Shown: positions 1 to 64,000 of the stretch, piece by piece
How the letters are laid out: each line of letters opens with the position of its first letter
How positions within the stretch are numbered: the stretch's first letter is position 1
Source of the DNA: a virus
Lineage: Duplodnaviria > Heunggongvirae > Uroviricota > Caudoviricetes
Strand: one strand, 5' to 3'
Virus record (IMG/VR): IMGVR_UViG_3300021387_001267
Coordinates: 1-64,000 of that record
Length of the DNA stretch: 64,000 nt
Position numbers and translations under genes: made by a program
Notes under the pieces: model-generated
The model's database searches: none
The model's input: only the letters and a program-made list of their open reading frames with translations
What the model was told of the DNA's origin: nothing

Positions 1-323
1 GTTTCTGCTGGTTCTCATGCCGCTTCGTGGAGCTCCTCTGCCGTCCGGATAGAACAGCATGCTGAGTCCGGTCTGCATAATGTTGTATCCGAGATCGCGA
101 AGACCGGGCTTGATGACCTCGTTTTTCACGCGTTCAGACACCAGCAGAGGATCATCCGACAGGAATGTATCGAGAATTTTCCGTCCGAATGATGTCTTTT
201 TGCGCTCTGCAGCCTGCTTTCCGGTATCCGAGATTCCCTGTTCACGTTCTTCCTTTTCTCGTTGCTCTCTGCGTCGCTTCAGATCTTCCTGTCGTTCTCT
301 GTTATCTTCCATTTCATACCTCC
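1..323 (-). CDS. hypothetical protein; ORF reads through coordinate 1, so the C-terminus lies outside the window
   Basis: Open minus-strand frame from ATG at 321-323 (MEDNRERQEDLKRRREQ...) with AGGAGG 7 nt upstream; no stop before coordinate 1. The plus-strand ORF 59..340 in the track is its shadow. Confidence 0.5.
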
Positions 324-394
324 TAAATATCAAAGATTAGAAAAAAAAGAGCAGCAGTTGTTTCTGCCGCTCCTTTTGGATGCCCCATAAACCT

Positions 395-853
395 TTATTC
401 GGTTTGCTCTTCTTCGGACTTCTTCTTTTTGGTTTCTTCGGTCTCTTCTTCCTCGCCGCCATTTTCCGGCAGGCAGACTGTCCGATTTTCCTCGGAATCG
501 TCATTTCCGCTGCTCACGTCTACCGTTGCTTCTTCGTCCCGCTTTTTCTTGCGAGAGCCATAAGCTGCAAGGCCGAGTCCGGCTACCGCAACGACCGTAG
601 ATGCGCCCTTGGCAAAATCGCCAATGCGCTCTTTACGCCGCTGCTTCTTAGCCTCCTTTTCGGCCTTTTCAGCATTCAGCTCTTCCTCGCTTTTCTGCGG
701 GATCTCTTCCTTGCACCACGGCAGGCGAAAACGGATACGGAATTTCTTTTTCGTTTCCTTGGTCTTCGTTCCTGCATCCTCCTTCGTACCGATTTCCGGC
801 GCGACAGGATTGGTTTCCTCAGTTCCCTGAACCTGATTCTTGTCCTGATCCAT
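395..853 (-). CDS. hypothetical highly charged protein with one central TM segment
   Basis: ORF track 152 aa; TAGGAGG SD 8 nt upstream; K/E-rich with VVAVAGLGLAAY hydrophobic stretch. Confidence 0.5.
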   Translation of the reverse strand: MDQDKNQVQGTEETNPVAPEIGTKEDAGTKTKETKKKFRIRFRLPWCKEEIPQKSEEELNAEKAEKEAKKQRRKERIGDFAKGASTVVAVAGLGLAAYGSRKKKRDEEATVDVSSGNDDSEENRTVCLPENGGEEEETEETKKKKSEEEQTE

Positions 854-994
854 TTTTAGTACCTCCTAAAAGATTTAATGTTGGAGAATCCATTCTCCAA
901 TATACGAAATGCAGTTTTTGTGATTCGCGTCTCATTAATGCCAGACAGGCCTTCCCCGTGCACTGAGAAGGCCCATCTGAATATCATTTGCGTA

Positions 995-1873
995 TTACCA
1001 GGGATTCCGCTCGATAAAATCATCGCTTGGCGTCAGGAATCGTTCAAAATCAATAAAGCAGATACGCGGTTCTCCGGTCGTCGGATCAATATAATCATGC
1101 CAGTCAAGAATCTGATTCGGATGGATGAGATCATACTTTCCATTCATTCGGAATGCCGCATACTTTCCACACTTTCGGCTTCTTGTGTCAATATCCAGCA
1201 TATCATAGACTTCTGAAAGCTCAACATACTGATCTTCTTGCAGCCTTGTATTGAGTTCGGTAATCGCAGTGTTGACTGCAGTAACCGACGAATGGAATCT
1301 TGCCCCGGACCAGGTTTCAACAAACAGCGTGTTTCCATTCCCGGTCTCATGAATTCGATCGCCTTCGAGTACCGGATTTTTCTCGTAGTCATCGCGATGC
1401 CTTTGTTGCCTTGCCTTTTCGAGATCGCCTTTCTTCAGACTGTCCGATTCCTTATTCGAAACTCTGCCCTGAATTGCCGACAGTTCATTCTTGGCGCTCT
1501 GATACAGTGCTGTCATACCCGCAAGTCTCGACAGGTTGATCTTATTGGCGCCTGCTACAGCCAGCGTAGAAGCCCCTGCAACGGCCGCAGGACGCCACAT
1601 ATGCTCGGTAATGATTTTTCCTTTGTCAAGTCTGTCAAGAGGCTCCAGGCCGTTTTCTGCGCGTCTGGAGGCCTCCTGAGCGATTGCTTCTTCCACTTTC
1701 GGAACTTCCATAGCAGTCATAACACCTGCCGCCCAGAATCCCGTAATTCCGACGATTGTCAGAATCGTAGGAGCGTGCTGTTTCCCGACCTTGGCGATGG
1801 CATTGACCGTTTCAGGAATCGCACGGAAGTTAATATTTTTCAGGAAGTCAAAGCTGATCGAGAACTTACTCAT
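995..1873 (-). CDS. hypothetical membrane-anchored protein (paralog of 2641..3531)
   Basis: ORF track 995..1945; start moved to internal ATG (MSKFSISFD) preceded by GGGGGAAG SD; shares HAPTIL and C-terminal blocks with 2641..3531. Confidence 0.5.
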   Translation of the reverse strand: MSKFSISFDFLKNINFRAIPETVNAIAKVGKQHAPTILTIVGITGFWAAGVMTAMEVPKVEEAIAQEASRRAENGLEPLDRLDKGKIITEHMWRPAAVAGASTLAVAGANKINLSRLAGMTALYQSAKNELSAIQGRVSNKESDSLKKGDLEKARQQRHRDDYEKNPVLEGDRIHETGNGNTLFVETWSGARFHSSVTAVNTAITELNTRLQEDQYVELSEVYDMLDIDTRSRKCGKYAAFRMNGKYDLIHPNQILDWHDYIDPTTGEPRICFIDFERFLTPSDDFIERNPW

Positions 1874-2465
1874 GATCGTCTTCCCCCTTCTCGCGAATAT
1901 CGTTGCCATGGTCTTTGCTGTCTTCGGAGGATTTGTCATCCACAACTTTGGCTTCCTCCCGTCTTAGATCTCCTGCGAGAACACCGAGCTTTCCGATCAG
2001 CTCCGAGCAGTATTCTTTGACGTTGTTGGAATAAGATTTCTTCGCAATGCTTCCGAGCTGGCAGATGGCGCACTCAATTGCCGTCGCATCGCCGTTTGCC
2101 GCAATATCAAAGATCTTTGTAGCGGCATCGGTCTTTACGCTGTTGGAATACGAATTGTTCGCGCTCTCCGTCAGCGAAATGATTGCCACAACTTGCGGAG
2201 TCCGTTCCCAGCTGAGTTCGTCGATGTGCTTCGGTTTCTGCTTCTGCTCAGGTGCTGGAGCTTTCTTCTCTTCCTTCTTGCCGGTCTCCACGTGAATATC
2301 ATTTCCGTCGTAGTCAACCTTGACGCCGAACTGACCGAGCTCGTTGTTGATGGCGTTCAGGATCGCCATAGATCCAATGGCAAGTGCACACTTGGCAACA
2401 ATTTTTCCGACTTTCGTAGCGGCCTTCATAAACTTCTCATACTTCTGCGGATCGATTTTCTTCAT
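1866..2465 (-). CDS. hypothetical protein
   Basis: ORF track 199 aa; AAGGAGAA SD; stop overlaps downstream start. Confidence 0.5.
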   Translation of the reverse strand: MKKIDPQKYEKFMKAATKVGKIVAKCALAIGSMAILNAINNELGQFGVKVDYDGNDIHVETGKKEEKKAPAPEQKQKPKHIDELSWERTPQVVAIISLTESANNSYSNSVKTDAATKIFDIAANGDATAIECAICQLGSIAKKSYSNNVKEYCSELIGKLGVLAGDLRREEAKVVDDKSSEDSKDHGNDIREKGEDDHE

Positions 2466-2605
2466 GCGTTCGTTCTCCTTTTAATAATATAAATGATGAG
2501 GAGTGCCAGCAAAATCAGCACTCCTATGATTTTCAGGATCAGCCCTCCAAGAAATAGCGTGACCCTGAGCGACAATTGGAACAGAGAATATAATGCTGAC
2601 AGCAT
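2462..2605 (-). CDS. small hydrophobic membrane protein (47 aa)
   Basis: Not in track (<60 aa); ATG with AAGGAGAG SD; MLSALYSLFQLSLRVTLFLGGLILKIIGVLILLALLIIYIIKRRTNA; TGA overlaps the ATG of 1866..2465 (ATGA). Confidence 0.4.
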   Translation of the reverse strand: MLSALYSLFQLSLRVTLFLGGLILKIIGVLILLALLIIYIIKRRTNA

Positions 2606-2640
2606 GCCGGGACTCTCCTTTCAAGTTCTCCACTATGGCA

Positions 2641-3531
2641 TTACGTAGTCATCAGCGCAAGAGTACGCGTAACCGGCTCAAAGACGTTTCCTTCTTCGTC
2701 TTCAAATATAATTGCCATGACCTCATCACCCTCATAGAAGACGGATCCGAGCTTTGCCTTGAACGGGTGCAGTGGATTCCACTCTGCCACACCGCCGGCC
2801 GGACAGTCTGGAAGTCCGAGGAACCCTCTCCACTTGTTATAGTTCAGAACATGATTGCGTTTGATATATTCTTCTGCAAGTGCGATGGCGTTTTCAACAT
2901 CGTCAACAGTTCCCCAGAACGGAGATCCAAGATACGTGTCAAAGATCAGAATTTCGTTTTCTCCATCCGATTTCTTGCTGACGTCAAACGGCGTATCACC
3001 GTTCATTTTTTCATCGAGAACTTCTTTTCTGAAATCATTGCGAATCTCTTTGAACTCTTCGCTGCCGACCTTGTCCTTGACCGACTTTGCGAATTTCTTT
3101 AGTTTATCTTCGCTCGCTGCAAGCGCAACCGTGAGACCCGCAATCTTGCTTCCGCTGATGCGATTCGACGCAAAGCTGCACCCGAAGGACAAAAATCCGA
3201 ACAACGCAACATACTTATATGCCAGAGCGTACTGAACATCGCGGTTGATACGTGCTTTTCTTTCGAGATCCTTCATTTCTTCATCATCGATCTTTCCGGC
3301 TGTCCGGTCCTTCTGAATGCTGGCACTCTTTTCTTCGTAACGATTCCGGATCTTTACGACATTCTTTGATGCCTTGAACGCTGAAAAAATGCAGAGTCCG
3401 AGCGCAATACCGGATCCCGCGCACAGAATCGTCGGCGCATGATCATCAATAATTCGCTTAATGTCATTCAGTGTTCCGGGATTTGTAGACTTGACTTTGC
3501 CGAATGTTTTAAATACTTTTCCGAAATTCAT
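2641..3531 (-). CDS. hypothetical membrane-anchored protein (paralog of 995..1873)
   Basis: ORF track 296 aa; N-terminal TM; conserved blocks shared with 995..1873. Confidence 0.5.
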   Translation of the reverse strand: MNFGKVFKTFGKVKSTNPGTLNDIKRIIDDHAPTILCAGSGIALGLCIFSAFKASKNVVKIRNRYEEKSASIQKDRTAGKIDDEEMKDLERKARINRDVQYALAYKYVALFGFLSFGCSFASNRISGSKIAGLTVALAASEDKLKKFAKSVKDKVGSEEFKEIRNDFRKEVLDEKMNGDTPFDVSKKSDGENEILIFDTYLGSPFWGTVDDVENAIALAEEYIKRNHVLNYNKWRGFLGLPDCPAGGVAEWNPLHPFKAKLGSVFYEGDEVMAIIFEDEEGNVFEPVTRTLALMTT

Positions 3532-3561
3532 TCAATTTCCTCCTTTTTCAATTCTGTGTAT

Positions 3562-4026
3562 TCAGACTTCCCAATATGCTTCAAATGGCAGACAAGTTCC
3601 TTCCGGGCCAACTACTGTAACAGACTCGTGGATGTTATAGGTATGCCAGTCACAGCTTCTGTTGAACTCCTCTGGTGTCATACGTGTCATGCTGAATTTT
3701 AAATCGACCTTCCAGTCTTCACTTGGCGAATATCCATACTGATACCCAAAATCGGATAGCGCCATTCCCTGAAGTTCATACCAATCGCTGTAGCTGAGAA
3801 CATTCCCATTTTCGTACTCCTCAATGAACTTTTCATTGCATTCTTTTACCGCTTCATAGCTTGAACGAAACCAACGCCCTCCATAGCTGTCATAGAACAG
3901 CTCGTTGCCTCGTCCGGTCAGCTCAGCGGATGGCTGAAACTGATGCACGCTCTTCGGAACGCCGCATTTCGGCCAGATTCCGTTTTTTGACTTTGGCATT
4001 ACTTTTCTTACTACCGATGCTAACAT
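3562..4026 (-). CDS. hypothetical protein
   Basis: ORF track 3562..4050; start moved to MLASVV with GAAAGGAGGAC SD. Confidence 0.5.
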   Translation of the reverse strand: MLASVVRKVMPKSKNGIWPKCGVPKSVHQFQPSAELTGRGNELFYDSYGGRWFRSSYEAVKECNEKFIEEYENGNVLSYSDWYELQGMALSDFGYQYGYSPSEDWKVDLKFSMTRMTPEEFNRSCDWHTYNIHESVTVVGPEGTCLPFEAYWEV

Positions 4027-4107
4027 ATGTCCTCCTTTCACATGTCGCATTGAATCCTGAAATAAAACGAAGAGCAGCCGTAATTAGCCGCTCTCTACGT
4101 TAGAGAC

Positions 4108-4467
4108 TCATTCGGATTTGTTCTCTTCTGTTTCTTCTTCGGGATTCTGTTCAGGTTCTGCAGTCTCGGTTTCTTCTGCAGGTTCTCCAGCCTCATCTTC
4201 CTCGTATGCAACCTTGTAATTTTTGCAGAGATGCACAAAAGCTTTTCCATTTCCGACCATACGGCTGCCGAGTGCTGTTACGCCAACGATCTTGAATCCG
4301 TTTTTCATGTTGGAATTCAGGATCTGTTTGACACACAACGCATCGACAGCAATCGCACCGACCGACATAGCTCTTGCGGTCTGCAAGGATGCATTCGCGA
4401 TCCAATACTTTGGTGCTGACGAAGTAATGCGTTTTCCGCTGACGTGTAGAATATAATACTTTCCCAT
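4108..4467 (-). CDS. hypothetical protein with acidic C-terminal tail
   Basis: ORF track; start moved to MGKYYIL with AAAGGAGAAT SD. Confidence 0.5.
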   Translation of the reverse strand: MGKYYILHVSGKRITSSAPKYWIANASLQTARAMSVGAIAVDALCVKQILNSNMKNGFKIVGVTALGSRMVGNGKAFVHLCKNYKVAYEEDEAGEPAEETETAEPEQNPEEETEENKSE

Positions 4468-4601
4468 AATAGATTCTCCTTTCAATTTTTCCAAAAGATT
4501 CTTTTACTTACTATAGTCTCCATAATAGACCTTGCAGATTTTGTGAGAGGCCGAATGAAAAGAGAAGGGCCGTCGTAAAACAGCCCTTTGAATTCGATAG
4601 G

Positions 4602-4754
4602 TTAACTTTTTCCTTTTCCGGCTTTTGACATTGCCAATATCAATCCGAATACTGCTCCCATTGGTCCTGCCGCCCAGAAGCCTAATCCGCAAAAGATTGC
4701 AACAGTCAATACCTGTACCAAATATCCCTTATCGAATCCATTATTGTTTTCCAT
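4602..4754 (-). CDS. small membrane protein (50 aa)
   Basis: ORF track 4602..4793; start moved to MENNNG with AGAGGAGG SD; two hydrophobic segments. Confidence 0.45.
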   Translation of the reverse strand: MENNNGFDKGYLVQVLTVAIFCGLGFWAAGPMGAVFGLILAMSKAGKGKS

Positions 4755-4831
4755 AAACAGCCTCCTCTTATAATAGATTGACGTCTCTTTCAACGTCTCT
4801 ATTATAAGAGATGCAGAATCTGTGATCTGCC

Positions 4832-5224
4832 CTATTCGATCTCATTAAAATTCTCTTCTTCCCAGAATTCTCGTTTGAGCGGTTTCATTCTAAGCGCCCA
4901 CATGATTTTTCGCAGCGGAACCGTAAAATATAATTGATCCTCATCTGCACATGTTGCAAATGCTTCGAAATATTCTTTAAAGCGCTCGTTCTCCAGAATA
5001 TCATTTGCGATCCATGGGTCAATCGATCCCCACCAGATCGACTTTGTGGCCTCATTAAAATGCTGCTGGACAACCGCCAATCCGATCTCCTCGCCGTCCT
5101 CATTCCAGCCAGTAAATAACGTGCAGCGATTATACATCGGATGATTGCAGCGATAAACTTTTACGCGGTCTTTTTTCAGGTTCAGATTCTCCAAATCTTC
5201 CGGAGCTTTGTAATAATACTTCAT
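4832..5224 (-). CDS. hypothetical protein
   Basis: ORF track 130 aa; weak GAGGAA SD. Confidence 0.45.
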   Translation of the reverse strand: MKYYYKAPEDLENLNLKKDRVKVYRCNHPMYNRCTLFTGWNEDGEEIGLAVVQQHFNEATKSIWWGSIDPWIANDILENERFKEYFEAFATCADEDQLYFTVPLRKIMWALRMKPLKREFWEEENFNEIE

Positions 5225-5290
5225 GTAATATCAATTCCTCAAAAACGAAAAGCAGAGCAACTGCAACGAGTCACTCTGCTTCCGGGAAGG

Positions 5291-5476
5291 TTATTTTTTA
5301 GAAACCCACTTAATATCCATTCTCTGTTTGGTAACGAGACCATACAGTTCAAAGCATACAACATAGAACCAGAATGTGGCGCCGGACCCAATTAAAAAGC
5401 CTTCAATTCCGGCTTTCGCAAAGAGCTTGATGTCATCCCAATTTGCATTCACCTTGTCCTTAATTTTCTTCAGCAT
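5291..5476 (-). CDS. small membrane protein (61 aa)
   Basis: ORF track 5291..5599; start moved to MLKKIKDKV preceded by GGAGGT SD; one TM (FWFYVVCFELYGLV). Confidence 0.45.
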   Translation of the reverse strand: MLKKIKDKVNANWDDIKLFAKAGIEGFLIGSGATFWFYVVCFELYGLVTKQRMDIKWVSKK

Positions 5477-5595
5477 AGTCAATACCTCCATATAATTAGA
5501 TTTAGAATTCATAGATTCCTTCCCAATATATGGATTGTAATTTTTGTGAGAAAAAGAGAGCAGCTGTATGCCGCTCCCCTTTTGAGATGATTCCT

Positions 5596-6003
5596 TCACC
5601 GTTTTTTCGTCTTCAGATATCCCGATGCCACCTGATAAATTGACTTGATCGCATAGGAGACTTTGTCACCATTATATGCAATCCAGCAGAACGCTCCGGC
5701 TTTTCCCGCATCAATCAGACTGTCAGCAAGCCCCGCACCGATCTTCATCTTCTCAACCTTCAGTCTTTGCTGCTCAACTTCAACTTTCCGGTTCTCGACC
5801 TCAACCTTCATGCGGTTGATGTCATTGACCTCGTTATTGTTGAGTCTCGCATTGTCCTCTTTGATTGCCGCGATTTTCATATCGTGCAGAATCTTTGCGT
5901 TTTCCACGATGTATTTGTAGTCGTCATGTTCCGCTTTGGTCTGCCCAAGTTTGTCCAACAATTCATCCTGTCTCTTTTCAATTTTTTCAATGATGTCGTC
6001 CAT
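5596..6003 (-). CDS. hypothetical coiled-coil protein
   Basis: ORF track 135 aa; AAGGAGGT SD; heptad-rich KVEVE repeats. Confidence 0.5.
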   Translation of the reverse strand: MDDIIEKIEKRQDELLDKLGQTKAEHDDYKYIVENAKILHDMKIAAIKEDNARLNNNEVNDINRMKVEVENRKVEVEQQRLKVEKMKIGAGLADSLIDAGKAGAFCWIAYNGDKVSYAIKSIYQVASGYLKTKKR

Positions 6004-6066
6004 AAATCTGACCTCCTTATAAAAATTCAGGATATCATCCCATTACAGAAGGTGCAGATTATGTGA

Positions 6067-6306
6067 TTACATCTTTTGGCCATTGCGCACCTCAAATATA
6101 ATAAAGTTCTGTTTCGCGATCCAGTCTACATCGCCATCAAGCTTAAACACACAACCGATGCTGCCGTCTTCCCGATTCTCGAAATCAATAAAACCGGCCG
6201 GAGTAGGTTTTACACCAACTCGTTTCCCTGCTCGAAAACCGATCAACACAAATATCACAGCCGTCACGATAATGCACACTACAAACTTCCATACTTCCAT
6301 ACTCAT
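6067..6306 (-). CDS. small membrane-anchored protein
   Basis: ORF track 79 aa; AAGGAG SD; N-terminal TM. Confidence 0.5.
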   Translation of the reverse strand: MSMEVWKFVVCIIVTAVIFVLIGFRAGKRVGVKPTPAGFIDFENREDGSIGCVFKLDGDVDWIAKQNFIIFEVRNGQKM

Positions 6307-6369
6307 AGATTTTTGTTTACTCCTTAAAATATAATTGATGAACTACTTTACATTAAAATTCGAGGATTT

Positions 6370-6615
6370 TCAAGTCGAATACTCTTCCTGAATGAGCCGC
6401 TCTGCCTCATCGTAGCTTTCGGCCTCAAAAAGAATCCTCCCGTTGTTTCGATTGTATACCGTTACATCGTCCTGAAGCATCGTAATACCGACGTTAAAAA
6501 TATCATGTGGGGCGTGCTGCTCCGGCTTCTTTGACTTCTTGCGCTTTGTTTCCAGTTGTGCGTTCATCATCCATGTTCCGTAGTCCCAGAGTTGCTTTCC
6601 GCTTCGTACAGCCAT
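6370..6615 (-). CDS. hypothetical protein
   Basis: ORF track 81 aa; AAAGGAGA SD; followed by hairpin terminator. Confidence 0.5.
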   Translation of the reverse strand: MAVRSGKQLWDYGTWMMNAQLETKRKKSKKPEQHAPHDIFNVGITMLQDDVTVYNRNNGRILFEAESYDEAERLIQEEYST

Positions 6616-6772
6616 CTTTGTCTCCTTTCGAATATAAAAGAAAGGAGCCGCTGTTAAGCTAGCTCCTTTTCGGATAATGTTGCCATAAAAATATACTGAT
6701 TTCCTTTCAGCTCAAAGCTTCCAGATCATAATCAGAATCAGTGCCAGTAGGATAAGCAGAATAAACGTGTTT

Positions 6773-7087
6773 TCAGCCATGATCATTCACTACGGCAGGA
6801 TTGCGTGCAGTTGTGACTACTTTTGTTTGACTCTTATAATCTTTTGTTGAACTGCTGGTAAAATCCGATTTTCCTTGCCGACGATTATCTTTTTCGGTGC
6901 GTTCTTCTCGAACATTAAACACAATAAGCGCTTCTCTGTACCCTGCTCCGCTCAGCAAACTCATAGTTGCGACGCTGAATCCTGGGTGATTCTCCAGGTA
7001 TTCATTAATCTGATCTTCGAGAGGCGTGTTGTTCCAGTCACTGCGCAATACATTGTTTCCAAATACAAAATTTTTAGCTATCTGCAT
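6773..7087 (-). CDS. hypothetical protein
   Basis: ORF track 6773..7186; start moved to MQIAKNF with GCGGAGGT SD. Confidence 0.5.
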   Translation of the reverse strand: MQIAKNFVFGNNVLRSDWNNTPLEDQINEYLENHPGFSVATMSLLSGAGYREALIVFNVREERTEKDNRRQGKSDFTSSSTKDYKSQTKVVTTARNPAVVNDHG

Positions 7088-7088
7088 A

Positions 7089-7295
7089 TCATACCTCCGC
7101 ATTAAGACTATAAATGTAAACAACCAGAGTGTATCTGGTCTCGCTATATTTCCCCGCTGCAACAGAATTCTCAATCTGAAGATCAAAATTCACGGTATTG
7201 TCGACATCACCGTACTCTGCAATCAGTTGATTAACCTTATCCTGAGCTCTCTGTGCGGTCATATTTGAATAGATAAATACTTTTGTAAGGTGCAT
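7089..7295 (-). CDS. hypothetical protein
   Basis: ORF track 68 aa; AAGGAGAAT SD; ATGA coupling to 6773..7087. Confidence 0.5.
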   Translation of the reverse strand: MHLTKVFIYSNMTAQRAQDKVNQLIAEYGDVDNTVNFDLQIENSVAAGKYSETRYTLVVYIYSLNAEV

Positions 7296-7342
7296 GATGA
7301 TTCTCCTTGAGATAAAAGAAGAGAAGCCGTTAAGCTTCTCTA

Positions 7343-7528
7343 TTAAATGATGGTGTTACGCGTGTAGATCTCAAAAATGTGTTCCGTACGCTCAAGTTCC
7401 ATTTCTGCGGCAACAAGATATGCCTTTGTAACAACATCGTCGTCCATAGCCTTAAGCTTCTGTAAGTATACTTTAACTTCGTCGATCTGCGTTCCAATCT
7501 TTTTAATAAGATCTTTCTTCTCTTCCAT
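7343..7528 (-). CDS. hypothetical protein
   Basis: ORF track 61 aa; AAAGGAG SD. Confidence 0.5.
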   Translation of the reverse strand: MEEKKDLIKKIGTQIDEVKVYLQKLKAMDDDVVTKAYLVAAEMELERTEHIFEIYTRNTII

Positions 7529-7533
7529 TTATT

Positions 7534-7803
7534 TTACTCCTTTTTATAAAAGTCAGATTTCTCTGCATTATAGGAGTTGTGAAAATTACGATCTTTACAT
7601 TGCATATTGCACATCTCGTTATCGAGTTTGCAGAATGGAATATGAGCACCCATGTCCTGCTCCCATTCAACGCTTGGACAATTATTCACAAATTCGACAT
7701 CTGCCCTCTTTTGTTCGAGGTCAATGAGACTTATTTCTTTGCCTTGTTCTTGCACAGAACATAATAGAAGTAACATAATCATCCAGGCTTCGTCATTTGA
7801 CAT
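7534..7803 (-). CDS. hypothetical Cys-containing protein
   Basis: ORF track 89 aa; TGGAGGAT SD. Confidence 0.5.
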   Translation of the reverse strand: MSNDEAWMIMLLLLCSVQEQGKEISLIDLEQKRADVEFVNNCPSVEWEQDMGAHIPFCKLDNEMCNMQCKDRNFHNSYNAEKSDFYKKE

Positions 7804-7825
7804 TAAGAATCCTCCATAAAAATAT

Positions 7826-7850
7826 GAGGACCTGTAAGTTACAAGTCCTC
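7826..7850 (-). terminator. member of the near-identical terminator family GAGGACCTGTAAGTTACAAGTCCTC
   Basis: Other copies at ~17247-17271, ~19197-19224, ~19603-19629, ~30226-30247. Confidence 0.55.
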
Positions 7851-7857
7851 ATGCTCT

Positions 7858-8142
7858 TTAATAAGAGTCCCATGTTTTATCGAATTCCTCATCGAAGAAT
7901 TTCCAGTTTTTACTCTTCGGAATCCTAAAGTCTCCAAGAAGCATCGGCTGAGCGTAGAGTGCCGCGATTATCAGCCTCTTAGGATTGAACCGATCTATGA
8001 ACTTTGTATGCTGTAATACAAACTTTACAACATCCATATCATAGACATCATGTCCATCCTGCGCAGTTGCATAACCGCTAGTCCAATCTAATTTACTCGG
8101 CGCACGCATCTTCATGCCTTTAGTATTTTGAGTACCCCACAT
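7858..8142 (-). CDS. hypothetical protein
   Basis: ORF track 94 aa; AAGGAGTGAAG SD; terminator hairpin GAGGACCTGTAAGTTACAAGTCCTC immediately downstream. Confidence 0.5.
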   Translation of the reverse strand: MWGTQNTKGMKMRAPSKLDWTSGYATAQDGHDVYDMDVVKFVLQHTKFIDRFNPKRLIIAALYAQPMLLGDFRIPKSKNWKFFDEEFDKTWDSY

Positions 8143-8219
8143 GATTCTTCACTCCTTTAATAAAAATATAGTACTCCATTAAAGGAACTGTAATTATTGC
8201 GATTCTTCTTTCTTTTTAT

Positions 8220-8783
8220 CTAATCATGAAGATCAACAATACAAGCATAGTAATCTTGACTATTTTTAATTGTACTTTTGATAAGTTCATCAAAATTTTC
8301 ATTTTTTGTAAGATGCTTACCATCCCAATGTTCCCGCGCGTATCCGTTACCGTCTATATCAATAAAACAATAACAGTTAATCAGATCGTCGACATTAATG
8401 ATATCTGAAATCTTTGCGCCATCAACATAAAGAAATCCATCTCTAAAGCCAAGAGATGGAAAAAAGGTTTCTTCTATACCGGCAAAACTATAAAATCCAT
8501 GTTTAACGTCATTTGCTATTAATTCTTCAAGAAGATATGAACGAAACAATCTTCCAGCTCTAGGATTGGCGATATAGTAGCCCCATTCATATTTATCTGA
8601 ATTCTTTTTGGTGGACAGCTTAAGCAGTCCGTTATATCTTCCACCGAGTCCATACCAGTCCCATAAGAATGCAGGATATTTACATGGCCTTGTTTCATCA
8701 TCTTCGCAAAATGGACTTAACATCTTACTTATAACAGCATCAGATGGAAATTCTTTTGAAAAAATAACACAACAATAATGCAT
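8220..8783 (-). CDS. hypothetical protein
   Basis: ORF track 187 aa; 1-nt overlap with upstream gene. Confidence 0.5.
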   Translation of the reverse strand: MHYCCVIFSKEFPSDAVISKMLSPFCEDDETRPCKYPAFLWDWYGLGGRYNGLLKLSTKKNSDKYEWGYYIANPRAGRLFRSYLLEELIANDVKHGFYSFAGIEETFFPSLGFRDGFLYVDGAKISDIINVDDLINCYCFIDIDGNGYAREHWDGKHLTKNENFDELIKSTIKNSQDYYACIVDLHD

Positions 8784-9634
8784 TAACTATTCTCCTTCAA
8801 ATACTTCTTAAATTTATTCTCATCTCCGACCGAAATATCATTCTCGAAATCCAGTCCAAACTCCTCAGCTTTTTCGAGAATAGCCTCTGCCAGCTCCTTC
8901 TCATACTTCGGATCGACATAGTTAAAGAATCTGATAGCAGATTTCACGTGCTTCTTGTCCGGCATAGGAAATTTTTTGATCTCAGGAATGCCGTAGAGGC
9001 CTTCATCGGAGTCTTCTGTGTCAGAATGCTCCAAATTCAGCTGATCCATTTTCTGTTCGACCCAGAACCTGCGATACTGTCCCTCAATCTCTGAAATATC
9101 ACGTCCACGAACTGTTTCCTGCATAATGAGCACGTCCCAGATCTTTTCCAGGACTCGCTCCAGAATCATTCGGCTATTCAGATTAATATACTGCTTATCT
9201 CGGTGCTCGGCATACCAATTAAATATCTCAAAGAGATTTCCAGACTTCCAGCTAAACGACCACCAGTCGGCAATCATTTCGAAAATATAAGGCAGTGGGA
9301 TCATGAGAGTCTTATACGGTAGCCCGGCTTCAGGATCATCTTCCATCAGCACCCAATATTGCCAGTGATGCGGATTCTGATGAATGTGATGCAGCCAGGC
9401 ATAGTTAAAGTCCTGTACTACTTTGTAACTACGATTCCCGCCATAGAAATATCTGTCATATGCATCGTACTCCTCGGTCGAATACTTACTCTCATCATGA
9501 TTAAATGACACCATGGCGGTTTCAATTGCAGACTTTTCTTCCTGACTGAGTGCCAGATTATCCAGCATCCAGTGAAGTCCCTTATTTACATTACCGATAT
9601 GCTCGGCCAGATACTGATCGTATGCATAGCTCAT
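8783..9634 (-). CDS. hypothetical protein (His/Trp-rich WLHHIHQNPHHWQYW block)
   Basis: ORF track 283 aa; SD GAGGAAAAC; overlaps neighbours by 1-4 nt. Confidence 0.5.
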   Translation of the reverse strand: MSYAYDQYLAEHIGNVNKGLHWMLDNLALSQEEKSAIETAMVSFNHDESKYSTEEYDAYDRYFYGGNRSYKVVQDFNYAWLHHIHQNPHHWQYWVLMEDDPEAGLPYKTLMIPLPYIFEMIADWWSFSWKSGNLFEIFNWYAEHRDKQYINLNSRMILERVLEKIWDVLIMQETVRGRDISEIEGQYRRFWVEQKMDQLNLEHSDTEDSDEGLYGIPEIKKFPMPDKKHVKSAIRFFNYVDPKYEKELAEAILEKAEEFGLDFENDISVGDENKFKKYLKENS

Positions 9635-10206
9635 TTGTTTTCCTCCTCTTTCTCTGGATTATAATCAAATGGAATACTGTCAAAGTGTCGTCCCGTTTTC
9701 TTGCATTTAGTACTATTAGCCCAACAAAAATTAAAACCACGTGCAGGTGTTAGTCTATAGGATATCCATACTACATCATTATCATCGTCGACATTCGTAA
9801 TGATTCCGATAATACTGCCATCCGTTATAACCTCGTCACCAACATGAAGCTCCTGCGATTCTTTTCTTTTGGTTATCCACGCAAGAGTCTTGTCCATAAT
9901 CTCCAGATGACTATAGCCAAGTATGATGCCTAATACGGAAGGCGTCCCGAAAGCATCCTTCAATTCAGATATTGACATTCCGCCATCCGATCCATCTGTC
10001 GCAATAAGGCGAATAGCCTCATGCATATCCTGAAGCCCTTTATTATATGCTTCATCGATCTTCGCCTGCAAATCCGCCTGTTGTTCTTCTTTTTCCTGAA
10101 GTTTCTTCAGTCTCGCATCGATTTGCGCGTTCGTACTGTTCATATGGCTAGTAAAATTTCCGATTTTTGATCTGAGTTCTTTCCATTCAGCGCTAATATC
10201 ACTCAT
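9631..10206 (-). CDS. hypothetical coiled-coil protein, tandem paralog A
   Basis: ORF track 191 aa; first ~60 aa nearly identical to 10199..10759 (MSDISAEWKELR...); identical upstream DNA. Confidence 0.55.
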   Translation of the reverse strand: MSDISAEWKELRSKIGNFTSHMNSTNAQIDARLKKLQEKEEQQADLQAKIDEAYNKGLQDMHEAIRLIATDGSDGGMSISELKDAFGTPSVLGIILGYSHLEIMDKTLAWITKRKESQELHVGDEVITDGSIIGIITNVDDDNDVVWISYRLTPARGFNFCWANSTKCKKTGRHFDSIPFDYNPEKEEENK

Positions 10207-10759
10207 CTTTATTCCTCCTTATCTCCTCCGCAAATGGAATGGCATCATAGTGTTTACTGGTCTTACGATAATCAACAAAATTATTTGTAAATTCAGCCTT
10301 CATTTTATCGAGATTAAACATTTTCATATGGTATTCATCTCTACCTAAATAAATAAAAGTTTTATCGTAATCCATACTGCATTCGTTAACACATATAATC
10401 TCATCGCCAATGTGAAAATCCTGTTCTTTGGCCTGCTTTTCTTTTTCGGCCTTTAACTGATTTACTTTTTCTATAATTTCTGCCATTGAATGGTCTTTAA
10501 GTATATTAAAATTGTAATATGATCCAAATATTTCTTTCCAGTTTTCATTATCGTAAAGTTGGAGTACAGCGTTTCGAGCATCTTCAAGACCTTTGTTATA
10601 TGCTTTCTCAATCTGTTCCTGTAAATCTGCTTGCCGCTCTTCTTTTTCCTGAAGTTCTTTCAGTTTTGCATCAATGTGGCAATTTTCGCTATCCATACGA
10701 CTAATTAAATTTCCAATTTTCGGTCTGAGTTCTTTCCATTCAGCGCTAATATCACTCAT
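10199..10759 (-). CDS. hypothetical coiled-coil protein, tandem paralog B
   Basis: ORF track 186 aa; see 9631..10206. Confidence 0.55.
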   Translation of the reverse strand: MSDISAEWKELRPKIGNLISRMDSENCHIDAKLKELQEKEERQADLQEQIEKAYNKGLEDARNAVLQLYDNENWKEIFGSYYNFNILKDHSMAEIIEKVNQLKAEKEKQAKEQDFHIGDEIICVNECSMDYDKTFIYLGRDEYHMKMFNLDKMKAEFTNNFVDYRKTSKHYDAIPFAEEIRRNKDE

Positions 10760-10761
10760 CT

Positions 10762-11391
10762 TTATTCCTCCTTAAATCTCAAATAATAACTTTTTGCAAA
10801 GCTCGCGATTGTCTCAGCGCCGAGCTGGCTCGTTCCGTCGTACAAATATCCAATCCGCCTTCCGATGCGATACGGATCGTCAAGCTCTATGATTTCGTTC
10901 CAAAGTCTTTCGTTTCGCATCATGCTCTCAAATATAAACGCACACTGAACCTCAGCATCGGCAATTGACTCTCCGTTTTCCTGCACATAATCATAGAAAT
11001 GCTCAAGATACTGAATATCTGACCATTGTCCAAGTCCAAATCCACCATAGTTAATATTAACTCTCCTGATAAACTCATCTCTCGTGGATCCATCAGCCAG
11101 TCCGGCATCGATCGATTCGACAAACTCGGAACAAATATCCGTTACACCCTTCGCGTGATTTCTCTGAGGCCATCCGGCTATAGCATCGGATCTCATCTGA
11201 CTTTCCCTAAAGAAATATCCCATCACGCCTGCCGTAATCGCATCACTCGGAGAATACTTACTGAGCTCTTCCCAAATAAGCTCTTCGGACCATTCAGCTT
11301 TATACTCCGTCGCGACACTATGAGCAACACATGGCTCCAGGGCAAATATTACGACTAAGAATGCTGCGAGCATTTCTACTAACTTTTTCAT
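10762..11391 (-). CDS. secreted protein of unknown function (signal peptide)
   Basis: ORF track 209 aa; N-terminal MKKLVEMLAAFLVVIFALEPCVAHS looks like a signal peptide. Confidence 0.5.
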   Translation of the reverse strand: MKKLVEMLAAFLVVIFALEPCVAHSVATEYKAEWSEELIWEELSKYSPSDAITAGVMGYFFRESQMRSDAIAGWPQRNHAKGVTDICSEFVESIDAGLADGSTRDEFIRRVNINYGGFGLGQWSDIQYLEHFYDYVQENGESIADAEVQCAFIFESMMRNERLWNEIIELDDPYRIGRRIGYLYDGTSQLGAETIASFAKSYYLRFKEE

Positions 11392-11462
11392 AAGTTATAC
11401 CTCCAAAAATTAAAAGGATCTGCCCACGGTACTATGAGCAGATCCAGTCCTATTAGTTTACT

Positions 11463-11630
11463 TTACCAAATGAACGGTGTATGATCGGTATATTTCTTCA
11501 CGATTTCTTCCAAATTGGCTTTTGTATCCGACTCGTTGATCGCCGTATATACATCCTGAAGTGCTTTGTGTAAATTCTCTTCAGCCTGTCTAAGCCTGCA
11601 CATCGCTTCATTAAATTTCTCGTAGTTCAT
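11463..11630 (-). CDS. small hypothetical protein (55 aa)
   Basis: Not in track; ATG overlaps TGA of 11627..11908 (ATGA); MNYEKFNEAMCRLRQAEENLHKALQDVYTAINESDTKANLEEIVKKYTDHTPFIW. Confidence 0.4.
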   Translation of the reverse strand: MNYEKFNEAMCRLRQAEENLHKALQDVYTAINESDTKANLEEIVKKYTDHTPFIW

Positions 11631-11908
11631 TTCAAACCTTCTTCTTTCTTCAGTTTACTAAGTTCCTTTTCCAGTTCCAGAATCCGCTCCTGCCTCTGAA
11701 TATCACAGCTGATCATTTCAGTTAAAGCGATATTAAACTTTTCAGAGATCTTAACAGCTCTGTCCAGATCGATCGGAGTCTCTCTTCTAAACATGGTCGC
11801 CAAATATCCACGACGAAAACCAAGTTCTTCTTCAAAATCTTGGATTCTGATTCCTTGTTTTTTACAGAAATATTGAGTATTTGAAATAAGGATCTGAGAT
11901 GGAGTCAT
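11627..11908 (-). CDS. HTH (XRE/Cro-like) DNA-binding protein
   Basis: ORF track 11627..11932 with TTG start; moved to ATG (MTPSQ). The 25-aa stretch LGFRRGYLATMFRRETPIDLDRAVK fits an HTH_3-type helix-turn-helix. Confidence 0.55.
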   Translation of the reverse strand: MTPSQILISNTQYFCKKQGIRIQDFEEELGFRRGYLATMFRRETPIDLDRAVKISEKFNIALTEMISCDIQRQERILELEKELSKLKKEEGLK

Positions 11909-11921
11909 AAATAGTCGATTC

Positions 11922-12374
11922 CTACCTTTCAACAGCCATCAAACGAAGGACCTCTTTCTCCAGTGCACGGTTAGTTAATCTACCCACAACCCAGTCGTTC
12001 ATTACATATTGTATGGCCTGTTCTCTATCAGTAAAAAAGTGAATTCCATTTACACACATGAATGGTTGTTCTTCGAAACAATCCGGATAAACAGTTTCTC
12101 CTGGACGATAGCAAAAATTTGGATCGAAAAGCGAATATGCCGAATCTAAGTATTCTTGAGTTACTTTTACAATCGGTTCTAAAAGGCATCTCATGGTGTA
12201 ATCTATTTTATTAATTTTCAGAACCCTGGCGACATTGGATCGATTCGAGCTCTCAAAACTGTAGCATTTTAATCCAGGATAATCTTCAGGGATCTCAAGT
12301 TCGATTAACGCATAACAAAAGCTGAGATCACCATTGTTGTCAATCTCACCTAATCCAATCTTATAACCTTTCAA
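11922..12374 (-). CDS. hypothetical protein (TTG start coupled by TTGA overlap)
   Basis: ORF track 150 aa; TTG start overlaps TGA of 12371..12649. Confidence 0.45.
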   Translation of the reverse strand: MKGYKIGLGEIDNNGDLSFCYALIELEIPEDYPGLKCYSFESSNRSNVARVLKINKIDYTMRCLLEPIVKVTQEYLDSAYSLFDPNFCYRPGETVYPDCFEEQPFMCVNGIHFFTDREQAIQYVMNDWVVGRLTNRALEKEVLRLMAVER

Positions 12375-12649
12375 AAGTCAATTCCTTTCTTTTCAACAAC
12401 CCAGTTTTCATCCCGAAATATCACATCACTGAATGTTCTCTCCTGCACACCAATTCCATGGTACATATATTTACACTTAATAAAATATCCGGTCTCGGCA
12501 GGAGTTACTTCAGTCACCTCCATGCGATCCGGAACGGTCATATTTCTATGCTTACGATAAATGCGGTCGCCAGGTTTAACCTTGCATCTCGGCTTCATGA
12601 ATTCCTCAACGCTGGTTTCATTTGCAGTAACAGTTTTCATTTCGTCCAT
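12371..12649 (-). CDS. hypothetical protein
   Basis: ORF track 92 aa; AAGGAGATAA SD. Confidence 0.5.
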   Translation of the reverse strand: MDEMKTVTANETSVEEFMKPRCKVKPGDRIYRKHRNMTVPDRMEVTEVTPAETGYFIKCKYMYHGIGVQERTFSDVIFRDENWVVEKKGIDF

Positions 12650-12664
12650 GATTTGTTTATCTCC

Positions 12665-13075
12665 TTACTTGTTGATTTGGAATAGGGTGTCGAATAAAAT
12701 GTTGGCCAAGCCTTGCGGCGTTGACGAAAACAGTCCGTTAAAATATAATTGCTGATAACTTCGTTCACCGTGAAACGATTTCACAACGTTACAAAACCAC
12801 TCGGCGAGATCTCTATTAAAGTCTCTCGACATCAGCCATTTCTTGAATGTCTTACGGGACATTTTCTTATTTGGAAGTCTGATATAACCATATATTGTCA
12901 TATCTAATTCTTTTGCCAGGTCGAATCCTACTGTATAGTATTCGTCTACGTTTTCATCTAGACTATACGTTACATTTTCGATGTTTTCAAATTCGATCGG
13001 ATCGCCATAAGTTCCGTCTGGATTAATCGGTCTTAATGTCAGTTTTGAAATACTGTTTTCTTCAAGCGGTCCCAT
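12665..13075 (-). CDS. hypothetical protein
   Basis: ORF track 136 aa; GGAGGAGAGA SD. Confidence 0.5.
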   Translation of the reverse strand: MGPLEENSISKLTLRPINPDGTYGDPIEFENIENVTYSLDENVDEYYTVGFDLAKELDMTIYGYIRLPNKKMSRKTFKKWLMSRDFNRDLAEWFCNVVKSFHGERSYQQLYFNGLFSSTPQGLANILFDTLFQINK

Positions 13076-13280
13076 TATATCTCTCCTCCATCAAAAGTTT
13101 ACGTCTTCCACCCGGCTCTTTGACCCAGAGTTCTTTACGAAAATATACCGGCCCAAGTTCCAGCTTTTTAAATGCTCTTTCGGCAGCCGTTCGATCTGTC
13201 CAACAGTCTTCCCAGAGATCTGAAATATAACCGGTAGGCTCCCCTGGGCAGACTTTCGTGAGTGTAAGTATATAGATCAT
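13062..13280 (-). CDS. hypothetical protein
   Basis: ORF track 13062..13298; start moved to MIYILT with GGGAGGAAG SD. Confidence 0.45.
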   Translation of the reverse strand: MIYILTLTKVCPGEPTGYISDLWEDCWTDRTAAERAFKKLELGPVYFRKELWVKEPGGRRKLLMEERYNGTA

Positions 13281-13522
13281 TTGACATCTTCCTCCCAATA
13301 ATAACTTGGTACACAGCTGTCAGACCTCTCCTGAAATGTAAATCGCTCAGGATGATTCTCAGGGTCCTCACAGGCTCCATACTTTGCGCATTTCGGATCC
13401 ATTGTGTGATTGCAGACCCAATCGGTAGCGCTAACTGGATCCTCACGATAGATGCATCCGGGATGCAAGAAACACGTCATCCCTTCGCCTTTACAAATAT
13501 AAATAATGTCAGGTTTTGTCAT
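13277..13522 (-). CDS. Cys-rich hypothetical protein
   Basis: ORF track 13277..13528; start MTKPD with GGAGGATG SD; 9 Cys. Confidence 0.5.
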   Translation of the reverse strand: MTKPDIIYICKGEGMTCFLHPGCIYREDPVSATDWVCNHTMDPKCAKYGACEDPENHPERFTFQERSDSCVPSYYWEEDVK

Positions 13523-13709
13523 TTTCATCCTCCACTTCTCCAGGACAATTGTCTGATCGTTTCGTTAGTCCATCCTTCGCCAAAATATCAAGCGTTGGTT
13601 CAATGGTGCATCGAAGCTTAAGAGGCCCGTATCCGGATGAGACACGAACCTCTTTAAACGGACATTCAATACAGTTTTCAGGAGTTGGAATTGAAAAGTG
13701 AAAAGTCAT
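13509..13709 (-). CDS. small hypothetical protein
   Basis: ORF track 13509..13760; start moved to MTFHFSI with AGAGGTG SD. Confidence 0.45.
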   Translation of the reverse strand: MTFHFSIPTPENCIECPFKEVRVSSGYGPLKLRCTIEPTLDILAKDGLTKRSDNCPGEVEDENDKT

Positions 13710-13711
13710 AA

Positions 13712-13909
13712 TTACACCTCTGGAAAATTTCCATCGTACAGCGAATACACCACGTGGCATGCAATTCTGACAACCTCATCAGCCGAAATGCTGGTATGCT
13801 TGTCATTTAGCATGTCGATATTACTCTGTTCTTTAAGTACTTCATCAGCATGCTTTCCGCTTTTCATACCAAATATCACGTTTTCAACAAGATGCTCAGC
13901 GTTACTCAT
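13712..13909 (-). CDS. small hypothetical protein
   Basis: ORF track 13712..13921 (TTG); moved to ATG MSNAEHL. Confidence 0.45.
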   Translation of the reverse strand: MSNAEHLVENVIFGMKSGKHADEVLKEQSNIDMLNDKHTSISADEVVRIACHVVYSLYDGNFPEV

Positions 13910-14088
13910 TTTGCTTCCCAATACTCCGGTTTCTCGGTGCCTTCTCGCATGGCATTTTCAGCGTCAAGACAGGTAGCACACGGCTCCTGAGCCTCAAATG
14001 AAAAAGCCTCTTTCGGAAACTTATGAGCATAGTGTTTACATCTCTCGCACCACTTGTCAAAGCGTACTTCTTTCAGGTCAGCGTCCAT
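13906..14088 (-). CDS. small Cys-containing (zinc-ribbon-like) protein
   Basis: ORF track 60 aa; AAGGAGATAG SD; CERCKHYAH...CATC. Confidence 0.5.
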   Translation of the reverse strand: MDADLKEVRFDKWCERCKHYAHKFPKEAFSFEAQEPCATCLDAENAMREGTEKPEYWEAK

Positions 14089-14183
14089 AGTTTTCTATCT
14101 CCTTACATAATTCTTTGGCTGCATTAATCAGAATCTCATCAAAGCTTAGTTTCGAGGCTTGATAGAGTTGATGCGTGATGACA

Positions 14184-14360
14184 CTATTTGCGGTAACTCC
14201 GGACCTGCTTCTTGGAAGCAAAGTCGTAAATATCTGTATATGACAGATTGTATGCTTCCCTAAACTTAGAGTTCTTGCTTCCACTGATGATTCTCTGTGA
14301 AAGAACATAGTCCATCATCCTGGCATACAGTGCAAGTAGTACCGCAATAATCTTTTTCAT
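14184..14360 (-). CDS. small membrane protein (58 aa); possible 5' part of a frameshifted gene
   Basis: Not in track; ATG with TTAAAGGAGAAT SD; MKKIIAVLLALYARMM...; different frame from track ORF 14078..14308, which lacks its own SD. Confidence 0.35.
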   Translation of the reverse strand: MKKIIAVLLALYARMMDYVLSQRIISGSKNSKFREAYNLSYTDIYDFASKKQVRSYRK

Positions 14361-14521
14361 AGAATTCTCCTTTAATCTAAATCGTTTAATTTATTATATA
14401 AAGCAGCGACTGGGCATTGTTTGGCGTTGCGAAATATACATCCTCCACAGTTGCTGTAATGGCGAGGTGAAAAACAAAACTTATTCAGAATTCTGGAAAT
14501 AAAGTCTTTAATATTATCACC

Positions 14522-14689
14522 TCATTTCTTCAGAATAATCTCGACACCTACGCCATTCATCGTGTAAAAGCATCCATTTTTCTCCAATGTTTTCAGATCC
14601 TGAGTCGGGAAATTCGGATTAATGCATTTCAGGACTGTGTTAATCTGATCCACGGTCCCGATTACGATCATATTTTGTGTTTCTATCAT
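14522..14689 (-). CDS. small hypothetical protein (55 aa)
   Basis: Not in track; ATG with AAGGAGATAC SD; MIETQNMIVIGTVDQINTVLKCINPNF...; overlaps 14640..14852 out of frame by ~50 nt. Confidence 0.4.
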   Translation of the reverse strand: MIETQNMIVIGTVDQINTVLKCINPNFPTQDLKTLEKNGCFYTMNGVGVEIILKK

Positions 14690-14852
14690 TGTTAAGTATC
14701 TCCTTTATATCTTCTAATTCAGCGCAAATTAAGGCGATCCATGCGCAAATCATCGCTCCCGTCATACGACAATCTGGAATAATACCATCAAGGCATAAGA
14801 CAAATATGACAAGCGCTCCGATTCGAAGGATAAAACCCATTATACTATCCAT
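14640..14852 (-). CDS. small 2-TM membrane protein
   Basis: ORF track 14640..14882 (TTG); start moved to MDSIMG with GTGAGGAA SD overlapping the stop of 14861..15031. Confidence 0.35.
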   Translation of the reverse strand: MDSIMGFILRIGALVIFVLCLDGIIPDCRMTGAMICAWIALICAELEDIKEILNNDRNTKYDRNRDRGSD

Positions 14853-14860
14853 ACCATTCC

Positions 14861-15031
14861 TCACTTTAAAAATATCAGCCAAAACGGAACCCAGTAGATT
14901 ACACCGAGAATCAGAAACGTGCCTATACTGAATACCAGATTTACAGAACGTTTATGCTCAGTACTCCATTGAATTCCGGCTTGAAGAAAAAACCAGACTA
15001 CAAGAATGAGTCCGGCGAAAAAGTAGTTCAT
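14861..15031 (-). CDS. small 2-TM membrane protein (56 aa)
   Basis: Not in track; ATG with GGAGAAAAG SD; MNYFFAGLILVVWFFLQAGIQWSTEHKRSVNLVFSIGTFLILGVIYWVPFWLIFLK. Confidence 0.4.
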   Translation of the reverse strand: MNYFFAGLILVVWFFLQAGIQWSTEHKRSVNLVFSIGTFLILGVIYWVPFWLIFLK

Positions 15032-15042
15032 GACTTTTCTCC

Positions 15043-15195
15043 TTAGTCTACCGCATAATCCATCGCGAGAGTCAGAGCAGTCGAGCTATCCATACCGAGT
15101 TTTCTCAGCTCTGCCAGGATTGCATCCCGTTGCTTTTTGTCTTTGTTATGAAGTGCCTTTGCCAGCTTGTAAATATAATTTTCCAGTTCTCCCAT
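15043..15195 (-). CDS. small hypothetical protein (50 aa)
   Basis: ORF track 15043..15249; start moved to MGELENY with AAAGGAGAC SD. Confidence 0.4.
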   Translation of the reverse strand: MGELENYIYKLAKALHNKDKKQRDAILAELRKLGMDSSTALTLAMDYAVD

Positions 15196-15214
15196 AAGGC
15201 AGTCTCCTTTTAAA

Positions 15215-15754
15215 TTAATTAGTTTTCTCCTGCTTTTCTTTTGACTCAATCATCCAGCCAAGATAAACCTGAGCTTTCTTTAGATCTTCGAGTCCATTCT
15301 TTTCTCTGAATCTCCAGACATACTTCATGACGTTCCCTTTGCAATACCCCTGAAATTCCTCAGGAGTCATGCTGGCTTCAATGGCCTTGATACACTCGAT
15401 TCCGCCCTGGCAATAATGAGATGGATGCATAACAGTATCGGATTTGGTCGTTTCTTTCTCATTTTGTTTCTTAAACGTATCCTGTGACATGAAAAAGACA
15501 CACGATTCACCGCCGTTTCGTACACAGGACTTGTCCCAAGCCGAACATAATTTATTAGCGCATTTCCAATTGAACAAATAAAGACAAATGTCATTCGTCA
15601 TCGGATCGTCGAGCTTATTCACATCTGCATGAAATCTACAAAATGTCTGCTCATTCAGCAATAGATTATCCGCCTCAATACATCTTTTATTAAATGTTTC
15701 CGGACTTTTATTATTCATGCAAACAGAGTTATTATCGAAAATGCACCAACTCAT
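15215..15754 (-). CDS. DUF3310-like phage protein with N-terminal Cys-rich region
   Basis: ORF track 179 aa. The C-terminal HYCQGGIECIKAIEASMTPEEFQGYCKGNVMKYVWRF stretch matches the DUF3310 signature (H-Y..G.IE..D.I......F..GN..KY..R) as I recall it. Confidence 0.5.
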   Translation of the reverse strand: MSWCIFDNNSVCMNNKSPETFNKRCIEADNLLLNEQTFCRFHADVNKLDDPMTNDICLYLFNWKCANKLCSAWDKSCVRNGGESCVFFMSQDTFKKQNEKETTKSDTVMHPSHYCQGGIECIKAIEASMTPEEFQGYCKGNVMKYVWRFREKNGLEDLKKAQVYLGWMIESKEKQEKTN

Positions 15755-15781
15755 TTCTCATTCCTCCAGTCACAGAACTTT

Positions 15782-16399
15782 TCAAACCATTCGGAATGAA
15801 TGGTCCCGAGAAATATCAGTACTTTCTTCCACCATGGGAACATCCAGGCGAGCTTCTTCCACTCCAGCCATCTGTTCCAGCGGTGAATCAGTTTCTTCAT
15901 CGTCGCATCCCTCCCTTTTTCGAATTTTTAAAATATAATCACGAAGGTCATAATTGATTTCATCTGGGCAGTGGACAAGCAAACCTGTTTTAAAGCAATG
16001 ATCCAGTTTCTTATCCCAGTCTTCTATCGCGCCTTTAAAAGCGCGAAGATCTTTTTCATTTTCACTGTTTAAATATCGGTTGACGAGTCTTATTGCCCAG
16101 GCTTTTTTCATGTCATACCTTGGACAAAATATAACAATCGGCACGTCTTTATAATGGGTTACTTTAAAACGATCAAAACAATCTATTACTGCCGCATGAG
16201 TAGAGGTCATGACTGTGTAGCCCTGTAATGCCAAATAGTATGCAAGATTGCAGTATTCTCTGACCCAATTATCGTCAGACTTCATGCACGAATCCTCATA
16301 GTGCGAAAACAGGCTACTCTCCAGATCAATGCAGTTATTCCATCCAGCAATTGAACTCTTTCCAATTCCAGGATATCCGCAAACAATAAGCCCTTTCAT
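15782..16399 (-). CDS. P-loop NTPase, probable (deoxy)nucleotide kinase-like
   Basis: ORF track 205 aa; Walker A GYPGIGKSS at residues 8-16; small size fits a kinase-type P-loop protein. Confidence 0.55.
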   Translation of the reverse strand: MKGLIVCGYPGIGKSSIAGWNNCIDLESSLFSHYEDSCMKSDDNWVREYCNLAYYLALQGYTVMTSTHAAVIDCFDRFKVTHYKDVPIVIFCPRYDMKKAWAIRLVNRYLNSENEKDLRAFKGAIEDWDKKLDHCFKTGLLVHCPDEINYDLRDYILKIRKREGCDDEETDSPLEQMAGVEEARLDVPMVEESTDISRDHSFRMV

Positions 16400-16701
16400 T
16401 AAATACCTCCTTGTCTTGATCTCTGCCCTCGATGATATGCCACTTTCACAGGATCTTTCTTGCGATTCTCAACTTTATCGAAGTAATATAAAACACTCAC
16501 ATGACGACCGCATTCCGGACAGTCCACCATTTCCATTCCGTCTTCAGCCAAATGTGTAGTTCGATAGTTGAGTTTGAATGGATATCCACAGAAAAAACAC
16601 TTTATGATATCGTCCTTCTCAAGAGTTTTTGTAAGGTGCTGCCCACCTTCAATAATATCTCGAACGATTGGAAACTTGACATTGACTTTCGGTTCCATCA
16701 C
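16399..16701 (-). CDS. zinc-ribbon protein
   Basis: ORF track 100 aa; CFFCGYP...CPECGRH. Confidence 0.5.
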   Translation of the reverse strand: MMEPKVNVKFPIVRDIIEGGQHLTKTLEKDDIIKCFFCGYPFKLNYRTTHLAEDGMEMVDCPECGRHVSVLYYFDKVENRKKDPVKVAYHRGQRSRQGGI

Positions 16702-16709
16702 GATTCTCC

Positions 16710-16961
16710 TTAAATAAATATTGCTTCTTTTCGACTATCGGTATAAGCATCAAAAACGATCGTTTTTCCAGAAATTTTATGAATATAATCCTCACATGCT
16801 TCTTCAAACGTTTTACCTCTTCCATATTCGCCGACTAGGAACATACCGTCTTTAATCTCGGAATTCTGAAAGCAAACACCGATTCCTTTTTCTACTCCAT
16901 TATTCCATTGAAAAACGTCCAAATGATAACCGGTATTTATCAGTCTTTCAAAAGCTGTCAT
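16710..16961 (-). CDS. hypothetical protein
   Basis: ORF track 83 aa; GGAGGCTAAACG SD region. Confidence 0.45.
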   Translation of the reverse strand: MTAFERLINTGYHLDVFQWNNGVEKGIGVCFQNSEIKDGMFLVGEYGRGKTFEEACEDYIHKISGKTIVFDAYTDSRKEAIFI

Positions 16962-17017
16962 TTAATTCTCCTCTAAGAGACATTCGTTTAGCCTCCTTAA
17001 AAAAAAAGAAGCCGCTG

Positions 17018-17200
17018 TTAAACGACTTCCTTTTTCCATACTTTTATTATTCTATTACGTTCTGTTAACTCATAAAGTTGTGTATGATCATATAAAGATC
17101 TGTCTTTCTCGTTAATTAGACCTCTTTCAATCATATCGTCCAATGGAGAAAGATAGTTTGTTTTATACAACCGTCCTTCAAATTCATAAATTATATACAT
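17018..17200 (-). CDS. small hypothetical protein
   Basis: ORF track 60 aa; ATGGAGGTGAAG SD inside conserved box. Confidence 0.45.
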   Translation of the reverse strand: MYIIYEFEGRLYKTNYLSPLDDMIERGLINEKDRSLYDHTQLYELTERNRIIKVWKKEVV

Positions 17201-17220
17201 AAATCTTCACCTCCATTAAA

Positions 17221-17271
17221 GGAGCTGTAAAACTTGCGAAAAGTAAGAAGACCTGTAAATTACAAGTCCTC
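17221..17271 (-). promoter_or_regulatory. representative copy of the conserved intergenic module (terminator hairpin GAAGACCTGTAAATTACAAGTCCTC, T-run, box TTTTCGCAAGTTTTACAG, SD hairpin CTCCtttaatGGAGGTG)
   Basis: More than 30 copies across 900-46650; see findings. Confidence 0.6.
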
Positions 17272-17273
17272 TT

Positions 17274-17573
17274 TTATTTAATATTTAACTTAAACCACGG
17301 TTTAAATGTCTTTGGAGCCCGTTTCCGTTTTTTATAATGCATACATCTGAGCGAATACTCAATTAATCTTCGCCCGATTCTAAATGCCGTATCTGGCGTA
17401 AATACATATCTGATGTCCGATTCGTTGATTGTTTGCAAATCATCCCCAAATATAATCGCCGGATAAAAAGTATAATCATTATCGGCCGAGTCAACAAAAC
17501 ATACGCCCCAAGCGTCTGGTGCTTTATAATTTTTCTCGGAAACGTCCTCAAAATATACATTTTCTCTTTCCAT
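17274..17573 (-). CDS. hypothetical protein
   Basis: ORF track 17274..17663; start moved to MERENVYF with AGAAAGGAGAAAAC SD; the upstream 90 nt of the track ORF are the conserved intergenic box. Confidence 0.5.
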   Translation of the reverse strand: MERENVYFEDVSEKNYKAPDAWGVCFVDSADNDYTFYPAIIFGDDLQTINESDIRYVFTPDTAFRIGRRLIEYSLRCMHYKKRKRAPKTFKPWFKLNIK

Positions 17574-17625
17574 GTTTTCTCCTTTCTGAAATATCTTCAT
17601 TAGAGAAGCTGTAATTCTTGCGAAA

Positions 17626-17838
17626 TTATGTTGTATGGCTCTCTTCCCAGCGCTTCTTTGCATCCGCTACCATCTGGACATTATCCTCATGAAAATATCC
17701 ACCGGCTTTTTCAATAGCAAAGACGATCTCTTCGATGGCCTCATCGGTACTTCCTTCTCTCAGAAACCGCAGCGCATTATTAAGCAGATCGCATGAAGGA
17801 TATCTTCCGAATAATGCGTTTTTCTTATTTACATTCAT
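17626..17838 (-). CDS. hypothetical protein
   Basis: ORF track 70 aa. Confidence 0.45.
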   Translation of the reverse strand: MNVNKKNALFGRYPSCDLLNNALRFLREGSTDEAIEEIVFAIEKAGGYFHEDNVQMVADAKKRWEESHTT

Positions 17839-18089
17839 TCCGATATACCTTTCAGCGCCTTCAGAAACTGTTCCTCACCAATTCGTTCCTTGATCTTCCA
17901 GCAGTCAGAGCAAATATAAATATTCTTCCATTTCCGAAGAGGAGCTCTGTTTCCGGCGCCGCATGAGATACAAAATACCTTAGCGCCTTTTCGCTTACAA
18001 CGTTTTTCATACAGAATTCGCGCAATTTCTTTGTCCAATAACGATTTTTCTTCCGGTGAAAGCTCAGATCTTATGCCAACGTTCTCCAT
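17835..18089 (-). CDS. zinc-finger protein
   Basis: ORF track 17835..18149; start moved to MENVGIRS; CISCGAG...CSDC. Confidence 0.4.
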   Translation of the reverse strand: MENVGIRSELSPEEKSLLDKEIARILYEKRCKRKGAKVFCISCGAGNRAPLRKWKNIYICSDCWKIKERIGEEQFLKALKGISE

Positions 18090-18453
18090 AGAGCACCGTC
18101 CCTTCCTCATAAGGCAGTTCTTCGATAGATCTGACTCTCGTTTCTTCACCGTAGTGCTTCTTTAGCATATCGACCGCTCGATCTCTGTCATATGCGAATA
18201 TGTACCCGGCCGAAGCATGATACTCGTGATCCTTAAGAACAGCAAACATGGCGAAATATAATTTGAGTCTCTGCGAACCTTCTAATACTCTTACATGTTC
18301 GATCGCGTAACCGTCTCGAAATAGTTCTTCTACTTCATCCGGATAACGCATATACGCGCCGCTAACAATGTCGTCATCAGAAACAATGCGATGAACAAGC
18401 TGTTTTGTTACCTGATCTTCTTCCCGCTTCACGAGTTCAAATTCTACAATCAT
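18064..18453 (-). CDS. hypothetical protein
   Basis: ORF track 129 aa; GGAGGAGAAAAC SD. Confidence 0.5.
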   Translation of the reverse strand: MIVEFELVKREEDQVTKQLVHRIVSDDDIVSGAYMRYPDEVEELFRDGYAIEHVRVLEGSQRLKLYFAMFAVLKDHEYHASAGYIFAYDRDRAVDMLKKHYGEETRVRSIEELPYEEGTVLYGERWHKI

Positions 18454-18848
18454 GTTTTCTCCTCCGCCATGTCATCTTCCAGTAAGTCTCTAAATCGTTC
18501 ACGAACCGTTTTGCTTCGCCGCATGGAATCGGCCAATTGATGAGCCGCTTCTTTGATAATGATCTCTTTGTTTTCATTCAGAAATTCTTTGAAAATATCG
18601 GCAGCCCAATCCTGAAATCTACTTTCCCCGAAATGAGTTGTTCGCTTGAATATTTCACTTTCAACTTGTTTCTTAATTTCCGCAATAGTTTCTTTACCGG
18701 CAGTTTCAGAAATGTTTCGAATCAGACTGTTCGGAATGGCCATTTCAATAGAAATCTTATTACCTTCAGTAGGTTCTTCTGGCTCAGTTTTCTCGTTGCT
18801 TTCAGAACGATAATTGGTTATAGGAGTATTGAATGATGTCCAATGCAT
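18450..18848 (-). CDS. hypothetical protein
   Basis: ORF track 18450..18875; start MHWTSF with AGAGGGTGA SD. Confidence 0.5.
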   Translation of the reverse strand: MHWTSFNTPITNYRSESNEKTEPEEPTEGNKISIEMAIPNSLIRNISETAGKETIAEIKKQVESEIFKRTTHFGESRFQDWAADIFKEFLNENKEIIIKEAAHQLADSMRRSKTVRERFRDLLEDDMAEEKT

Positions 18849-18861
18849 ACTTATCACCCTC

Positions 18862-19086
18862 TTACATCTTCTCATTAATCGTCACTGTAGCAGAAGTCGG
18901 CATCTTCGAGAATTCATCATCCAGGAACTGCTCCAGCTCCATTTTGCACTGATCGCAGAACTTCAAACCTCTGCGATAAATTGTCCCGTTTTCATCCTTG
19001 CAGGGTTTCGAGATCTCATACTTCCCTGCGCCATAGGAATCCTTCTTCACCTGAGTACCACACCGATCACAAAGCCAAATAGTCAT
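18862..19086 (-). CDS. zinc-ribbon protein
   Basis: ORF track 18862..19107; start MTIWLCDRCG with GGAGGAT SD; CDRCG...CDQC. Confidence 0.5.
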   Translation of the reverse strand: MTIWLCDRCGTQVKKDSYGAGKYEISKPCKDENGTIYRRGLKFCDQCKMELEQFLDDEFSKMPTSATVTINEKM

Positions 19087-19231
19087 TTTATTAAATCCTC
19101 CATTCATTTAATTCATTACGGATCACTTTTTAGTACGGCCCTCTTCATTTCATTCAGAGAGACCGCCTTCGATATGCCTTTTCAGATAAAAAATTTTAGA
19201 GGGCATGTAAGTTACAAGTCCTCTTGTCGGA

Positions 19232-19543
19232 TTATTCCTTTTTCCGTCTATGTCCCTCTAAATATTCGCGAGCATAGTGTTCGAGTTCACTCTTTCCGCA
19301 TGCCATAATGTGATAAGTATCTACGGCATTATCCTCGGAAATATAATTAATGCTCCCGTCTTCGTTCTTGAACGGTATATTCATCATCCATTCAACAAAG
19401 CCTTCTTCATCGTTATAATCTCCTCCGCAATTAAGCCAAGATGCCCAATATCTTGACATGCGAATTCCCATAATGAACTCATTGTCCCAACCTAACGCTT
19501 CGCCAGTTAAAATATCATTTGTAGGAACGTTTATAATTTTCAT
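19232..19543 (-). CDS. hypothetical protein
   Basis: ORF track 103 aa; AAAGGAGAATG SD downstream of conserved box. Confidence 0.5.
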   Translation of the reverse strand: MKIINVPTNDILTGEALGWDNEFIMGIRMSRYWASWLNCGGDYNDEEGFVEWMMNIPFKNEDGSINYISEDNAVDTYHIMACGKSELEHYAREYLEGHRRKKE

Positions 19544-19574
19544 TACATTCTCCTTTCTGGAATATCTCCATTAA

Positions 19575-19629
19575 GGAAGCTGTTGAAATTGCGAAAAATT
19601 TTAGAGGACCTGTAAGTTACAGATCCTCT
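19575..19629 (-). promoter_or_regulatory. conserved intergenic module copy (terminator AGAGGACCTGTAAGTTACAGATCCTCT, box TTTTTCGCAATTTCAACAG, CTTCCTTAATGGAG)
   Basis: Same architecture as 17221..17271. Confidence 0.6.
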
Positions 19630-19835
19630 TTATTTGGAGTTGTAAATACTCCAGCCATTCCAGCTTCAAATAGTATTCTCATGCCTTCATTGTTTCGTCT
19701 TTCCTGCTCTTTAAGATCGTCCTTATACATTTTTTCCCATTTTTTAGCTTCTTTAAGTTCGTCCTTTAAACGTCTGTTTTCCAAAACAATATCTGCCATT
19801 GTAAGAATAAATTCTTCAGCCTCGTATGTGTTCAT
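19617..19835 (-). CDS. hypothetical coiled-coil protein
   Basis: ORF track 72 aa; AGGAGGTGAAT SD in hairpin CCTCCTtagtAGGAGG. Confidence 0.5.
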   Translation of the reverse strand: MNTYEAEEFILTMADIVLENRRLKDELKEAKKWEKMYKDDLKEQERRNNEGMRILFEAGMAGVFTTPNKEDL

Positions 19836-19876
19836 TTTTATTCACCTCCTACTAAGGAGGCTGTAATTATTGCGAA

Positions 19877-20191
19877 TTATTCCATCCAGCTGAGATCTTC
19901 GGTCTTCTTTTCTTCTTCAGCAGCCTTCGGAATATCAACCGACTTTTCTTTCTTTGGCTTCTCGTGCTTCTCTGGCTGTTTGGCTCCAGAAACAGACTTA
20001 ACTTCTGGCTTTTTCTCAATTTTTGGAGCTTCTACCTTCTGTTTCGGCGGATCAATTTTATCGACGTCCACGCCGTTGAGTCTGCCAATCAGATGCTTTA
20101 GGCTCATGCCGAGACTTCTCGCAATCTGACTGTCCGATCTTCCCTGCCGTCTTTCTTCATATACGTATGCGTTAAATTCTTTATCTGTCAT
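19877..20191 (-). CDS. HTH protein (paralog of 32128..32292) with Lys/Pro-rich tail
   Basis: ORF track 104 aa; RRQGRSDSQIARSLGMSLKHL resembles a sigma-70 region-4 / small-terminase-type HTH. Confidence 0.45.
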   Translation of the reverse strand: MTDKEFNAYVYEERRQGRSDSQIARSLGMSLKHLIGRLNGVDVDKIDPPKQKVEAPKIEKKPEVKSVSGAKQPEKHEKPKKEKSVDIPKAAEEEKKTEDLSWME

Positions 20192-20218
20192 GATTTTATC
20201 CTCCTACGAATATATTTT

Positions 20219-20776
20219 TCAAGTAGTAAGGGTCGTATAAGCTACCTGTGCTTGTTCATTTACGTCTCGAGTATCTGTGCAGAAGAATACACCATTGTGC
20301 ACTGCAAAAATATCACGAGCAATATACTCAGCGAGTGTTGACTTCATACCATTCAGATCGCCTAGATTATCATTGTAGTACTGAACAACCTTCTTCTGGA
20401 AGACAACGAACACGGCGTCAAAGCCCATCATGTTTTTGATTGTCCTGGTAGAAGAAAACAGTTCGTTTCCATTGAGTGCGTGACAATATTCGATGTTGTA
20501 ATTTTCTTCATTGTTTGCAGTCTTAAAGAACAGCTTGACATCTTTCATTACCTCATTTGCCGGAACAACTGTAATCAGTAGTTTAACCCCGCCAAAATCA
20601 ACCTCGCTGTTTAGCAGATATGTAAGAGCTTCTGCCTTATGCTGGGTGCGGACCAAAACCTTAATATGTTTTTCCTCTGTGTCGTAGAGAACCATCACAT
20701 CCGGATCTTCCGCGAAGAAAGCTACCATCTCATTGTAATATTCGTCCCAAGGGGCCACCAGATTAACTTTTGCCAT
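20219..20776 (-). CDS. hypothetical protein
   Basis: ORF track 185 aa; AAAGGAGAAAAC SD. Confidence 0.5.
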   Translation of the reverse strand: MAKVNLVAPWDEYYNEMVAFFAEDPDVMVLYDTEEKHIKVLVRTQHKAEALTYLLNSEVDFGGVKLLITVVPANEVMKDVKLFFKTANNEENYNIEYCHALNGNELFSSTRTIKNMMGFDAVFVVFQKKVVQYYNDNLGDLNGMKSTLAEYIARDIFAVHNGVFFCTDTRDVNEQAQVAYTTLTT

Positions 20777-20811
20777 TGTTGTTTTCTCCTTTAAAAATAT
20801 ATTTTTTTTAT

Positions 20812-21810
20812 TTAATTTTCGGCTGCGCTGACGCTTCCGAGATCAAGAATATAATCATTCCCATCTCCAAGAACCGTTGTCGGAAGTTTGCCATCCCACT
20901 GTTTAATCCAGTAATAGTCAATAACATTTCCATTAAGAGATTCGCCGATTCGTTTATTCATTTCGGCTTCCTTTTCACCGGCGTAGAGTGCGGCCTCTGC
21001 CTGAACCTTTACAACTTCGAGATCCGCATTTGCCGCAATAACTGCCTTTTCAGCCTCTGCATTTGCCGCAATAATCGCTCGCTTCGCCGTCTGCTCTTCT
21101 TCCATCGTCTTCTGGGCCTGCTCAGTTTCAGCCTTCAGCTTATTCTGAGCTGCCACCTGCTTGGCCTCAACAGCGTTTGTAAATGTATCAGTAAAGTCAA
21201 TATCACGAATGGCAATGGATACAACATTAATTCCATAACGACTCATATCGGCTGCAACACTTTCGGTTACCTTTTGTGAGAGAATATCACGGTTTCCGAT
21301 TAAGCTTTCAGCAGTATACTTCGCAAAAATTGTCTTAATATTATCCTGAATGGGTCCGAACATAACAGTCTCATAGTAGTTTGTTCCGACGGTCTTATAA
21401 ATATCACGGGCCGCTGTCTGATCGATGCTGTAGTTAATTGTGACGGCGTAAGAGGCCTCCTGAAGATCGCTTGAGAACGCAGCCGATTCGAACTCCTGCT
21501 TCTGAATACGATTATCCATTTTCACAACTTCCTGCCAGGGGGCAATAACATTAATACCTGAACTGACAGTACGATCTTCAACTCTTCCAAATGTAGTCAG
21601 AATTCCGGTATACCCCGTAGGCACGACAGCAATACATGCAATAATGAATAAAATAACAGATACAGCGATTGCCACGAGAAGCGGCCAAGCGACAAATTTT
21701 GCGCGCTTCGGCTCACCGTTTTTATATTCGTCATATGTGGAATGCGCGATAGCAACGCCAAGTACAACGCCTGTAATAATAAGAATAATAGAAAATACAA
21801 TTGCGAACAT
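20812..21810 (-). CDS. SPFH/band-7 (stomatin/prohibitin-like) membrane protein
   Basis: ORF track 332 aa; two N-terminal TM helices then a GYTGILTTFGRV...VIAPWQEVVKMDNRIQ SPFH-type core and an Ala/Glu-rich coiled coil. Confidence 0.7.
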   Translation of the reverse strand: MFAIVFSIILIITGVVLGVAIAHSTYDEYKNGEPKRAKFVAWPLLVAIAVSVILFIIACIAVVPTGYTGILTTFGRVEDRTVSSGINVIAPWQEVVKMDNRIQKQEFESAAFSSDLQEASYAVTINYSIDQTAARDIYKTVGTNYYETVMFGPIQDNIKTIFAKYTAESLIGNRDILSQKVTESVAADMSRYGINVVSIAIRDIDFTDTFTNAVEAKQVAAQNKLKAETEQAQKTMEEEQTAKRAIIAANAEAEKAVIAANADLEVVKVQAEAALYAGEKEAEMNKRIGESLNGNVIDYYWIKQWDGKLPTTVLGDGNDYILDLGSVSAAEN

Positions 21811-21838
21811 AAATTAATCTCCTTTTAAAATATAATTT

Positions 21839-22144
21839 TTATTCTTTTACTAAATAGCCAGCACGAATGGTACATGTTTTTCTATTATCGTCTATATCCA
21901 TCCAAAGTAAATAGGCTCCGATAAATAAATCTTTGTAATATAATTCGGCACGTTGAACTATACCGAATGAGGTGCTAGTAGAAGGAAACTCCCATAGTCG
22001 AAAATCATCCGGATGCTCCACAAGATCTTCAATCGAAAGTCCATTTTGTTCGAGGATTTTAACGATGATACCATCTATTATTTTGCCAGACGTTTTCTTA
22101 ATATTGTCTAATATTTGTTTGGTATAATCGATAAGTTCGTTCAT
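21839..22144 (-). CDS. hypothetical protein
   Basis: ORF track 101 aa. Confidence 0.45.
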   Translation of the reverse strand: MNELIDYTKQILDNIKKTSGKIIDGIIVKILEQNGLSIEDLVEHPDDFRLWEFPSTSTSFGIVQRAELYYKDLFIGAYLLWMDIDDNRKTCTIRAGYLVKE

Positions 22145-22156
22145 TTACTTTTCTTC

Positions 22157-22774
22157 TCATATCAGCTCTGCACTATCGTCATCTTCATTCGGATGTGTAT
22201 TTACGGCTTCCAAATAGTCCTCGTCAGTCCATTCGCCATTTTTCATATTCCAAACTGGACAATTTCCAGTAAGGCATTGATCATACGGACAATCAAGGCA
22301 TACCGTATCACAAGCTTCATGAAGCGTCAGGGTGTACTCATCTTCGGTTGAAACATTCGCAAGATCGGTAAGCTTGGAACTGACTTCTTTCAGATTATCC
22401 GAACAATGCTTAAATAGTTCATAGCTTTGAGAATATCTCTCTTCGCAGCCTTTCCAGCATTCGAGAAGCTTTGTGTTCATATCGACAATCGAATCATACT
22501 GCCCTCGCATAAGTTTGTAAGCATCGCAAATATTATCATAGCCGGTATCAATCGAATCACATATTGCATTTTCGTTAGCAAAAAATTTTTTCATAGCGTT
22601 ACTATAATTAGTAATCTGTTCGCTGCAAAGATCGAAAGCACGCTTGGACAACTCTTCCATATCCATAAGCGACTTTGTGGCGGATAGCAGTTCATGAACA
22701 ATCCAGAACATAATAAGTGTTAAACAAAGGTTCAAGAAAAGCAGAGAGATGATAATTACGGTTGTAATAGGCAT
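22157..22774 (-). CDS. membrane protein with Cys-rich C-terminal domain
   Basis: ORF track 22157..22951; start moved to MPITTVIIISLL with AAAGGAGAAAG SD; the track's N-terminal extension is in a different frame from 22803..22964. Confidence 0.5.
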   Translation of the reverse strand: MPITTVIIISLLFLNLCLTLIMFWIVHELLSATKSLMDMEELSKRAFDLCSEQITNYSNAMKKFFANENAICDSIDTGYDNICDAYKLMRGQYDSIVDMNTKLLECWKGCEERYSQSYELFKHCSDNLKEVSSKLTDLANVSTEDEYTLTLHEACDTVCLDCPYDQCLTGNCPVWNMKNGEWTDEDYLEAVNTHPNEDDDSAELI

Positions 22775-22802
22775 AAATCTTTCTCCTTTACAAATTATAG
22801 TG

Positions 22803-22964
22803 TTATTTCCTTGTATCTTCGCCTCTGGCCTTTTTATCAAACCATTTTTCAATATCGACCACTCGAGTTCCCTTCGGCCAGCCAAAGAATTCCTCCTTGA
22901 TTCGTCCGGCAATGTCAGTCGGAACATCTTTAAGAAACTTTCGAACTTCATTGTAGTTTGTCAT
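22803..22964 (-). CDS. small hypothetical protein (53 aa)
   Basis: Not in track; ATG with GAGGAGGAGAAAAC SD; ATGA coupling to 22961..23494. Confidence 0.45.
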   Translation of the reverse strand: MTNYNEVRKFLKDVPTDIAGRIKEEFFGWPKGTRVVDIEKWFDKKARGEDTRK

Positions 22965-23494
22965 TTTGTTTTCTCCTCCTCAAGTCGGTTGACTTCTTCA
23001 CGTAGATACTCAATAACTGCTTGTGCCCGTTCTAAATAGTATCCGAGAGTTTCTAATTGCTTTTTAGACACTGGATATAATCCATCTTTTCCGCATGTAG
23101 ATGCCATCCTGAAGCAACCACCTTTCTCTGCATTAAGAGAATTACATAAATGGCTTTTAGACTCATCCGCATCTCGAATATATAATTTGTTTTTATAATA
23201 CTCTATCGAGTCTATAGAATCAGATCTCTCCATCGGCTCATAATTCTTTTCGAAAACATCTGGATTACAAGGATAAACTCTGCCATCTTCGAAGCCTTTA
23301 ATAATGTAATCTCCAATAGATACATGAGTTTTGCCGGCAGGTGTGTTTATAATCATACTGTAAGTTCCTTCGGAGACCTGGTAAATATCATGAACTGCTG
23401 TTCCCGCAAACGCCAGCATTTCGCTGACATTCTTACCAGTCCATTGAACAGCTTCTACTATAAATGGTTTATTACGATATTTCATGACATTCAT
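22961..23494 (-). CDS. hypothetical protein
   Basis: ORF track 177 aa; ATGA coupling upstream. Confidence 0.5.
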   Translation of the reverse strand: MNVMKYRNKPFIVEAVQWTGKNVSEMLAFAGTAVHDIYQVSEGTYSMIINTPAGKTHVSIGDYIIKGFEDGRVYPCNPDVFEKNYEPMERSDSIDSIEYYKNKLYIRDADESKSHLCNSLNAEKGGCFRMASTCGKDGLYPVSKKQLETLGYYLERAQAVIEYLREEVNRLEEEKTK

Positions 23495-23616
23495 TCTTCT
23501 TCAAGATCGATAGCACGTTTCCACCAGTCTTCAACATATCCGTCACCGTCAACGTCTGGACGGTTTCTGCTGTAACGACATCTCTCATTATTTTGTGTAT
23601 AAGTTCCGATTCCCAT
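23491..23616 (-). CDS. tiny hypothetical protein (41 aa)
   Basis: ORF track 23491..23736; start moved to MGIGTY with AAAGGAGAAT SD. Confidence 0.35.
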   Translation of the reverse strand: MGIGTYTQNNERCRYSRNRPDVDGDGYVEDWWKRAIDLEEE

Positions 23617-23653
23617 TATGACAATTCTCCTTTCCAGGCTCATTTGAGGATTC

Positions 23654-23899
23654 CTATTCATTAGCAAAATCTTCAAGGAGCTTTTTCTTATTTTGCCGTA
23701 AATATTTGATCGACAAATTAGTTCTTTCGAAATCACTCATGTCATAACGCACATTGCCATCTTTAGAACGATATACTTTTGAAATCATTCTTCTTGACAT
23801 ATTGTGCTTTTCCGTAAACCATAGACGTGGATCAATAACCGTATATGACCAAACCGCATTATCTAAATATGGGTTTCTAACTATTCTTAAATATTTCAT
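23654..23899 (-). CDS. hypothetical protein
   Basis: ORF track 81 aa. Confidence 0.45.
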   Translation of the reverse strand: MKYLRIVRNPYLDNAVWSYTVIDPRLWFTEKHNMSRRMISKVYRSKDGNVRYDMSDFERTNLSIKYLRQNKKKLLEDFANE

Positions 23900-24141
23900 T
23901 ATTCGTCCTCAAGTCCCATCAGTTTCACAACTCCATCGGGATATTTCTCATCAAACCAATGCCAAATATCCTCGCGATTAGTTCCTTTCGGCCACCAGAG
24001 AAATGACTCCTGAATGATCCCATCATCGTCCACCGGAATATCACCAAGCTCATTCCAGAATGTTTCAAGAGACTCCGGCGATACGAGTATGGCTCCGTCA
24101 GGTTTAATTACTTTCATTTCTGATTGTACAAATTCCGCCAT
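23899..24141 (-). CDS. hypothetical acidic protein
   Basis: ORF track 80 aa. Confidence 0.45.
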   Translation of the reverse strand: MAEFVQSEMKVIKPDGAILVSPESLETFWNELGDIPVDDDGIIQESFLWWPKGTNREDIWHWFDEKYPDGVVKLMGLEDE

Positions 24142-24446
24142 TAAGTTTCCTCCATTTCAAGAATCTTATAGTTATCAGGAGTTCCGGAAACACGCACTGA
24201 GCTTATGTCAACGAACCCGACTAGTTCTATATCTTTTTGACCTTCCCACCAGTCAGACTCAAAGACCCAGTGAGGATCGGTCCAGTCTGGATCACCAGTT
24301 TCGTAGATCAAGTATTCAACGCAAAGCTCTCCGTTTATTCGCAAGGTAACTAAAAAATTGCTATAGTAATGTTCCTGGCACCATTCTTCAATTTCATCTG
24401 CAATAATATCATATGGTGTTTTAGATATTGATCCGAAATTAGCCAT
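24141..24446 (-). CDS. hypothetical protein (ends ...KILEMEET)
   Basis: ORF track 101 aa; GGAGGAAACTTA-ATG junction repeated at 24446. Confidence 0.5.
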   Translation of the reverse strand: MANFGSISKTPYDIIADEIEEWCQEHYYSNFLVTLRINGELCVEYLIYETGDPDWTDPHWVFESDWWEGQKDIELVGFVDISSVRVSGTPDNYKILEMEET

Positions 24447-24823
24447 TAAGTTTCCTCCATCGTAATAAATTCATATTGTGGAGCCTCGCCATCGAGCAAA
24501 TATAACGCATATCGAAGGCCATTACGAAAACCGACCATATACTCATCTGTTCCATTTGATGATTCGATCGCGAACTCAATTTTTGAATATAAACTGATCG
24601 GGTCGACAATTGATTCGGCAGTCTTTTCATCAGTAATTTCCAATTTGATGCCAAGAGCTTTGAGTATTTTCAGCGCTGCTTTTGTAGATCCTTTGCGCTT
24701 TCCGGTCTCAAGACGGCACACGGTAGCTGCCGAAGTATCTGACAGTTCGGCAAGCTCTCTACATGAAAGTCCTTTACGAATTCGTTCTGTGTGAATAACG
24801 CTTCCGATTTCTTCTACTGTCAT
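24446..24823 (-). CDS. XRE-family HTH transcriptional regulator with C-terminal domain
   Basis: ORF track 125 aa; N-terminal 40 aa (KGLSCRELAELSDTSAATVCRLETGK) fit an HTH_3 motif; ends ...EFITMEET. Confidence 0.6.
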   Translation of the reverse strand: MTVEEIGSVIHTERIRKGLSCRELAELSDTSAATVCRLETGKRKGSTKAALKILKALGIKLEITDEKTAESIVDPISLYSKIEFAIESSNGTDEYMVGFRNGLRYALYLLDGEAPQYEFITMEET

Positions 24824-24872
24824 GTTTCCTCCGATCTCATCAATTTCGCTACTCTACCCGGATACTGCTCAT

Positions 24873-25202
24873 TTACTTTTCTAATTCTTTAAGATGGTCA
24901 CAGAACTTTTGAAATTCTGCCTTGCGCTCGGATAGCGTTTGAAAATTCCATGTCGCTGGATAATCTATTCCTCCATCTTCTCCTTCTAAAAAATACCAGT
25001 CAGGTTCTCCTCGAAAATAATTATCAGCAATTTCGATTCGACCTTCATATGTATGACCTATGGCAAAATACTCAGAAAGGAGCTTAAACTCATTTTCATT
25101 ATGAATATAAGCTCCTTCGACTTGAAACTCTGACCCATATACAATCAGATTTTTCTTGACAAGATTGTCTAATTTTAGAAAATAATCAAAATGTGTCATC
25201 AA
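24873..25202 (-). CDS. hypothetical protein
   Basis: ORF track 109 aa; GGAGAAGGAGGAC SD. Confidence 0.5.
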   Translation of the reverse strand: MMTHFDYFLKLDNLVKKNLIVYGSEFQVEGAYIHNENEFKLLSEYFAIGHTYEGRIEIADNYFRGEPDWYFLEGEDGGIDYPATWNFQTLSERKAEFQKFCDHLKELEK

Positions 25203-25274
25203 TTGTCCTCCTTCTCCTGTTTTTTTTAATCAGGCAATTTGTATTGTACAAATTCCGCCATTAAGTTTCCTTCT

Positions 25275-25802
25275 TTAAACCTTACTCCATACCAGCCCAG
25301 GCGAAGAATTTTGTTCTCGGATCATGCTTTTATGATCTTCACATTCACGAATCGCTTCTTTACTTCGTTGCTCAAGCTTCTCTTTTAATTCTTCAGTGAC
25401 ATTTTCTCTCTTTGTAGCTAAATATACGTCACAAAGCTTTTTGTCACCCCAATAATAATGTTTATAAGTTAGAACCTCGATTCCGAGATCGTCCAATAAG
25501 CTTAAATCCATTAAATCTTCTGTATACGGATGCCATTGAACACTGCGTACACCGCGTTCACAAAATTCAATAAGACTAATAATCTCAGAAGGAGTCAGTT
25601 CTTTACGCTTTATCAAGCACCGACGCCGTTCTTTATTTGGTTCTACAAATTCAATTTCTTCAAACTCAGTTTTTCGTCCTTTTACCATTCTTTTTCCAAT
25701 GATTTTAGTAATATTGCATTGCCCAATAATGGCCTCATGAGTAATGATGTAATTTCCACGATCGTCAACTTTAAACAGGTAGCCTTTCGTAGATTTTTTC
25801 AT
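25275..25802 (-). CDS. hypothetical protein
   Basis: ORF track 175 aa; AGGAGGAAAG SD. Confidence 0.5.
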   Translation of the reverse strand: MKKSTKGYLFKVDDRGNYIITHEAIIGQCNITKIIGKRMVKGRKTEFEEIEFVEPNKERRRCLIKRKELTPSEIISLIEFCERGVRSVQWHPYTEDLMDLSLLDDLGIEVLTYKHYYWGDKKLCDVYLATKRENVTEELKEKLEQRSKEAIRECEDHKSMIREQNSSPGLVWSKV

Positions 25803-26115
25803 TTACTTTCCTCCTGTTCAGCATATGAATGTCATGTTCATATTTAAAATGGTCCATTAGTTGTTCTTTACTCAAACCATATTGCTCAAATATCCAAAGA
25901 ATACTTTTTAATTGCTGCTTTGCGTGCTCTTTTTCGAGTTCATCGGAAGAAACCAGCGCTAATCGATCTTTATATTGTTTCCAGTTTTCGAGAAGAAATT
26001 TTACGTCGAGGATATGCATACAATTCAAAGGCCTAAGGCATGGCGAATTTCTGAGCCATAAAGCATAGTCCGGCATATTCGCAGGACATAGATCGCATTT
26101 GGTTATTTGATACAT
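25771..26115 (-). CDS. hypothetical Cys-containing protein
   Basis: ORF track 114 aa; overlaps downstream gene by 32 nt. Confidence 0.45.
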   Translation of the reverse strand: MYQITKCDLCPANMPDYALWLRNSPCLRPLNCMHILDVKFLLENWKQYKDRLALVSSDELEKEHAKQQLKSILWIFEQYGLSKEQLMDHFKYEHDIHMLNRRKVNEKIYERLPV

Positions 26116-26817
26116 TTACTCCTCCATCGTAATAAACTCCGAATAGGGCAAGCTACGGATCCAGTCACAATACTGATGCCACTCATCGAGCTTGTGGTTT
26201 TTCCTCTGCCGATATTGCGCCGCCAGAACTTCATAGTTCAGATCGATGGTCCTCTTCTGGTTATAGGAACTCGGAAGCAGCTGGATCATCTGGTACCAGT
26301 AGACTTTGTCTCTGGTTTTCAGAAAAGCTTCTCTTGCAGCGTTCATCATTTCAATCTGAATTTTCAGACTGTCATACGGTCTTAGTTTTCCATCTTCAAA
26401 ATCCTTCGAACTAATCCAAAGTTCGTGCGGCATATCTACTGCCGGAATCAAATGTTCACACGAAAAATCATCCAGCGTAAATTCCTTCGCCTGAATCTTA
26501 TGCATTGTGGAGCAGCTGTTCGAGACCGTTGCAATTTTGTAAGTTTCAAACTCTTTCCACCAATAAAGAGGCGCCGTCACATCCATTTGGACATGAACCA
26601 TGCGCCTCCATTTTGCTTCCTCGGTTCCTCCCTTGCAGAGATTCATGAGGAGTTTATGATCATTAGGGCCGATGTATGCCGATCCTCTGTGGCAAGACAT
26701 TCCTTCGTCATCGCACCAAAAATCAGTATCAGACTTTTCTCGACTGTTCATTGGATTTCTGCAGCCAAGTATAGCCATTCTCCATCCGAAAACTTCAGTA
26801 TTCTCGATTTTAATCAT
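26116..26817 (-). CDS. divergent ThyX-like (thymidylate synthase complementing protein fold) protein without canonical RHR motif
   Basis: ORF track 233 aa. Blocks VHVQMDVTAPLYWW and KIATVSNS resemble, from memory, the Thermotoga ThyX segments FHVKAPIFVARQW and RIASYNELS. The RHR-x7-S catalytic motif itself is absent. Confidence 0.35.
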   Translation of the reverse strand: MIKIENTEVFGWRMAILGCRNPMNSREKSDTDFWCDDEGMSCHRGSAYIGPNDHKLLMNLCKGGTEEAKWRRMVHVQMDVTAPLYWWKEFETYKIATVSNSCSTMHKIQAKEFTLDDFSCEHLIPAVDMPHELWISSKDFEDGKLRPYDSLKIQIEMMNAAREAFLKTRDKVYWYQMIQLLPSSYNQKRTIDLNYEVLAAQYRQRKNHKLDEWHQYCDWIRSLPYSEFITMEE

Positions 26818-27499
26818 CTATATGCCTCCAATTAATATTTTGAGCAGCGTCGCTTATCGTCGTTCTGTTAACACCAAATTTTCGAGCTAAAGCAGCGAAA
26901 CCAAATTCACGATCGTTCTTTTTATATACTTGACGAATATAATGGACATCGTTTTCAGTTAATTTATGAATTGGGTTGTTTTCGCCATGCATCGGAGATT
27001 CTAGCCCATAAGCAAATGCATGTTTTAAATTATCAGAACGTGTACACCACTCTAGGTTTTCAACACGATTATCGGTCTTGACTCCATTTATATGATTAAC
27101 TTGTTCGAGATTATTTTCATTCGGGATAAAACATTCTGCGATTATTCTATGAATATCTCGATTCTTTTTGTTGATAATGGTATGCCGGTATCCATCTCTG
27201 CCTATAGCGCCCTCCATCATATGCCCATGAAGGTTATAAATATTTCCAGATGGAAACGCGGCATAGTGATCTTCAACAATTTTTCCGTCCTCAAGATTGT
27301 CGCCATTAAGCTCGATGACATGCTTAAATCTATTTATTCGGTAATCATTTACTGCATTTTTAGCATCATCTTCACATTTATACGTGCCAAGATTTATACT
27401 TTTAGATTTCTCACTAACAAATGTTTCATATTTTTGATTTTCAGTTTGCCGATAGCTTTTTGCAGGAAGATTCTTTATTGCATCTTCAATTTCAGTCAT
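26810..27499 (-). CDS. HNH homing endonuclease (HNH + NUMOD-like C-terminal DNA-binding helix)
   Basis: ORF track 26810..27565; start moved to MTEIEDAI with AGGAGGAGGG SD; HNH-type stretch NLHGH...HINGVKTDNRVENLEWCTRSDN and C-terminal FGFAALARKFGVNRTTISD. Confidence 0.7.
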   Translation of the reverse strand: MTEIEDAIKNLPAKSYRQTENQKYETFVSEKSKSINLGTYKCEDDAKNAVNDYRINRFKHVIELNGDNLEDGKIVEDHYAAFPSGNIYNLHGHMMEGAIGRDGYRHTIINKKNRDIHRIIAECFIPNENNLEQVNHINGVKTDNRVENLEWCTRSDNLKHAFAYGLESPMHGENNPIHKLTENDVHYIRQVYKKNDREFGFAALARKFGVNRTTISDAAQNINWRHIDD

Positions 27500-27522
27500 T
27501 TCTGTCCCTCCTCCTAGCTTGC

Positions 27523-27705
27523 CTAGATGCCAGTTTCTCCTTTCTGAATTCGCGACAGGTAACAATCTTTACAAATCTCAGTCGTCCCTTGCAAATGAAT
27601 AATGTCCGCGACGTTGATTTCCGGGCGCGAACATTCAACGGTTAATACCACCTTGAACCAAACGCCCATTTCCTTTCCGCAAATATCGCACTTATGAATT
27701 ATCAT
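27523..27705 (-). CDS. zinc-ribbon protein
   Basis: ORF track 60 aa; CDICG...CKDC. Confidence 0.45.
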   Translation of the reverse strand: MIIHKCDICGKEMGVWFKVVLTVECSRPEINVADIIHLQGTTEICKDCYLSRIQKGETGI

Positions 27706-27866
27706 TCAGTTACCTCTTTCATCACACAAATATAACGAACCATTACTTCATCACGAAAAATACATTTATAGCATTCATTTGTGCAGGTACTGTTCGGATT
27801 TCTGCACTTAACCTTCGCCTGAGGTAATCCATAAACGCAATCTCGACAATTATTCGTGCAAGTCAA
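27702..27866 (-). CDS. Cys-rich mini-protein (TTG start), paralog of 28602..28784
   Basis: Not in track; TTG start with GGAGGGAGAG SD and TTGA overlap with upstream stop; LTCTNNCRDCVYGLPQAKVKCRNPNSTCTNECYKC aligns with MTCSNNCQHCAHGIPQSSFICLNRNSTCNGHCDKC. Confidence 0.4.
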   Translation of the reverse strand: MTCTNNCRDCVYGLPQAKVKCRNPNSTCTNECYKCIFRDEVMVRYICVMKEVTE

Positions 27867-28123
27867 TAGTACTCTCCCTCCGCCCTGAGAAGTTCAGCAT
27901 CTAGTTCCATCTCAGGATTTCTGACATACATTCTTTCATCCGGCGCCATTTCTCTGGCTTTCATCAGAAGTTCTTTACCGATAAAACCTTCCATTGTTTT
28001 ATCATTAATGGTATACAAGGTTACAGGAGGAGTGCATACATTATCATAAACAATAAACTCCTTCTTGGCCCAACTCATTTCGTCGTGATCATACTCATCT
28101 TCAGTAATTACAAATGGTTTCAT
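27863..28123 (-). CDS. hypothetical acidic protein
   Basis: ORF track 86 aa. Confidence 0.5.
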   Translation of the reverse strand: MKPFVITEDEYDHDEMSWAKKEFIVYDNVCTPPVTLYTINDKTMEGFIGKELLMKAREMAPDERMYVRNPEMELDAELLRAEGEYY

Positions 28124-28137
28124 TTAGTTTCTCCTTT

Positions 28138-28335
28138 TCAAATATAATCCTTACAGATTCGGCAATCTACACCAATTGCATCTACTATTGCCACCATACT
28201 CTCTGGAAAAGTTCTTCCATCTCGAAAATCATTCCATGAGATAACGTCCATATAATAACCGGTAACGAGGTCGCATGGATAGGATTTAATGAAATCGACA
28301 AATTCATCTCGACTTACTTTCTGCCAGTTTTTCAT
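28138..28335 (-). CDS. hypothetical protein
   Basis: ORF track 28138..28425; start moved to MKNWQKV with GGAAGGGAGA SD. Confidence 0.45.
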   Translation of the reverse strand: MKNWQKVSRDEFVDFIKSYPCDLVTGYYMDVISWNDFRDGRTFPESMVAIVDAIGVDCRICKDYI

Positions 28336-28336
28336 A

Positions 28337-28609
28337 TTAATCTCCCTTCCAAAGCATAGGACTTCCGTCAGGATTGAGCAGTACAGTAAAATTACCAGTG
28401 TTATATGTTCCACAAGATACAGCATACATGACTTTAGTATCTCGATGATATACGATTCGATATGAGTCCATACCGCTTCCTTCGACGATAATAAACATCG
28501 ATACTGGCTTTTGTGGCTTTTCGTCTACTCGCTCAATTGGCGTACCGCAGCCAATTAGAAAGAACGCAAATATCACGCAGAGTAATGCACAAATGATTCG
28601 TTTAATCAA
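28337..28609 (-). CDS. lipoprotein (signal peptide plus lipobox LIGC)
   Basis: ORF track 90 aa; MIKRIICALLCVIFAFFLIGCGTP is a Sec/SPII-type signal with a lipobox; candidate superinfection-exclusion protein. Confidence 0.55.
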   Translation of the reverse strand: MIKRIICALLCVIFAFFLIGCGTPIERVDEKPQKPVSMFIIVEGSGMDSYRIVYHRDTKVMYAVSCGTYNTGNFTVLLNPDGSPMLWKGD

Positions 28610-28784
28610 TTGGTTCTCCTTTCCTATTTACCCAATCCAATGAACAAATATAACGAATCGACTCTACAGCACTATATGAACATTTATCACAATGCCCATT
28701 GCATGTAGAATTTCGATTTAGACATATAAACGACGATTGAGGTATCCCGTGTGCACAATGTTGACAGTTGTTCGAACAGGTCAT
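28602..28784 (-). CDS. Cys-rich mini-protein, paralog of 27702..27866
   Basis: ORF track 60 aa. Confidence 0.45.
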   Translation of the reverse strand: MTCSNNCQHCAHGIPQSSFICLNRNSTCNGHCDKCSYSAVESIRYICSLDWVNRKGEPID

Positions 28785-28824
28785 TCAATTTTCCTTTCAA
28801 AAATATAAATAGGCCGCTGATTAT

Positions 28825-29055
28825 TCAACGACCTCTTTCCTCGACATTAAAACGATAATGATCATATAGATCTTCGTACGGTTTTGCATTAGCTCTGAGA
28901 TGTTCATTCAAACGGTCTGCGAATATGTTAGCATCGCTTCGATTGCGAAATACTTTAACAATTTCACAAAGATTGCTGTGCCAGCCAATATCCTGTCCGT
29001 TGCTGTCCTCATCTCGATACCAATGCTTTTTGACTACTACGTATGCTTTCATCAT
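28825..29055 (-). CDS. hypothetical protein
   Basis: ORF track 76 aa; GGAGGCGAAAATG SD. Confidence 0.5.
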   Translation of the reverse strand: MMKAYVVVKKHWYRDEDSNGQDIGWHSNLCEIVKVFRNRSDANIFADRLNEHLRANAKPYEDLYDHYRFNVEERGR

Positions 29056-29096
29056 TTTCGCCTCCTTCTATTAAGAAGGCTGTAATTATTGCGATC

Positions 29097-29495
29097 TTAC
29101 TTCTGCTTCGGTCCAAGAATGACAAGGCCAGGACTATCCATTTCCTTAACAAGAGACTCGGCTTCTTCTAGAGTGTCAAAACCAGCGATCATGGCTCCTT
29201 TGCAAACATCGCCGTGCGGACTACGATAATTTTCATCAATAACCAGATAGTCTTTGTTCCATTCGTCAACGCCTGTTTCCTTATACTTGTCTTCCAGCTC
29301 AGCAATCACATAGTCCTCATATGACTTCTTCCAGTCGACATCTACGTCCTTATTCGATCGAACGACATCGGCAGACCACAAAATAGCCCGCTCCAGCTCC
29401 TCTGTTGTAGCTCCGTTAACCGCCATATTGGTAATCAGATCAACCGCCCTCTTCATTGCACTTTTTCTTTCATCGACCACATAGTTTTTGCTCAT
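29097..29495 (-). CDS. hypothetical protein
   Basis: ORF track 132 aa; AAGGAGAATAAAGC SD. Confidence 0.5.
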   Translation of the reverse strand: MSKNYVVDERKSAMKRAVDLITNMAVNGATTEELERAILWSADVVRSNKDVDVDWKKSYEDYVIAELEDKYKETGVDEWNKDYLVIDENYRSPHGDVCKGAMIAGFDTLEEAESLVKEMDSPGLVILGPKQK

Positions 29496-29521
29496 GCTTT
29501 ATTCTCCTTTCGAAAATATAA

Positions 29522-29860
29522 TCACATACCCTCGCTGGCTCTATAGTAATCATACGATAATATTAAATCGGTAAGACCTGAGCGTAAACTATAATTTCGT
29601 TCGATAGCTTTTTGAAGTGATTCCCATGCTTCTGGAGCATTTCCTGGAATTAATTCAAGAGCTCTTTTAGACCCAATCGATTTGCCCAAAGCGAGTCCAG
29701 TTTGAAAAGCCTTATCTGTATTTACGCTTTTCTTTCCATTAGTAAATCCGAATTGATAGCAGATAAAACAGCCACCAGCAAATCCAAGCAAGCCTAATAT
29801 AAGCATGACGACCTGACTTTTTGTAATCTTTTTCTTTTCTTTTTTCTTATCGTCGCTCAT
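29522..29860 (-). CDS. membrane protein
   Basis: ORF track 112 aa; one TM (VVMLILGLLGFAGGCFICYQFGF). Confidence 0.5.
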   Translation of the reverse strand: MSDDKKKEKKKITKSQVVMLILGLLGFAGGCFICYQFGFTNGKKSVNTDKAFQTGLALGKSIGSKRALELIPGNAPEAWESLQKAIERNYSLRSGLTDLILSYDYYRASEGM

Positions 29861-29890
29861 AATTTGTTCTCCTTTTTAGATAATTTATAA

Positions 29891-30199
29891 CTATTCTGCA
29901 ACATAACACTGCTGAACAGTTATATCAGTCATAGATGTGATTTGGATATCGTTTTCTTCATCAGCATGAAAATGAAATGGACTATAGCATTGCTCGACTT
30001 CAGGATAATGTTGTTTAATATATTTGACTATGGAATCATAATCTTTAAATGCCATAGGAATAAAATTGCATTCACTTCGTATTACACGATACTCATGATC
30101 TGGATTGAAAACCGGCAATTGTTCATATTCGTGTTTCGAAACGTATGCTACGAAAACCCATCCGGGCATGTTTTTAGGTTTATAATATGGACGATCCAT
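29891..30199 (-). CDS. hypothetical protein
   Basis: ORF track 29891..30214; start MDRPYY with AAAGGAGAAT SD. Confidence 0.5.
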   Translation of the reverse strand: MDRPYYKPKNMPGWVFVAYVSKHEYEQLPVFNPDHEYRVIRSECNFIPMAFKDYDSIVKYIKQHYPEVEQCYSPFHFHADEENDIQITSMTDITVQQCYVAE

Positions 30200-30254
30200 A
30201 TATTCTCCTTTCAAAAAATATAAAAGAGCCTGCGAATTACAAGCTCCTTTATGC

Positions 30255-30554
30255 TTAGTTTTCGAAGATAGTAAACATCACCGAAGTTTCCATTGCCTCT
30301 GAATCGTCTTCACATTTGAAATAATGCGTTTCAGTATACGATACTTTTCCGTTGCTTTCTGTGCCAAAATCCTTAATTGGGATGCCGTCCTCAGACCAAG
30401 CTCCGGCTACTTCTTCATATACGACTTTCTTGTAGTCGCATCTGTCGATAAGCCGGAAAGCCTGTGACCAGCAATCCGCAATTCCAAGGAGATTCACCAT
30501 AAAACCACCGGAAAGCGCATACGATGCAATAACAACATACTTCCGTTCGTTCAT
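30255..30554 (-). CDS. hypothetical protein
   Basis: ORF track 30255..30569; start MNERKYVV with TGGAGGTAA SD. Confidence 0.5.
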   Translation of the reverse strand: MNERKYVVIASYALSGGFMVNLLGIADCWSQAFRLIDRCDYKKVVYEEVAGAWSEDGIPIKDFGTESNGKVSYTETHYFKCEDDSEAMETSVMFTIFEN

Positions 30555-30598
30555 AAACATTACCTCCATAATTTAATAATCTTCTATTATGGAAGTTG

Positions 30599-30955
30599 TT
30601 AATTTTGCGATCCTAATTCTTCTTCTGTTTCCTGCTGTGCCAACATATTATTATCACTGACATCGCAGTTTTCCAAAATACTCCAGAGTTCCGGTGCGAG
30701 CTTTGACTTCTTATTATTCTGCACAAGCTCGTTGATCTGCCCTCTTAGCATCAGATACTTTGTTTTCCAATAGCTCTTAGCGCTGTCTGTTCGGATATGA
30801 GGCATCGTGAGATCAAATATCATACGATACTCTTCTTCCGAAAGACCGAATCGGCGCTTGATTATACCAACAGTTTTTGATGGATTCTTCAGAATATAAT
30901 CCATGACAGCATTTATAGTTTTAATTTCATCAGGATCGAGAAGTGTCAGATTCAT
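30599..30955 (-). CDS. hypothetical protein
   Basis: ORF track 118 aa. Confidence 0.5.
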   Translation of the reverse strand: MNLTLLDPDEIKTINAVMDYILKNPSKTVGIIKRRFGLSEEEYRMIFDLTMPHIRTDSAKSYWKTKYLMLRGQINELVQNNKKSKLAPELWSILENCDVSDNNMLAQQETEEELGSQN

Positions 30956-30966
30956 GTTACGTCTCC

Positions 30967-32082
30967 TTAAATCGTCCGAATGGTGATACAGACTTCCACC
31001 AGCTTATCCTTGCACATGATCTTCATACCTTCCAGCTCGTCAGAATCAAGACCAATAGATCTGTAATTGGAAGTAAAGACCATCGTATGGTGGTTTGTTT
31101 CCTCAAGTTTCGGAGCCTCGGGTTCTTCAGGAATAAGATCAATGAAACCATCCTCAACAGGAATATAAAAGTCAGAAATATTGCTCTCCGGAAGTTCACC
31201 GCTCTTAGGCTTCTCCTCGGGTATTTTGGCCTCGATGCTTTTAGCGGATGGAGTCTCTTCTGCAGGATTCTCCTCCCCGATAATAGCTTTAGGTTCTTCC
31301 TTGGGTTGCTCTAGTACAGTTTCTTCCAAAGTAGATTCTCCTCTCCAATTTTTAAGAGCATCACAAAAATCTTTGTTCGCCTTCGCGGCATTGAACCCGC
31401 TCTTTCCACGCTTGATCTGCTTAAGAACTCCTGCCGCATCCAGTTTGCGTCTGAGATTGGTGGCGGGAAGCTCAAAGAGTTCTCTTTCGATAGCGGCAAA
31501 AGATACTCCATACTTATCGATGAGCGAATTCAGATAGAGAACCTTCTCATCTGTCGTGAAATTGGAGAATTCTTCGAAACTAATAAACTCAGCATCATCA
31601 ATAATATTACGCTTTCGCTGAGCTTCGGAGAGATCAATAATCTTAGCAGTCTTTTCTCGTTCGCGCCAAATCTCGATTAAATCGTGAAAGTCCTTAATGT
31701 CATCGTCGGTCACATCTAAGGCGTTAATTTTTACGATTTTCTTGTCAACGCCCTTGATCTTGAGCCGGGCCATTAGATCACGTTCGCCAAGCTCAAAGAG
31801 ATACTTACTCACCTGCTCGTGCCGGACGTGATACTTTTTGCAAAGATTATTCACATATTCGGCTTCGAGATCGGGATCCATCTTCTTGAATGTCTCATAA
31901 TCCATGAATCCACCAAGATCATATTCCTTGCACTCGCCATGCTTACGGTTGATCTCCTGCCAACTCATCGGCTTATTCCCAAGTTTCGAAACAGCCGATC
32001 CACCCTTTTTGTGATGCACACCATAGCCGGCTACCTTTCTCTCGCGATTGGTTTGTTTGAGCACCTGAGCAGCTTCGTTCAT
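30967..32082 (-). CDS. hypothetical protein with internally duplicated ~55-aa domain and acidic/Pro-rich C-terminal half
   Basis: ORF track 371 aa; two repeats (F..F....D.E..Y.N.L..KY.V.....LFEL....L...L...GV) at roughly aa 60-115 and 165-220. Confidence 0.5.
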   Translation of the reverse strand: MNEAAQVLKQTNRERKVAGYGVHHKKGGSAVSKLGNKPMSWQEINRKHGECKEYDLGGFMDYETFKKMDPDLEAEYVNNLCKKYHVRHEQVSKYLFELGERDLMARLKIKGVDKKIVKINALDVTDDDIKDFHDLIEIWREREKTAKIIDLSEAQRKRNIIDDAEFISFEEFSNFTTDEKVLYLNSLIDKYGVSFAAIERELFELPATNLRRKLDAAGVLKQIKRGKSGFNAAKANKDFCDALKNWRGESTLEETVLEQPKEEPKAIIGEENPAEETPSAKSIEAKIPEEKPKSGELPESNISDFYIPVEDGFIDLIPEEPEAPKLEETNHHTMVFTSNYRSIGLDSDELEGMKIMCKDKLVEVCITIRTI

Positions 32083-32127
32083 TAATTCCGTTCTCCTTTT
32101 ATTAAATTTTTAAAAATCAGTCGTCTA

Positions 32128-32292
32128 TTACTTGTCTTTCTTATCTTTGGTATCGGTATCCGTCTCATCGTCTCGACTCATGAGATAATATAATCTCTCA
32201 AGAGTCAGGCCGAGAGAACCGGCAATTGCCTGATCGCTCATTCCTCTCAGATGCTGCTGATTTACAAATGCGTTCAAGTCTGTTGTTTTCAT
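32128..32292 (-). CDS. small HTH protein (paralog of 19877..20191)
   Basis: ORF track 32128..32334; start MKTTDL with TAGGAGGAAAC SD; RGMSDQAIAGSLGLTLERL HTH. Confidence 0.45.
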   Translation of the reverse strand: MKTTDLNAFVNQQHLRGMSDQAIAGSLGLTLERLYYLMSRDDETDTDTKDKKDK

Positions 32293-32340
32293 TTTTTGTT
32301 TCCTCCTAAATATAGTTTGTATATTGCTGTGCACCGTACG

Positions 32341-32526
32341 TTAGAACTCCTTTGCATCAAAGTGCGAAATATAATCGGAAATCAATGTCCGTACAGTCTG
32401 CGAGATGGACAGCCCAGTAACTTCGCTGATTGATTTCAGCTTGGTATAGTCATCTTCGCTGAGCCGAAGTCGAAATGCCGACTCAAATTTTCCAGTACCT
32501 TTAGGTCTTCCGCGTTTATTTTTCAT
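32341..32526 (-). CDS. ribbon-helix-helix (Arc/CopG-like) DNA-binding protein
   Basis: ORF track 32341..32535 (TTG); moved to ATG MKNKRGRPKG. Basic N-arm followed by RLSEDDYTKLKSISEVTGLSISQTVRTLI fits a beta-strand-helix-helix fold. Divergent from the plus-strand gene. Confidence 0.55.
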   Translation of the reverse strand: MKNKRGRPKGTGKFESAFRLRLSEDDYTKLKSISEVTGLSISQTVRTLISDYISHFDAKEF

Positions 32527-32563
32527 ATATACCAACCTTCTTTTTAAATTTATTTTGAATTAA

Positions 32564-32592
32564 TTGCACAGATGAAAGATTTCTGTTAGAAT
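32564..32592 (+). promoter_or_regulatory. sigma-70-type promoter: -35 TTGCAC, 17-bp spacer, -10 TAGAAT
   Basis: Read directly from sequence; lies 15 bp upstream of the SD/ATG of the only plus-strand gene. Confidence 0.6.
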
Positions 32593-32607
32593 AGAAAATG
32601 CGAGGTG

Positions 32608-32832
32608 ATGAGAGTGTTCTACAGTGTTTTTGCTTTTCCGGATGATGCGCAGGACACGAATATGGACTTTGATGGCGATAGCTACATAGCAACCTGGACT
32701 GGTTCCGATGGTAAGCACCATTGCGAAATCCTGGATCCGGAAGAAGTAGAGACCGTCGAATGGCAAAATGCGCAATTGCCCGACGATGCTCTACAGTACT
32801 ATTCCGATGACGGCTGTTATTATCACGACTGA
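32608..32832 (+). CDS. acidic hypothetical protein, the only plus-strand gene in the window (start may be the GTG at 32614)
   Basis: ORF track 32605..32832; GAGGTGA SD; canonical promoter upstream; hairpin plus T-run terminator at ~32836-32883 downstream. Confidence 0.55.
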   Translation: MRVFYSVFAFPDDAQDTNMDFDGDSYIATWTGSDGKHHCEILDPEEVETVEWQNAQLPDDALQYYSDDGCYYHD

Positions 32833-32835
32833 AAA

Positions 32836-32883
32836 ACAAAAGAGAGACTGCTCGTAATTGAGTCAGTCCCTCTTTTTATTGTT
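32836..32883. terminator. bidirectional hairpin terminator (AGAGAGACTG...CAGTCCCTCT plus TTTTT), shared by the convergent 32608..32832 (+) and 32892..33152 (-) genes
   Basis: Inverted repeat with flanking A/T runs; near-identical copy at ~33631-33672. Confidence 0.55.
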
Positions 32884-32891
32884 GAAGAAGA

Positions 32892-33152
32892 TTACAACGC
32901 GCTCCAATTCATTGGCATCTGTCCTGTAATCTCCAGCGGGTTCAGGCCGAAATGGTCGGCGATCTTACGGACAAGATTCGCAGACGGGAGTCTCTTGCCC
33001 AGTTCATATGCACTCATGGTCGGCTGGTCAATACCAACCTTCTTCCCAAAAGCCTCCTGGGAGTATCCCATCTGTACTCTCATTCCGTACAGATTCCGAC
33101 CGGTTTTCCGATCAATAACCAGAACCTCGTTGTTGTACTTTGACATAGACAT
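32892..33152 (-). CDS. XRE/Cro-CI family HTH transcriptional regulator
   Basis: ORF track 86 aa; LYGMRVQMGYSQEAFGKKVGIDQPTMSAYELGKRLPSANLVRKIADHFGLNPLEI is a classic HTH_3 pattern. Confidence 0.65.
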   Translation of the reverse strand: MSMSKYNNEVLVIDRKTGRNLYGMRVQMGYSQEAFGKKVGIDQPTMSAYELGKRLPSANLVRKIADHFGLNPLEITGQMPMNWSAL

Positions 33153-33242
33153 AATAAATACCTCCTATAATGAATTAATAAAGTTCTTTCTTCTTCACTA
33201 TAGGAGGTGCAATTTTTGTGATTCTGTTATTTAATCAAGCAA

Positions 33243-33560
33243 TTATAGTCCGGCAAAATATACGTACAAAAACAGCAGTATAAATCCGATAGCGCATCCG
33301 ATTAGGATTCTGGAACGAACTTTATCCATACGGGCGTTCTCTTTTTGCCGGTGTTCCAGGCGCATTCTTTCAAGCTCGACGGATGCCTGCGCTTTAGCAA
33401 TTTCAGCCTCGTTGACATATCGGTTCGTAATCTCTTTTCGTTCAATGCCGTCATCCAAAAGAATTTTGGTACCGCAATAGGAACAGAAAATCTGTTCGCG
33501 TCCATCGTTGACATCGAGTGCAGCACCACATTCCGGGCATTTGACTTCGTAAGCTTTCAT
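33243..33560 (-). CDS. zinc-ribbon protein with C-terminal TM anchor
   Basis: ORF track 105 aa; CPECG...CSYCG then coiled coil then ILIGCAIGFILLFLYVYFAGL. Confidence 0.5.
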   Translation of the reverse strand: MKAYEVKCPECGAALDVNDGREQIFCSYCGTKILLDDGIERKEITNRYVNEAEIAKAQASVELERMRLEHRQKENARMDKVRSRILIGCAIGFILLFLYVYFAGL

Positions 33561-33681
33561 TTTGATTCGTTCTGCCTCCTTTCTTTAAGCTCAATTTTAA
33601 CATGACTTTTTCGTATCTGCAACATCAATGATAAAACAAAAGAGAAACTGCTCGTAATTTGAACAGTTTCTCAATGTGGTT

Positions 33682-33864
33682 TCATGTCGTAGATTCTTCG
33701 TGTCCTCGTGCCGCCCGGATAATGGCAATTACGATCAGCGAAACCGTCGTGCTGATCAGGTGGGTCAGAACAGCCCGAACAACGGACCGCCCAATCACCC
33801 GAGGCATCGGCTTCAGATAATGATCATATGTGCTTTTTCCAATAATAGCAAGAGTATTTTTCAT
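33682..33864 (-). CDS. small membrane protein (60 aa)
   Basis: ORF track 33682..33924; start MKNTLAIIG with AAGGAGGAT SD. Confidence 0.45.
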   Translation of the reverse strand: MKNTLAIIGKSTYDHYLKPMPRVIGRSVVRAVLTHLISTTVSLIVIAIIRAARGHEESTT

Positions 33865-33974
33865 GATAGAATCCTCCTTAATAATATTATTCCCATTATA
33901 TGAAATGCAGTTTTTGTGATTCATTTAATACAGGAATAACAGAAGCAGACTGTAATAGCCTGCTTCCATTGTAC

Positions 33975-34343
33975 TTACTTGAGAAGCCCCATGTCTGCGA
34001 GTACTTCGCCGCGGGATTCACCGTTCTTTACTCGGTGTTCAATCTCCAGAAGTTCCCTGCTGGTGAGCTCTCTGCGAAGCTTCCACCAGTGTCCCTCTAC
34101 AGGATCCCACATCTCGGTCTTCCGGTGATTATCGTCAGCCCGTCTTGCGCGTCTCTTGCTGGCCATCTTTACAACTTCGACGGCCGCAGGGACCGCAACA
34201 GATCCAACCGCGATAACAGTTTCCTTGTTTTCCTTAATGATCTCCCATTTTTCGGAACACCAGGCTTTCGCATCTGCCCAGGTCTCCTTCAGAGTTCTCT
34301 TTCTGGGATTTCCATTCTCATCCACATAAACAACGTTACCCAT
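33975..34343 (-). CDS. hypothetical protein
   Basis: ORF track 122 aa; AAAGGAGAC SD. Confidence 0.5.
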   Translation of the reverse strand: MGNVVYVDENGNPRKRTLKETWADAKAWCSEKWEIIKENKETVIAVGSVAVPAAVEVVKMASKRRARRADDNHRKTEMWDPVEGHWWKLRRELTSRELLEIEHRVKNGESRGEVLADMGLLK

Positions 34344-34455
34344 TTTTAAAGTCTCCTTTCAGATATAAATATTTGATTTCCCATTAAATGCATTGCAGTT
34401 TTTGTGAAAAAAAGAAAGCGACTGTAGAAGCCGCCTTCTTCGAGGAGTAGAGGGA

Positions 34456-34746
34456 TTAATTATCGTTATTCTTTTCTTTCCTATACTCGCGGAGTCCAAA
34501 CTGTATGGTATCAATAAGTATTGCCAGGCCAACTCCGCAGCACCCAACGCTGAGCATCGTGCGCCATTCGGATCCGTACCACCATTGTAGATACTCGGAA
34601 TAGGAAAATCCGAAATGACCCCAAATTTTGTCATACCATTCGGATAATCCAAATCCGTAATAAATTCCAAGAAATACGGCTTCGATCGCAATAATTACAG
34701 CAGTAATCTGCAGTTTTTCCTTTACGTTCTTCATGATGTTTTCCAT
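34456..34746 (-). CDS. membrane protein (3 predicted TM)
   Basis: ORF track 96 aa; AAAGGAGATAAT SD. Confidence 0.5.
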   Translation of the reverse strand: MENIMKNVKEKLQITAVIIAIEAVFLGIYYGFGLSEWYDKIWGHFGFSYSEYLQWWYGSEWRTMLSVGCCGVGLAILIDTIQFGLREYRKEKNNDN

Positions 34747-34875
34747 TGTATTATCTCCTTTTCTAGTAAGTTTTAGATCTTATTTTGATCCATTCTCCTC
34801 ACTATAAAAGGTGTAATTTTTGTGAGACAAAAAAAATAATAGCTGTTAAAATAGAGAAAATGTACTATTTTTCAT

Positions 34876-35007
34876 TTACTCTTCGTCCGGGCTGTGTAGC
34901 TCTCGACAATCATCATTCCCTGCAGTGGCCTTAACCCCCGTCGAAATATCTGATTTCGGAGTCCTAGCTCCGTTCCGGCTACGAATTTCTATTATTTCAT
35001 AATTCAT
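34876..35007 (-). CDS. tiny hypothetical protein (43 aa)
   Basis: ORF track 34876..35067; start MNYEIIEI. Confidence 0.25.
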   Translation of the reverse strand: MNYEIIEIRSRNGARTPKSDISTGVKATAGNDDCRELHSPDEE

Positions 35008-35063
35008 TCTCTCTCCAATATATAAATTGCAGATTCTGTGAAAAAAGAAAGCCCGTGTAAATA

Positions 35064-35279
35064 TCACGAGCTTTTGCAGATATCTTCTGGCGGTTTTATT
35101 CCGTATTTTGCGTATACAAGTTCCAAAAGAGATGTCATATCATCCGGTGTATAGCCTTGCGTCTTTATGCCAATTGCCGAAAGCCTGATCAACATATCAG
35201 GTGCTTTAACTGCCATATCGTTCATCCACTCGCAAAACTCATCTGCCAGGGCGTTCATTTTGGTTTTTGTAATTGCCAT
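35064..35279 (-). CDS. hypothetical protein
   Basis: ORF track 71 aa; AAAGGAGGTTTTAAAT SD. Confidence 0.5.
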   Translation of the reverse strand: MAITKTKMNALADEFCEWMNDMAVKAPDMLIRLSAIGIKTQGYTPDDMTSLLELVYAKYGIKPPEDICKSS

Positions 35280-35350
35280 ATTTAAAACCTCCTTTTTGTT
35301 TCTATTATAAAGAATGCAAAAATTGCGAAAAAAAAAAGAAAGACCGGTTA

Positions 35351-35623
35351 TTAAGCCGGCCCTCTTTCAATTCCGTATGTGTATATATAACCGTTTTTAT
35401 CTTCTTTGCTCGGCGTGTACCACTCGAAAATATTATTAGTATAATAAACTGGAGGAAATGGCGTCTCAACTCTATAAACGTTTTTAATAAATGTAATTGC
35501 CATCTTTATAGAGTCAAAGGATCCACAATATTCGCTATCAGAAAATAATAGTATTCCGGTAGTTTCGCCTTCTTCAAAGTATACTTTATAGCGTAATCTT
35601 TTTACAATATACACATATATCAT
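35351..35623 (-). CDS. hypothetical protein (start may be the GTG at 35614)
   Basis: ORF track 35351..35641 (GTG); ATG abuts the AAGGAG SD, whereas the GTG 9 nt further on has ideal spacing. Confidence 0.45.
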   Translation of the reverse strand: MIYVYIVKRLRYKVYFEEGETTGILLFSDSEYCGSFDSIKMAITFIKNVYRVETPFPPVYYTNNIFEWYTPSKEDKNGYIYTYGIERGPA

Positions 35624-35704
35624 CTCCTTTCCATTAAGCACCTTGTAAAATCGGTGAAAAAAGAAGCGACTGTAAAAGCCGCCTTCTTCTGATCCGTAAG
35701 TGGA

Positions 35705-36067
35705 TCACGCTTTCTTCAGGAAAAACTCCACCGTGGTTCCATTGTTGAGTTCTGCCGAGAAATTGTACTCAGGTCCGATAAAGAACCGTTTAATCGGCGT
35801 CATAAGCGGCCGGTTCTTCTTCCAGCGATCATTGATACGATCGATATACGGCTGAGTGAGGGCCCGAATATAAGTAACGTACTCGCCGTTCATGTCGTCC
35901 CCATCATCTGGGCCATCATAATTGGCATTCCATTTCTCATAATTCGGATTCACAGCATCGCAGTACTCGTTGTATACCCGCATGAAATCTCTTTCGGTCG
36001 CTGACTTGAACAGCGGATTCGGTTCCTTTCCATTGTACCTGAATTCAACATAATAGGTATCGCTCAT
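35705..36067 (-). CDS. hypothetical protein
   Basis: ORF track 120 aa; AAGGAGGTAAC SD. Confidence 0.5.
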   Translation of the reverse strand: MSDTYYVEFRYNGKEPNPLFKSATERDFMRVYNEYCDAVNPNYEKWNANYDGPDDGDDMNGEYVTYIRALTQPYIDRINDRWKKNRPLMTPIKRFFIGPEYNFSAELNNGTTVEFFLKKA

Positions 36068-36135
36068 TTTTGTTACCTCCTTAAAAATATAGTTTTTCCA
36101 CTAAATGCAGTGTAAATTTTGTGATTCTAATAAAA

Positions 36136-36156
36136 AGAGACCCATTGCAGGTCTCT
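36136..36156 (-). terminator. terminator hairpin AGAGACCCATTGCAGGTCTCT (identical copy at ~36503-36523)
   Basis: Perfect 8-bp stem with A-run / T-run flanks. Confidence 0.55.
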
Positions 36157-36441
36157 TTATAGATACGCTGGAATAAGTATTGGTATGTCATCCATCATAT
36201 CGCACTTTCCAAACACAGTCCATCCTTCAATGAAATCTCGTGCGTCGGCCTCCGGTATGTCGAACTCATATGCAACAAATTCCGAGGGATATGTTTCTCC
36301 GGTTTTTAGATTTACAGCAGTCGTATGCATATACGTCTTTACCGATTTTTGTCCCGTCGGAAGCATAAGGTCGTTCGAGCCATATAGCTTCACAAAATGC
36401 TCATGGTAGGCTGTGCGATGATGCAGAATTCTGAATATCAT
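36157..36441 (-). CDS. hypothetical protein
   Basis: ORF track 36157..36447; start MIFRIL with AAGGAGGAT SD; terminator AGAGACCCATTGCAGGTCTCT directly downstream. Confidence 0.5.
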   Translation of the reverse strand: MIFRILHHRTAYHEHFVKLYGSNDLMLPTGQKSVKTYMHTTAVNLKTGETYPSEFVAYEFDIPEADARDFIEGWTVFGKCDMMDDIPILIPAYL

Positions 36442-36543
36442 TACCATATCCTCCTTATAGTTTCTTCACTATACGAAGTGCAATTCATGCGATTGCGTAA
36501 AAAGAGACCCATTGCAGGTCTCTAAAGCGCTTACTTTATCGAA

Positions 36544-36747
36544 TTACGCAGTTTTGTTATCTGAGTTCTTTCCGGTGCCGATGAACGCGTCATATAGTCT
36601 GTCTCCAATATTTAGTTTATCAGCAAGTTCCTTCACCAGCTCAGTGGTAAAGATCCCTGCTCCAAACAAACGGATCAACAGATTCTGCATCCAGAACGGC
36701 AGTTTGTAAAAACGGTTTGAATTCAGAAGCTTTTCAAATGCTTTCAT
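36544..36747 (-). CDS. hypothetical protein
   Basis: ORF track 67 aa; identical terminator copy downstream. Confidence 0.5.
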   Translation of the reverse strand: MKAFEKLLNSNRFYKLPFWMQNLLIRLFGAGIFTTELVKELADKLNIGDRLYDAFIGTGKNSDNKTA

Positions 36748-36853
36748 TTTGATTTTCCTTTCGATTGATGTAAGCTTTACGCTCCATTATATAAACTGCA
36801 ATTTCGGTGAAAGAGATAGTCCGTGCAATTCACACAGACTATCTGAAAGAATT

Positions 36854-37069
36854 TTAACTGAGCTCTTGAGTCTGATACCATTTTTTAAACAATTCTTCTG
36901 GGTCCATGCCGCCGACAAGACGAACGATCCGGTGCCATTTCTTTGGCAGATAAAACTTGAAATTTACCAAGTTTTCACCATCTTTACCAACAACGTCGGA
37001 TTTTTCGTATGTTTCACCCTCAGCATGCTTGGCCATAATTTTCATTGCTTCAATTTCTCTGAATGTCAT
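36854..37069 (-). CDS. hypothetical protein
   Basis: ORF track 71 aa; AAAGGAGGCAATAAAT SD. Confidence 0.5.
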   Translation of the reverse strand: MTFREIEAMKIMAKHAEGETYEKSDVVGKDGENLVNFKFYLPKKWHRIVRLVGGMDPEELFKKWYQTQELS

Positions 37070-37168
37070 ATTTATTGCCTCCTTTAATTATAATAATCCT
37101 TTCCATTAAAACAGATGTAATTTTTGTGAAGTTAAAAAGAAAATAGTTGTAAAAGAAGAGAGCCGCTG

Positions 37169-37354
37169 TCAGCAGCGCTCCTTCCTGAAGAATCCAAGCA
37201 TGTATACGATTGTCACTATGATGGCAATGCAAATCATGTTGTATCCCATTTTGCCGATAATATCTACAATCACCGGGCGGTACATTTCTGCGTAGTGTCC
37301 GATAACGCCCTGGATCATGATAATTACCATTTTAATAAATCCATTATTCAACAT
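37169..37354 (-). CDS. small 2-TM membrane protein (61 aa)
   Basis: ORF track 37169..37474; start MLNNGF with TGGAGGAAAAAG SD; the track's N-terminal extension covers the conserved box. Confidence 0.45.
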   Translation of the reverse strand: MLNNGFIKMVIIMIQGVIGHYAEMYRPVIVDIIGKMGYNMICIAIIVTIVYMLGFFRKERC

Positions 37355-37470
37355 TTCTTTTTCCTCCATATAGTAAAGTTTAATTTGCTTATTATCTTCA
37401 CTATAGGAGCTGTATTTTCTGTGATCACAAATAAAAAAGGAAGACTCTGCAGAAATCTTCCTTATGCGAC

Positions 37471-37683
37471 TCACTCTTCGTAATAGTCGTAATCATCGTC
37501 ATATTCTGCAGGATCCTCCGGAAAGGCAATATCCCATCCAATAAAGCCCATCAATACGGCTGCTGCCATACTTGCAAGATCAAAGCCGACGAAATAAGTA
37601 ATCGCCACAAAGCCAAAAATGGCTATAACAAGCATTGCTATTCCGCTAAAAAGTCTGATCTTTTCAATATCGCGTTTTGTCAT
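37471..37683 (-). CDS. small 2-TM membrane protein with acidic tail
   Basis: ORF track 70 aa; CAGGAGGTTTAATC SD. Confidence 0.5.
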   Translation of the reverse strand: MTKRDIEKIRLFSGIAMLVIAIFGFVAITYFVGFDLASMAAAVLMGFIGWDIAFPEDPAEYDDDYDYYEE

Positions 37684-37776
37684 TTTGATTAAACCTCCTG
37701 TGTTTTTAATTCCTTTCCAATATATAAGTTGTAAAATTGATGAAAAAAGAGAGCCGTTGTAGACTCTCTTTTCGAA

Positions 37777-38286
37777 TTAATCTCCGACATAGTTCCAAAG
37801 ATTACCAAAATATTCGCGAGCTTCTTGATAGGTTTCTTCATCTATCAATTTGTCGCTTAACGCATGCCGAAATGCGTCATATGCGGCCATCTGAATTGGG
37901 TAAGTATTATACTTCTCCTCAAACTCAGCGTACATCTTACTGTAATCTTTTGTAGGATCAATCGGAACTTTAATCCTCAACTTCTTATCAATATCAATTC
38001 CACCTGTTAAGAAATAAATGTTTTGAGTTACATTTTGGACAACGAGGCCGGTTTGTTTTAAAACTGCCTGAAGAACATAAGGCTTGGTCTTATACAATAA
38101 GCCTGTAGTACGGTCATCTTTGCTTTTCGGAACCAATAGTTTCGGATAGCCGAAAAACTCGAAATTATAGCTAAAATAGTCAGTTATTGCATTAATCCAA
38201 GTAGTTTGTTCTTCGTTTGTCTTATGCGTTACCAAACACCACCATACGCGTCCATCTTCTTGTAATTTAAAATTAGCTTCATTCAT
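37777..38286 (-). CDS. hypothetical protein
   Basis: ORF track 169 aa; AAAGGAGAATAAAC SD after conserved box. Confidence 0.5.
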   Translation of the reverse strand: MNEANFKLQEDGRVWWCLVTHKTNEEQTTWINAITDYFSYNFEFFGYPKLLVPKSKDDRTTGLLYKTKPYVLQAVLKQTGLVVQNVTQNIYFLTGGIDIDKKLRIKVPIDPTKDYSKMYAEFEEKYNTYPIQMAAYDAFRHALSDKLIDEETYQEAREYFGNLWNYVGD

Positions 38287-38300
38287 TGTTTATTCTCCTT

Positions 38301-38365
38301 TCTGGAATATCTCCATTAAAGAAACTGCAGAATACGTGAAAAAAAAGAAGACGCAGTTTTTACGT
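38301..38365 (-). promoter_or_regulatory. conserved intergenic module copy (terminator AAGAAGACGTAAAAACTGCGTCTTCTT, T8, CACGTATTCTGCAG, TTTCTTTAATGGAGATATTCCAGAAAGGAG)
   Basis: Same architecture. Confidence 0.6.
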
Positions 38366-38369
38366 CTTC

Positions 38370-38621
38370 TTAAAGGCCCCTCTTAATATAACGCCGTATG
38401 TCATCTGCAACACAAATCGGCCATAAGCACCATAGTATAATGGCAATCACGCATATGATAAGAACGAAAGGCGACCACAGATTTTCGTTGAGTCCTTTGT
38501 CATTGAACTCTTTTCTTATATCTTTTGTGATTGTGTCCGTGAACTCATGATATGATTGCACCGCATATACTATTGCCCCGATAGCGTACAGAATAATAGA
38601 CATTAAAGTATTAGTATTCAT
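38370..38621 (-). CDS. small 2-TM membrane protein
   Basis: ORF track 83 aa; GGAGGTG SD within hairpin CCTCtatagtGGAGG. Confidence 0.5.
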   Translation of the reverse strand: MNTNTLMSIILYAIGAIVYAVQSYHEFTDTITKDIRKEFNDKGLNENLWSPFVLIICVIAIILWCLWPICVADDIRRYIKRGL

Positions 38622-38674
38622 TTCAACACCTCCACTATAGAGGATGCAATTTTTGTGAAAAAGAGACTAGCTGT

Positions 38675-38995
38675 TTAAACTAGCTCTTTATAGAGTATAA
38701 TTGGCTCTGGCTCTTCAAACCAAGGATCTCCAGCATTTAGTCTGATCTTGATGATCTGAAATGCTGCATACTGAATCGGCTTCCCTCGACGATCCGTACA
38801 GCTATTTGTGCAATACACATACCTGGAATGACGTTCAATCTCATCCTCATGCCAGCATTCAAACAATTGCTGCTTGAGAACATTGATTGCTTTCCGATGG
38901 TCTGTGTATACACCAAGCGTCCGTACATTGTCTTTTGGTCCGAACCCATGCGCATCAGACATCTGATACAAATATGTGTACTTGGCTTTTGCCAT
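38675..38995 (-). CDS. hypothetical protein
   Basis: ORF track 106 aa. Confidence 0.5.
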   Translation of the reverse strand: MAKAKYTYLYQMSDAHGFGPKDNVRTLGVYTDHRKAINVLKQQLFECWHEDEIERHSRYVYCTNSCTDRRGKPIQYAAFQIIKIRLNAGDPWFEEPEPIILYKELV

Positions 38996-39053
38996 TGTTC
39001 ATCACCTCATTAATTAGGTTGCAAAAATCGTGAAAAAAGAAGCTCGCTGTATT

Positions 39054-39383
39054 TCAAGCGAGTTCTTCTTTATCTATGGCTTTTGCTATGGGGTCTGCCG
39101 TAAATCCAAAGCATATCCAATCTCCAAATACGTCAATTACATACAGATAAGCATAGCCATACTCGTGCCTGACGATTACATTACCCCGTGAAGCAGTTGT
39201 GACATCGGAGAACCATGGGTCCCATGCCTTAACAGCATCCCCATAAGTTCTTGCTTGTCTAAGGCGAGATCTCCATCCATCAATATCTCCAACATAGTGC
39301 CACGGTCTGACATAAACATCGCCGGTAACCATTCTGGCCCCTGCCTTTGCAAAGACGCTCGAATTAAGATTTACACTACTCAT
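39054..39383 (-). CDS. hypothetical protein
   Basis: ORF track 109 aa; TGGAGGTAAATC SD. Confidence 0.5.
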   Translation of the reverse strand: MSSVNLNSSVFAKAGARMVTGDVYVRPWHYVGDIDGWRSRLRQARTYGDAVKAWDPWFSDVTTASRGNVIVRHEYGYAYLYVIDVFGDWICFGFTADPIAKAIDKEELA

Positions 39384-39451
39384 AGATTTACCTCCATAGT
39401 TTTATTTCTATCACAGAGGTTGTAATTTTTATGAAAAAAAGAAACTAGCTG

Positions 39452-39823
39452 TTAAGCTAGTCCTTTTTCTCTTGTGTATTGGTTTAGACTATTGAGGAGC
39501 ATTTGAAATGCTTTTGCAGCACTGACGCCGCCATAGACCTTATTTTTATGTCCATAAAGTCCAAAAACTTCAAGAAGATCCATTACTGCACCTTCCGAAT
39601 AGCAGTTCTCACGCGCTTTTCCTATGTGCTTCCCATTACTGTGCTTAAATATAATAGTAATGCCGCCATCTTCGTAATACGCATGATACGGAATCTCATA
39701 GCATTTAAGGGTGTCTTCAAGTTTCCGGATTTCATAAAAGCCTTCGTATGCTTTGCCTTTTTTCTTGCTGCGTACAAATTCCCACATTTCATCGCTCCGT
39801 CTAAATATCAATTCTTTGGTCAT
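39452..39823 (-). CDS. hypothetical protein
   Basis: ORF track 123 aa; TAGGAGGTGTATTTTA SD. Confidence 0.5.
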   Translation of the reverse strand: MTKELIFRRSDEMWEFVRSKKKGKAYEGFYEIRKLEDTLKCYEIPYHAYYEDGGITIIFKHSNGKHIGKARENCYSEGAVMDLLEVFGLYGHKNKVYGGVSAAKAFQMLLNSLNQYTREKGLA

Positions 39824-39871
39824 TAAAATACACCTCCTATAATATAAGGTGTATTTTTTGCGAAAGCATGG

Positions 39872-40189
39872 TTACCCTCTCATCTGGCTCAGCTTCCAGA
39901 AGAATATCCGGTGCTGATACCAAAGTTCAGGAGGTATACTACTCCCCTCAACTGTGACAAACCGAAGAAGATTCCGGTCTATCGAATTCGCGCATTCCTC
40001 AATCATAGTAATATTTCGAATCAGGTCTGCTCTGCGAATACCATCTCGTGAGGTTACATCTCCTCTTCCATCCCAGCCGTCAGACTTTTCATACTGAGAT
40101 TTCCAGGTCTCGTACTGATAACAAAACTGTTGCAGTTCACGGAAGCGATGTATACCCAGGTCATATTGAGTTTTTCGTTTAGTCGCCAT
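39872..40189 (-). CDS. hypothetical protein
   Basis: ORF track 105 aa; overlaps the upstream HTH gene by ~11 nt. Confidence 0.45.
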   Translation of the reverse strand: MATKRKTQYDLGIHRFRELQQFCYQYETWKSQYEKSDGWDGRGDVTSRDGIRRADLIRNITMIEECANSIDRNLLRFVTVEGSSIPPELWYQHRIFFWKLSQMRG

Positions 40190-40451
40190 CGTGTTGCCCC
40201 GTCGGAAGACCTAAAATATAACGAAGGTCCTGATTCGAAACATTTGCCATACGTAGGCAATTGGCAATAATTGAGAGTGGTGCCCGTCTAAAATATTCCA
40301 CCTTTCTGCGATAACGCCAAAGACTCGAAGGATTACACCCGGCTTTTTCAGCCAAGTACTCCATAGATTTCCGATTCGATCTGAGGTATTCATGGAGTAC
40401 GGCATCGAACCGATCCATGCGTTTCTCTTCGTCTGAAAATACATTTTTCAT
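40179..40451 (-). CDS. HTH DNA-binding protein
   Basis: ORF track 40179..40505; start MKNVFSDEE with AAAGGAGAT SD; SMEYLAEKAGCNPSSLWRYRRK fits a helix-turn-helix. Confidence 0.5.
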   Translation of the reverse strand: MKNVFSDEEKRMDRFDAVLHEYLRSNRKSMEYLAEKAGCNPSSLWRYRRKVEYFRRAPLSIIANCLRMANVSNQDLRYILGLPTGQHDGD

Positions 40452-40653
40452 TGCTGCAATCTCCTTTTTACAGTTGATTGCTGGCCAGCAGATACAGTAT
40501 ATCACGAGAAAGCTGAAAGTAAATCACGATTGTTACCATTTGTTTCCAGCTTGCAATAAATCATTCAGTCCTGCACGACGAAAAAAGATTGCAATTGTGA
40601 AATATAATTGTGCAGTTAGAATAATCCAACTAAATAAAAAAAAGAAAGGCAGC

Positions 40654-40926
40654 TTATTCGGCTGCCAGTCTTTCCAGGATTTCCATTAATTGGTGCTTAT
40701 TCACATAATGGCAAAGTCCGTTGTCTCGAACATAAATCTTTCCACCAGCATAGAAACTGACCCGACAATAAGGCAGATACAGATCTTTGTATTTGTTCGG
40801 ATGCTCTTTTTTCTTCTTATAGGCATTTCGAGCGCAAACATAAATCTGCTCTTTGTCTTCGAATCCGGTCACCTCATATGGAAGATCCAGTTCTTTCAGT
40901 TTTTCCAACAGCATTTCTTTGTTCAT
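40654..40926 (-). CDS. hypothetical protein (alternative longer form with N-terminal TM starting at 41061)
   Basis: ORF track 40654..41061; internal ATG (MNKEMLLEKL) has TGGAGGTTTTC SD inside a conserved box. Confidence 0.45.
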   Translation of the reverse strand: MNKEMLLEKLKELDLPYEVTGFEDKEQIYVCARNAYKKKKEHPNKYKDLYLPYCRVSFYAGGKIYVRDNGLCHYVNKHQLMEILERLAAE

Positions 40927-41122
40927 ATGAAAACCTCCAATATAAATTTTAGTTCCTATAATAAGAACTGTAATTCCGGTGAAAAACAAAATAATCGTAA
41001 ATATCATGAAAAAGTTACCGACTGGAGCGATTCTGTGAGATTTAAATGAACATTTCATCATTCAATGATCTCCCATTGGCTCCAGCCGGCATGTTTTTAT
41101 GCTATTTTACTTCCGTTTTAAT

Positions 41123-41542
41123 TTATGTAAACAGATCACCTCTTTTCTCTCGTAGACTTACATAGTCATATGGAGTTAAGATAAAGTGATCCAATACTTT
41201 GATTCCGAGCACTTGCCCGGCTCGAACTAGTAACTCGGTCGCTTCGATATCTTCGTGCGATTCCTGTAGAGTTCCGCCAGGATGATTATGCGCAACGAGT
41301 ATTGAAACAGCGTTCTGCAGCAATGCCGTTTTAAATACACTGCTTACAGTAAAAGGTACAGAACAAGTTGAGCCGATTCCTGCGATGTGGTAGCTGATTG
41401 GTCGTCCTTGGGCGTCCATGTTAACCGAAATGAAATACTCCCGATCGGCGTCAGCAAATTGTTCTTGCAATATTCTTCCTGCATCCCAGGTATTTCGTAT
41501 GGGCGAGGCTGATGCGATGGCCCGTACTTCTTGAAGGTACAT
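41123..41542 (-). CDS. RadC-like JAB/MPN domain protein
   Basis: ORF track 139 aa; LVAHNHPGGTLQESHEDIEATELLVRAGQVLGIKVLDHFIL matches the RadC/UPF0758 JAMM-like core (HNHPSG...S..D...T..L....LGI.LLDH). Confidence 0.75.
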   Translation of the reverse strand: MYLQEVRAIASASPIRNTWDAGRILQEQFADADREYFISVNMDAQGRPISYHIAGIGSTCSVPFTVSSVFKTALLQNAVSILVAHNHPGGTLQESHEDIEATELLVRAGQVLGIKVLDHFILTPYDYVSLREKRGDLFT

Positions 41543-41576
41543 TCGAGTTTGTACCTCCGGAATTCTATAGTCGCCT

Positions 41577-41888
41577 TTAGTCCACCGTCCTTAGAAAATA
41601 CTGCAGCTCTTCACCAATTAAATTATCCAGTGCATACTGATCTGCTTTCTTCCAGAGTTCATTATAAAGCTCTGTCAGCTCTTCTGCTTTCTTCGTTCCG
41701 GCGCCGTCCCAGTACCAGATGTTCCAGTTCAAAACCATAACAAGCTCAGTAAGATAAATATAATTCTTTTTCCAGGCTTTCATGGCTCTATTAAAGGTAT
41801 CATGAACGGCGTCTGCTCCAAATTTTTCTGCGATCATAAAATCATCCCAGAAAGTGGTCTGAGGCTTGTACCCGGTCATTTCACACAT
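41577..41888 (-). CDS. hypothetical Trp-rich protein
   Basis: ORF track 103 aa; start uncertain (weak SD). Confidence 0.4.
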   Translation of the reverse strand: MCEMTGYKPQTTFWDDFMIAEKFGADAVHDTFNRAMKAWKKNYIYLTELVMVLNWNIWYWDGAGTKKAEELTELYNELWKKADQYALDNLIGEELQYFLRTVD

Positions 41889-42039
41889 TTGCTCGAAAAA
41901 TGCTATTAAACATCATCCTTTCATAAATTATTTTAGTCCATAGAAATCATCTCCACTCACCTTCCATATATTAATAAAGCCCTCCCGCGGTCGACTTCAC
42001 GAGAGAGCTTTAGCTACACCTGACGATTTATAACGTCAT

Positions 42040-42477
42040 TCATTTGGCATCGCCACGCTTTCCAAGAGAGCGAATCTCATCGAATGCTTTTTCAAGCTCA
42101 GCATCAAATTCTTCTGCTGGTACTTCCGTATATTCTTGTTTAATGCATTCGACTGGATCTTCCGCATCCGAAGCACGTGTAAATACATCACGAATAATTA
42201 GTCTTCCAACATCCGCTCGAATAGTCGGATCATTGCAGCAGAATAGAATCGGAAGTCGGTACTCGTTGAATGCTGTGTATGATTTATTATATTGAACTGG
42301 CGGAATGTCTATAATTCGAAAATAATTATCGTCTTCGTCTTTAAATGACATCCCAACCAATTTTTCGAGTTTATTCTGTAGTTCTTTGATACGATTGCCA
42401 CGTAACTTCTCATATTCAATTTTGAGATCTGTTATTTTATTGCTAATTTCTTTTATTTTGATTTCCGTATCGCTCAT
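42040..42477 (-). CDS. hypothetical coiled-coil protein
   Basis: ORF track 145 aa; AAAGGAGAATAAAT SD. Confidence 0.5.
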   Translation of the reverse strand: MSDTEIKIKEISNKITDLKIEYEKLRGNRIKELQNKLEKLVGMSFKDEDDNYFRIIDIPPVQYNKSYTAFNEYRLPILFCCNDPTIRADVGRLIIRDVFTRASDAEDPVECIKQEYTEVPAEEFDAELEKAFDEIRSLGKRGDAK

Positions 42478-42527
42478 TATTTATTCTCCTTTTACTTTCA
42501 TACTTTAAATCGTTCGAGAAACTTCAC

Positions 42528-42546
42528 ACAAAATATCCCGTGTGCA
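42528..42546. repeat. 19-bp direct repeat CCGTGTGCATTTTCGTGTG, copy 1 (candidate integrase arm-type site)
   Basis: Exact copy at ~42760-42778; the two flank the tRNA-fragment core beside the integrase gene. Confidence 0.5.
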
Positions 42547-42684
42547 TTTTCGTGTGCAGAAATTTCACTCAGAAATGCAAAATAGCTCCCAGATCTGAAA
42601 GCGACGTCTCAGACCTGAGAGCTCAAAATGACAGTAAAATAAAGGAAAATCCCAGAACCTCAACGAGGCCTGGGACTCTCAATC

Positions 42685-42725
42685 TGGAGCGGATGATGGG
42701 AGTCGAACCCGTCATATGAGCCCAT
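42685..42725 (-). other. 3' fragment of a tRNA gene (T-arm and acceptor 3' strand, GGGTTCGACTCCCATCATCCGCTCCA on the minus strand): candidate attP core
   Basis: T-loop TTCGACT flanked by GGG/CCC, then a 7-nt acceptor strand, discriminator and CCA. No complementary 5' acceptor strand or D-arm upstream, so it is a fragment, as is typical of a phage attachment core. Confidence 0.55.
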
Positions 42726-42759
42726 CACCCACCCAGTAATTACTGACGCTCTTCAATCG

Positions 42760-42778
42760 CCGTGTGCATTTTCGTGTG
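42760..42778. repeat. 19-bp direct repeat CCGTGTGCATTTTCGTGTG, copy 2
   Basis: See 42528..42546. Confidence 0.5.
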
Positions 42779-42909
42779 AAGAAGAATTAAGATGATGCTC
42801 AATTATACCAATTGCACACGATAGGCCTTCGTTCCATCCATAATCAAATTGGTATTCTGGACGCTCTTCTCGCTGCTCTAGTATTTCCTTAATTATCTCA
42901 TTCAATATC

Positions 42910-43962
42910 TCATCCATTATACAGTTTCTCCATTTTTTCGTCAATAATCTGCCCGAATTCGTCCTCCTTGTCTCTTAATGTATGCTGATAGACGTTCTGT
43001 AACATATTTTCGGTCTTATGCCCCATGCGCTTCATAGAGTACTTATTTGGAACTCCAAGTGCATGAGCTTCAGATGCAGCAAAATGTCGAAGATCATGGA
43101 ACCTGCATGGCTCAACTCCGGCTTTCTTACAGATGCTGACGAAATTCTTGTAGATCGTAATGTCAGCATATGGGCAAATATAATTTTTCGCGATTTCTTC
43201 TTTGGTCTTTCCAGTATCTTCTAGTTTCAGCCTCTCGACGATAATCAAATGTTGAATTGTTCCAGGACACTTAATCCAGCGATCGCCAGAAACTGTTTTC
43301 GTCCCCTTTTCAATGCTCTTCCCTTCCGAATCACGAACAACGGCCGTATGAATGTGGAGTTTACCTTCTTTCAGATCCTCAAACTTCAATCCACGAACCT
43401 CGCTCATTCTAAGACCCATCCAGGATCCGAGCAGAATCGAAAGCTCATATTTAGTACCCTTCACAGCGTTCCAGACTTTCTGCATTTCTTCTTCGGTAAA
43501 TATGCGCATTTCAGTCTGCTGCTTTTCTGGCAAATGAGTATGCGTAGAGAAGTTCGGTCTAAATTCTTCAAGAACAGCATTCAATAATCCATGAGCATTT
43601 CGAATTGTCTTCGGCGACTTTCCATTCAGTGCTTCGTTCGATACGGAAAGCTGAATATCACCCTGGGTCAGATCCGAAATATTAATGTCCATAAGATCCT
43701 GAAGATAGTTCTTTCGGACGGACTTATACCCACGAATTGTACTCGAAGACAGAACACCGGACTTTTCAGTTATATACTGATCCATAGCACGGCCCACGGT
43801 CATCGGAAGTCGTTTTTCCATTTCTGCCCCTGCGAAAATTTGCTTAGCCTTTTCCTGAGCTTCCTTCTTTGTAGCTCCGGTACAGGAATATCTGTGTCCA
43901 TCTATCTGGATTTGAATTCGCCAATTGCCAGATTTAAGTTTCGTAGCTTTAGGCAATTTCAT
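42910..43962 (-). CDS. int: tyrosine-type site-specific integrase
   Basis: ORF track 42910..44019; start moved to MKLPKATKL (AAAGGAGG SD; the first ATG abuts the SD). C-terminal catalytic stretch FHDLRHFAASEAHALGVPNKYSMKRMGHKTENMLQNVY carries the R..H..R...Y signature; N-terminal SAM-like core-binding domain. Confidence 0.85.
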   Translation of the reverse strand: MKLPKATKLKSGNWRIQIQIDGHRYSCTGATKKEAQEKAKQIFAGAEMEKRLPMTVGRAMDQYITEKSGVLSSSTIRGYKSVRKNYLQDLMDINISDLTQGDIQLSVSNEALNGKSPKTIRNAHGLLNAVLEEFRPNFSTHTHLPEKQQTEMRIFTEEEMQKVWNAVKGTKYELSILLGSWMGLRMSEVRGLKFEDLKEGKLHIHTAVVRDSEGKSIEKGTKTVSGDRWIKCPGTIQHLIIVERLKLEDTGKTKEEIAKNYICPYADITIYKNFVSICKKAGVEPCRFHDLRHFAASEAHALGVPNKYSMKRMGHKTENMLQNVYQHTLRDKEDEFGQIIDEKMEKLYNG

Positions 43963-44398
43963 TGCCATCCTCCTTTGTAACACGAATATTTGGATGAAAG
44001 TCGGGTCTATACTCGGCAAGAACTTTCAGAATAAAGGTTTTATAACCTTTCAGAGTTTTTACGCTAAGGCCTTTTGCGATTTCCGCATCGAAAGCCTGCT
44101 GAAGAAGCTCTTCAGTAAGTTTATCGAGCCAAATAAGCCACAGACAACTAAGATGATGGTCGATAATGTTCTCATAACCTTTAATTGTCGAAGTCTTGAG
44201 TTCCCCTCGTTTAGAGTCAATATACTTTACGGCTGCCTCCATAAAGCAAAGACGCTCCGGTTCTTCCATTTTGATTTCTTCTGATTGACCTTTAACAAGA
44301 TCTTTTGCCATTTCAAGTCGGTCGATCACTTCATATTTTCTCTTTTCAATCATAATCGTGACATGGTACTTGCAAATATTAAAGTTGCAGATTTTCAT
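43949..44398 (-). pseudogene. truncated paralog of the integrase N-terminal (core-binding) domain; integrase remnant or small accessory protein
   Basis: ORF track 149 aa; YIDSKRGELKTSTIKGYENIIDHHL...KGLSVKTLKGYKTFILKVLAEYRPDFHPN aligns with the integrase N-terminus YITEKSGVLSSSTIRGYKSVRKNYL...NGKSPKTIRNAHGLLNAVLEEFRPNFS; no catalytic domain. Confidence 0.5.
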
Positions 44399-44434
44399 TT
44401 TTTATAAGTTCCTTCCTTATTATAATATAGTATT

Positions 44435-44632
44435 TTAATCGAAATAAATGTTATCGACGCCCAGAAGAGTAATCATGTCAAATGGTGTAAATAGACCTCT
44501 TTCGTGCATCGCTTCTTGAAAAGCCCTATAAGCCATAGCCTCACGTTCTCTTTTTGATGGAGGCTTTGGCTTTGGCGGAATTTCTCCATTTTTTGCAGCA
44601 ATCGCTTTTGGATTATACTTATGTTGGCCCAT
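44435..44632 (-). CDS. hypothetical protein
   Basis: ORF track 44435..44674 (TTG); start moved to MGQHKYNPK with AGGAGGTTCACGG SD to resolve overlap with the Lar-like gene. Confidence 0.4.
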   Translation of the reverse strand: MGQHKYNPKAIAAKNGEIPPKPKPPSKREREAMAYRAFQEAMHERGLFTPFDMITLLGVDNIYFD

Positions 44633-44810
44633 CCGTGAACCTCCTATTCCAATTTTTGATGTCATCTTCGTCAACTACCACATTTTGAACTAAGTTTGCT
44701 AACGGGCACCATTTTTCGTGTTCTCCGGAATACAAAAAATCATCATCGTCTTTACTGTATTCACAGCCGCAAAACGGGCAAGGCTTTATTACATTCGTAC
44801 TGTACCTCAC
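44619..44810 (-). CDS. Lar-family restriction-alleviation-like zinc-finger protein
   Basis: ORF track 44619..44825; GTG start coupled by GTGA overlap to 44807..45568 with GGTGGAG SD. The KPCPFCG...EHEKWCPLANL...IKNWNRR stretch matches the Lar-family N-terminal KPCPFCGG and C-terminal WNrR pattern. Confidence 0.55.
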   Translation of the reverse strand: MRYSTNVIKPCPFCGCEYSKDDDDFLYSGEHEKWCPLANLVQNVVVDEDDIKNWNRRFTDGPT

Positions 44811-45568
44811 TCCGAGTATCTCCACCAGGTATAAGCCGGCGCATTCGGATCATTTGCAAGATAGATTCCGTGCTGCGTATAAATCGTATAGACATAATCA
44901 GATCCAACCGGCTCAGGCAGGCCTTGCACCTCGCGATCATTCTTAAGCCGTTCTGACTTCATCGCAAGATTAAAGTAATAGTCCTGTACCGGATTCGTAT
45001 CATATGATGCAATAAACTGTCCTTCTTTGAATGCAATCTCATCAATCGTCATGCCAAGATACATTTTATTCTTCAGCCGATTATCAACGCACTGATACAA
45101 TGTCATAAAATCAGCGTCGCTGTAATTGTACTTTTCGATGAAATTGCGACTGCCATAACCGAGCTTTGCCTTTACTTGAGCATTCGCCTTCATCTGATTC
45201 TCAAGCGACTGCTCTGCCGCCTTACGATCTGCTTCCTGCTGCGCCAGAAACGCCTGATGCTCTGCGTCTTTCTGTTCGGCGACTGCTTCGGCATATGCAA
45301 CTGCGGTCTTCTCGGTATGGATGTTCACACCCCAGATACAGAATGATGCGAACAAGCCGAGAATCAATACCACAATCAACCAGTTATACATGATCGGAAA
45401 CCACGGATACTTCTTTCCAAGCTCTCGCGTCTCTTTGGCCTGCCCCTCGAGAACGCTCTTCCAGACTTTCCAATCCGTGATATACTCCCAGACCATCTTC
45501 CATTTTGATTCTTTAACTGCGCTAATTTCACTATGTTTCGGCCGATAAATTCTAATCGCTTCGTCCAT
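44807..45568 (-). CDS. membrane protein with Ala/Gln-rich coiled coil
   Basis: ORF track 253 aa; TM (FPIMYNWLIVVLILGLFASFCIWGV). Confidence 0.5.
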   Translation of the reverse strand: MDEAIRIYRPKHSEISAVKESKWKMVWEYITDWKVWKSVLEGQAKETRELGKKYPWFPIMYNWLIVVLILGLFASFCIWGVNIHTEKTAVAYAEAVAEQKDAEHQAFLAQQEADRKAAEQSLENQMKANAQVKAKLGYGSRNFIEKYNYSDADFMTLYQCVDNRLKNKMYLGMTIDEIAFKEGQFIASYDTNPVQDYYFNLAMKSERLKNDREVQGLPEPVGSDYVYTIYTQHGIYLANDPNAPAYTWWRYSE

Positions 45569-45570
45569 GA

Positions 45571-46173
45571 TTACAATTCTCCTTTTTCAAGCTTTTTAAA
45601 TAGTTCGTCGATTCTCTGGCGCTCTCTTTGTCTGGCCCTCTTCTGAGCCTGTTTATAGTATTTCTTCTGCTTCGGCGTTGACTTCGGCAGTTTCTTCCAA
45701 TCGTTTTCGATAATTTTCTTCGCTTTATCATGATCGGAGATATACTGCATGATTCGTCCAATGTTCGTTGTTTCCTTAACATCCGACTGCCTGTGGAACT
45801 CCCTGCGCATCAGAATCTTATCGGGAAGCTCTGTATCGAAATGTCCTCGGTTAAGATGCCAGAGCTTATAGGTTTCAACCGGTCCTCGAATAATTACCTT
45901 CCAAAAGCCATATGACGTACGAAAACAAATTCCGCGATCGACCCGGTCATATGAGATCAGCAGTCCATCCTTACTCCTGCTGCAATACGCTGGATCGTCA
46001 CGTAGCTTCAGATACAGCCCATGAATCCCACCGCAGTATGAACACGCATGGTATCCTCGCTCTTTTGCGTTTTTCTCGGAAATATAGCGACGATATTTTT
46101 TGACCATGCGCTTTGCATACGGACAGGATTCTTCGTGATAGATCATGTCTTTCGACTTTTTACTGATGACCAC
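45571..46173 (-). CDS. zinc-finger protein with basic C-terminal tail
   Basis: ORF track 200 aa; CPYAKR...CSYCGG motifs. Confidence 0.5.
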   Translation of the reverse strand: MVISKKSKDMIYHEESCPYAKRMVKKYRRYISEKNAKERGYHACSYCGGIHGLYLKLRDDPAYCSRSKDGLLISYDRVDRGICFRTSYGFWKVIIRGPVETYKLWHLNRGHFDTELPDKILMRREFHRQSDVKETTNIGRIMQYISDHDKAKKIIENDWKKLPKSTPKQKKYYKQAQKRARQRERQRIDELFKKLEKGEL

Positions 46174-46289
46174 ATTGAATTCACCTCTTCAATTTTGATT
46201 TTGAAAAACGTCAACCGTGGAAATTTTTAAAAAAGAAAGAGAGCCGCTGTGCATGTGCTATTAACAGCGACCCTCCGTCTCCTTTCAAC

Positions 46290-46424
46290 TTACTTTATGT
46301 CTATGTATCCGCCTCCTCCTGATAAAATATAGTTGTTTGCGCCAATCACTCCTTTCGCCAGTGAATCAATAAATTCACTATGATTCTCAATCAATTGCCT
46401 CAAACCAACGATTATTTTCTTCAT
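46290..46424 (-). CDS. tiny hypothetical protein (44 aa)
   Basis: Not in track; ATG with AAAGGAGTTTTCTGA SD; MKKIIVGLRQLIENHSEFIDSLAKGVIGANNYILSGGGGYIDIK. Confidence 0.3.
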   Translation of the reverse strand: MKKIIVGLRQLIENHSEFIDSLAKGVIGANNYILSGGGGYIDIK

Positions 46425-46496
46425 TCAGAAAACTCCTTTTCATAAGTTTTAGTTGCTCTTCTATTAAGACAATTGCAAATTTTGCGAATACAAAAA

Positions 46497-46530
46497 AAAT
46501 AACGGGCATCGAACCCGCATCTCCGTTTCC
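46497..46530 (-). terminator. rho-independent terminator whose hairpin mimics a tRNA T-arm (GCGGGTTCGATGCCCG plus T8)
   Basis: Hairpin plus an 8-T run on the minus strand; a tRNA-like D-arm string lies upstream but no cloverleaf closes. Confidence 0.45.
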
Positions 46531-46660
46531 GTTTCCGGTGTGCTACCAAATTGCACCATATCTCTCTATTATAATAATTGCAAATTTTGCGATTATCGTG
46601 ACCTTGCGAAAAAAAATAAGGGCTGTAAATCATACGATCCGCAGCCCTTGCCTTTAAATA

Positions 46661-46999
46661 TTACGCTTCATGTTTTCCTTCGTAGACTTCAACTTTGACT
46701 TTTGCTGTCTTCGCATTCAGAAGATCCTCGGCATTGGTCTCATCGAAATTGAAGTTAGCCGTTTCATTCTCGGTATCAATTGCAAGCGTGCCAAGAACAT
46801 CCCGGCCCTGCGCATAGTACTTATCCGAACTGAGCTTCAGAAGAGCGCCCAGGAATGCATCAATTGCGGCAATCGTCCCAACGACGGCTTCTGCGTAAGG
46901 AAGCTTCCAAAGCGGAGCAAGAGCCGCGTACAGAGCGCCAAGAGCCGGAAGCACGATCTGAGCAATGTACTTCAGAATATCATAGGTTTTGTTTTTCAT
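46661..46999 (-). CDS. 2-TM membrane protein, holin-like
   Basis: ORF track 112 aa; two TM helices followed by a charged C-terminal tail; AAGGAGAAG SD. Confidence 0.4.
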   Translation of the reverse strand: MKNKTYDILKYIAQIVLPALGALYAALAPLWKLPYAEAVVGTIAAIDAFLGALLKLSSDKYYAQGRDVLGTLAIDTENETANFNFDETNAEDLLNAKTAKVKVEVYEGKHEA

Positions 47000-47526
47000 A
47001 GTTCCACTTCTCCTTCTTTCAAGAAACTGTTTTCATGCCTGCATTTTTCATAGAGCCGCCTGATTTCTTTGATTGCAGTTTCGATAACACCATTTTTCGT
47101 GTCCGTTTTCTCGATATAGGCTTCGTAATCATCGCATTGCTTGATCACAAAATCGAACTGCTCCATGGTGTGCTTACGTCCATTCATACACGCGTTTGCG
47201 AATTCGAGAATATCACGCCTTGTGTCCTGTAATGATTTTATTTCAGACTCTTCGATATGATCGGTAAGATCGCTCTGGACCTTACCGACCTCGGTCTTAA
47301 GATTATCAACTTTTTCATCAAGGGCCTTAATTTCTTCCCGAACAGCCTTGAGATTATTATCGATTTGTTTGTTGAATCTTGAGCCAATCCATTTAAACAG
47401 GGCGGTCCATGGATTCCACTTAATTTCCGGCCGCCACTCGATAAACAACGACGACAGGAATACCAATCCGGTCCAGAAAGCTTTCTGACTGATGCCGATT
47501 GATTCCAGAATTTCCCAAAAGTCCAT
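46996..47526 (-). CDS. membrane-anchored coiled-coil protein
   Basis: ORF track 176 aa; N-terminal TM (FWTGLVFLSSLFIEW). Confidence 0.5.
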   Translation of the reverse strand: MDFWEILESIGISQKAFWTGLVFLSSLFIEWRPEIKWNPWTALFKWIGSRFNKQIDNNLKAVREEIKALDEKVDNLKTEVGKVQSDLTDHIEESEIKSLQDTRRDILEFANACMNGRKHTMEQFDFVIKQCDDYEAYIEKTDTKNGVIETAIKEIRRLYEKCRHENSFLKEGEVEL

Positions 47527-47560
47527 AGGAAATTACCTCCGGGAGCTTAAAAATATATAA

Positions 47561-48022
47561 TTACGGCAGCATACACTTATACTTAAACGCGGCAATGTAA
47601 ACTTCCGTTGCGTCACTTGTAGCGCAGCACGCACATAAAATATCAGTCGCCGACCTTGGATAAACACCAACCCCGTCGCAGGTAAAGCAGGTATTGAAAC
47701 GCTTTGCCCGCAGAACTCGGTTGCAGACGTACTGCTCAGTCTTGTCCGGCAGCACGAGAAACCCAAGCATATCCGGCAAAACGTTTCTGATCTGCCACTT
47801 ACCGTTTCCGGCCTTGCTATATGCGTGGTCCTCGATAATTCTTCCGCATCCCCAGGGTCTGATTGATGCGCTATTTTCTAGGTCGACGATCTTTTGTGCA
47901 TTTGCTTTGCCGGAGCTTTTGTAAAGCGGAATTACAATGTCAAGATCCGGAATCTGCCAAACGCCGTACGCGCCATCCGGAATCTCACATTTTCGTGGAA
48001 TTGCAAACTGAGTCACTGTCAT
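47561..48022 (-). CDS. Cys-rich hypothetical protein
   Basis: ORF track 153 aa. Confidence 0.5.
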   Translation of the reverse strand: MTVTQFAIPRKCEIPDGAYGVWQIPDLDIVIPLYKSSGKANAQKIVDLENSASIRPWGCGRIIEDHAYSKAGNGKWQIRNVLPDMLGFLVLPDKTEQYVCNRVLRAKRFNTCFTCDGVGVYPRSATDILCACCATSDATEVYIAAFKYKCMLP

Positions 48023-49971
48023 GGCGTATCACCGGCTTCAATCATAGACCGCAGCTGATCGAATTTTCCGTCAATATACGACTTAATATCAACCGCGTAT
48101 TCCATTGCAATACTTCCGGCATCGCACCAGAATTTATTGTGATTCAAAGCAGTTCGAATCGTAATTTCAGGCTGCTGGAACGGAACAGGCTCAGCCATTT
48201 CATAGACAATTTCGATCTGCGTCGTATCGTCAATTGCCTGATAAAGCTCCTCGGAGATTCTCATAACCGGTACATTATTAACCAGATTCAGGTAAATAAC
48301 CGCGAGATAGTCGCCATAGCTTGTATCGGTATCAGGGTTCGCAATAACGGCGATGTTGCAGACCTGAGAACTTCTTGCCGCTGTGGAATCCGTTCCCGAA
48401 GACGGCACAGGCAATGTGCCAAACGATACTTCCCGATACGAATGGCCTGTTCCGGAGACATTGACGCTTCCGAAATCAGCTTTAACAGCCGAAGCCTTTG
48501 CATAGGTAGATTCCGCGACGCCGGTAATCACGTCGACCGATCCGCCATAAATCGGTGAAACAGCTTCTAGATCACACTCGACATTAAATGGATCCTCTCC
48601 GCGAATGCCATTAATGGTCAGCTTGGTATAGCCCGAAATATCACAGCGGTTTTCATATGGCAGGAAACTGAGATCATCCTCACCGACCGGAATCAGCATT
48701 GGCTGAAGTACCTGATCGGACAATATCAGTCCGTTTGCGATGCGGCAAACAAGTCGCATGCCATCGCCGTGATCTTCAAGAGCGTCTCCATTGGCAAGCT
48801 CCTGAACGGCATCGTTGCTTGAAGCACCAGCAATCCGCCAGCTGATCCCGGTCACCGTATTTACACAGAATATCATTCCGGCAAGAGCAGTGGTGTCGAG
48901 AGCATCATTCACGACATAATAGCAAATGCTGTCTGACGTGCCGCTTACTTTGATTTCTCCGCCGTCAGGCACACGAATCGTAAGCCCGGATGCAATTTCA
49001 TCAGAACCTGTAATCTTCAGTTGATTCTTTTTCACTCCGCCTGGCCACGGCGTTTCATAGCCGTGCAGATCCGGTTCCGGCAGAATATCAATCCGCATTG
49101 ACCGAATTGGGGCGAAGTCTGCTCCGTCCTGAACCTCCACAACAGCTCCGCTAGCATCGTTATAGAACAATCCGATTTTTGTGGACAGAGCATTCTTTGT
49201 CTCGGTCATGTAATACTTGGCATTGTTATGATAAGCCGCGTCCGTAATGTCAACAAGACTTCCGTTTTTCGTTCCGGAAGACCAGGCTTCGGCTTTCAGC
49301 ACCGATTCATCAGCGGATTCCTTGTCATCACGAATGGACAACGCGTAGTATTTCGCATTGTTCTCAAAAGTAATATCGTCTTCTTCGACTTCAGCCCCGC
49401 CCCTTGTTCCAAGAGCATAAGCTTCGGCATCAGAAACAAACTCATCAATTTTATGTGACCGCTGAATGTTCTTCGCAAACTGGGTAATTAAATCATAGTT
49501 GGCGAGAAGAATTCCTTCGTCAGGTTCAATGCCTTCGACAACAGGCAGCGAATGAATTCTAGTGTTGTATTTCTTTAAAATATAACCTTCCTGATCCGTT
49601 AAAACCGCCTGCACAATAAACTGTACCTTACCGCTGTAAAGACAGGCATGCCGCCCGACTTCCCATGTAAACTGAAGCTCGCCATCGACAACGTTAACTT
49701 CCGGGGCAACGTAAATATCACTCTCGCCTCTGGCATTCAGATAAACAATGCGAATAGAAAACGTACTGAGATCAGATCCCTCATAAAACTGAGGTCCTTT
49801 GAAATTCAGATAATTGATTCGCTCATCACTCGTAACACCGAGAAGCTTCTTGTTTGCCGGAATATCAATCGTTCTGAAATCGTGATCGATAACAAGCCAT
49901 GACTTCTCGAAATTCGAATCGCCGACAACTGAAGCTGCCTGAAATAAGTTGTTTAGATCCGGCATTCTCAA
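48019..49971 (-). CDS. tail fibre / receptor-binding protein (N-terminal domain shared with 58991..62335)
   Basis: ORF track 650 aa; the first ~170 aa align residue-by-residue with the 1114-aa fibre (ASVVG..LGVTSDE..QRHACLY..IHSLPVV); beta-rich C-terminal domain. Confidence 0.7.
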   Translation of the reverse strand: MRMPDLNNLFQAASVVGDSNFEKSWLVIDHDFRTIDIPANKKLLGVTSDERINYLNFKGPQFYEGSDLSTFSIRIVYLNARGESDIYVAPEVNVVDGELQFTWEVGRHACLYSGKVQFIVQAVLTDQEGYILKKYNTRIHSLPVVEGIEPDEGILLANYDLITQFAKNIQRSHKIDEFVSDAEAYALGTRGGAEVEEDDITFENNAKYYALSIRDDKESADESVLKAEAWSSGTKNGSLVDITDAAYHNNAKYYMTETKNALSTKIGLFYNDASGAVVEVQDGADFAPIRSMRIDILPEPDLHGYETPWPGGVKKNQLKITGSDEIASGLTIRVPDGGEIKVSGTSDSICYYVVNDALDTTALAGMIFCVNTVTGISWRIAGASSNDAVQELANGDALEDHGDGMRLVCRIANGLILSDQVLQPMLIPVGEDDLSFLPYENRCDISGYTKLTINGIRGEDPFNVECDLEAVSPIYGGSVDVITGVAESTYAKASAVKADFGSVNVSGTGHSYREVSFGTLPVPSSGTDSTAARSSQVCNIAVIANPDTDTSYGDYLAVIYLNLVNNVPVMRISEELYQAIDDTTQIEIVYEMAEPVPFQQPEITIRTALNHNKFWCDAGSIAMEYAVDIKSYIDGKFDQLRSMIEAGDTP

Positions 49972-50324
49972 ATCCCTCCGATCTGAACAACCTTATTGGT
50001 CGTCGTTGTCAACATGGATACTCCGTTTTTACCGATAACGGAAACGGAGAAATTCTTGTTCTTCAGAACAGACTCCGGGATCATTGCCCGCCCCGATTTA
50101 ATCGGAACAAATTCGGTACCATCTTCCGTTTCAAATTTGGCAAGGCAGTTGTATCCTGTCCATGCCGAATCCATGTCAAATGCGGCAACATAATAGTTCG
50201 AAGTTCCCGCCACCATCTTCGAAAAAGGAGAGTTCGGGTCCTTCTTAATCATTTGCCCTTTTACAATAAATCGCAATTCCTGCATGCAGCTGCCTCCCAA
50301 ACTGAAAAAATTAAATCGGTCCAT
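49968..50324 (-). CDS. hypothetical protein (possible fibre assembly or tail accessory protein)
   Basis: ORF track 118 aa. Confidence 0.45.
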   Translation of the reverse strand: MDRFNFFSLGGSCMQELRFIVKGQMIKKDPNSPFSKMVAGTSNYYVAAFDMDSAWTGYNCLAKFETEDGTEFVPIKSGRAMIPESVLKNKNFSVSVIGKNGVSMLTTTTNKVVQIGGI

Positions 50325-50381
50325 TACTGCGAAACCACGAAATAATCACCGTTACAGCAATAGCCCATAAGAAAAGCCACT

Positions 50382-52004
50382 TCATACTCGAAGCAACTCC
50401 TTCCAGGTACTCGGACCGATTTCACCATCAGGATCCAGACACTTTGCCTTCTGAAAATGCCGGATCTTCTCGTCCATTTCCTTCCCGAAAATCCCCGTCA
50501 CGACGATCGTATAGCCCCAGCACTGCAAAGCTGCCTGAGCGAGTTTAACATCGGGACCATCGTCTTCCATTTTGATTGTTCGAACCTGAAGATTCTTTCG
50601 TGGAATTGACGTATCCGGTTTAGCAGGTTCTGGTTCCGGTGTCGAGGTTGGTACTTCTTCTTTCGGAAGCTCCGTTGGCTCAGATTTCCAAAGAATCTCG
50701 TTCAGAACTTTTCTGGTGTCATCCCCGACTTCTCCGTCAACTGGCTCAAGTTTATGTTCTTGCTGGAACTTCATAACGGCTTTTTTCGTGTTATCGCCGT
50801 AATCTCCGTCGGCTTTGTCAGGTCCGACATCATAGCCCATTCGAATGAGATCTTCCTGAAGTTTCTTTACGTCGTCACCTTTGCAGCCGAGTTTTAGAAT
50901 TCGCTCGGAGCTCTCAGACGGACCAAAGGAAATATCACTCGGACTTGTATCTGCTGCGAGCTCCCATCTGGGTCTTCCGTATCCGGCAATTGTGGAACTT
51001 CCAACTGCATAGGACCGCCTTCCGACTGACTCGGATGTATTCCCCTCGATCGTGGTTACAACTCCGCCCGATACGGATTCGACAAGACCCGTATGGCTGT
51101 ACTCACCAGGAGCGTAACTGAAGAAAATCTGGTCGCCAGGTTCTGGATTGCCTGTAATCCATCGGCCATGTTGCTTATAGTACTGAACGGAAAACATGCA
51201 TCCAGCTCCGGCGCTGTTCAGAGGCTGACAGAGCATCTGACGCCCGAGTTCCGCTCCAAAGCATTTCACGAACAGCCAGTCGTAAAACACGTCGCACCAC
51301 ATGTAGCCATTCTTGGCTGTGTTATAAAAGTTTCTGAGTTTGTCGAGATCTCTGGCGTACTTTGTCCAGTTTCCGACTCCGGCATTCGCTGTTTTATCAT
51401 CAAGCTGCGAATTAGATGCCTTTTCGCGATAGCCGACTTCCGATCTCGCCAAGTTCAGGACGAGATCAATTGCTTCCTGTTTTGTCATACTGCTCGTCCT
51501 TTCAATATCGAGATTATGAAATCGTTCATAAAATTCTTCGGCGGATTTCAAACGGCGCGGTTTCTGCTTGTCCTTGTCTTGCGGATTTTCCCATTTGTCC
51601 AGAAGCTGCCAGCTGCACTCGGCCAGATCATGACTGCTCGTAACGAGTCTCCACTGGATCGAGAAATCATGCTGCATTTCCCAGATGAGGAAATCAATCT
51701 GTGTATCTGAGTCTCCGATCGACTTGCCTCTTGCCCTATGGAAATCGTACATAAGTCCTTTACGGTCAGGAAAAGTCCACTGGGCATAACCGTAGCCGAC
51801 TCCGTCATACATAAACTGGTGCTTTGAAATAATTCCGTTGTCAACCTGCCTCGTATAAATGGCATCGACAATCTTTTTGGAATCTTCCGCATTGGTAGAT
51901 TGAAAGACGCCCTCGTGCTGAATCTGACCGAGAACAGCACAGGCGCCTTCAACCGTCATACCGGCTTTCCGAAATCGCCGGTACATATGTTCCTGGATGG
52001 TCAT
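50382..52004 (-). CDS. multidomain peptidoglycan hydrolase (lysin): tail-lysozyme-like N-domain + CHAP + 2x PG_binding_1
   Basis: ORF track 540 aa. N-terminal GMTVEGACAVLGQIQHEGVF...YGYAQWTFPDRK. CHAP Cys/His pair at WCDVFYDW and SHTGLVESV. Two GDYGDNTKKAV-type PG-binding repeats at the C-terminus. Confidence 0.8.
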   Translation of the reverse strand: MTIQEHMYRRFRKAGMTVEGACAVLGQIQHEGVFQSTNAEDSKKIVDAIYTRQVDNGIISKHQFMYDGVGYGYAQWTFPDRKGLMYDFHRARGKSIGDSDTQIDFLIWEMQHDFSIQWRLVTSSHDLAECSWQLLDKWENPQDKDKQKPRRLKSAEEFYERFHNLDIERTSSMTKQEAIDLVLNLARSEVGYREKASNSQLDDKTANAGVGNWTKYARDLDKLRNFYNTAKNGYMWCDVFYDWLFVKCFGAELGRQMLCQPLNSAGAGCMFSVQYYKQHGRWITGNPEPGDQIFFSYAPGEYSHTGLVESVSGGVVTTIEGNTSESVGRRSYAVGSSTIAGYGRPRWELAADTSPSDISFGPSESSERILKLGCKGDDVKKLQEDLIRMGYDVGPDKADGDYGDNTKKAVMKFQQEHKLEPVDGEVGDDTRKVLNEILWKSEPTELPKEEVPTSTPEPEPAKPDTSIPRKNLQVRTIKMEDDGPDVKLAQAALQCWGYTIVVTGIFGKEMDEKIRHFQKAKCLDPDGEIGPSTWKELLRV

Positions 52005-52037
52005 AAGAAATCACCTCCAGACTTCTATTTTGAATTT

Positions 52038-52250
52038 TTACGAATGTAAAAGCTCGATCGAATTAATGACTGCAACGGCAAGTACGATCCCAAAATAGAC
52101 CAAAGATGCGAACTTGCAGATCTTTCTTACCGATTCCGGAAGCAGATCATTATTCGTTCCGATATACGCTAAATAAAAGGCGGTGAGCAGCCTTGCAATC
52201 TGAGAGATCGTAGTGTACTGCCCACCAAATATAAAAGCATGTACTAGCAT
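52038..52250 (-). CDS. 2-TM membrane protein immediately upstream of the lysin: holin candidate
   Basis: ORF track 70 aa; two hydrophobic helices; position. Confidence 0.5.
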   Translation of the reverse strand: MLVHAFIFGGQYTTISQIARLLTAFYLAYIGTNNDLLPESVRKICKFASLVYFGIVLAVAVINSIELLHS

Positions 52251-52643
52251 TTACGCAGGATCCCATCCATACACGCCGGGTTCCCAAACGTTGTTGTCAA
52301 TAGTGCAAACCCAGGTGCTGCCATTATGGGTTACCTTATCGCCCTTCATGTACGGATTCGTGCTGTCAGGCTGCTTCCATTCGGGAATTACATCGGGGTC
52401 AGGAATCAGCACTTCGGCAAACAGACTCGGTGCTGCACCGGGCTCCCAGCCTTCCTGAGAGGTGTGATCCTGAAGCACTTTCCAGACAATACCGCCATAC
52501 TGAATCTTCTTGCCGGTCTTATAAGCAACACCGGCTTTCCATTCGGGCAGGAGCTGAGGGGTCTCAAGAACAACGGAATCATCTTCCTTGCTCATGGCCT
52601 CTTCAATAATCGCCCGAAGTTCCATGGCTCTTGCAAGCTTCAT
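52251..52643 (-). CDS. carbohydrate-binding (CBM5/12-like, two repeats) protein
   Basis: ORF track 130 aa; YKTGKKIQYGGIVWKVLQDH...WEPG and YMKGDKVTHNGSTWVCT...WEPGVYGW repeats. Confidence 0.6.
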   Translation of the reverse strand: MKLARAMELRAIIEEAMSKEDDSVVLETPQLLPEWKAGVAYKTGKKIQYGGIVWKVLQDHTSQEGWEPGAAPSLFAEVLIPDPDVIPEWKQPDSTNPYMKGDKVTHNGSTWVCTIDNNVWEPGVYGWDPA

Positions 52644-52927
52644 TCGGTTTCTCCTCCTAAAATAACGTGGAGGGCCTCCTCGGATGACATGAGAAGGTCC
52701 CCATCGCTCTCTTCATAATTCTGCCAGGTATTTTCTCCGGAAATAATCGAAAGCGCTTCATCGGACGCAATCTCGATTTCTTCTTCGGTCTCTTCATAAG
52801 TCCGATGGGTCCAGTCCGGATCAATAGCCTCGTAATATACTTCGCCGTCGGGATTCTTGATATAAAGCCCTTTGTCGGAATAGGCCCGAACCAGTCCCGG
52901 ACGATAGGTTTCATAAACTACTGCCAT
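52640..52927 (-). CDS. hypothetical acidic protein
   Basis: ORF track 95 aa. Confidence 0.5.
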   Translation of the reverse strand: MAVVYETYRPGLVRAYSDKGLYIKNPDGEVYYEAIDPDWTHRTYEETEEEIEIASDEALSIISGENTWQNYEESDGDLLMSSEEALHVILGGETE

Positions 52928-53075
52928 TTTGAATTTCTCCTTTAATTAAGGTTGCTTTCTTACTGGCTTTGTATTTCTTATAAAAAGATTCATTTAAGTC
53001 TCTCAGCCATTTCGGCTGAACGATCTTCATTTTATAGTTTTTAATCGGATAAACCGAGCTAATAGTGCACATAGA

Positions 53076-54317
53076 TTATCCATCGTACTCCGTAATATCT
53101 CTCGCAAGGAATCTTACTGCGTAAGGCCTCAGGTCATCGAATACGGCCGTATAGGTTGTGTCTTTGGTCATAGGACCAAGCGGAGGATCCCATCTGATAA
53201 ATGGAAATACTTCAGCGGTTCCTTTGCTTGTGGTCGGAATCGCTGCTGTATAATTCGGAGTCGTGTTATACGGAACAGCGTTAATCGTCTGCAGAGTTCC
53301 GCCGCCATCAGCACTGGCCTTCACGAACATCGCCTTATGAGTCTCTACGACTTCAGTGTAGGTTGCCGTATAAGTCGTAAATCCAGTCAGAGGTACAATC
53401 TGCTTGTCCCAGCCCGCGAAAGTGTAGGTATACCCCGGAACAGCAGGTCTTGTCGGAGTTTCGCCATTGTAAGTCGGAGTGGTTCCGATCGGGACATCAC
53501 GGTCTAATTCCAGCAGACTTCCATCCCAGTTCAGCCATGTAACGTTTGCCTCAGTCAGAACCTCGTGAACATCGGTATACTCTTCGATAGTTCTCGCAAG
53601 GAACTGAACAGTATAAGGTCTGTTATCCTTGAATACCGCAGTATAGGTCGTATTCTTCGTAATCGGTCCGAGCGCAGGTTCCCATCCTTCAAAGGTAATC
53701 TCAGGAGGAACGCCCTTCGTGGACGTAGGATCAGCAGAACCGAAATCCGGAGTTTCGCCGTAGTTTACCATTACGGTCTTAATTGTACCGCCGCCGTCAG
53801 AGGAATCCTTGATGAATGTTGCTGTAACCGTATTTGGAACTTCCTGGAACTGAGCTGTGTAGACTGCGTCTTCGTAAATAACAGTCGGCGAAGGACTCCA
53901 GCCGGTGAAGTTATAGCAATACTGCGTGGTCGAGGGTTTCGTCGGTGTAGTTCCGCTGTACGTAGATTTCGTACCGGCCTGAACTTCTTCCATTTTGATT
54001 ACACTGGAATCATAGTTCAGCCACTGAACCTGAACCATAATCGGAACTTCAGTGAAGGTCGCGGTATAAGTGGTGTCCCCTGTAACCGCCACAACCGAAG
54101 GAGTCCATCCGGCGAATTCGTAACGAACCGTCTGAGTTGCGGGCTTCGTCGGAGTAGGTCCTGCATATCCGGGAATCCCACCTTCCGCTGCTTTGGTATC
54201 TACGTAAAGATCAGATCCATCCCAGTTTTTCCACGTAACTGTGTACTTTGGGATAGTCTTATTCTCATCGAGGTATAGTAAAACTTTTCGTCGATTATCA
54301 AGCAATGACAATCTCAT
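53076..54317 (-). CDS. tail-associated protein with five Listeria-Bacteroides (Flg_new) repeats
   Basis: ORF track 413 aa; repeats ending Y.F.GW.P....TG.TTYTA.F; C-terminal RFLARDITEYDG matches the C-terminus of 56842..58974. Confidence 0.65.
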   Translation of the reverse strand: MRLSLLDNRRKVLLYLDENKTIPKYTVTWKNWDGSDLYVDTKAAEGGIPGYAGPTPTKPATQTVRYEFAGWTPSVVAVTGDTTYTATFTEVPIMVQVQWLNYDSSVIKMEEVQAGTKSTYSGTTPTKPSTTQYCYNFTGWSPSPTVIYEDAVYTAQFQEVPNTVTATFIKDSSDGGGTIKTVMVNYGETPDFGSADPTSTKGVPPEITFEGWEPALGPITKNTTYTAVFKDNRPYTVQFLARTIEEYTDVHEVLTEANVTWLNWDGSLLELDRDVPIGTTPTYNGETPTRPAVPGYTYTFAGWDKQIVPLTGFTTYTATYTEVVETHKAMFVKASADGGGTLQTINAVPYNTTPNYTAAIPTTSKGTAEVFPFIRWDPPLGPMTKDTTYTAVFDDLRPYAVRFLARDITEYDG

Positions 54318-54324
54318 TAGATCA

Positions 54325-54543
54325 TCACTCCTTTAATTCGCGCCATTTACTCCAGGTTTGTGTCTTTTCATTAAAGAAATACCAGTCTCCGGTATCTGTG
54401 TCGATCAGATTGCTGCCGTTTGCTACATTCTTAACAGGCTTTTCATCTGATGTATTGCAGTAACCTTCAAGGTATTCGATGTAGGTCGTCTTATTGCCGT
54501 CTTTAATCTCGCCGACAGTCTGACGTTTGGTATAACGAATCAT
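54325..54543 (-). CDS. small hypothetical protein
   Basis: ORF track 72 aa. Confidence 0.45.
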   Translation of the reverse strand: MIRYTKRQTVGEIKDGNKTTYIEYLEGYCNTSDEKPVKNVANGSNLIDTDTGDWYFFNEKTQTWSKWRELKE

Positions 54544-54555
54544 GGAGATAGTACC

Positions 54556-54600
54556 CCTTTCGTTTCAAATAAAAAGTGGGACCCGTGGCGAATGAGTGAC
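54556..54600 (-). terminator. 11-bp-stem hairpin (GGGACCCGTGG...CCACGAGTCCC) with flanking T/A runs
   Basis: Inverted repeat read from sequence, downstream of 54682..55791. Confidence 0.5.
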
Positions 54601-54681
54601 AAAACCACGAGTCCCGTATTCAATTAACCGGCGGTTGTAAAATAATAACTGACCCGCCGAGCAGTTTCATTATGAAAGGAA

Positions 54682-55791
54682 TTAGTCAGTACAAAAGCCG
54701 AAGACGACGCCAAGCGCGCTATTCGCGGCGGCGCTTTTATTATTACCACTTATGTCCACGTCGTTGAAATCACGTGAACCGTAAGCAGACCTAAGCCACC
54801 AGAGGAGCACGGTGCCCGAAGCGCCGTATTTTACTCGTGACCCCTGATTCGTGAAAAGATTGGAATATACAACCCCATCAGACTCAACATAAGATGCATT
54901 TGTAAATCCAACTTCTTTATAAGATGGAATCCAGATTTCATCGTTGGACGTTAAAGTCTCATTATTCGGAGATTTAGATTGATAAGACTTCTTTACAGAC
55001 ACAATATGAGATTTAATCTCGGTTGGAATCTTGGATAGAATATCACTGATAAGATAGCTTCTCATTTCAGAACCAGCCCATCCGCCTGAAGTGGTTTGAG
55101 ACTCGTTCATTTTATGCAAATAAGGAATTCCATGGCAGATCCATGTCATTTTAGCTGTACCACTGTTATCAGATTTAACATCTGTATTAAGGGCCGCTAA
55201 ATCCATTTTGATTTTGGTGCCATCTGTAAGTTCTAAAGTTTTAGTGTCTTTGACGATGTAGTCTGTTGCATAATTGCTATTTGCAAAAATATCAGTCCAA
55301 GAGTCCTCAATTGTATCGAAACTACTCAGAGGATACTTCTGAAGCTTTGTGATAAAGTAGTTCTTCCACACTGAGTCTGCTTTATATGTCGGTACAAGAT
55401 TCTCCGGCACATAAACAGCGCCTTCACCTTTTTCTATCAATGTTCCGGTTAGCGCAGAAGTTGCTACAAGTGTTGCCATACTCGGTCTGTCTATAACTAA
55501 ATGCTTTAGCTTCGAGCAGGCATTAAAAGCAAGTGGCGCAATTCTAAGCGAATTGGAAGATCCTTCTCCGCCTAACTTAACAACTTCAAGATTACGGCAT
55601 TCATGGAATGCGTAGTCCTTAATCTGTGAAACACCGGTAAGCTCTATAGACTGTAGACCAGTATTTTTATAGCACGCGTAAGTCTCTACAATTCCAATCC
55701 CATCTTCCTTCAGCTCTGTTAAACTGTGCTCGACCAATCCGTCAACCGTTGCCTGATCTCCGATGGTATCTCTTGTGTTTACAAAAGCCAT
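54682..55791 (-). CDS. BspA-type leucine-rich-repeat protein, putative receptor-binding protein (tandem paralog 1)
   Basis: ORF track 369 aa; BspA-type LRR N-domain (YAFHECRNLEVVKLG...LAFNACSKLKHL); shares long blocks with 55815..56831. Confidence 0.6.
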   Translation of the reverse strand: MAFVNTRDTIGDQATVDGLVEHSLTELKEDGIGIVETYACYKNTGLQSIELTGVSQIKDYAFHECRNLEVVKLGGEGSSNSLRIAPLAFNACSKLKHLVIDRPSMATLVATSALTGTLIEKGEGAVYVPENLVPTYKADSVWKNYFITKLQKYPLSSFDTIEDSWTDIFANSNYATDYIVKDTKTLELTDGTKIKMDLAALNTDVKSDNSGTAKMTWICHGIPYLHKMNESQTTSGGWAGSEMRSYLISDILSKIPTEIKSHIVSVKKSYQSKSPNNETLTSNDEIWIPSYKEVGFTNASYVESDGVVYSNLFTNQGSRVKYGASGTVLLWWLRSAYGSRDFNDVDISGNNKSAAANSALGVVFGFCTD

Positions 55792-55814
55792 TTAAAATCT
55801 CACCTCATTTCGGA

Positions 55815-56831
55815 TTAATCAGTGCAGAAGCCAAAGACGACACCGCAAACGCTATTTGCGAAGGCGGTGCCAGAGCCACCGGTGTTTTGTACGCATCTAA
55901 AATAACTAGCATCGCCGGCAGACCGAAGACACCAGAGGCTCGCTGAACCAGAACTATTGTATTTAGTACGAGTCGCATTGGAATTAAAAAGTCCAGAATA
56001 TACAACACCGTCGGATTCAGCAGGAGATGTATTCGCAAATCCGACTTCTTTATAAGACAGAATCCAGATCTCATCATCAGACCATAAAGTTTCATCATTC
56101 GGTAATTTGGTTCGATAATACTTCTTGACTGATACAATATGAGATTTAATCTCGGTTGGAATCTTGGATAGAATATCACTGATAAGATAGCTTCTCATCT
56201 CTGAATCGGCCCATCCACCAGCCGTTGTACTGGTCGCATTCATACGATGCGTCATAGGAATTCCATGACAGATCCATGTCATTTTAGCTGTACCGCTGTT
56301 ATCCGATTTAACGTCCGTATCAAGAGCTGCTAAATCCATTTTAATTTTTGTGCCATCGGTAAGCTCTAATGTTTTAGTATCCTTAACGGCATAAGCTGTG
56401 GCGTAATCCGGATTGGTAAGGATCATTGGCCATGTATCAGGAATACTATCAAAGTTTGCTCTCGGGTATTCGCCAAGAGGGTAAATATTCGCCGCAATTT
56501 CGCTCCAGTTGGTCGCCGACTTATAGGAATCAAGAAGATCTGCCGGAACATAAATGCCGCCATCGCCTAACTTGATGCTTGTGCCATTAAATGCTGAAGT
56601 CGAGGATAATGAACTTCTTGTGGTGCTTCTTACAACAAGATGCTTCATCGCCGTACATTGGTTAAATGCATATTCTGCAATGCTCACTGCTGCTTCTGAA
56701 GTCAAGTCCACAGCTTCCAGTTTCTTTGCACCACTAAAAGCATTCGCCTCAATCACAGGCGCAGACACCACGGCTCTCTCAAGATTCGGGTGATTATAGA
56801 ACGCATAGGTTCCAACTTTCGATATGCTCAT
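55815..56831 (-). CDS. BspA-type leucine-rich-repeat protein, putative receptor-binding protein (tandem paralog 2)
   Basis: ORF track 338 aa; ~85% nucleotide identity to paralog 1 across the DYATAYAVKDTKTLELTDGTKIKMDLAALDTDVKSDNSGTAKMTWICHGIP region. Confidence 0.6.
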   Translation of the reverse strand: MSISKVGTYAFYNHPNLERAVVSAPVIEANAFSGAKKLEAVDLTSEAAVSIAEYAFNQCTAMKHLVVRSTTRSSLSSTSAFNGTSIKLGDGGIYVPADLLDSYKSATNWSEIAANIYPLGEYPRANFDSIPDTWPMILTNPDYATAYAVKDTKTLELTDGTKIKMDLAALDTDVKSDNSGTAKMTWICHGIPMTHRMNATSTTAGGWADSEMRSYLISDILSKIPTEIKSHIVSVKKYYRTKLPNDETLWSDDEIWILSYKEVGFANTSPAESDGVVYSGLFNSNATRTKYNSSGSASLWCLRSAGDASYFRCVQNTGGSGTAFANSVCGVVFGFCTD

Positions 56832-56841
56832 AAGGTTTGTT

Positions 56842-58974
56842 TCACCCCTCGTATTCTCTTAATGTCCGCGCCAGGAACTGGATAACAATATTCCGATTAT
56901 CCTGGAATTTCGCGGTATAGGTTGTATTTGCGGAAATAGGTCCAAGTGCAGGCTCCCAACCGATAAACTCGAACTCCGTACTATCGCCCTGGGTTGTGGT
57001 GGGTGTAGATCCGCCGTAGACAGGGGTCGTATTCTCGGCAAAGCGTCCGGACCACAGAGTTTGTCCGCCATCGTCAGCGGATGTGACGAATGTTGCAGTA
57101 TAATGCGGAATGTATGTTGCGATATAGACCGTATTGCCAGTAATCGGGCCAACTTCCGGAGTCCAGCCTGTAGAAGCTACACCATCCTGTGTCGGAGTTG
57201 CTCCATTGTAAGTCGGAGTCGTACCGTAAGGAACATTTGTGTCGGTCTCGAGAACCGCGCCATTGGCATTCTTCCATGTAACTGTGTACTTATTCACGAC
57301 GCTTGTATACGCCGCATAGACACTTCGGTTCGCAGTAACTGCATTCCGTGCGCTGCTATCAGCGCTTCCATTTTGAATGGTGCTCCAGCCTGCAAATGTA
57401 TAAGTATACTGAGCATTAGCAGCTCTTGCCGGTTCTCCGTTCCATGTGCCGTTACCGCCATCAACAATCGTCTCGGTATGCAGAATCTCACTGCCGTCAT
57501 AGTTATAATACGTAAGCAGTGTCGTCGTATGATCGGCCGTCGGATTAATATATGGATACCTTGCCTTCAGCTCGGCAATCTCATCACCGCTCAGCCGATC
57601 AACATGCACTTCCCCACTGATTACAGGTTTCGCCAGAGACGGGTCCGAAGTTTTGTCGTGATAAATCCATTCACCAGTGGACGGATTTCTTTCTCTGGTA
57701 AAGCCTTCCATCGTATCCAACAAATCGTAGAAATCGTCGATCGCTGCCTTATCGGTAAGCGCCAGATACAGACCTTGAATATTAACCTGCGAATGCGCAG
57801 GAATGCCTTCAAGAATGTCAACCAGCGGCACAACCGTGGTGTTAATATTCGAGAGCATCAAGCTCTGTATATTCGTGTAATTCGGCAGCACAAACTCATT
57901 CAGCTTCGTAAGATTCAGAAGTGTCAAAGTCGTAATCGTACTAGGCAGATGCAATTTCTCTATCACGCAGCCATCCGCCAGCTCAACTCCGGTTATAGCA
58001 GTACCGTCAAAATACGCCTCAACCAGTCTCGGTGAATTTTCAAGATTCACAGGGATCGCAAGCCTCGGGCAATTCCTTACATCCAGATACTCCAGCAGCG
58101 GACTGTTCTGCACGTTAATGGTTGTGAGGTTTGCATTGGAATAACTCGCAGCTTCGTCACCGATCTTCAGTCTTCGAAGCAGTGTCGCTTTTGAGAAGTC
58201 GCATTCGTTCGGATAAAATACGCTCAGATCTGAAATATCGGTAACCAGATTCCCGGAATGAATCCAGGTCTCCATTTCTGTAACGCCGGTCGGGACAATG
58301 TAAGGAAATGAAGCCTCTTCTCCGGCATCCACTCGTACCATGGCCGGAGTTGTACCGCCGCCAAAGCTAACTGCGGCATACCCCGGAATTGCCATTTTGA
58401 ATTTCAGAACACCGGCGTTAAACAAACGAAGGTTGATAATATTCGCTGAGGCATTGCCGGTATCGTATTTGCTGTCCAGATACCGGAAGCGATTATAGAT
58501 CCACCATTTGCGCTGCTCTTCCTTACTCCCCTGCAGCATCGTGAGATACCGGTCGGTCTTAATCAGTCTTCCTGTCTCCTCGTCAACTGTTACAGGATCA
58601 ACCAGCGGCGTAATGTACTTAACATAGGCATCCTCATTGAAAATCGCTTCCGGCCAGTAGGCCTGATGATCTTCAAAACGCTTTTCAATGGCGTCATAAG
58701 TCCAGGCGCCGGTACGAAGATCGCGATACATCTGAGTCAATTCGCCTCTAAATGCGTCGCGGAGATTGTTCCAGAAGACCGAGTCCTGAGCGTTGAACAC
58801 AGGAGCATTCGATCCTCCGGAGTCGCTTCCGCTGATCACGCTATCAACGGTATCAGTATCCTCCAGATAAGGAGAAAACATCAGAACGCCGGAGTTGTTG
58901 GTACCCGCTGCAGTGTCCATATCGTAAGGCTCGAATACTGCTTTGCGGTCCATTTTACGGTCTGAATCCGCCAT
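56842..58974 (-). CDS. large tail protein with LRR-like central region and C-terminal Flg_new repeats
   Basis: ORF track 56842..59019; start moved to MADSDRK with AAGGAGGAAATC SD; C-terminal ~200 aa paralogous to 53076..54317. Confidence 0.6.
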   Translation of the reverse strand: MADSDRKMDRKAVFEPYDMDTAAGTNNSGVLMFSPYLEDTDTVDSVISGSDSGGSNAPVFNAQDSVFWNNLRDAFRGELTQMYRDLRTGAWTYDAIEKRFEDHQAYWPEAIFNEDAYVKYITPLVDPVTVDEETGRLIKTDRYLTMLQGSKEEQRKWWIYNRFRYLDSKYDTGNASANIINLRLFNAGVLKFKMAIPGYAAVSFGGGTTPAMVRVDAGEEASFPYIVPTGVTEMETWIHSGNLVTDISDLSVFYPNECDFSKATLLRRLKIGDEAASYSNANLTTINVQNSPLLEYLDVRNCPRLAIPVNLENSPRLVEAYFDGTAITGVELADGCVIEKLHLPSTITTLTLLNLTKLNEFVLPNYTNIQSLMLSNINTTVVPLVDILEGIPAHSQVNIQGLYLALTDKAAIDDFYDLLDTMEGFTRERNPSTGEWIYHDKTSDPSLAKPVISGEVHVDRLSGDEIAELKARYPYINPTADHTTTLLTYYNYDGSEILHTETIVDGGNGTWNGEPARAANAQYTYTFAGWSTIQNGSADSSARNAVTANRSVYAAYTSVVNKYTVTWKNANGAVLETDTNVPYGTTPTYNGATPTQDGVASTGWTPEVGPITGNTVYIATYIPHYTATFVTSADDGGQTLWSGRFAENTTPVYGGSTPTTTQGDSTEFEFIGWEPALGPISANTTYTAKFQDNRNIVIQFLARTLREYEG

Positions 58975-58990
58975 TTTGATTTCCTCCTTA

Positions 58991-61900
58991 TCAGATTTCG
59001 CTGCCGTCAAAACCGACAAACATGTTCTTCGCTCGGCTGTCGATCATCAGGAACAGCTCGGTGAACAGATAATAAAAGACTGCGCTGTCGATCTCCACAT
59101 AATCGCTCAGTTCTGCTCTGAACTTGGAGAGTCGATACGCAGCCGTATCTTTTGTAAATGTTACGATTTTTCGCCCGGTGTTTACGCCTTCGATAATCTC
59201 ATCCGCAACCGTAAAACTGCTGTCTGTCGCGCTGTACGGACTGATCGTGGCATCCGACGGGAGCGTATAGGTAACTGATGCAGGAAGGTTTTCATTCGTC
59301 GCAGTATCGCGCCAGGTGGATTTTACCCAGCTGAGAAATTCCTTGAGTTTCGAATAGTCACGCCATTCATCACTCGGGAATCTTGCCTCAAAGTCGTCAT
59401 ACCAGGTCGGATAGCTTGTCTGGGTCAGAGCGTCGTAGGACATGGAAGTAAAGTCGTCGTCCTGAAACTTCACGTTTGCCGAGTTGTTTCGTTCCCACTC
59501 CCAGCTTTCCATATTGCCGGAATATCCATAAGGCGCCGGTGCACGTTTCGGCAGGTTGAAATTGTACTTGCCAAGAAACGTCGTGCTTCGATCGCTTGGA
59601 TTATACCAGAAGACCACAACCGGATAGCCCTCGATGCCATATCGAACCTTGTCGTTTTCCCGCATTGCCGGGGTTCTGTACGGGCAGGTGTCGTTGTAGA
59701 ACATCGTGAGTTCTGTATTGTTTGCGCCTTCGCTCGAGGCCACATCAGCCTTCAGAACAAAACGGTTAAACGGGATTGAATCATCCCGAAGCTTATAGTT
59801 CGAAACAACACCGCTCTGCATGGTAAAGCCACCCTTAAACTGCAGGTCATAGTTCTTTCGATAGTAAATCGCCGAGCTGGTACCCTGAACATTGATCTGA
59901 CAGCCTTCGAATGTAAACGATCTCGCGTTACTCGTCGGATCTACATAAGACCCGGAAATTGTCTTCTTATCTCCCTTGTACTGCGGAAGCTCTTTCGCGT
60001 TCAGCACGAAATACGGAAGATTCGAAGGCAAATTCGCGGCCACGATTTGAGACGCGTCATTGTAGACCTGATTATGCTGGTATCGCTCTACCATCAAATC
60101 ACCGACCTGGGTATCGGCAATCCAGTTATCCAATACCTGTCTCCTGTTAAGGCTGTTGTCATAGACTCGAATAGCATAAATATCAATTCCGCAGTCATTC
60201 GATCCAATACTGATGCTGACCGGGTTTCGCTGGCTGAATCGTTCGCCAGACGCGTACTGAATTGCTCTTGACATAATTCCGTTGATATACATCAGAATCA
60301 GTCTGTTCTCGGTCTGCTTCTCGACAACAATCGTCAGTCTGACATGCTCATTGTCCTTATAGAGCGTACTGAGGGAGCTCTGGGCGCCTCTGAATTCAAC
60401 ACTCTGAGGAGTGATTTTCAGACCGACGTTATCGGACATGCAGTTCAGAATCGTGGCGTTATAGTCGGCTACCTGCCGTGTCGCGAACTCAATCTCGATC
60501 GTCTTTCCGGTCGACTTGAAGTCAGACTCGAAGATTTGATAAGGAATTGTAATCCGTGCATCATCGGAAAGACGCATGACCACAATTCCATCGTCATCCG
60601 TCTGCCAGCCGTTCAGAGCCCAGTTAAAGTTCTGAAGCTGAGCAGTAATCATCTCATGCGTTGCCGGATTTTCATAACGCCAGATATCACGGGTCTCCTC
60701 ATTATTGGATCGGCCCTGTGTATTTAAATATAGCACAAGGTCTTCCGTTTCAGCCTGCACGTTGACATTTACTTCATTTACGTGGAAGCTGATCACCTTC
60801 GGAGTTGTGCCTTCACCGGCCGAAATCTTGAATACCACATCCCCGGCTTCAAGAGCACGGTAAGAATAGCTTGCTTCAGAACGGTCAACTTCCGGAGAAG
60901 AAACCAGCTCGTCATTTACATACAGATAAACTCTGCGCTTATCATTCTGCGGATCATAAACTCGGTAAGGAATTGTAACGGTCGAATACTGCTGCACCTG
61001 TGTAAGTCCGAACGAACTTGTGATGATGACCGTATTGTTTCCCTCTTCAATTGAGATAAACTCAAAATATAACTCGTTGCTTCGTACCGGCTCGCCGTTA
61101 ATCTCGCAGTCAAAGTAAACCCGGAGCGAATGACCTCCATGAGCCTGCGCCGGGATCTGATACGTAACCTGATTGTTCGTAACGGAAGTTTCCTGCGTTC
61201 CGATCTCCGTTCCGTCCAGTATAAAATGAACGGTCTTCGGGAGAGATCCAATAGGTGTATACGGGAAAGGAATTTTGCCGGTATACGGAACGCTGGTATC
61301 GAAGGACGAGGAAAGTGAAATGGACGTTACCATAATCGAGAAGGCAAACGTCTTTTTGTTGGAATAAATATCAGTCAGGGTCAGAATGCAGGAGTTCAGT
61401 CCGGTATTGCAGTATTTCGCAAGATCAACTCGTACAATGCCCTGATCTACCTGCAGGACTGCCGGAGCCGCACCATTCACGGCAATTGCAAGGCGCCCCG
61501 GACCTGTCGGAATTTCATCCTCAATCGAGCTCCAGGTAATCGATGCGATGCATTCGGAATCAGACGCGATCGTCTTGGACATCCATCCACTGGAGTTTGT
61601 CGCTGTAAATTTGGCGTTGGTAGTGCTTCCGCCGCCACCTCCGCCTCCTCCCCCGCCGCCAGAGAACGGACCGAGAGGACCGACGACATCTTCGCTGTTT
61701 GATGTCAAATATAAAAAACCATCTTCGGTGACATACGCGCCGTCAACCTTTCGAATCGTTGCAAGTTCAAGGTCTGTAACCCGAACCTTCAGATCCTGAA
61801 CATCAGCGGATAGTGCAAAGATTCCCTGCGCATTGCGAAGGAACTCTTCCACGATATCTGTATTCGCTTCAATATCCTCGCGTATCGCGTAATTGGTTTC

Positions 61901-62335
61901 AAGACCCTGAACCACAGGGAGCGAGTGAATGGCCGTATTGTATTCACGGAGAATATCACCGCTCTCGGCATCAAAAAGCTTTGCGCAGACAATAAAACGC
62001 ACATTGCCAACATAAAGACAGGCATGTCTCTGAACGGTCCAGGAGAAGGTAATATCATTCTCGCCGACTTCTTTGTCGATCACGAGGTAGACATCGCCTT
62101 CTCCTGCCGCGTTCATATAATTTACTCGGAAATCAAAGTCGCCGAGGTCAATGGTATTGCAGTACCGCGGGCAGCGAAAGTGAAGTATGTTGACATTTTC
62201 ATCGCTGGTAACGCCCAACAGTTGCTTCTTGGACGGAATTGTGATCCGTCTGAAATCGTGGTCGATAGTCAGCCACTCAGTTGTATCTTCGCTGTTTTCG
62301 CCGACGACAGAGGCCGACTGAAATAGCTCATCCAT
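58991..62335 (-). CDS. large tail fibre protein (1114 aa) with Gly13 linker
   Basis: ORF track; N-terminal domain shared with 48019..49971; GGGGGGGGGGGGG hinge at ~aa 225. Confidence 0.7.
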   Translation of the reverse strand: MDELFQSASVVGENSEDTTEWLTIDHDFRRITIPSKKQLLGVTSDENVNILHFRCPRYCNTIDLGDFDFRVNYMNAAGEGDVYLVIDKEVGENDITFSWTVQRHACLYVGNVRFIVCAKLFDAESGDILREYNTAIHSLPVVQGLETNYAIREDIEANTDIVEEFLRNAQGIFALSADVQDLKVRVTDLELATIRKVDGAYVTEDGFLYLTSNSEDVVGPLGPFSGGGGGGGGGGGSTTNAKFTATNSSGWMSKTIASDSECIASITWSSIEDEIPTGPGRLAIAVNGAAPAVLQVDQGIVRVDLAKYCNTGLNSCILTLTDIYSNKKTFAFSIMVTSISLSSSFDTSVPYTGKIPFPYTPIGSLPKTVHFILDGTEIGTQETSVTNNQVTYQIPAQAHGGHSLRVYFDCEINGEPVRSNELYFEFISIEEGNNTVIITSSFGLTQVQQYSTVTIPYRVYDPQNDKRRVYLYVNDELVSSPEVDRSEASYSYRALEAGDVVFKISAGEGTTPKVISFHVNEVNVNVQAETEDLVLYLNTQGRSNNEETRDIWRYENPATHEMITAQLQNFNWALNGWQTDDDGIVVMRLSDDARITIPYQIFESDFKSTGKTIEIEFATRQVADYNATILNCMSDNVGLKITPQSVEFRGAQSSLSTLYKDNEHVRLTIVVEKQTENRLILMYINGIMSRAIQYASGERFSQRNPVSISIGSNDCGIDIYAIRVYDNSLNRRQVLDNWIADTQVGDLMVERYQHNQVYNDASQIVAANLPSNLPYFVLNAKELPQYKGDKKTISGSYVDPTSNARSFTFEGCQINVQGTSSAIYYRKNYDLQFKGGFTMQSGVVSNYKLRDDSIPFNRFVLKADVASSEGANNTELTMFYNDTCPYRTPAMRENDKVRYGIEGYPVVVFWYNPSDRSTTFLGKYNFNLPKRAPAPYGYSGNMESWEWERNNSANVKFQDDDFTSMSYDALTQTSYPTWYDDFEARFPSDEWRDYSKLKEFLSWVKSTWRDTATNENLPASVTYTLPSDATISPYSATDSSFTVADEIIEGVNTGRKIVTFTKDTAAYRLSKFRAELSDYVEIDSAVFYYLFTELFLMIDSRAKNMFVGFDGSEI

Positions 62336-62365
62336 TCTTTTCTTCCTCCTGCCCAGGGTTTGTTA

Positions 62366-63430
62366 TTAAAGCATGTCCTTGATCAGGTCATACGTATCAT
62401 TGGTAAGAATCTGCTTGGCCTTCAAAATATCCAGAAGAGCCACAATCGCCGACGGATTCGGAACGTCGAGATTCTCGATCGTATCCTTGTCTGTATCGGT
62501 GAAGTCATTGCTCGAAAGGCCCTTCGAAGGATCGTTGAGCCTTGCTACGACAGCTTTATCCGCATCGGTGTAGTCATTTGTTGAGAGCGATTTATCTGGG
62601 TCGTTGAGTCTTGTGACGGTCGCTTTATCCGCATTGGTATAGTCGTTTGTTGAAAGCGATTTGTCAGGATCGTTGAGTCTCGTAACTGTCGCTCTATCCG
62701 CGTCGGTGTAATCGTTTGTCGAGAGACCTTTTCCTTGAACTGCGTCGACAAGACCGTAATATGCTCCATTGTGATCACCAGTCATTGTCGTTCCATTGAT
62801 TGACGGAAGAGCCGACTCTACGGCATTATCAACCATCGTCTGAATATCACTTCGGACATTCTCAACTGCATCAGAAGCAGCATTAGCGGCAGCCGTTGAA
62901 GCAGCAGACACGGTATTGTCGTAGATTGTCTGAATATCGCTCTTCAGTGTCTCGATCTGCGTCTGGATGGCTTGAATATCCGTAAGGGTTGACTCGACAC
63001 GACTCGCCGCCGCCAAAAGATCATCGGTTTTGTCGATGACGTTTACAAGCTCACGGATTTTAGACTGTGATACTATCGTGTCTTTATCGAGAGCTGCGCG
63101 TTCAACGCGGAGAATAAAATTGGCGGATGAGAGTTCTTTGTCATCTTTGGTCAGTACGATCTCGAATATGTTATCGCCAGGAACCGCAGTCATCTGTTGA
63201 TCACCAATTACTGTAACAACATTCTCAGAAATTGTAGCACCGGCAGAATATCCATTTCCATCAATTTTTGTTCCACGAATGGAAGCAACGATCGTTCCAT
63301 CCAAATAAAACGTAGCCCCAACGGCATATAACTCAAATTCTAGAGTAAAGTCACTGTCATACTGATTTAGCTTTATAATTGTTTGTGGTTCGCCAGGCAG
63401 CACGCTTAACAATTTATGATAAGTTATCAT
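62366..63430 (-). CDS. tail fibre protein with ~20-aa tandem repeats (KSLSTNDYTDADKATVTRLNDPD x3.5)
   Basis: ORF track 62366..63466; start MITYHKLL with TGGGGGATTATT SD; the nucleotide sequence has a 60-bp tandem repeat. Confidence 0.65.
   Translation of the reverse strand: MITYHKLLSVLPGEPQTIIKLNQYDSDFTLEFELYAVGATFYLDGTIVASIRGTKIDGNGYSAGATISENVVTVIGDQQMTAVPGDNIFEIVLTKDDKELSSANFILRVERAALDKDTIVSQSKIRELVNVIDKTDDLLAAASRVESTLTDIQAIQTQIETLKSDIQTIYDNTVSAASTAAANAASDAVENVRSDIQTMVDNAVESALPSINGTTMTGDHNGAYYGLVDAVQGKGLSTNDYTDADRATVTRLNDPDKSLSTNDYTNADKATVTRLNDPDKSLSTNDYTDADKAVVARLNDPSKGLSSNDFTDTDKDTIENLDVPNPSAIVALLDILKAKQILTNDTYDLIKDML
62488..62730. repeat. 60-bp tandem repeat, about 4 copies, inside the tail fibre gene
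   Basis: Successive ~60-nt units with >85% identity read directly from the sequence. Confidence 0.6.
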
Positions 63431-63443
63431 AATAATCCCCCAT

Positions 63444-64000
63444 TTATGGAGCCGGTTCGATATCAATATAAAAAGGCATCGAATACAACTCAGAATATGG
63501 CGTATATACTGTTATTTTTTTGTCAACATAGTAAACGGCACTGCCATAAAAGAAATAAATCCGGCATGTGGTTCTTCCAATTATATCCGTAAAATCATTC
63601 GTTAAATTAAACGCTATCGAATAATTTGTTTTATTGGTTGCTGAATAAAACGAATCCGTTGAACTCGATAACGTCCCAACAAGCGAAACAAATTGCTTAT
63701 CCGGTCGCATGCCTTCTAAAAAATATCGATAACCGGTACTAACATGTGTTTTAATTACACCATTTTCTATATGCGTTGTTGGTTTAAAACTGGCATCTCC
63801 AAAATCCATGTCTACAATCAACTGCACATTTGTATCATGTTGACTAATGCGCACAATTGGAGGAACGCGTTTGTTATGCAAGCCCAAAACGATTCGCTTT
63901 TTTAATAATGGTATTCCAGATGCAGATACAATTGTAACATCAAATCTTCCACTACATATTAACTCGTTCTCGGCCGTGTAAAATTGAATTAAATATTCTG
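63444..64000 (-). CDS. tail/baseplate-associated protein; ORF reads through coordinate 64000, so the N-terminus lies outside the window
   Basis: The track's TTG start at 63887 is an artefact; the frame stays open to the window edge. Confidence 0.5.
   Translation of the reverse strand, partial: EYLIQFYTAENELICSGRFDVTIVSASGIPLLKKRIVLGLHNKRVPPIVRISQHDTNVQLIVDMDFGDASFKPTTHIENGVIKTHVSTGYRYFLEGMRPDKQFVSLVGTLSSSTDSFYSATNKTNYSIAFNLTNDFTDIIGRTTCRIYFFYGSAVYYVDKKITVYTPYSELYSMPFYIDIEPAP

Follow-up and report, generated by a model that had tools for sequence, protein, structure and literature searches.

Masking of a ribosome-binding site by a hairpin that involves the promoter is established for gene e, soc, 49, I-TevI/II/III and segB of bacteriophage T4 and for mobE of Aeh1 (PMC3014915, PMC2988022). 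In this device the ribosome-binding site with its Shine-Dalgarno (SD) sequence lies in the 3' arm of the hairpin and the promoter in or at the 5' arm, so that RNA begun at this promoter is without the arm and is translated, and longer transcripts coming from upstream are silent; the device acts in cis and a protein is not needed (PMC3014915, PMC2988022). In T4 it serves a handful of late genes located inside early or middle transcripts and relies on the gp55 late promoter TATAAATA. T4 RegA, a translational repressor, and RegB, a GGAG-specific endoribonuclease, act on the SDs of many early genes (PMC3014915), both being trans-acting proteins that work on single-stranded sites.

The window, i.e. 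the whole 64-kb stretch of DNA analyzed here, from an uncultured gut phage, contained 34 copies of a 32-nt motif, hereafter the box, which were detected by nhmmer and gapless alignment and all lie on the minus strand, the strand of the genes. The motif is gapless and strand-specific and has a fixed geometry, with the consensus TCRCAA-N4-TRCA-n-YYYC-TWTAAT-RGRR; a terminator or a stop codon is located upstream of the copies, and an SD and a start codon downstream. Column frequencies showed C5, C16 and T28 to be invariant and T4, A17 and T25 nearly so. The purine run RGRR right after the hexamer was kept in 63/63 copies, with a purine at columns 29, 31 and 32 in all 63 and at column 30 in 60. 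An aligned listing of the regions upstream of the boxes revealed only terminators and no further conserved sequence capable of acting as a promoter. The box is therefore best read as a putative phage promoter of about 32 nt, and would represent a new, clade-specific promoter motif, from which transcription would start at or after column 29. Two starts are plausible, one near column 29 and the other near column 35. Some SDs abut column 29 and the 5' strand of a tRNA-like RNA begins at columns 29-31, both hinting at a start right after TAtAAT.

The same motif was found in related phages from IMG/VR (L001-L006, L010, L012, L014, L016-L018), while it was absent from 43 loci of metagenome-assembled genomes (MAGs) in a genome collection that carry a Band_7 relative, and no alternative repeated motif was present in two box-less loci, the IMG/VR contig L008 and the MAG L026. 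A search of a phage collection returned no near-DNA match to the window, and the tail protein retrieved distant gut phages only. The related MAGs are of Oscillospiraceae type, which links these phages to Clostridia.

Canonical sigma-70/sigma-A promoters combine a -35 TTGACA with a -10 TATAAT at a distance of 16-18 nt and have a conserved A at -11 and T at -7; some sigma-70-type promoters carry a -10 element together with a G-rich discriminator. T7-like promoters of single-subunit polymerases carry TATA at -4 to -1 and a purine-rich stretch from +1 to +6. The box resembles both types in its TAtAaT-like hexamer and in the invariant purines (GGAG, GGGA, GAAG) that come next, and resembles phage-specific promoters in its long conserved block and fixed geometry. 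Unlike sigma-70 promoters, it has no TTGACA at 16-18 nt, its TCRCAA being located 13 nt upstream of the hexamer, and at the counterpart of -11 no more than 35/63 copies have A, while 25/63 have T. Matches to the canonical sigma-70 consensus were not enriched in the window over shuffled sequences (59 vs 49±8; 55 vs 43±6). Comparison by eye with other promoter classes led us to drop a sigma-54-like reading, the GG of the -24 element being missing, a TcdR-like reading, for want of a -10 that is conserved at the right distance, and an AR9-like reading, whose register does not fit. PHROGs and Pfam searches of large and small ORFs detected no phage RNA polymerase or sigma factor gene in the 64-kb window; a search past its edges for a polymerase, a sigma factor or an RNA-binding regulator gave nothing useful, and a hunt for the same functions in related loci with a 169-aa protein gave no match.

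Phage early and host-takeover regions, such as the host-takeover module of SPO1, can be organized in terminator-insulated single-gene cassettes. Between 33 and 41 kb the window shows a similar dense, one-strand array of units, each made of a terminator, a box as putative strong promoter, an SD and a small ORF, and the genes behind the boxes are small and probably early or accessory. Unlike the SPO1-type cassettes, these units carry a motif that differs from the host sigma-A consensus, and in many of them a predicted SD-masking hairpin is present in addition. Eighteen boxes of this kind were identified at 33891-40982 on the minus strand by nhmmer, alignment, terminators and structures, their columns 4-32 occupying 40954-40982, 39835-39863, 39406-39434, 39005-39033, 38630-38658, 38311-38339, 37715-37743, 37396-37424 and 37101-37129, followed by 36782-36810, 36464-36492, 36096-36124, 35629-35657, 35300-35328, 35013-35041, 34797-34825, 34379-34407 and 33891-33919. 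Six further boxes detected by nhmmer, alignment and structures lie at 895-7591 (columns 4-32 at 7563-7591, 6038-6066, 5521-5549, 4797-4825, 4518-4546 and 895-923), and two at 17595-19594 (19566-19594 and 17595-17623), again on the minus strand. Two boxes downstream of the holin gene (46459-46592, minus strand; nhmmer and alignment) precede a tRNA-like small RNA (box at 46564-46592) and a 44-aa ORF (box at 46459-46487).

The copy at 17,018-17,273 illustrates the layout on the minus strand. The upstream gene ends in an intrinsic terminator hairpin, AAGAGGACTTGTAATTTACAGGTCTTCTT (17245-17273; -14.6 kcal/mol, hairpin and T-run scan), and the ACTTTT that follows runs into the box, whose columns 4-32 occupy 17211-17239 (column 1 at 17242; nhmmer E=2.5e-7, gapless alignment). 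Motif alignment places TCGCAA at 17239-17234, TACA at 17229-17226, the pyrimidine tract CTCC at 17224-17221, the -10-like TTTAAT at 17220-17215 and the purine tract GGAG at 17214-17211. The SD GGAGGTGA (17207-17214; 8 nt, spacer 6) directly abuts TTTAAT and serves a 60-aa ORF (17018-17200, ATG at 17200). An RNA hairpin was predicted at 17201-17235 (-12.6 kcal/mol, z=-2.75 vs shuffles), its stem consisting of a CTCC/GGAG core with CA/TG and AAGUUUU/GAAGAUU extensions. According to the folding model, this hairpin could form only in RNA started upstream of the box: RNA from column 29 gave 0 kcal/mol vs -12.6 for the full leader, and the unpaired probability of the SD was 0.18 in the read-through RNA and 0.87 in the RNA from column 29.

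The preliminary description had proposed that a conserved 4-6-bp hairpin, with the SD as its 3' arm, follows the box in most copies. A hairpin was indeed found, but its 5' arm lies within the promoter motif, between the upstream part of the box and TAtAAT, with that hexamer as the loop, and "most copies" was an overstatement, since the SD abuts the hexamer and makes up the 3' arm in only 6-8 of the 34 copies; elsewhere the purines behind the hexamer are not the SD of the gene, and the real SD is located 15-45 nt further. Four of the five hairpins quoted as examples do have the true SD as their 3' arm, namely CTCCtttaatGGAGGTG (box with column 1 at 17242), CCTCCTtagtAGGAGG (19878), CCTCtatagtGGAGG (38661) and ACACCTtatattatAGGAGGTGT (39866), all on the minus strand, whereas TTGGAGAATGGATTCTCCAA (box 926, minus strand) forms a hairpin in the leader from which the SD of its gene is absent. 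The short stem was evaluated by contiguous-stem and minimum free energy (MFE) arm-swap tests on columns 14-42 and by column-pair tables in three registers. Stems of at least 4 bp occurred in 18/34 copies against an arm-swap expectation of 13.6±2.8, and the mean MFE was no better than that of arm-swapped sequences (-3.41 vs -3.27±0.29, P=0.32). No column covariation was observed, the paired fraction matching the independent-column expectation in all three registers. Since all arm-swap and column-pair tests were at chance, the 4-6-bp conserved hairpin as such was rejected. A further claim was that the same sequence context recurs at two EFITMEE C-termini where genes abut. The exact 20-mer occurs once (24472-24453), while the second site (26139-26120), beginning GAGTTT, differs by one base and has the context ACGATGGAGGA and not TAATGGAGG, the latter being present once in the window. 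The two sites are C-termini of paralogues, ending in MEE(T) before the stop codon, with the SD of the next gene embedded in the coding sequence, and are unrelated to the box.

A different result was obtained when the whole leader was considered. Own leaders folded better than leaders with swapped promoter cores (-9.56 vs -7.99±0.35 kcal/mol, z=-4.5, P=2e-5), a duplex version of the test gave z=-4.4, and the excess held after de-duplication (z=-4.6) and after removal of the best 5 copies (P=0.004). The test was replicated in the divergent relatives L017 and L018 (-9.15 vs -7.29±0.46, z=-4.0, P=8e-5), while the copy-specific excess was weak in the L003-L015 set (z=-1.7) because nearly every core there is CTCC. 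Of the two outcomes that the preliminary description had named as refuting it, the first did not occur, folding being better than that of shuffled controls; column covariation was indeed missing from the short stem, but copy-specific complementarity exists over the full leader. The 5' arm coincides with motif columns 14-28, reaching columns 4-14 in some copies, and both plausible starts are downstream of it. The 3' partner, read off the structures, was the SD in 15/16 copies with an own-minus-swapped gain of at least 2 kcal/mol; SD pairing was absent in about 10/33 copies. Variants of the hexamer were mirrored in the 3' arm (TATAGT/ACTATA, CATAAT/ATTATG), and an ATTGT/ACAA pairing in L017 corresponds to ATAGT/ACTA in the window. 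The box core, CAnCTCCTWT together with the hexamer, is similar to the 16S rRNA 3' end (CACCUCCUUU), which makes it complementary to SD sequences.

Accessibility calculations pointed in the same direction. The unpaired probability of the SD of box genes rose from 0.27 in read-through RNA, where it was below 0.25 in 19/33 genes, to 0.62 in RNA from column 29, while a matched truncation of 95 non-box genes changed it from 0.47 to 0.52 (gain 0.36 vs 0.05, P=2e-8). Against shuffles, the mean z was -1.5 for the leaders of box genes and -0.15 for those of non-box genes (P=3e-5), and RNA from column 29 onward was nearly unstructured (mean -2.8 kcal/mol). Searches against Rfam returned no leader or riboswitch match at gathering score in the window or in L016-L018. 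Similar promoter-plus-leader cassettes sit before non-homologous genes; as they were apparently duplicated there, the copies are not fully independent.

Stem energies ranged from -8 to -27 kcal/mol across copies, with z down to -4.7. The strongest example belongs to the box with column 1 at 33224 (33160-33208, minus strand; -21.8 kcal/mol, z=-4.69), in front of an XRE/HTH_3-like gene whose start is at 33152. Here the promoter core including the hexamer, ACCTCCTATAGTGAA, pairs with TTCATTATAGGAGGT, a stretch comprising the distal SD; the own core gave -21.8 vs -11.9 kcal/mol for swapped cores (rank 0/32), and RNA from column 29 only -3.7 kcal/mol (z=+0.83). In the orthologues found in L016 and L017 the pairing is kept via one-sided C->U and G->A changes. 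A long promoter-core/SD hairpin was also predicted for box 30613 (ACTTCCATAAT / ATTATGGAGGT; 30556-30600, -13.1 kcal/mol, z=-3.78, rank 0/32), and box 8205 pairs TTCCTTTAATGGAG with the distal SD TTATTAAAGGAG (8174-8202, -15.4 kcal/mol, z=-2.87). More compact forms are the CCTCCT-tagt-AGGAGG hairpin of box 19878 (19847-19875, -11.0 kcal/mol, z=-3.13), in which the SD abuts the hexamer, and the GCCTTCTT-aatag-AAGGAGGC hairpin of box 29097 (29066-29094, -10.8 kcal/mol, z=-2.74), neither of which has a terminator upstream. All these hairpins are on the minus strand.

All the genes share one orientation, and a terminator is missing upstream of 14/33 boxes. In the window the strong hairpins sit at these boxes (P=5e-4), whose cores are far more anti-SD-like than those preceded by a terminator (-9.8 vs -5.3 kcal/mol against a consensus SD, P=5e-4; background 15-mers, -3.3 kcal/mol). 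The link between a missing terminator and a strong hairpin was absent in two independent sets of related loci (P=0.60 and P=0.55), and the alternation of terminators and hairpins is a tentative observation specific to the window.

As the 5' arm is the putative promoter itself and lies upstream of any plausible start, the hairpin should not form in the RNA of that promoter. These data suggest, with about an even chance of being right, that box and leader form a cis-acting device of the T4 gene e/I-TevI type that silences read-through transcripts. Leaders of roughly every second copy would have evolved extra complementarity, through which the promoter core and its own SD region may form a 6-20-bp hairpin. 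With its 5' arm upstream of the start site, the hairpin would arise only in RNA entering from upstream, either by read-through past leaky or absent terminators or as long transcripts from the co-oriented structural and lysis genes. Such RNA would be translationally silent for the gene, whereas RNA begun at the gene's own promoter would lack the 5' arm and keep its SD open; read-through RNA presumably exists, and the two RNAs would be translated differently. A difficulty for this model is that a sigma-70-like start about 7 nt past the hexamer would remove the SD from the transcripts of the 6-8 compact copies, a loss that is avoided if transcription starts at about column 29.

The proposed device shares with that of T4 a stable hairpin, here a predicted one, with the SD as part of its 3' arm, the opening of the ribosome-binding site upon removal of the 5' arm, here in silico, and an action in cis that would need no protein, as the sequence suggests. 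Unlike the T4 device, it involves a different promoter class in Clostridia-linked phages and about half of 33 promoters, with a promoter consensus that mimics the anti-SD. When the literature was searched for this device outside T4, only the T4 reviews turned up.

Alternatively, the complementarity could be a functionless by-product of a polymerase that requires a core rich in pyrimidines and an initial region rich in purines, SDs being purine-rich too and AT-rich hexamers pairing with AT-rich SD flanks, with cassette duplication or local inverted-duplication mutations as the source of the copy-specific excess. The chance-level local stem and column pairs, the small excess where cores are nearly uniform CTCC, the alike leaders before non-homologous genes and the terminator correlation that was not replicated all fit this explanation. 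We nevertheless consider it unlikely, as the full-leader excess is strong, replicated and survives de-duplication, the partner is so specifically the SD, and the 3' arm follows the variants of the hexamer. Moreover, the motif can do without the pyrimidine tract, which is missing in many terminator-preceded copies and is therefore not simply a polymerase requirement. The preliminary description had instead proposed a conserved, structured ribosome-binding site under global control reminiscent of RegA and RegB. Its structural part, a predicted SD sequestration above shuffles and above arm swaps over the whole leader, was retained; the trans-acting part, in which the mRNAs of these genes themselves contain the hairpin and their ribosome-binding sites are a common target of a repressor like RegA or of a GGAG-specific endonuclease like RegB, or the hairpin acts as a 5' stabilizer, appears very unlikely. 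As with RegA and RegB, the SD regions of many genes are concerned and GGAG is a common element: GGAG or GGAGG directly follows the hexamer in many copies, RGRR is kept even where it is not the SD, and a start at column 29 would give RNAs beginning with GGAG, conceivably a common recognition site. The GGAG-like RGRR, which follows the hexamer in all copies, could equally be part of the promoter or initial transcribed region, or the SD. Against the trans-acting model, TRCA, the pyrimidine tract and TWTAAT, all elements of the putative promoter, fall within the 5' arm, a structure built from promoter DNA that a RegA/RegB model leaves unexplained, no alternative promoter-like sequence precedes it, and RNA from column 29 is nearly unstructured. 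Pfam searches of 118 ORFs of the window, which covers part of the genome only, returned no RNA-binding family, RegA, RegB and RNases included, and PHROGs searches of the window's ORFs gave no RegA-like repressor or RegB-like endoribonuclease either.

Little probability was also assigned to the long stems being sites of RNA processing by RNase III, or of pausing or attenuation where no terminator is present, with only a secondary role of the SD. Several stems do reach 15-20 bp (33224, 4828 and L017 9556), U-rich spacers follow some of them, e.g. AUUUAUUAUG, and the strongest window hairpins occur where no terminator precedes the box, but that relation was not replicated in the relatives and most stems, at 4-11 bp, lack the length that RNase III needs. 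As to the U-rich stretch, it is simply the usual AT-rich spacer from SD to AUG and in most copies does not adjoin the stem, and processing alone does not require the SD, which is almost always the 3' arm. A function in DNA, as an operator for a dimeric regulator around TAtAAT or as a cruciform or hairpin element of the N4 early type, seems extremely improbable. Compact copies have a dyad centered on the hexamer (e.g. CCTCCT-TAGT-AGGAGG and CCTTCT-TAAT-AGAAGG), and three HTH_3 proteins are encoded in the window; yet the center of symmetry shifts between 25.5 and 26.5 and the loop from 4 to about 30 nt, which does not suit a protein operator, and arm sequences vary while complementarity is kept. 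Furthermore, G-U pairs, useful only in RNA, contribute at boxes 30613 and 33224, and the N4-type hairpin, upstream of the start and with a 3-nt loop, is unlike this structure.

Taking the cis-acting masking device together with the promoter class leads to a broader picture, which we offer tentatively and consider doubtful as a whole. A clade of phages of Oscillospiraceae-type Clostridia would use non-sigma-70 promoters that start right after TAtAAT at the purine run, and their recognition sequence would have been shaped into a mimic of the anti-SD at the 16S 3' end. The translation of dozens of small genes would thus be set genome-wide by the origin of the transcript, and SD-masking hairpins could take the place of terminators, and terminators that of hairpins, in insulating genes against read-through out of the co-oriented late operon. 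If confirmed, the T4 masking device would not be a curiosity of T-even phages but a general design with an independent origin in gut Clostridia phages, where masking would be used at the scale of a promoter family and built into the promoter consensus. For annotation, an anti-SD-like core with a complementary SD flank would then indicate a transcription unit boundary, and the same sign would mark a gene that relies on its own promoter for translation.

With few exceptions, the genes of the window are encoded on the minus strand, along which tail and tail-fibre genes (64-53 kb) are followed by an endolysin (52004-50382), a holin (46999-46661), an integrase (44019-42910) with a RadC-like gene, and some 41 kb occupied mainly by small ORFs without assigned function. 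Strong Shine-Dalgarno sequences (SDs) of the AAAGGAGGTGA type occur across the whole window, and its G+C content, 38-41% through the larger part of the small-gene stretch (6-44 kb), is higher, about 43-49%, both at 1-4 kb and in the structural/lysis region (48-64 kb). The phage collection searched with the window DNA gave no near match; the closest protein relatives belong to uncultured human-gut phages, and Band_7 relatives were found in metagenome-assembled genomes (MAGs) of Oscillospiraceae, Ruminococcaceae and other Clostridia. Internal repeats recur among the tail and tail-fibre genes (49823-49899 with 62199-62275; 54854-55153 with 55987-56286; further copies at 53134-53201, 53626-53693, 54049-54116 and 56900-56967). 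An unannotated 650-aa protein (48019-49971) has an N-terminus similar to the one of the 1114-aa tail protein and is therefore likely to act as a second fibre or receptor-binding protein.

A hidden Markov model of the box was built from 22 obvious copies, with columns counted from the first aligned base (17242 in the focal copy), and returned 34 copies in the window, all on the minus strand and aligned without any gap. Together with the relatives, 63 non-redundant copies defined the motif as T4 C5 R6 Y7 A8 A9 www T13 T14 R15 C16 A17 followed by n Y19 Y20 Y21 C22 T23 W24 T25 A26 A27 T28 R29 G30 R31 R32, in which C5, C16 and T28 are invariant and a purine occupies columns 29, 31 and 32 in all 63 copies and column 30 in 60. 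Every box has a terminator or stop codon on one side and an SD with a start codon on the other, and at 33-41 kb the order terminator, box, SD, small ORF recurs. From this position and conservation we infer that the box is a clade-specific promoter. The motif was also detected on the gene strand of IMG/VR contigs L003-L006, L010, L012, L014 and L016-L018, and was not found in more distant relatives or in the MAG loci examined; L007-L009, L011, L013, L015 and L026-L068, namely relatives whose Band_7 protein is about 64% identical and the full set of 43 MAG loci, carry no copy. This restriction to one subclade argues for recognition by a phage-encoded, co-evolving factor rather than through a host consensus, and a search among the window ORFs revealed no polymerase or sigma gene within the 64 kb. 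A canonical sigma-70 promoter was discarded, as 13 nt, instead of 17 nt, separate the TAtAAT-like hexamer from the conserved upstream element, and no more than 35 of the 63 copies have A at the counterpart of position -11; consensus sigma-70 matches were not enriched in the window.

The preliminary description had proposed that a short conserved hairpin follows each box, its 3' arm being the SD in most copies. The quoted sequences are present in the window and the arms do exist, but the 5' arm (CTCC, CCTCC and similar) corresponds to motif columns 19-22, the loop to the hexamer and the 3' arm to the purine run of columns 29-32. This run is the actual SD of the gene in only 6-8 of 34 copies (39866, 39036, 38661, 29097, 19878 and 17242, with 35660 and 35044 marginal), the true SD of the remaining boxes lying 15-45 nt further downstream. 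A stem of at least 4 bp was formed by 18 of 34 copies, against 13.6+-2.8 when the 3' halves were exchanged among copies, and the mean folding energy of columns 14-42 was -3.41 kcal/mol compared with -3.27+-0.29 in the arm-swap control (P=0.32; 34 copies); the 63-copy set returned P values of 0.05-0.14. In these 63 copies each symmetric column pair had exactly the pairing frequency of independent columns, so that the expected compensatory changes did not emerge. The short local stem is thus no more than would be expected from position-specific composition alone.

A different picture was obtained over the whole leader. Folding of the regions upstream of the start codons indicated that box genes are more structured than the 95 other minus-strand genes (z=-1.5 vs -0.15, P=3e-5) and have a less accessible SD (0.29 vs 0.48, P=3e-5). 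Inspection of the structures revealed long predicted hairpins in which the promoter core, hexamer included, is base-paired to the real, distal SD together with its flank, as in box 33224 (ACCTCCTATAGTGAA with TTCATTATAGGAGGT in the SD region; -21.8 kcal/mol, z -4.7) and box 30613 (ACTTCCATAAT with ATTATGGAGGT; -13.1 kcal/mol, z -3.8), with comparable hairpins at boxes 37427, 34828, 8205, 6069, 5552, 4828 and 7594. When columns 12-28 of one copy were folded with the stretch from column 29 to start+6 of the same or another copy, window leaders paired better with their own core (-9.56 vs -7.99+-0.35 kcal/mol; z=-4.5, P=2e-5). The excess was confirmed by duplex energies (z=-4.4), and persisted when near-duplicate cassettes were removed (z=-4.6) or the top five copies left out (P=0.004). 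A similar excess was seen in L017 and L018, which are divergent relatives (-9.15 vs -7.29+-0.46, z=-4.0, P=8e-5), while it was weak in the L003-L015 set (z=-1.7), where nearly all cores are CTCC. Of the 16 window copies gaining at least 2 kcal/mol, 15 had the SD as partner, and the 3' arms match hexamer variants (TATAGT with ACTATA, CATAAT with ATTATG), orthologous leaders differing on both sides (ATAGT/ACTA in the window, ATTGT/ACAA in L017). The consensus of the core, CAnCTCCTWT, itself resembles the 16S 3' end CACCUCCUUU, with a mean duplex energy to the consensus SD of -7.2 kcal/mol vs -3.3 for random window 15-mers. The preliminary observation is thus confirmed in part, and its interpretation gains partial support: the idea that structure masks the SD in this gene class is retained as a prediction, the masking structure being built from the promoter itself and not from the short stem, which does not exceed chance.

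The gene carrying the strongest masking hairpin (start 33152, minus strand, box 33224) encodes an XRE/HTH_3-like regulator (MSMSKYNNEVLVIDRKTGRNLYGMRVQMGYSQEAFGKKVGIDQPTMSAYE...) with orthologues at L016 15639 and L017 9556. A nearly identical promoter-plus-leader cassette also stands before genes for unrelated membrane proteins in L017 (6971) and L018 (12390), which points to promoter and leader moving together as one module. Terminator hairpins form repeat families as well (7816-7852, 17237-17273, 19189-19225, 19594-19630 and 30214-30250; also 6636-6681, 17000-17045, 37151-37196 and 39434-39479), e.g., GAGGACYTGTAAKTTACARGTCCTC, so that terminator-promoter junctions, and not the box alone, are the repeated modules. 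In the window, the strong and copy-specific hairpins belong to the 14 boxes lacking an upstream terminator, with an own-minus-swapped energy of -4.3 kcal/mol vs +0.4 for the 19 preceded by one (P=5e-4), and cores without a terminator were much more anti-SD-like (-9.8 vs -5.3 kcal/mol, P=5e-4; TCACAA subfamily, P=0.008). Hairpins and terminators might tentatively be seen as alternative insulators, which would fit the window but not the relatives, where the relation was not reproduced (P=0.60 and P=0.55).

The SD context had also been said to recur at gene junctions ending in EFITMEE. There the SD of the next gene is indeed embedded in the coding sequence, but these are ordinary coupled-gene junctions devoid of a box, formed by paralogue C-termini (..EFITMEET*, ..EFITMEE*, ..LEMEET*). 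Their context reads ACGATGGAGGA instead of TAATGGAGG, and the exact 20-mer occurs once, the second copy differing by one base. The run of small paralogous genes at 24141-26139 (minus strand), whose ..MEE(T)* C-termini are encoded by ATGGAGGA(A)ACTTAATG or ATGGAGGAGTAAATG, contain the following gene's SD and have a stop overlapping or abutting its ATG, looks like a translationally coupled tandem array.

Two arguments weakly favour placing the transcription start near column 29-31 over a position 7 nt past the hexamer. In the compact class (6-8 of 34 window boxes, about 40% in the L003-L015 set) the first base of the SD falls precisely on column 29-30, and a sigma-70-type start would leave the gene's own mRNA without it. 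The other argument comes from a tRNA-like small RNA gene (46494-46565, minus strand) located between the holin and integrase genes directly behind the box at 46564-46592 (box 46595), as its 5' acceptor strand begins at column 31 and, in both the window and L018, its 5' end, rich in purines, is base-paired to the U-run of the terminator. The Rfam tRNA model matched this RNA over its full length (39.6 bits, gathering score 29, E=3e-7), while ARAGORN made no call and the whole-window gathering scan missed it. It has normal D- and T-arms (GGTTCGAT), a CCG-GAAA-CGG mini-hairpin in place of the anticodon arm and the terminator U-run as 3' acceptor strand, without CCA; relatives carry copies (L016 ~5039-5140; L018 5637-5750), the core being kept in L018 (17.7 bits). 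A degenerate additional box (ATCGTATGATTTACAGCCCTTATTTT; 46610-46641, minus strand), situated some 45 nt upstream of box 46595, might give rise to a longer precursor of the tRNA-like RNA.

With either start the 5' arm is untranscribed, so the hairpin can form only in RNA entering from upstream. Predicted SD accessibility was 0.27 in such read-through RNA, 0.62 in RNA from column 29 and 0.57 from column 35; the same truncation moved 95 non-box genes from 0.47 to 0.52 (gain 0.36 vs 0.05, P=2e-8). Accessibility fell below 0.25 for 58% of box genes in read-through RNA and for 6% in RNA from column 29, and the focal copy went from -12.6 kcal/mol (z=-2.75) to 0. The masked species would plausibly be late or read-through RNA that enters the small-gene region, since the structural and lysis genes lie upstream of it and all genes are co-oriented. 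Global control resembling T4 RegA/RegB, as initially envisaged, is less well supported than such cis-acting, origin-dependent masking: the 118 window ORFs contained no RegA, RegB, RNase or RNA-binding family, the only families found being HTH_3 (three copies), HNH, RadC, holin and DUFs.

In T4 gene e, soc, 49, I-TevI/II/III and segB, and in Aeh1 mobE, the 5' part of a hairpin sequestering the ribosome-binding site contains a late promoter, with the consequence that translation occurs from late transcripts and not from the early or middle ones, which are longer (PMC3014915, PMC2988022). Cis-acting masking of this gene e/I-TevI type, dependent on transcript origin, appears the best-supported mechanism for the boxes, and we hold it with evenly balanced confidence because promoter activity, start site, read-through RNA and translational effect are all things we infer. 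The logic predicted here from sequence and folding would be the same as in T4, but in a different phage lineage and promoter class, on the scale of a promoter family and with the anti-SD built into the promoter consensus.

Follow-up and report, generated by a model that had tools for sequence, protein, structure and literature searches.

Within the 64,000-nucleotide stretch of Caudoviricetes DNA analysed here (the window), the minus strand carries a gene for a 229-aa HNH endonuclease immediately upstream of a gene for a 233-aa protein resembling the thymidylate synthase ThyX. Both open reading frames exist as the initial annotation had described them (Table 1), and the endonuclease gene starts with ATG. 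The proposed 8-nt overlap of the HNH gene with the 5′ end of the 233-aa frame could also be recovered, as the sequence ATGATTAA (26817..26810). Reading the sequence directly, we found a GGAGG Shine-Dalgarno element ahead of the 233-aa frame, with a 7-nt spacer to its ATG. A longer HNH gene beginning at a TTG at 27565 is unlikely because the Shine-Dalgarno sequence AGGAGGAGGG precedes the ATG at 27499; given this strong ribosome-binding site, we rejected the TTG start. The 233-aa frame is no chance ORF, since it has thousands of homologues. A megablast of positions 25000..29000 against cultured phages returned zero matches.

Table 1 Features of the ThyX-like gene and its upstream endonuclease gene, in window coordinates.
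Feature	Position	Strand	Remarks
Gene for ThyX-fold protein, 233 aa	26116..26817	-	PHROG 6721 family; without Pfam or NCBIfam model
Codons R205-K-N-H208-K209-L-D-E212-W213	26179..26205	-	Equivalent to ThyX R174...H178...E182
Variable surface loop, about residues 124–146	26380..26448	-	Length-variable alignment columns; site of HNH module in other members
Codons S101-C102-S103-T104-M105-H106, family signature S-x-S-x-M-H	26500..26517	-	Position of ThyX E86-x-S88-x-R90-Y91 substrate loop
Codons T92-Y93-K94	26536..26544	-	At position of ThyX R78-H79-R80
Overlap ATGATTAA, 8 nt	26810..26817	-	ATG of ThyX-like gene and TAA of HNH gene; 3′ junction of HNH insertion
Free-standing HNH_3 homing-endonuclease gene, 229 aa	26810..27499	-	Pfam, PHROG and PADLOC matches
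GGAGG ribosome-binding site of ThyX-like gene	26825..26829	-	Contributed by final codons of HNH gene
Ribosome-binding site of HNH gene, AGGAGGAGGG	27506..27515	-	Read directly; 6 nt before ATG 27499
Cys-rich (zinc-ribbon-like) ORF, 60 aa	27523..27705	-	Part of block travelling with HNH and ThyX-like gene

Searches with the upstream protein gave matches to HNH_3 of Pfam (E 2.8e-10, above the cut-off, residues 116–158), to PHROG 59, 'HNH endonuclease' (E 3.9e-38), and to the model for 'homing endonuclease' in PADLOC (E 6e-11); its HNH residues can be seen in the translation (HRIIAECF...VNHINGVKTDNRVENLEW...N..H). Matches to PHROG 517 HTH (E 7e-8) and, below threshold, to HTH_38 (E 0.023) point to a helix-turn-helix at the C-terminus. 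Of the earlier description as an HNH/NUMOD endonuclease, the HNH half stands, but the window protein gave no match to any NUMOD model; NUMOD4 turned up solely in related in-frame insertions.

Comparison of alleles shows the HNH gene to be sporadically present at a fixed site, with empty-site alleles in close relatives. It occupies the same junction in the window, in loci L007–L009 and in L010, a phage with unrelated flanks whose HNH copy is 95% identical. The close relatives L001 and L012 lack it, supplying the endonuclease-free allele that the initial annotation had suggested seeking in related phages; among 80 more distant loci, an HNH gene lay nearby in one. The breakpoint of the HNH-less alleles is the start codon of the ThyX-like gene: HNH-bearing alleles read GATGATTAAAATC (MIKI...), while HNH-less alleles read ATGAGCATTAAAATC or ATGAGTATTAAAATC (MSIKI...), the L001-type sequence containing ATGAGCATTAAAATCGAG. 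Over its 5′-most 90 nt, the target gene shows 100% identity between the two HNH-bearing alleles, against 90–93% to an HNH-less allele. Compared in bins of 60 nt, the window and L010 share 82–100% identity between 27709 and about 26451, 28–42% in the variable loop (low-identity block 26362..26450) and 62–87% over the remainder of the gene; beyond 27709..26122 they are unrelated. The small Cys-rich ORF that precedes the HNH gene in the window does so in L010, L007 and L008 as well.

The same gene family also carries HNH modules within its reading frames. In the homologues P0130, P0240, P0260 and P0263, an HNH_3/HTH module lies in-frame, aligned to the variable surface loop; these modules share the architecture of the window HNH protein, align with its residues ~85–225, and are separated by about 10 residues from the resumed ThyX-like sequence. 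We also considered inteins and group I introns as the explanation and rejected both, as the ORFs are continuous and inspection by eye showed no boundary residues of inteins. The proposal that the window gene is a homing endonuclease therefore draws support from its HNH_3 domain, the same-junction copy in L010, the empty-site relatives and the in-frame modules elsewhere. In the mechanism that we propose, the HNH gene has inserted at the start codon of a conserved gene, for which it now provides the ribosome-binding site along with a fresh ATG, and it may spread jointly with the 5′ portion of the ThyX-like gene by cleaving a presumptive target.

The resemblance of the 233-aa protein to ThyX, claimed from blocks of similarity, is missed by sequence models. 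The window protein has no Pfam match (E up to 1) and no NCBIfam match (E≤0.01), and does not reach the curated cut-offs for ThyX membership (Pfam Thy1, PF02511; NCBIfam TIGR02170). A phmmer search of the PDB gave no match, to neither ThyX nor PolB chains, and hmmsearch of the PDB with a 52-sequence family profile found nothing. Structure comparison, in contrast, upholds the claim. With an AlphaFold2 (AF2) model of high confidence (pLDDT 92.5) as query, the best 50 of 150 Foldseek matches to the PDB (E≤0.001) were all ThyX or PolB, with E-values down to 6e-8, and in a viral structure library uncharacterised proteins of gut phages ranked closest, with phage ThyX next. By this evidence the protein has the three-dimensional fold of ThyX.

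The family is very large, with at least 8,000 homologues in a 90%-identity protein collection and at least 3,492 representatives of 50%-identity clusters. PHROG 6721 labels it "unknown function", and our literature search found no published description of it. Among its carriers are phages of strict anaerobes; a reference-genome scan gave two loci only, both in metagenome-assembled genomes (Blautia, Ruminococcus), from which host inference is loose. Traces of ThyX do surface in some members. Thy1 matches, all weak, occur in 4 of 52 members, Thy1 being the sole recurring family; among 70 long homologues, P0269 exceeds the gathering cut-off of Pfam Thy1 (29.3 against 24.8 bits), with one further match at E≤0.001. 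On the NCBIfam thyX equivalog TIGR02170, even P0269, the most ThyX-like member, scores 15.9 bits vs a cut-off of 87.9. The phiCD211 subfamily belongs to the same family as the window protein (hhalign 99.8%). In distant members, 'RQxxR' and 'GH(D/E)' survive and line up with R74-Q75-x-x-R78 and G52-H53-E54, which are invariant in ThyX.

To compare active sites, we mapped residues through a collinear hhalign alignment of window residues 4–222 with T. maritima ThyX residues 11–192, checking the register against the elements that DSSP assigns in the two AF2 models (E75-83/H84-93 vs E61-69/H70-77). Since the profile-profile statistics against ThyX are weak, with hhalign probabilities of just 0.7–2% in comparisons drawing on the family profile, the profile of the phiCD211 subfamily, a single ThyX and a profile of 32 ThyX sequences, this mapping rests on the collinearity of the fold and the register of secondary structure. 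Helix 195–205 of the window protein matches ThyX helix 164–174 exactly. An alignment made in global mode was nonsense and was discarded.

Under this mapping, the motif RHR-x7-S-x-RY, invariant in 32/32 canonical ThyX sequences aligned, reads TYK-x8-S-x-MH in the window protein, the Ser alone being retained. Replacement of RHR had been noted before, and T92-Y93-K94 indeed falls in the stretch then quoted, KEFETYKIATVSNS. The new residues are themselves conserved in the family (T92 96%, Y93 98%, K94 90%; RYH in distant members). Likewise, S101 (99%), S103, M105 (97%) and H106 (96%) are 96–99% conserved in 136 sequences and kept in 5/5 distant cultured-phage members. In ThyX, Arg174 and His178 (T. 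maritima numbering) are uracil and flavin contacts; their counterparts R205 and H208 are conserved in 97–98% of the 136 family sequences and, together with K209, kept in 5/5 distant members. Arg90 and Arg147 of ThyX clamp the dUMP phosphate and Arg165 contacts the flavin phosphate. All three arginines are absent from the window protein, the aligned residues being M105, Q179 and E196.

These changes do not look like relaxation. ThyX-invariant positions map to family positions of ≥90% conservation in 31 of 58 cases, as do 37 of the 175 remaining positions (odds ratio 4.3, Fisher p 5.5e-6). The residue is the same as in ThyX at just 19 positions; mostly, the residues differ. The initial annotation had left the choice between a 'divergent' and a 'non-catalytic' protein; because ThyX-invariant positions stay strongly conserved though their residues differ, 'divergent' fits better, and the pattern of conservation in the alignments would be better explained by a change of function than by decay.

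Gene neighbourhoods and fused domains both suggest a role in nucleotide metabolism. In 80 viral loci, DUF5662 lies upstream of the family gene in 30 (median about 0.7 kb) and MazG ~1 kb downstream in 21; NrdD and NrdG occur in 14 each, a helicase in 44, and a PolB-like gene, called from a sequence motif rather than scanned, in 16. Non-metabolic neighbours occur too, with Tad3-domain proteins in 26 of the 80 loci, and replication genes, DNA methyltransferases, nucleases and recombination genes are also among the neighbours. Family members are fused twice to DUF3310, a conserved core annotated by PHROGs as nucleotide kinase, and once to DUF1599, 'nucleotide modification associated domain 1' (NMAD1). 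PADLOC defence models gave zero match for the family, so a defence or anti-defence label is unsupported.

The complete genomes of Desulfovibrio phage ProddE and Clostridium phage phiCTP1 encode both NrdD and a family protein, and neither ThyA nor ThyX was found in them by annotation and six-frame search, the ThyX HMM being built from Thermotogae-type sequences only. In the window, a Pfam scan of 129 ORFs and a six-frame ThyA/ThyX search detected no canonical thymidylate synthase. Within 6 kb of the 80 viral loci there was one ThyA-family gene (in L065), which we rejected as a thymidylate synthase in view of its resemblance to a (d)CMP hydroxymethylase instead. The window gene itself lies among small uncharacterised ORFs, with nucleotide-related genes 3–17 kb off. 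Of two such genes named previously, the one for DUF3310 at 15215..15754 was confirmed (E 1.3e-22); the supposed P-loop kinase at 15782..16399 does begin with a P-loop (Walker A GYPGIGKSS), but no kinase model matches it.

On balance, we consider it somewhat probable that the 233-aa protein is a neofunctionalised, diverged paralogue of ThyX with a pyrimidine nucleotide as its ligand, serving as an enzyme of a dNTP module, with an HNH homing endonuclease lodged upstream of its gene. The protein has kept the whole ThyX fold and part of the uracil-ring pocket (equivalents of Ser88, Asn163, Arg174 and His178), while the residues that in ThyX hold flavin and the nucleotide phosphate are exchanged (RHR to TYK, Arg90-Tyr91 to Met-His, Arg147 to Gln, Arg165 to Glu) for others that are near-invariant across a very large phage family. 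A pyrimidine nucleoside monophosphate may be bound in the ancestral pocket, and the protein would then act in the deoxynucleotide-supply module of the phage, along a putative pathway from NrdD/NrdG through a MazG- or HD-type hydrolase and the 233-aa protein to a dNMP kinase. In its chemistry or its use of cofactors it would depart from canonical ThyX, and flavin binding and thymidylate synthesis by it are doubtful. As both dUMP-phosphate arginines are gone, the ligand may be something other than a nucleoside monophosphate. We also put forward, quite tentatively, a bolder proposal: a new pyrimidine-nucleotide enzyme on the ThyX scaffold, either a thymidylate synthase free of the canonical flavin site or a maker of another (C5-modified or altered) (deoxy)pyrimidine, that might replace ThyA/ThyX after the anaerobic ribonucleotide reductase (RNR) in thousands of phages of strictly anaerobic Firmicutes, Fusobacteria and Desulfovibrio.

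Loss of the canonical catalytic and cofactor residues would also be expected of a non-catalytic ThyX-fold protein, acting as a nucleotide sensor or sponge, or as a subunit that joins the host ThyX tetramer to inhibit or redirect it, which we think rather unlikely. ThyX active sites are formed by three monomers of the tetramer (PMC3498832), and a degenerate subunit could therefore poison a hetero-oligomer with host ThyX; the Tad3-domain anti-defence genes that often adjoin the family gene are in keeping with such a role. However, the replaced positions are among the most conserved of the family (T92, Y93, S101, M105, H106) rather than relaxed, and the constrained positions are enriched in ThyX-invariant ones. 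The fusions to nucleotide-kinase-type and NMAD1 domains suggest that a metabolic product is handed on, and the family has no PADLOC relatives. High conservation can be a property of binder proteins, too, which leaves some weight to this reading.

We regard it as unlikely that the protein is a working thymidylate synthase, converting dUMP to dTMP in phages of anaerobes with flavin and substrate held by other residues. The motif RHR-x7-S-x-RY is needed for ThyX activity in mutagenesis studies, and against its invariance in the 32 canonical sequences, R78, H79, R90, Y91, R147 and R165 are all replaced here. Mutagenesis studies are reported to have identified a required ThyX motif (PMC2386288). 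The best member also falls far below the NCBIfam thyX cut-off, and the window protein has no match to that model. Speaking for a synthase, the family shares modules with NrdD/NrdG, MazG-type NTP pyrophosphatases and kinases, a pathway needing one, and ProddE and phiCTP1 are without other ThyA or ThyX. The equivalents of Arg174, His178, Ser88 and Asn163 are retained, and the conserved basic residues R20, K69, R72, K88, K94, R162 and K209 could bind phosphate instead of the lost arginines. In L065, the family gene adjoins the (d)CMP hydroxymethylase-like gene, an arrangement paralleled in phage T4, where td adjoins gene 42.

Action on uracil or thymine inside a DNA or RNA polymer rather than on a free nucleotide strikes us as very unlikely. 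In its favour, both phosphate-clamping arginines are lost with base-contacting residues kept, and DNA methyltransferases, nucleases and recombination genes are neighbours. Against it, neither a domain that binds nucleic acids nor a fusion of that kind was seen, the observed fusions are to nucleotide-metabolism domains, and we know of no ThyX-fold protein acting on polymers. The precedent of PolB is of action on UMP/dUMP, by ThyX-type methylation (PMC5954106).

ThyX has been regarded as structurally isolated, with one reaction and a single neofunctionalised paralogue, PolB (PMC3498832, PMC5954106). The family analysed here is a second branch of the fold, phage-specific and much larger than expected, named by no sequence library, with an active site that is rebuilt yet strongly constrained. 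If an enzyme, the protein would fill an unexplained step in the supply or alteration of DNA precursors by phages of gut anaerobes, and might bring to light pyrimidine chemistry that is new or does without flavin. The question of function can be tested directly, since several carriers can be cultured (Enterocloster phage PMBT24, Clostridium phage phiCTP1, Desulfovibrio phage ProddE). The family is, in addition, a recurrent landing site of HNH homing endonucleases in two modes, free-standing upstream and in-frame; the in-frame mode, apparently intein-free and stably kept in a widely sampled phage, is relevant to mobile-element biology.

With ThyX (T. maritima TM0449, 1o26; H. pylori, 3ah5), the 233-aa protein shares a collinear secondary structure, a place in phage DNA-metabolism modules and equivalents of R28, D41, P69, S88, P151, N163, R174, H178 and E182. 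It differs in Q75 (to E) and E86 (to S) as well as in the exchanges given above, and two of its features are additional to ThyX: a conserved motif at the N-terminus, GMRNPMNSWDKSDS, and the length-variable loop. PolB of Streptomyces cacaoi (4p5a/4p5b), a UMP/dUMP C5-methylase of polyoxin biosynthesis, is likewise a neofunctionalised ThyX paralogue; a sequence search with T. maritima ThyX recovers it (4p5a, E 3.7e-34), whereas one with the window protein matches no chain of either in the PDB. PolB comes from bacteria, where its gene is part of an antibiotic cluster; the window family is of phages and has lost the RHR motif.

For the endonuclease, the nearest parallel is with the Mob genes of phage T4, HNH inserts adjoining nucleotide-metabolism genes such as nrdA/nrdB. 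Free-standing phage HNH genes of this type and the window gene have in common an HNH_3 core with a C-terminal helix-turn-helix, an intergenic site abutting a conserved DNA-metabolism gene, and presence/absence polymorphism among close relatives. Unlike the Mob type, the window HNH gene replaces the start codon of its target and provides the target's ribosome-binding site, and related HNH modules also lie in-frame, without intein motifs, inside the same gene family.

The 233-aa protein matched no Pfam or NCBIfam model, and searches of PDB sequences with it or with a 52-sequence profile returned nothing; PHROG 6721 ('unknown function') was its only family match. An AlphaFold2 model built from 52 diverse homologues was confident (pLDDT 92.5, pTM 0.87), and Foldseek against the PDB gave 150 matches with E<=0.001, with ThyX or PolB making up all of the top 50 matches listed (E down to 6e-8), so that the ThyX likeness proposed in the initial annotation is borne out by structure. 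The Pfam Thy1 cut-off is exceeded by a single family member, and weak Thy1 matches occur in 4 of 52 members. The distant phiCD211/Fnu1 branch, which forms one family with the 233-aa protein (hhalign probability 99.8%), retains 'GH(D/E)' and 'RQxxR' aligned with ThyX invariants. By predicted fold and by descent, we place the protein in the ThyX superfamily.

For comparison of active sites, we used the T. maritima ThyX sequence (100% identical to PDB 1kq4/1o26) and a 32-sequence ThyX profile. Despite weak statistics (1-2% probability), the hhalign alignment with this profile is collinear, pairing window residues 4-222 with ThyX residues 11-192, and is in register with DSSP elements of both AlphaFold models (window strand 75-83 with ThyX strand 61-69, strand 185-194 with strand 154-163, helix 195-205 with helix 164-174). 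In this alignment, T92-Y93-K94 stands at ThyX R78-H79-R80, the motif replacement noticed earlier from the sequence; Q75 maps to E89, E86 to S101, S88 to S103, R90-Y91 to M105-H106, R147 to Q179, N163 to N194, R165 to E196, R174 to R205, H178 to H208 and E182 to E212. In ThyX, S88, R174, N163 and H178 lie around the uracil and isoalloxazine, the flavin phosphates are held by RHR and R165, and the dUMP phosphate is held by R90 and R147. By alignment mapping, the first four are kept, and RHR, R165, R90 and R147 are lost.

Across 136 family sequences, five distant cultured-phage members among them, W87, Y93, S101, S103, M105, H106, P182, R205, H208 and K209 are essentially invariant. Family conservation of at least 90% is enriched at aligned ThyX-invariant positions (31/58, versus 37/175 elsewhere; odds ratio 4.3, p 5.5e-6), and the ThyX residue itself is retained at only 19 of these 58. 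Since the same positions stay constrained while bearing new residues, the active site appears to have been rebuilt, not decayed, implying a change of function rather than its loss.

Gene neighbourhoods were surveyed by calling and clustering ORFs within 6 kb on 80 viral contigs, with Pfam run on cluster representatives except the polymerase cluster. Neighbours comprise a helicase (44/80 loci; SNF2-like by eye, with Helicase_C matching weakly and below threshold), DUF5662 (30/80; upstream, median about 0.7 kb), a PD-(D/E)XK nuclease (25/80), MazG pyrophosphatase (21/80; about 1 kb downstream), an N6 DNA methyltransferase (21/80), a PolB-like polymerase (16/80; from a sequence motif, without a scan), and NrdD and NrdG (14/80 each). 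Read by eye rather than by a tool, the H...HD...H...D pattern of DUF5662 looks like that of an HD phosphohydrolase. In the complete T7-like genome of Desulfovibrio phage ProddE, the ThyX-like gene is flanked on one side by genes for DNA polymerase and exonuclease, and on the other by those for a MazG-type pyrophosphatase, a P-loop kinase and NrdD/NrdG. ThyA and ThyX are absent from ProddE and phiCTP1, by annotation and six-frame HMM search; Thy1, ThyA, dUTPase and ribonucleotide reductase domains were not found in the window, where the DUF3310 gene noted initially is present.

Among 70 longer homologues, fusions involve DUF3310 (2), DUF1599 (1; 'nucleotide modification associated domain 1') and DUF1653 (1). 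As DUF3310 is a conserved core annotated by PHROGs as nucleotide kinase, its fusions suggest that the 233-aa protein yields a nucleoside monophosphate that is then phosphorylated. Most likely, the ancestral ThyX pocket would still accept a pyrimidine nucleoside monophosphate, and the protein would work in a phage deoxynucleotide-supply module. The main alternative is that the protein is non-catalytic and serves as a sensor, as a sponge or as a subunit that poisons host ThyX. A canonical flavin-dependent thymidylate synthase, as the thymidylate-synthase 'slot' that the gene occupies in genomes with NrdD and without ThyA or ThyX would favour, is unlikely because the motif is lost.

Other neighbours were also recorded. 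About 1.1 kb upstream, 26 of the 80 loci L013-L092 encode a ~347-aa protein whose N-terminus bears a HAD-like DxDGT motif (by eye) and which matches Pfam Tad3 (E 3.5e-28); Tad3 is a type I Thoeris inhibitor, so the module mixes anti-defence genes with those of nucleotide metabolism. On one viral contig, L065, a gene 1 kb upstream belongs to the ThyA family and best matches CMP 5-hydroxymethylase (PDB 5b6d, E 1.7e-29), which hints at a hydroxymethyl-cytosine pathway beside the ThyX-like protein. Both the window and ProddE, an unrelated phage, have an SPFH/Band_7 (prohibitin-like) gene at a distance of a few kb from the ThyX-like gene.

All genes of the window are on the - strand. The ThyX-like and HNH ORFs overlap by 8 nt, ATGATTAA, combining the downstream gene's ATG with the upstream gene's TAA; this overlap and a Shine-Dalgarno site for each gene establish that the gene boundaries first annotated were correct. 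Several consecutive genes in this part of the window end in ...(I/L)(T/E)MEE(T), their last codons embedding a GGAGG ribosome-binding site and the next gene's start, a compact translational-coupling layout throughout.

Features of the window and of related viral loci
Feature	Locus	Position	Strand	Remark
ThyX-like gene	window	26116..26817	-	233 aa
HNH gene	window	26810..27499	-	229 aa
GGAGG, Shine-Dalgarno site of ThyX-like gene	window	26825..26829	-	within last codons of HNH gene
AGGAGGAGGG, Shine-Dalgarno site of HNH gene	window	27506..27515	-	6 nt ahead of ATG 27499
Genes ending ...MEE(T)	window	24141..24823, 26116..26130	-	
Block shared with L010	window	27709..26122		
Equivalent of in-frame module site	window	26380..26448		
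Paralogous Cys-rich ORFs	window	27702..27866, 28602..28784	-	
DUF5662	window	8783..9634		
DUF3310	window	15215..15754		
Walker-A protein	window	15782..16399		
SPFH protein	window	20812..21810	-	
MazG-like protein	window	22961..23494		PHROG level only
Tyrosine integrase	window	42910..44019	-	PHROG 1, E 1.6e-53; Pfam Phage_integrase
Large multidomain endolysin	window	50382..52004		
SPFH/Band_7 gene	L093 (ProddE)	15478-16368		
HAD-like/Tad3 protein	L078	3559-4602		example
ThyA-family gene	L065	4180-4983		
P0130	L097	3001-4221		ThyX-like protein with in-frame HNH module
RRXRR-HNH and IS605 OrfB/TnpB-like genes	L097	1181-2389, 4369-5622		

The HNH gene product matches Pfam HNH_3 (E 2.8e-10), PHROG 59 'HNH endonuclease' (E 3.9e-38), a PADLOC homing-endonuclease model and, more weakly, a C-terminal helix-turn-helix; of the HNH/NUMOD endonuclease named initially, the HNH part stands, and no NUMOD model matched. 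The same pair of HNH and 233-aa genes was found in three independent samples. In one viral locus, L010, the ThyX-like protein is 79% identical, the HNH 95% identical and the 8-nt overlap the same, with flanks unrelated to those of the window; the common block holds a 60-aa zinc-ribbon-like ORF and the two genes. An endonuclease-free allele, suggested for searching in related phages, was found in L001 and L012, also close relatives. These HNH-less alleles start ATG AGC/AGT ATT AAA (MSIK...), versus ...GAT GAT TAA overlapping ATG ATT AAA (MIK...) in HNH-bearing alleles, placing the insertion junction within the first two codons. The HNH element itself supplies the ribosome-binding site and ATG of the ThyX-like gene. 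The first 90 nt of the latter are 100% identical between two HNH-bearing alleles and 90-93% identical to L001, weakly compatible with co-conversion of this 5' end with the HNH. Among more distant loci, only 1/80 has an HNH nearby, a sporadic distribution such as a homing endonuclease gene should show. Judged by these comparisons, the HNH gene is mobile and linked to the ThyX-like gene, with a presumed cleavage specificity.

Four homologues (P0130, P0240, P0260, P0263) contain a complete in-frame HNH_3 and helix-turn-helix endonuclease module, three of them also with NUMOD4, in a variable surface loop. The free-standing HNH of the window has the same architecture as the module, which aligns with residues ~85-225 of that HNH. 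Intein boundary motifs were not seen in these four modules, and the alleles leave no space for intron RNA. Since the P0130 allele recurs without any difference on at least 24 contigs, one of 143.9 kb, it is stably maintained; its surroundings in L097 are a dense mobile-element patch, with genes of this kind flanking the ThyX-like gene.

In the window, two paralogous small Cys-rich ORFs (MTC(T/S)NNC..C..G(L/I)PQ...C.N.NSTC...C.KC) flank the region, and a homologue at a different position in L001 shows that genes near the ThyX-like gene have been shuffled locally. The tyrosine integrase suggests that the phage may be temperate. A Pfam scan of 129 window ORFs also returned RadC, three DUF6353, two DUF6273 and two BspA-type LRR proteins.

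The family comprises at least 8,000 proteins in a 90%-identity collection, where none of the 120 listed has a recorded Pfam domain, and 3,492 representatives of 50%-identity clusters match (E<=1e-3). Cultured carriers are Enterocloster phages PMBT24 and CB457P1 to CB473P3, Clostridium phage phiCTP1, C. difficile phage phiCD211 and relatives, Fusobacterium phage Fnu1, Desulfovibrio phage ProddE and a C. perfringens phage; all have strictly anaerobic hosts, and in all the gene is annotated 'hypothetical protein'. Reference-genome matches were confined to Blautia and Ruminococcus metagenome-assembled genomes, and no description of the family was found in the searchable literature. Being very large and having culturable carriers, the family is of interest. 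Because the 233-aa protein fails the features defining the ThyX enzyme family (motif, sequence model, and phosphate- and flavin-binding arginines), it should not be filed as ThyX. New roles are possible for ThyX paralogues, as PolB shows (PMC5954106); PolB, however, is still found by sequence with a T. maritima ThyX query.

Follow-up and report, generated by a model that had tools for sequence, protein, structure and literature searches.

An acidic-protein gene convergent with a small XRE-family regulator is a candidate moron-like unit in a tailed phage

RESULTS

Gene layout around a lone plus-strand gene

The window analyzed here is a stretch of 64,000 nucleotides from a Caudoviricetes genome (positions 1 to 64,000 of the IMG/VR record IMGVR_UViG_3300021387_001267), and the locus under study centers on a plus-strand ORF (32614-32832) that encodes a 72-aa acidic protein. 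This ORF follows a promoter-like site (32564-32592) and converges on an XRE-family HTH gene of the minus strand (32892-33152, 86 aa), with a predicted two-way hairpin terminator (about 32839-32880, both strands) lying between the two. Beyond the XRE gene, and likewise on the minus strand, we found the XRE upstream region (33160-33221), a gene for a zinc-ribbon protein with a C-terminal membrane helix (33243-33560, assigned from zinc-ribbon matches), a second host-type promoter-like site (33594-33622; TTGCAG, 17 nt, TGTTAAAAT), and a second copy of the terminator hairpin (33633-33672), which is downstream of the gene at 33682-33924.

On the other side, the acidic gene is divergent from an RHH-like gene on the minus strand (32341-32526, 61 aa). 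The ORF list places the RHH-like gene at 32341-32535 with a TTG start at 32535, but the likely start is the ATG at 32526; for the acidic gene, the start used by gene callers in public data is the GTG at 32614, with an alternative at 32605. The gap between the two genes measures 69 bp if the ORF-list starts are taken, or 87 bp from the likelier ones. A previous sequence-only reading had described these genes as a divergent RHH/acidic pair, and that layout stands, whereas the RHH identity comes from sub-threshold matches only (see below).

The acidic ORF is a real gene under purifying selection

A Shine-Dalgarno site precedes the 72-codon acidic ORF, and its codon log-odds score is +0.31 bits per codon in its own frame and negative in the other five (+22 bits versus -18 bits in the minus frames). 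Among all plus-strand ORFs of at least 40 aa in the 64-kb window, it is the only one whose own frame beats every minus frame; by codon score it is the sole convincing plus-strand gene, as had been claimed. When the gene was compared with its counterpart in the related locus L007, 31 of the 42 differences fell at third codon positions. Three pairwise comparisons gave dN/dS values of 0.033, 0.073, and 0.101, and the reading frame of the family is retained down to 29-42% identity. Collectively, these data show that the acidic ORF is a real gene under purifying selection.

Premature stops occur at codons 50 and 51 in two relatives, so the tail of the protein, at least, is dispensable in some lineages. 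One of these (L002) has TGG>TGA, for which we considered stop-codon reassignment; this was ruled out because TGA terminates the acidic gene of the window itself and the second truncated relative has TAA.

The GC content of the acidic gene is 47.9%, compared with 40.1 +/- 4.3% in 219-nt windows (top 2.9%), although the gene is itself only 219 nt long and a nearby backbone gene (33975-34343) also reaches 51.5%. The adjoining XRE gene is likewise high (49.4%).

A conserved promoter-like site with an ordinary consensus match

The promoter-like site consists of TTGCAC (32564-32569), a 17-nt spacer, and TAGAAT (32587-32592), with a TG at 32584-32585. The two hexamers and the spacer length had been reported from the sequence as a textbook promoter, a grade that proved overstated: TTGCAC agrees with TTGACA at only 3 of 6 positions, an alternative register (TGCACA with a 16-nt spacer) agrees at 4 of 6, and consensus matches of such quality number 6 in the window versus 5.2 expected by chance. 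No site in the window attains 10 of the 12 consensus positions plus the TG.

The extended -10 (TGTTAGAAT) is the conserved part of the site, and together with the spacer core it is retained in all loci, across which the flanking genes have dS values of 1.5-2.1 (i.e., saturated synonymous divergence). The spacer motif ATGAAAGATTT is also conserved, and its ATGAAAGAtTT is kept even where the -35 is not. Our promoter assignment thus leans on position and conservation, not on the consensus match, and should be read as putative. Since the conservation of the spacer exceeds the needs of a promoter, it points to possible regulation of the acidic gene, for which the XRE protein is a possible candidate. 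Nevertheless, no operator motif that the acidic promoter might share with the promoters of the XRE or zinc-ribbon genes was consistent across loci, and no inverted repeat in the acidic promoter was conserved across loci or held in common with the XRE promoters. A candidate LexA (Cheo) box in the spacer (GAAAGATTTC) was judged by eye to be wrongly spaced and was rejected.

The promoter class of the acidic gene also appears to differ from that of the rest of the genome. The motif TCRCAnnnnnTRCAnnnnnTWWART occurs in 26 copies, all on the minus strand, versus 0.26 expected, and none of them serves the acidic gene. TTGC-N16-TGnTAnAAT matches the window at one further place only, the second host-type site at 33594-33622, upstream of the zinc-ribbon/XRE pair; comparable sites were found in L007, L010, and L012.

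A predicted two-way terminator hairpin

The hairpin between the convergent genes (about 32839-32877) folds with -19.0 and -22.5 kcal/mol on the two strands (z scores of -5.6 and -6.3) and is flanked in the window by T-runs on both sides, in agreement with the shared bidirectional terminator proposed earlier. It is conserved in at least 8 loci, relatives show no variation in its left arm and loop (ACTGCTCGTA), and it marks a recombination joint. A good T-run is missing from its plus side in L012 and L026. A collection scan for the conserved hairpin returned only two already known relatives, and an Rfam scan of 30-37 kb gave no match.

The XRE, zinc-ribbon, and RHH-like genes

The product of the convergent gene matches HTH_3 of Pfam with 46 bits against a cut-off of 23 (E 5e-12), which upholds its earlier assignment as an XRE-family regulator converging on the acidic ORF. 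It consists of the HTH domain only, with no sensor or cleavage domain, and among the acidic-gene loci the XRE proteins share 65-99% identity. A copy of the repeated promoter-like motif lies upstream of the XRE gene (33197-33221), and an inverted repeat (33160-33174/33194-33208) would pair with the XRE ribosome-binding site in longer transcripts. The zinc-ribbon gene is kept upstream of the XRE gene in L007, L010, L012, L019, L022, L023, and L027; in the window there is no terminator between the two, and they are therefore probably co-transcribed.

For the RHH-like protein, all matches were sub-threshold: an Arc-like repressor (8.8e-5) and phrog_876 (4.7e-7) in PHROGs, DUF6290 (2e-4) and RHH_1 (0.042) in Pfam, both under the curated cut-off, and RelB (3.6e-4, under cut-off) in NCBIfam. 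A PDB sequence search gave no match. The gene is present in the window, L001, L002, L007, L014, and L027, and absent from L012, L019/L020, L021, and L026, all of which retain the acidic gene and the same promoter core. From this distribution, the RHH gene appears to be a lineage-specific insertion, not a conserved partner of the acidic gene. We found no convincing minus-strand promoter for it in the gap; two candidates within 32536-32880 (TTCTAA-17-TGCAAT and GTGCAA-17-TAAAAA) were weak by eye and were rejected because their -10 hexamers were poor or because transcripts starting there would leave out the ribosome-binding site.

Two further features of the window concern the phage and its hosts. 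A tyrosine integrase is encoded 10 kb away, on the strand of all the other genes, so the phage is probably temperate. The hosts are probably Gram-positive, given an endolysin with CHAP and peptidoglycan-binding domains and the strong Shine-Dalgarno sites of the genes.

The acidic gene accompanies one XRE subclade

We compared the locus with related loci. Wherever the XRE protein is at least 60% identical (8 distinct loci), the acidic gene is present and convergent to the XRE gene; the loci with 53-56% and 38% identical XRE relatives do not have it (L022-L025), and L005 does not have the module at all. In L022 and L023, a homologue of the 371-aa gene comes directly after the zinc-ribbon gene, the XRE gene, and the terminator, and no ORF lies on the opposite strand. 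By gene order, the acidic gene thus appears as an insertion relative to the deeper relatives. Between the window and L007, the XRE gene has a dS of 0.26 and the acidic gene a dS of 2.1, with a recombination joint between them. A DNA search of a phage collection with 6 kb around the site gave no match, and a scan of a species-representative genome collection revealed no relative.

An unannotated family of small acidic proteins

The acidic protein has a pI of 4.05 and a net charge of -17 over 72 aa, which confirms its description as acidic; its homologues are 64-72 aa long, with charges of -10 to -17. Two AF2 models gave a mean pLDDT of 63 and 65, with about 82 in the N-terminal domain. In the models, residues 13-40 form a predicted beta domain of three strands, and the acidic tail has low confidence; this tail is probably disordered and not a rigid carboxylate array. 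Neither a family match nor a DNA-binding signature was found in Pfam, PHROGs, PADLOC, or NCBIfam. When 1.8 billion proteins were searched with a profile, the family gained just two distant members, the other matches being repeat proteins that align via a short beta-hairpin motif. A PDB profile search returned designed propeller repeats only, with no single significant stretch, and Foldseek searches of the AF2 models against BFVD and PDB returned nothing at E <= 0.001. The acidic protein is a member of a new, unannotated family.

DISCUSSION

A probable moron-like accessory unit

We propose that the acidic gene is a moron-like, self-contained accessory transcription unit beside a conserved small regulator, a reading to which we assign a probability of roughly 60%. 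Published traits of morons include their presence as additions relative to related phages, a deviating GC content, and a promoter and terminator of their own (PMC3594210). The acidic gene is absent from relatives that keep the flanking genes (L022 and L023), its base composition deviates (for a short sequence, next to an XRE gene that is also high), and conserved features of a promoter and terminator of its own are present, with a promoter match at chance level. This combination of a putative promoter and terminator of its own, an elevated GC content, and a scattered distribution in related phages fits the moron-like reading and suggests that host RNA polymerase may read the gene. Of the two possibilities raised from the sequence earlier, a regulatory switch or a moron, the second is thus favored, whereas the first conflicts with the RHH gene not being conserved. 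A counterpoint to the moron reading is that the promoter match taken alone is no better than chance.

The present arrangement could have arisen from the layout of the deeper relatives, where the 371-aa backbone gene comes directly after the terminator of the conserved zinc-ribbon/XRE operon. One subclade has the acidic gene between the XRE terminator and the 371-aa gene, in the opposite orientation, and the lineage of the window would additionally have gained the RHH gene and a 54-aa HTH gene. The resulting unit would comprise a host-type (sigma-70/sigma-A) promoter with an extended -10, a Shine-Dalgarno site, the 72-codon ORF, and a terminator in common with the XRE gene, and the hairpin would separate the two converging transcripts. 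Host RNA polymerase would transcribe the acidic gene independently of the 26-copy minus-strand motif of the phage; if so, the protein would be produced as the DNA enters the cell, in the silent prophage, or in both situations. Its most likely action would be to bind and block a basic target; a protein that binds nucleic acids, for instance a host defense protein or a regulator, is the probable candidate. Judging by charge and size only, we would most readily picture it as a small inhibitor that uses the acidic tail to contact its target.

Like the morons of the HK97/HK022 type, the acidic gene is an extra gene between two backbone genes, with a putative promoter and terminator of its own and a deviating GC content. 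Unlike them, it is tied to one XRE subclade, uses the terminator of the XRE gene, has a promoter spacer conserved as if regulated, and encodes a product with no known lysogenic-conversion function. The finding does not open a long-standing question; what it adds is a small cassette from uncultured phages, in which the genes of an acidic family invariably converge on one XRE subclade. Many inhibitors of host defense or host machinery are found among small, acidic phage proteins under a host-type promoter of their own, and the 64-72-aa family is for this reason a reasonable candidate for functional screening.

A possible functional pair with the XRE protein

The constant XRE-subclade neighbor and the unusually conserved common hairpin could indicate a functional pair rather than a free-standing moron. 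In a tentative extension, which we consider rather unlikely, the acidic protein and the 86-aa XRE protein would form a new convergent control pair, read by host RNA polymerase independently of the 26-copy promoter class, that switches the small-gene program on or off. The acidic protein would act in it either as a DNA-mimic anti-repressor of the XRE protein or as an anti-defense inhibitor whose promoter is tuned by the XRE protein in an Aca-like manner.

The anti-repressor version can be stated more narrowly, and we hold it to be about equally doubtful: the XRE protein would repress the acidic promoter at its conserved spacer, and the acidic protein would occupy the DNA-reading surface of the XRE protein as a mimic of DNA, creating a switch for early transcription or immunity. 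The strict co-occurrence and convergence with one XRE subclade are consistent with this, as is a spacer that outlasts the -35. With no sensor or cleavage domain, an HTH-only XRE protein would need a protein antagonist, and operator-mimicking anti-repressors with an acidic beta-fold are known, e.g., CarS (PMC2926617). However, the XRE relatives in L022-L025 do without the acidic gene, the disparate dS values across the recombination joint between the window and L007 argue against co-evolution, and no operator common to the acidic and XRE/zinc-ribbon promoters was found. Moreover, the XRE gene and other genes of the small-gene region have the promoter-like motif in common, a pattern more in keeping with a temporal regulator than with a lysogeny repressor. 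The acidic protein resembles the DNA mimics Ocr, ArdA, Ugi/p56, and CarS in its small size and its extreme negative charge (-17 over 72 aa), and CarS also in its predicted beta-rich core, but it is similar to none of them in sequence or fold, and its tail is of low confidence.

The locus also recalls the anti-CRISPR acr-aca loci, which pair a small, often acidic inhibitor with a small HTH repressor: beside an HTH protein of ~85 aa, the phage encodes a small and very acidic protein whose family has no annotation, under a promoter that looks strong and is possibly regulated. In described acr-aca loci, acr lies upstream of aca in one operon whose promoter is repressed by Aca (PMC8633003, PMC12282945). 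By contrast, the acidic and XRE genes converge and have separate promoters, and the acidic protein matched no Acr or defense-related family in PHROGs or PADLOC.

Transcript-level and switch readings

It is also conceivable, with a probability that we regard as small, that the locus acts mainly at the transcript level, i.e., that the plus-strand promoter, firing against read-through out of the XRE operon, and the hairpin insulate the block from the RHH gene onward by transcriptional interference or antisense RNA, with the protein being secondary. The unit does lie between the last motif-bearing gene (XRE) and a block with no recognizable minus-strand promoter (32880 down to 29094), and the convergent layout with a common terminator would suit such a role. 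Against this, dN/dS values of 0.03-0.10 show that the protein itself matters, interference has no need of a conserved 72-codon frame, and plus-strand termination is not uniformly kept, as seen in L012 and L026.

The immI region of the temperate phage P22, where a short control region separates a small RHH gene from a second small gene read divergently, and which also includes the sar antisense RNA, provides a model for a lysis/lysogeny switch. The window resembles it in its divergent RHH-like and small genes, its short gap of 69-87 bp, and the tyrosine integrase that makes the phage probably temperate; if the RHH and acidic genes shared an operator region, as in mnt/arc-ant, they could form such a switch. 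We consider this improbable, even more so than a transcript-level role, and the comparative data leave the switch idea unsupported: four loci without the RHH gene keep the acidic gene and promoter core, so the RHH gene is not a conserved neighbor. The acidic protein is not recognizably DNA-binding, nor is it a homologue of an RHH repressor or antirepressor. The gap offers no convincing minus-strand RHH promoter, the integrase is 10 kb off on the same strand as everything else, and no Arc/Mnt-type operator was identified at the locus. The pair of divergent DNA-binding regulators with overlapping operators that characterizes a lambdoid switch is likewise absent here.

Finally, a chance ORF lying antisense to non-coding or minus-strand coding DNA is refuted by the codon scores and substitution pattern and has a negligible probability: the acidic ORF is indeed overlapped by a 107-aa minus-strand ORF (32516-32839), but the latter scores -0.21 bits per codon, the substitutions fit the plus frame only, and the 72-aa protein is predicted by gene callers in independent assemblies.

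A plus-strand gene encoding a new family of small acidic proteins

The window comes from a large phage or prophage, and its minus strand holds ~110 of the 128 greedily chosen ORFs. The sequence-only reading singled out one plus-strand ORF (32605/32614-32832; 72-aa product) as the only gene on its strand, which our analysis supports for this window: among plus-strand ORFs of at least 40 aa it has the top codon score, and it alone clearly outscores every minus frame in its own frame. We trained a codon model on 32 long genes of the minus strand and obtained +0.31 bits per codon for its own frame and negative values for the other five; neighbouring small minus-strand genes score comparably (0.14-0.36 bits per codon). 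Public assemblies hold five close homologues of the product, mostly 72 aa in length. Of the 42 nucleotide differences from the related locus L007, 31 are third-position changes, and dN/dS was 0.033, 0.073, and 0.101 in three pairwise comparisons in which synonymous sites were nearly saturated. Codon score, third-position differences, and dN/dS together refute a chance ORF. The ORF is a genuine gene, and its start is likely the GTG at 32614, with GAGGTG just before it.

The encoded protein is strongly acidic (pI 4.05, net charge -17), and searches of Pfam, PHROGs, PADLOC, and NCBIfam gave no hit. Among 1.8 billion representatives, a profile search revealed only two further, distant family members (70-71 aa), and context searches uncovered three more (64-72 aa). 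The family shares the N-terminal motif F-x-F-P, as well as (G/S)-D-(G/S)-(Y/F)-(I/V)-A-(T/M)-W and G-x(1-2)-H, and its C-terminal half is acidic, usually ending in YYS-D/E-D-x-Y-x-Y-R-D. In the AF2 prediction, residues 13-40 form a three-stranded beta unit (pLDDT ~82) and the tail is of low confidence; Foldseek searches against viral models and the PDB returned nothing significant. The protein family is new and lacks annotation, but elements of this kind are well known. In addition, two related loci carry premature stops, TGG>TGA at codon 50 in L002 (~2691-2693) and CAA>TAA at codon 51 in L027 (538-540). These arose independently, in adjacent codons just past the predicted beta unit, and the downstream frame is still intact in both; some lineages may be able to do without the acidic tail, or may select against it.

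Promoter and terminator of the acidic gene

The promoter of this gene had been described as a textbook one. TTGCAC, a 17-nt spacer, and TAGAAT are indeed present at 32564-32592, but TTGCAC matches TTGACA at only 3/6 positions, and our scan favours TGCACA with a 16-nt spacer (9/12 matches plus TG). Sites of this quality occur in the window at chance frequency (6 found vs 5.2 expected), and none in the window reaches 10/12 plus TG. For these reasons "textbook" is too strong, and we class the element as a candidate promoter of the extended -10 type (TGTTAGAAT). Every locus with upstream sequence retains both the extended -10 (TGTTA-R-A-W-T) and a spacer core, (A/G)TGAAA(G/A)A-TTT; this holds even for L019, a related locus that has lost the -35 hexamer. 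The window and L007 share 87.5% identity in the core promoter, against 74-81% in the flanking coding DNA, where synonymous sites are saturated. The conservation is a genuine footprint and exceeds what a promoter alone would require. No sequence was consistently common to this promoter and those of the XRE or zinc-ribbon genes, and the left half of an ACAGA...TCTGT symmetry in the window's acidic promoter is not conserved across loci.

As proposed, the acidic gene converges on an XRE-family gene (32892-33152, minus), which encodes a clear HTH_3 protein (5e-12). The sequence features of a shared bidirectional terminator are also present: the intervening hairpin folds on both strands (-19.0 and -22.5 kcal/mol) with T-runs on either side, and no shuffle folds equally well. 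This hairpin has two copies in the window (32839-32877 and 33633-33672), which have an invariant left arm and loop in common (ACTGCTCGTA) and stems that differ through paired changes. It persists in relatives even where the identity of the flanking proteins is down to 29-42%. The conservation of the loop exceeds the need of a plain terminator. A separate 15-bp inverted repeat lies in the minus-strand transcript (33160-33174/33194-33208; -21.8 kcal/mol, z -5.1); on folding, it would place the XRE ribosome-binding site in a stem with the -10 portion of the motif that lies upstream. Twelve of its pairs persist across 9 loci, where the only changes are one-sided G-U substitutions and the loop varies in length; the pairing would need transcripts begun further upstream, e.g., at the zinc-ribbon promoter.

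On the other side, the divergent arrangement with an RHH-like gene is present, as are all the other features described. All profile hits of this ORF, 32341-32535 (minus), are sub-threshold: Arc-like (8.8e-5) and phrog_876 (4.7e-7) in PHROG, RHH_1 (0.042) and DUF6290 (2e-4) in Pfam, and RelB (3.6e-4) in NCBIfam. It had no PDB sequence match. Its sequence pattern is compatible with one strand followed by two helices, and the product is probably an RHH protein.

Comparison of related loci

Loci were gathered in two ways, via the acidic protein and via XRE homologues. Eight distinct loci have an XRE with 60% identity or more to that of the window (the group of the window, L001, and L002; L007; L010/L019; L011; L012; L021; L026; and L027). 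In every one of them, an acidic-family gene lies convergent to XRE, and the same hairpin is found, its left arm and loop never varying. In L022 and L023, whose XRE is 53-56% identical, XRE ends in an unrelated terminator in place of the hairpin, a homologue of the 371-aa backbone gene (30967-32082 in the window) lies ~100 nt on, and there is no opposite-strand ORF between the two. XRE relatives at 38% identity also lack the acidic gene. The RHH gene is confined to the window's lineage (window, L001, L002, L007, L014, and L027); the divergent neighbour of the acidic gene is a homologue of window gene 30599-30955 in L012, a 371-aa-family gene itself in L019, and an unrelated gene in L021 and L026. 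Locus L005 retains a 54-aa HTH gene and the 371-aa gene and has no RHH gene, acidic gene, or XRE.

The simplest history would be an ancestral backbone order of zinc-ribbon gene (33243-33560, minus), XRE, terminator, and 371-aa gene, with the acidic unit inserted after the terminator in one subclade and the RHH and small HTH genes arriving later. In agreement with this history, GC content is raised in the acidic gene (47.9%) and XRE (49.4%) relative to windows of the same size (40.1 +/- 4.3%). Recombination later shuffled parts of the locus. Between the window and L007, dS is 0.26 for XRE, 2.1 for the acidic gene, and 1.5 for the RHH gene; XRE is thus almost unchanged, with no amino-acid change over 82 aligned codons, the zinc-ribbon gene is far more diverged (73% DNA identity), and a mosaic joint lies at the hairpin (32833-32891).

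A distant relative, L006 (371-aa gene 33% identical), has a small acidic ORF (7102-7290, minus there) in a comparable place, also encoded opposite to its surroundings. The ORF diverges from an HTH-like gene and has a good Shine-Dalgarno site. It is unrelated; BLASTP revealed no similarity to the acidic family.

Transcriptional setting

The small-gene region at 24000-44000 is made of many one-gene units, and a repeated motif directly follows many of its terminator-like hairpins. Our search of 24-44 kb found 30 terminator-like sites vs 13.8 expected, mostly on the minus strand. The promoter-like motif, TCRCAnnnnnTRCAnnnnnTWWART, has 26 copies in the window vs 0.26 expected, all on the minus strand: 899-6066 (5), 8178-29094 (5), 33197-39863 (14), and 46463-46592 (2). 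It comes in two flavours, TCACAAAAAyTGCAnnnnnTATArT and TCGCAAtAATTACAGnnnCnTTAAT, and copies lie just past terminators, 25-45 nt upstream of the start codons of small genes. Since it has a -10-like end and no -35 at the usual distance (17 nt), its structure suggests an activator, a sigma factor, or a phage polymerase. The motif is also found in relatives without the acidic gene.

The acidic gene does not use this motif, and elsewhere in the window TTGC-N16-TGnTAnAAT occurs only at 33594-33622, a candidate promoter for the zinc-ribbon/XRE pair. This pair and the acidic gene therefore resemble a small island of genes that are read from host-type promoters towards a single shared hairpin. Two such matches equal chance expectation, and the host-type argument leans on their position. 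For the RHH block, no minus-strand promoter in 32880-32536 was convincing, and the repeated motif has no copy between 33197 and 29094.

A probable moron-like accessory gene

The locus had been read as lysogeny/lytic or moron control. Its observed features were largely correct, and the moron alternative is the one supported. Our best-supported interpretation, drawn from sequence comparison, is that the acidic gene is a moron-like accessory gene. The published description of morons includes presence/absence among relatives, composition, and an own promoter and terminator (PMC3594210), and the acidic gene resembles them in patchy presence and composition and has a candidate promoter and terminator at the sequence level. 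Host RNA polymerase would transcribe it from the extended -10 promoter, and the transcript would end at the shared hairpin. The product would be a small protein that binds a basic partner, probably one that binds nucleic acid, and blocks it through its acidic tail, a role that we infer from charge and size only.

Strict pairing with XRE and the conserved promoter spacer could also fit an anti-repressor or Aca-like control pair. This possibility is weakened by XRE relatives that have no acidic gene, by the lack of co-evolution between the two genes, and by their layout: acr genes normally lie upstream of aca within one operon (PMC8633003), whereas the acidic gene and XRE are convergent. That the acidic unit acts mainly as a transcript-level insulator is likewise weakened, given the strong protein-level selection on the gene. 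A switch centred on the RHH protein, and with it the lysogeny/lytic reading, is not supported because the RHH gene is not conserved among acidic-gene loci.

Other genes in the window

Recognisable genes, all on the minus strand, encode a tyrosine integrase (42910-44019), an endolysin with CHAP and peptidoglycan-binding domains (50382-52004), and tail and host-recognition proteins (54682-63466). Most remaining genes have no family match, and a search of a phage collection returned no record resembling the acidic-gene region. The integrase gene lies on the same strand as all other genes, with no CI-type repressor nearby. A gene for a RadC-like JAB domain is located at 41123-41542, and three adjacent DUF6353 paralogues lie at 995-1945, 2641-3531, and 3562-4050. 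Two adjacent paralogues, at 54682-55791 and 55815-56831, carry both BspA-type leucine-rich repeats and DUF6273 and probably serve in host recognition. The 371-aa protein, a conserved backbone product with no family match, seems to contain two similar internal segments, at approximately residues 75-115 and 180-225.
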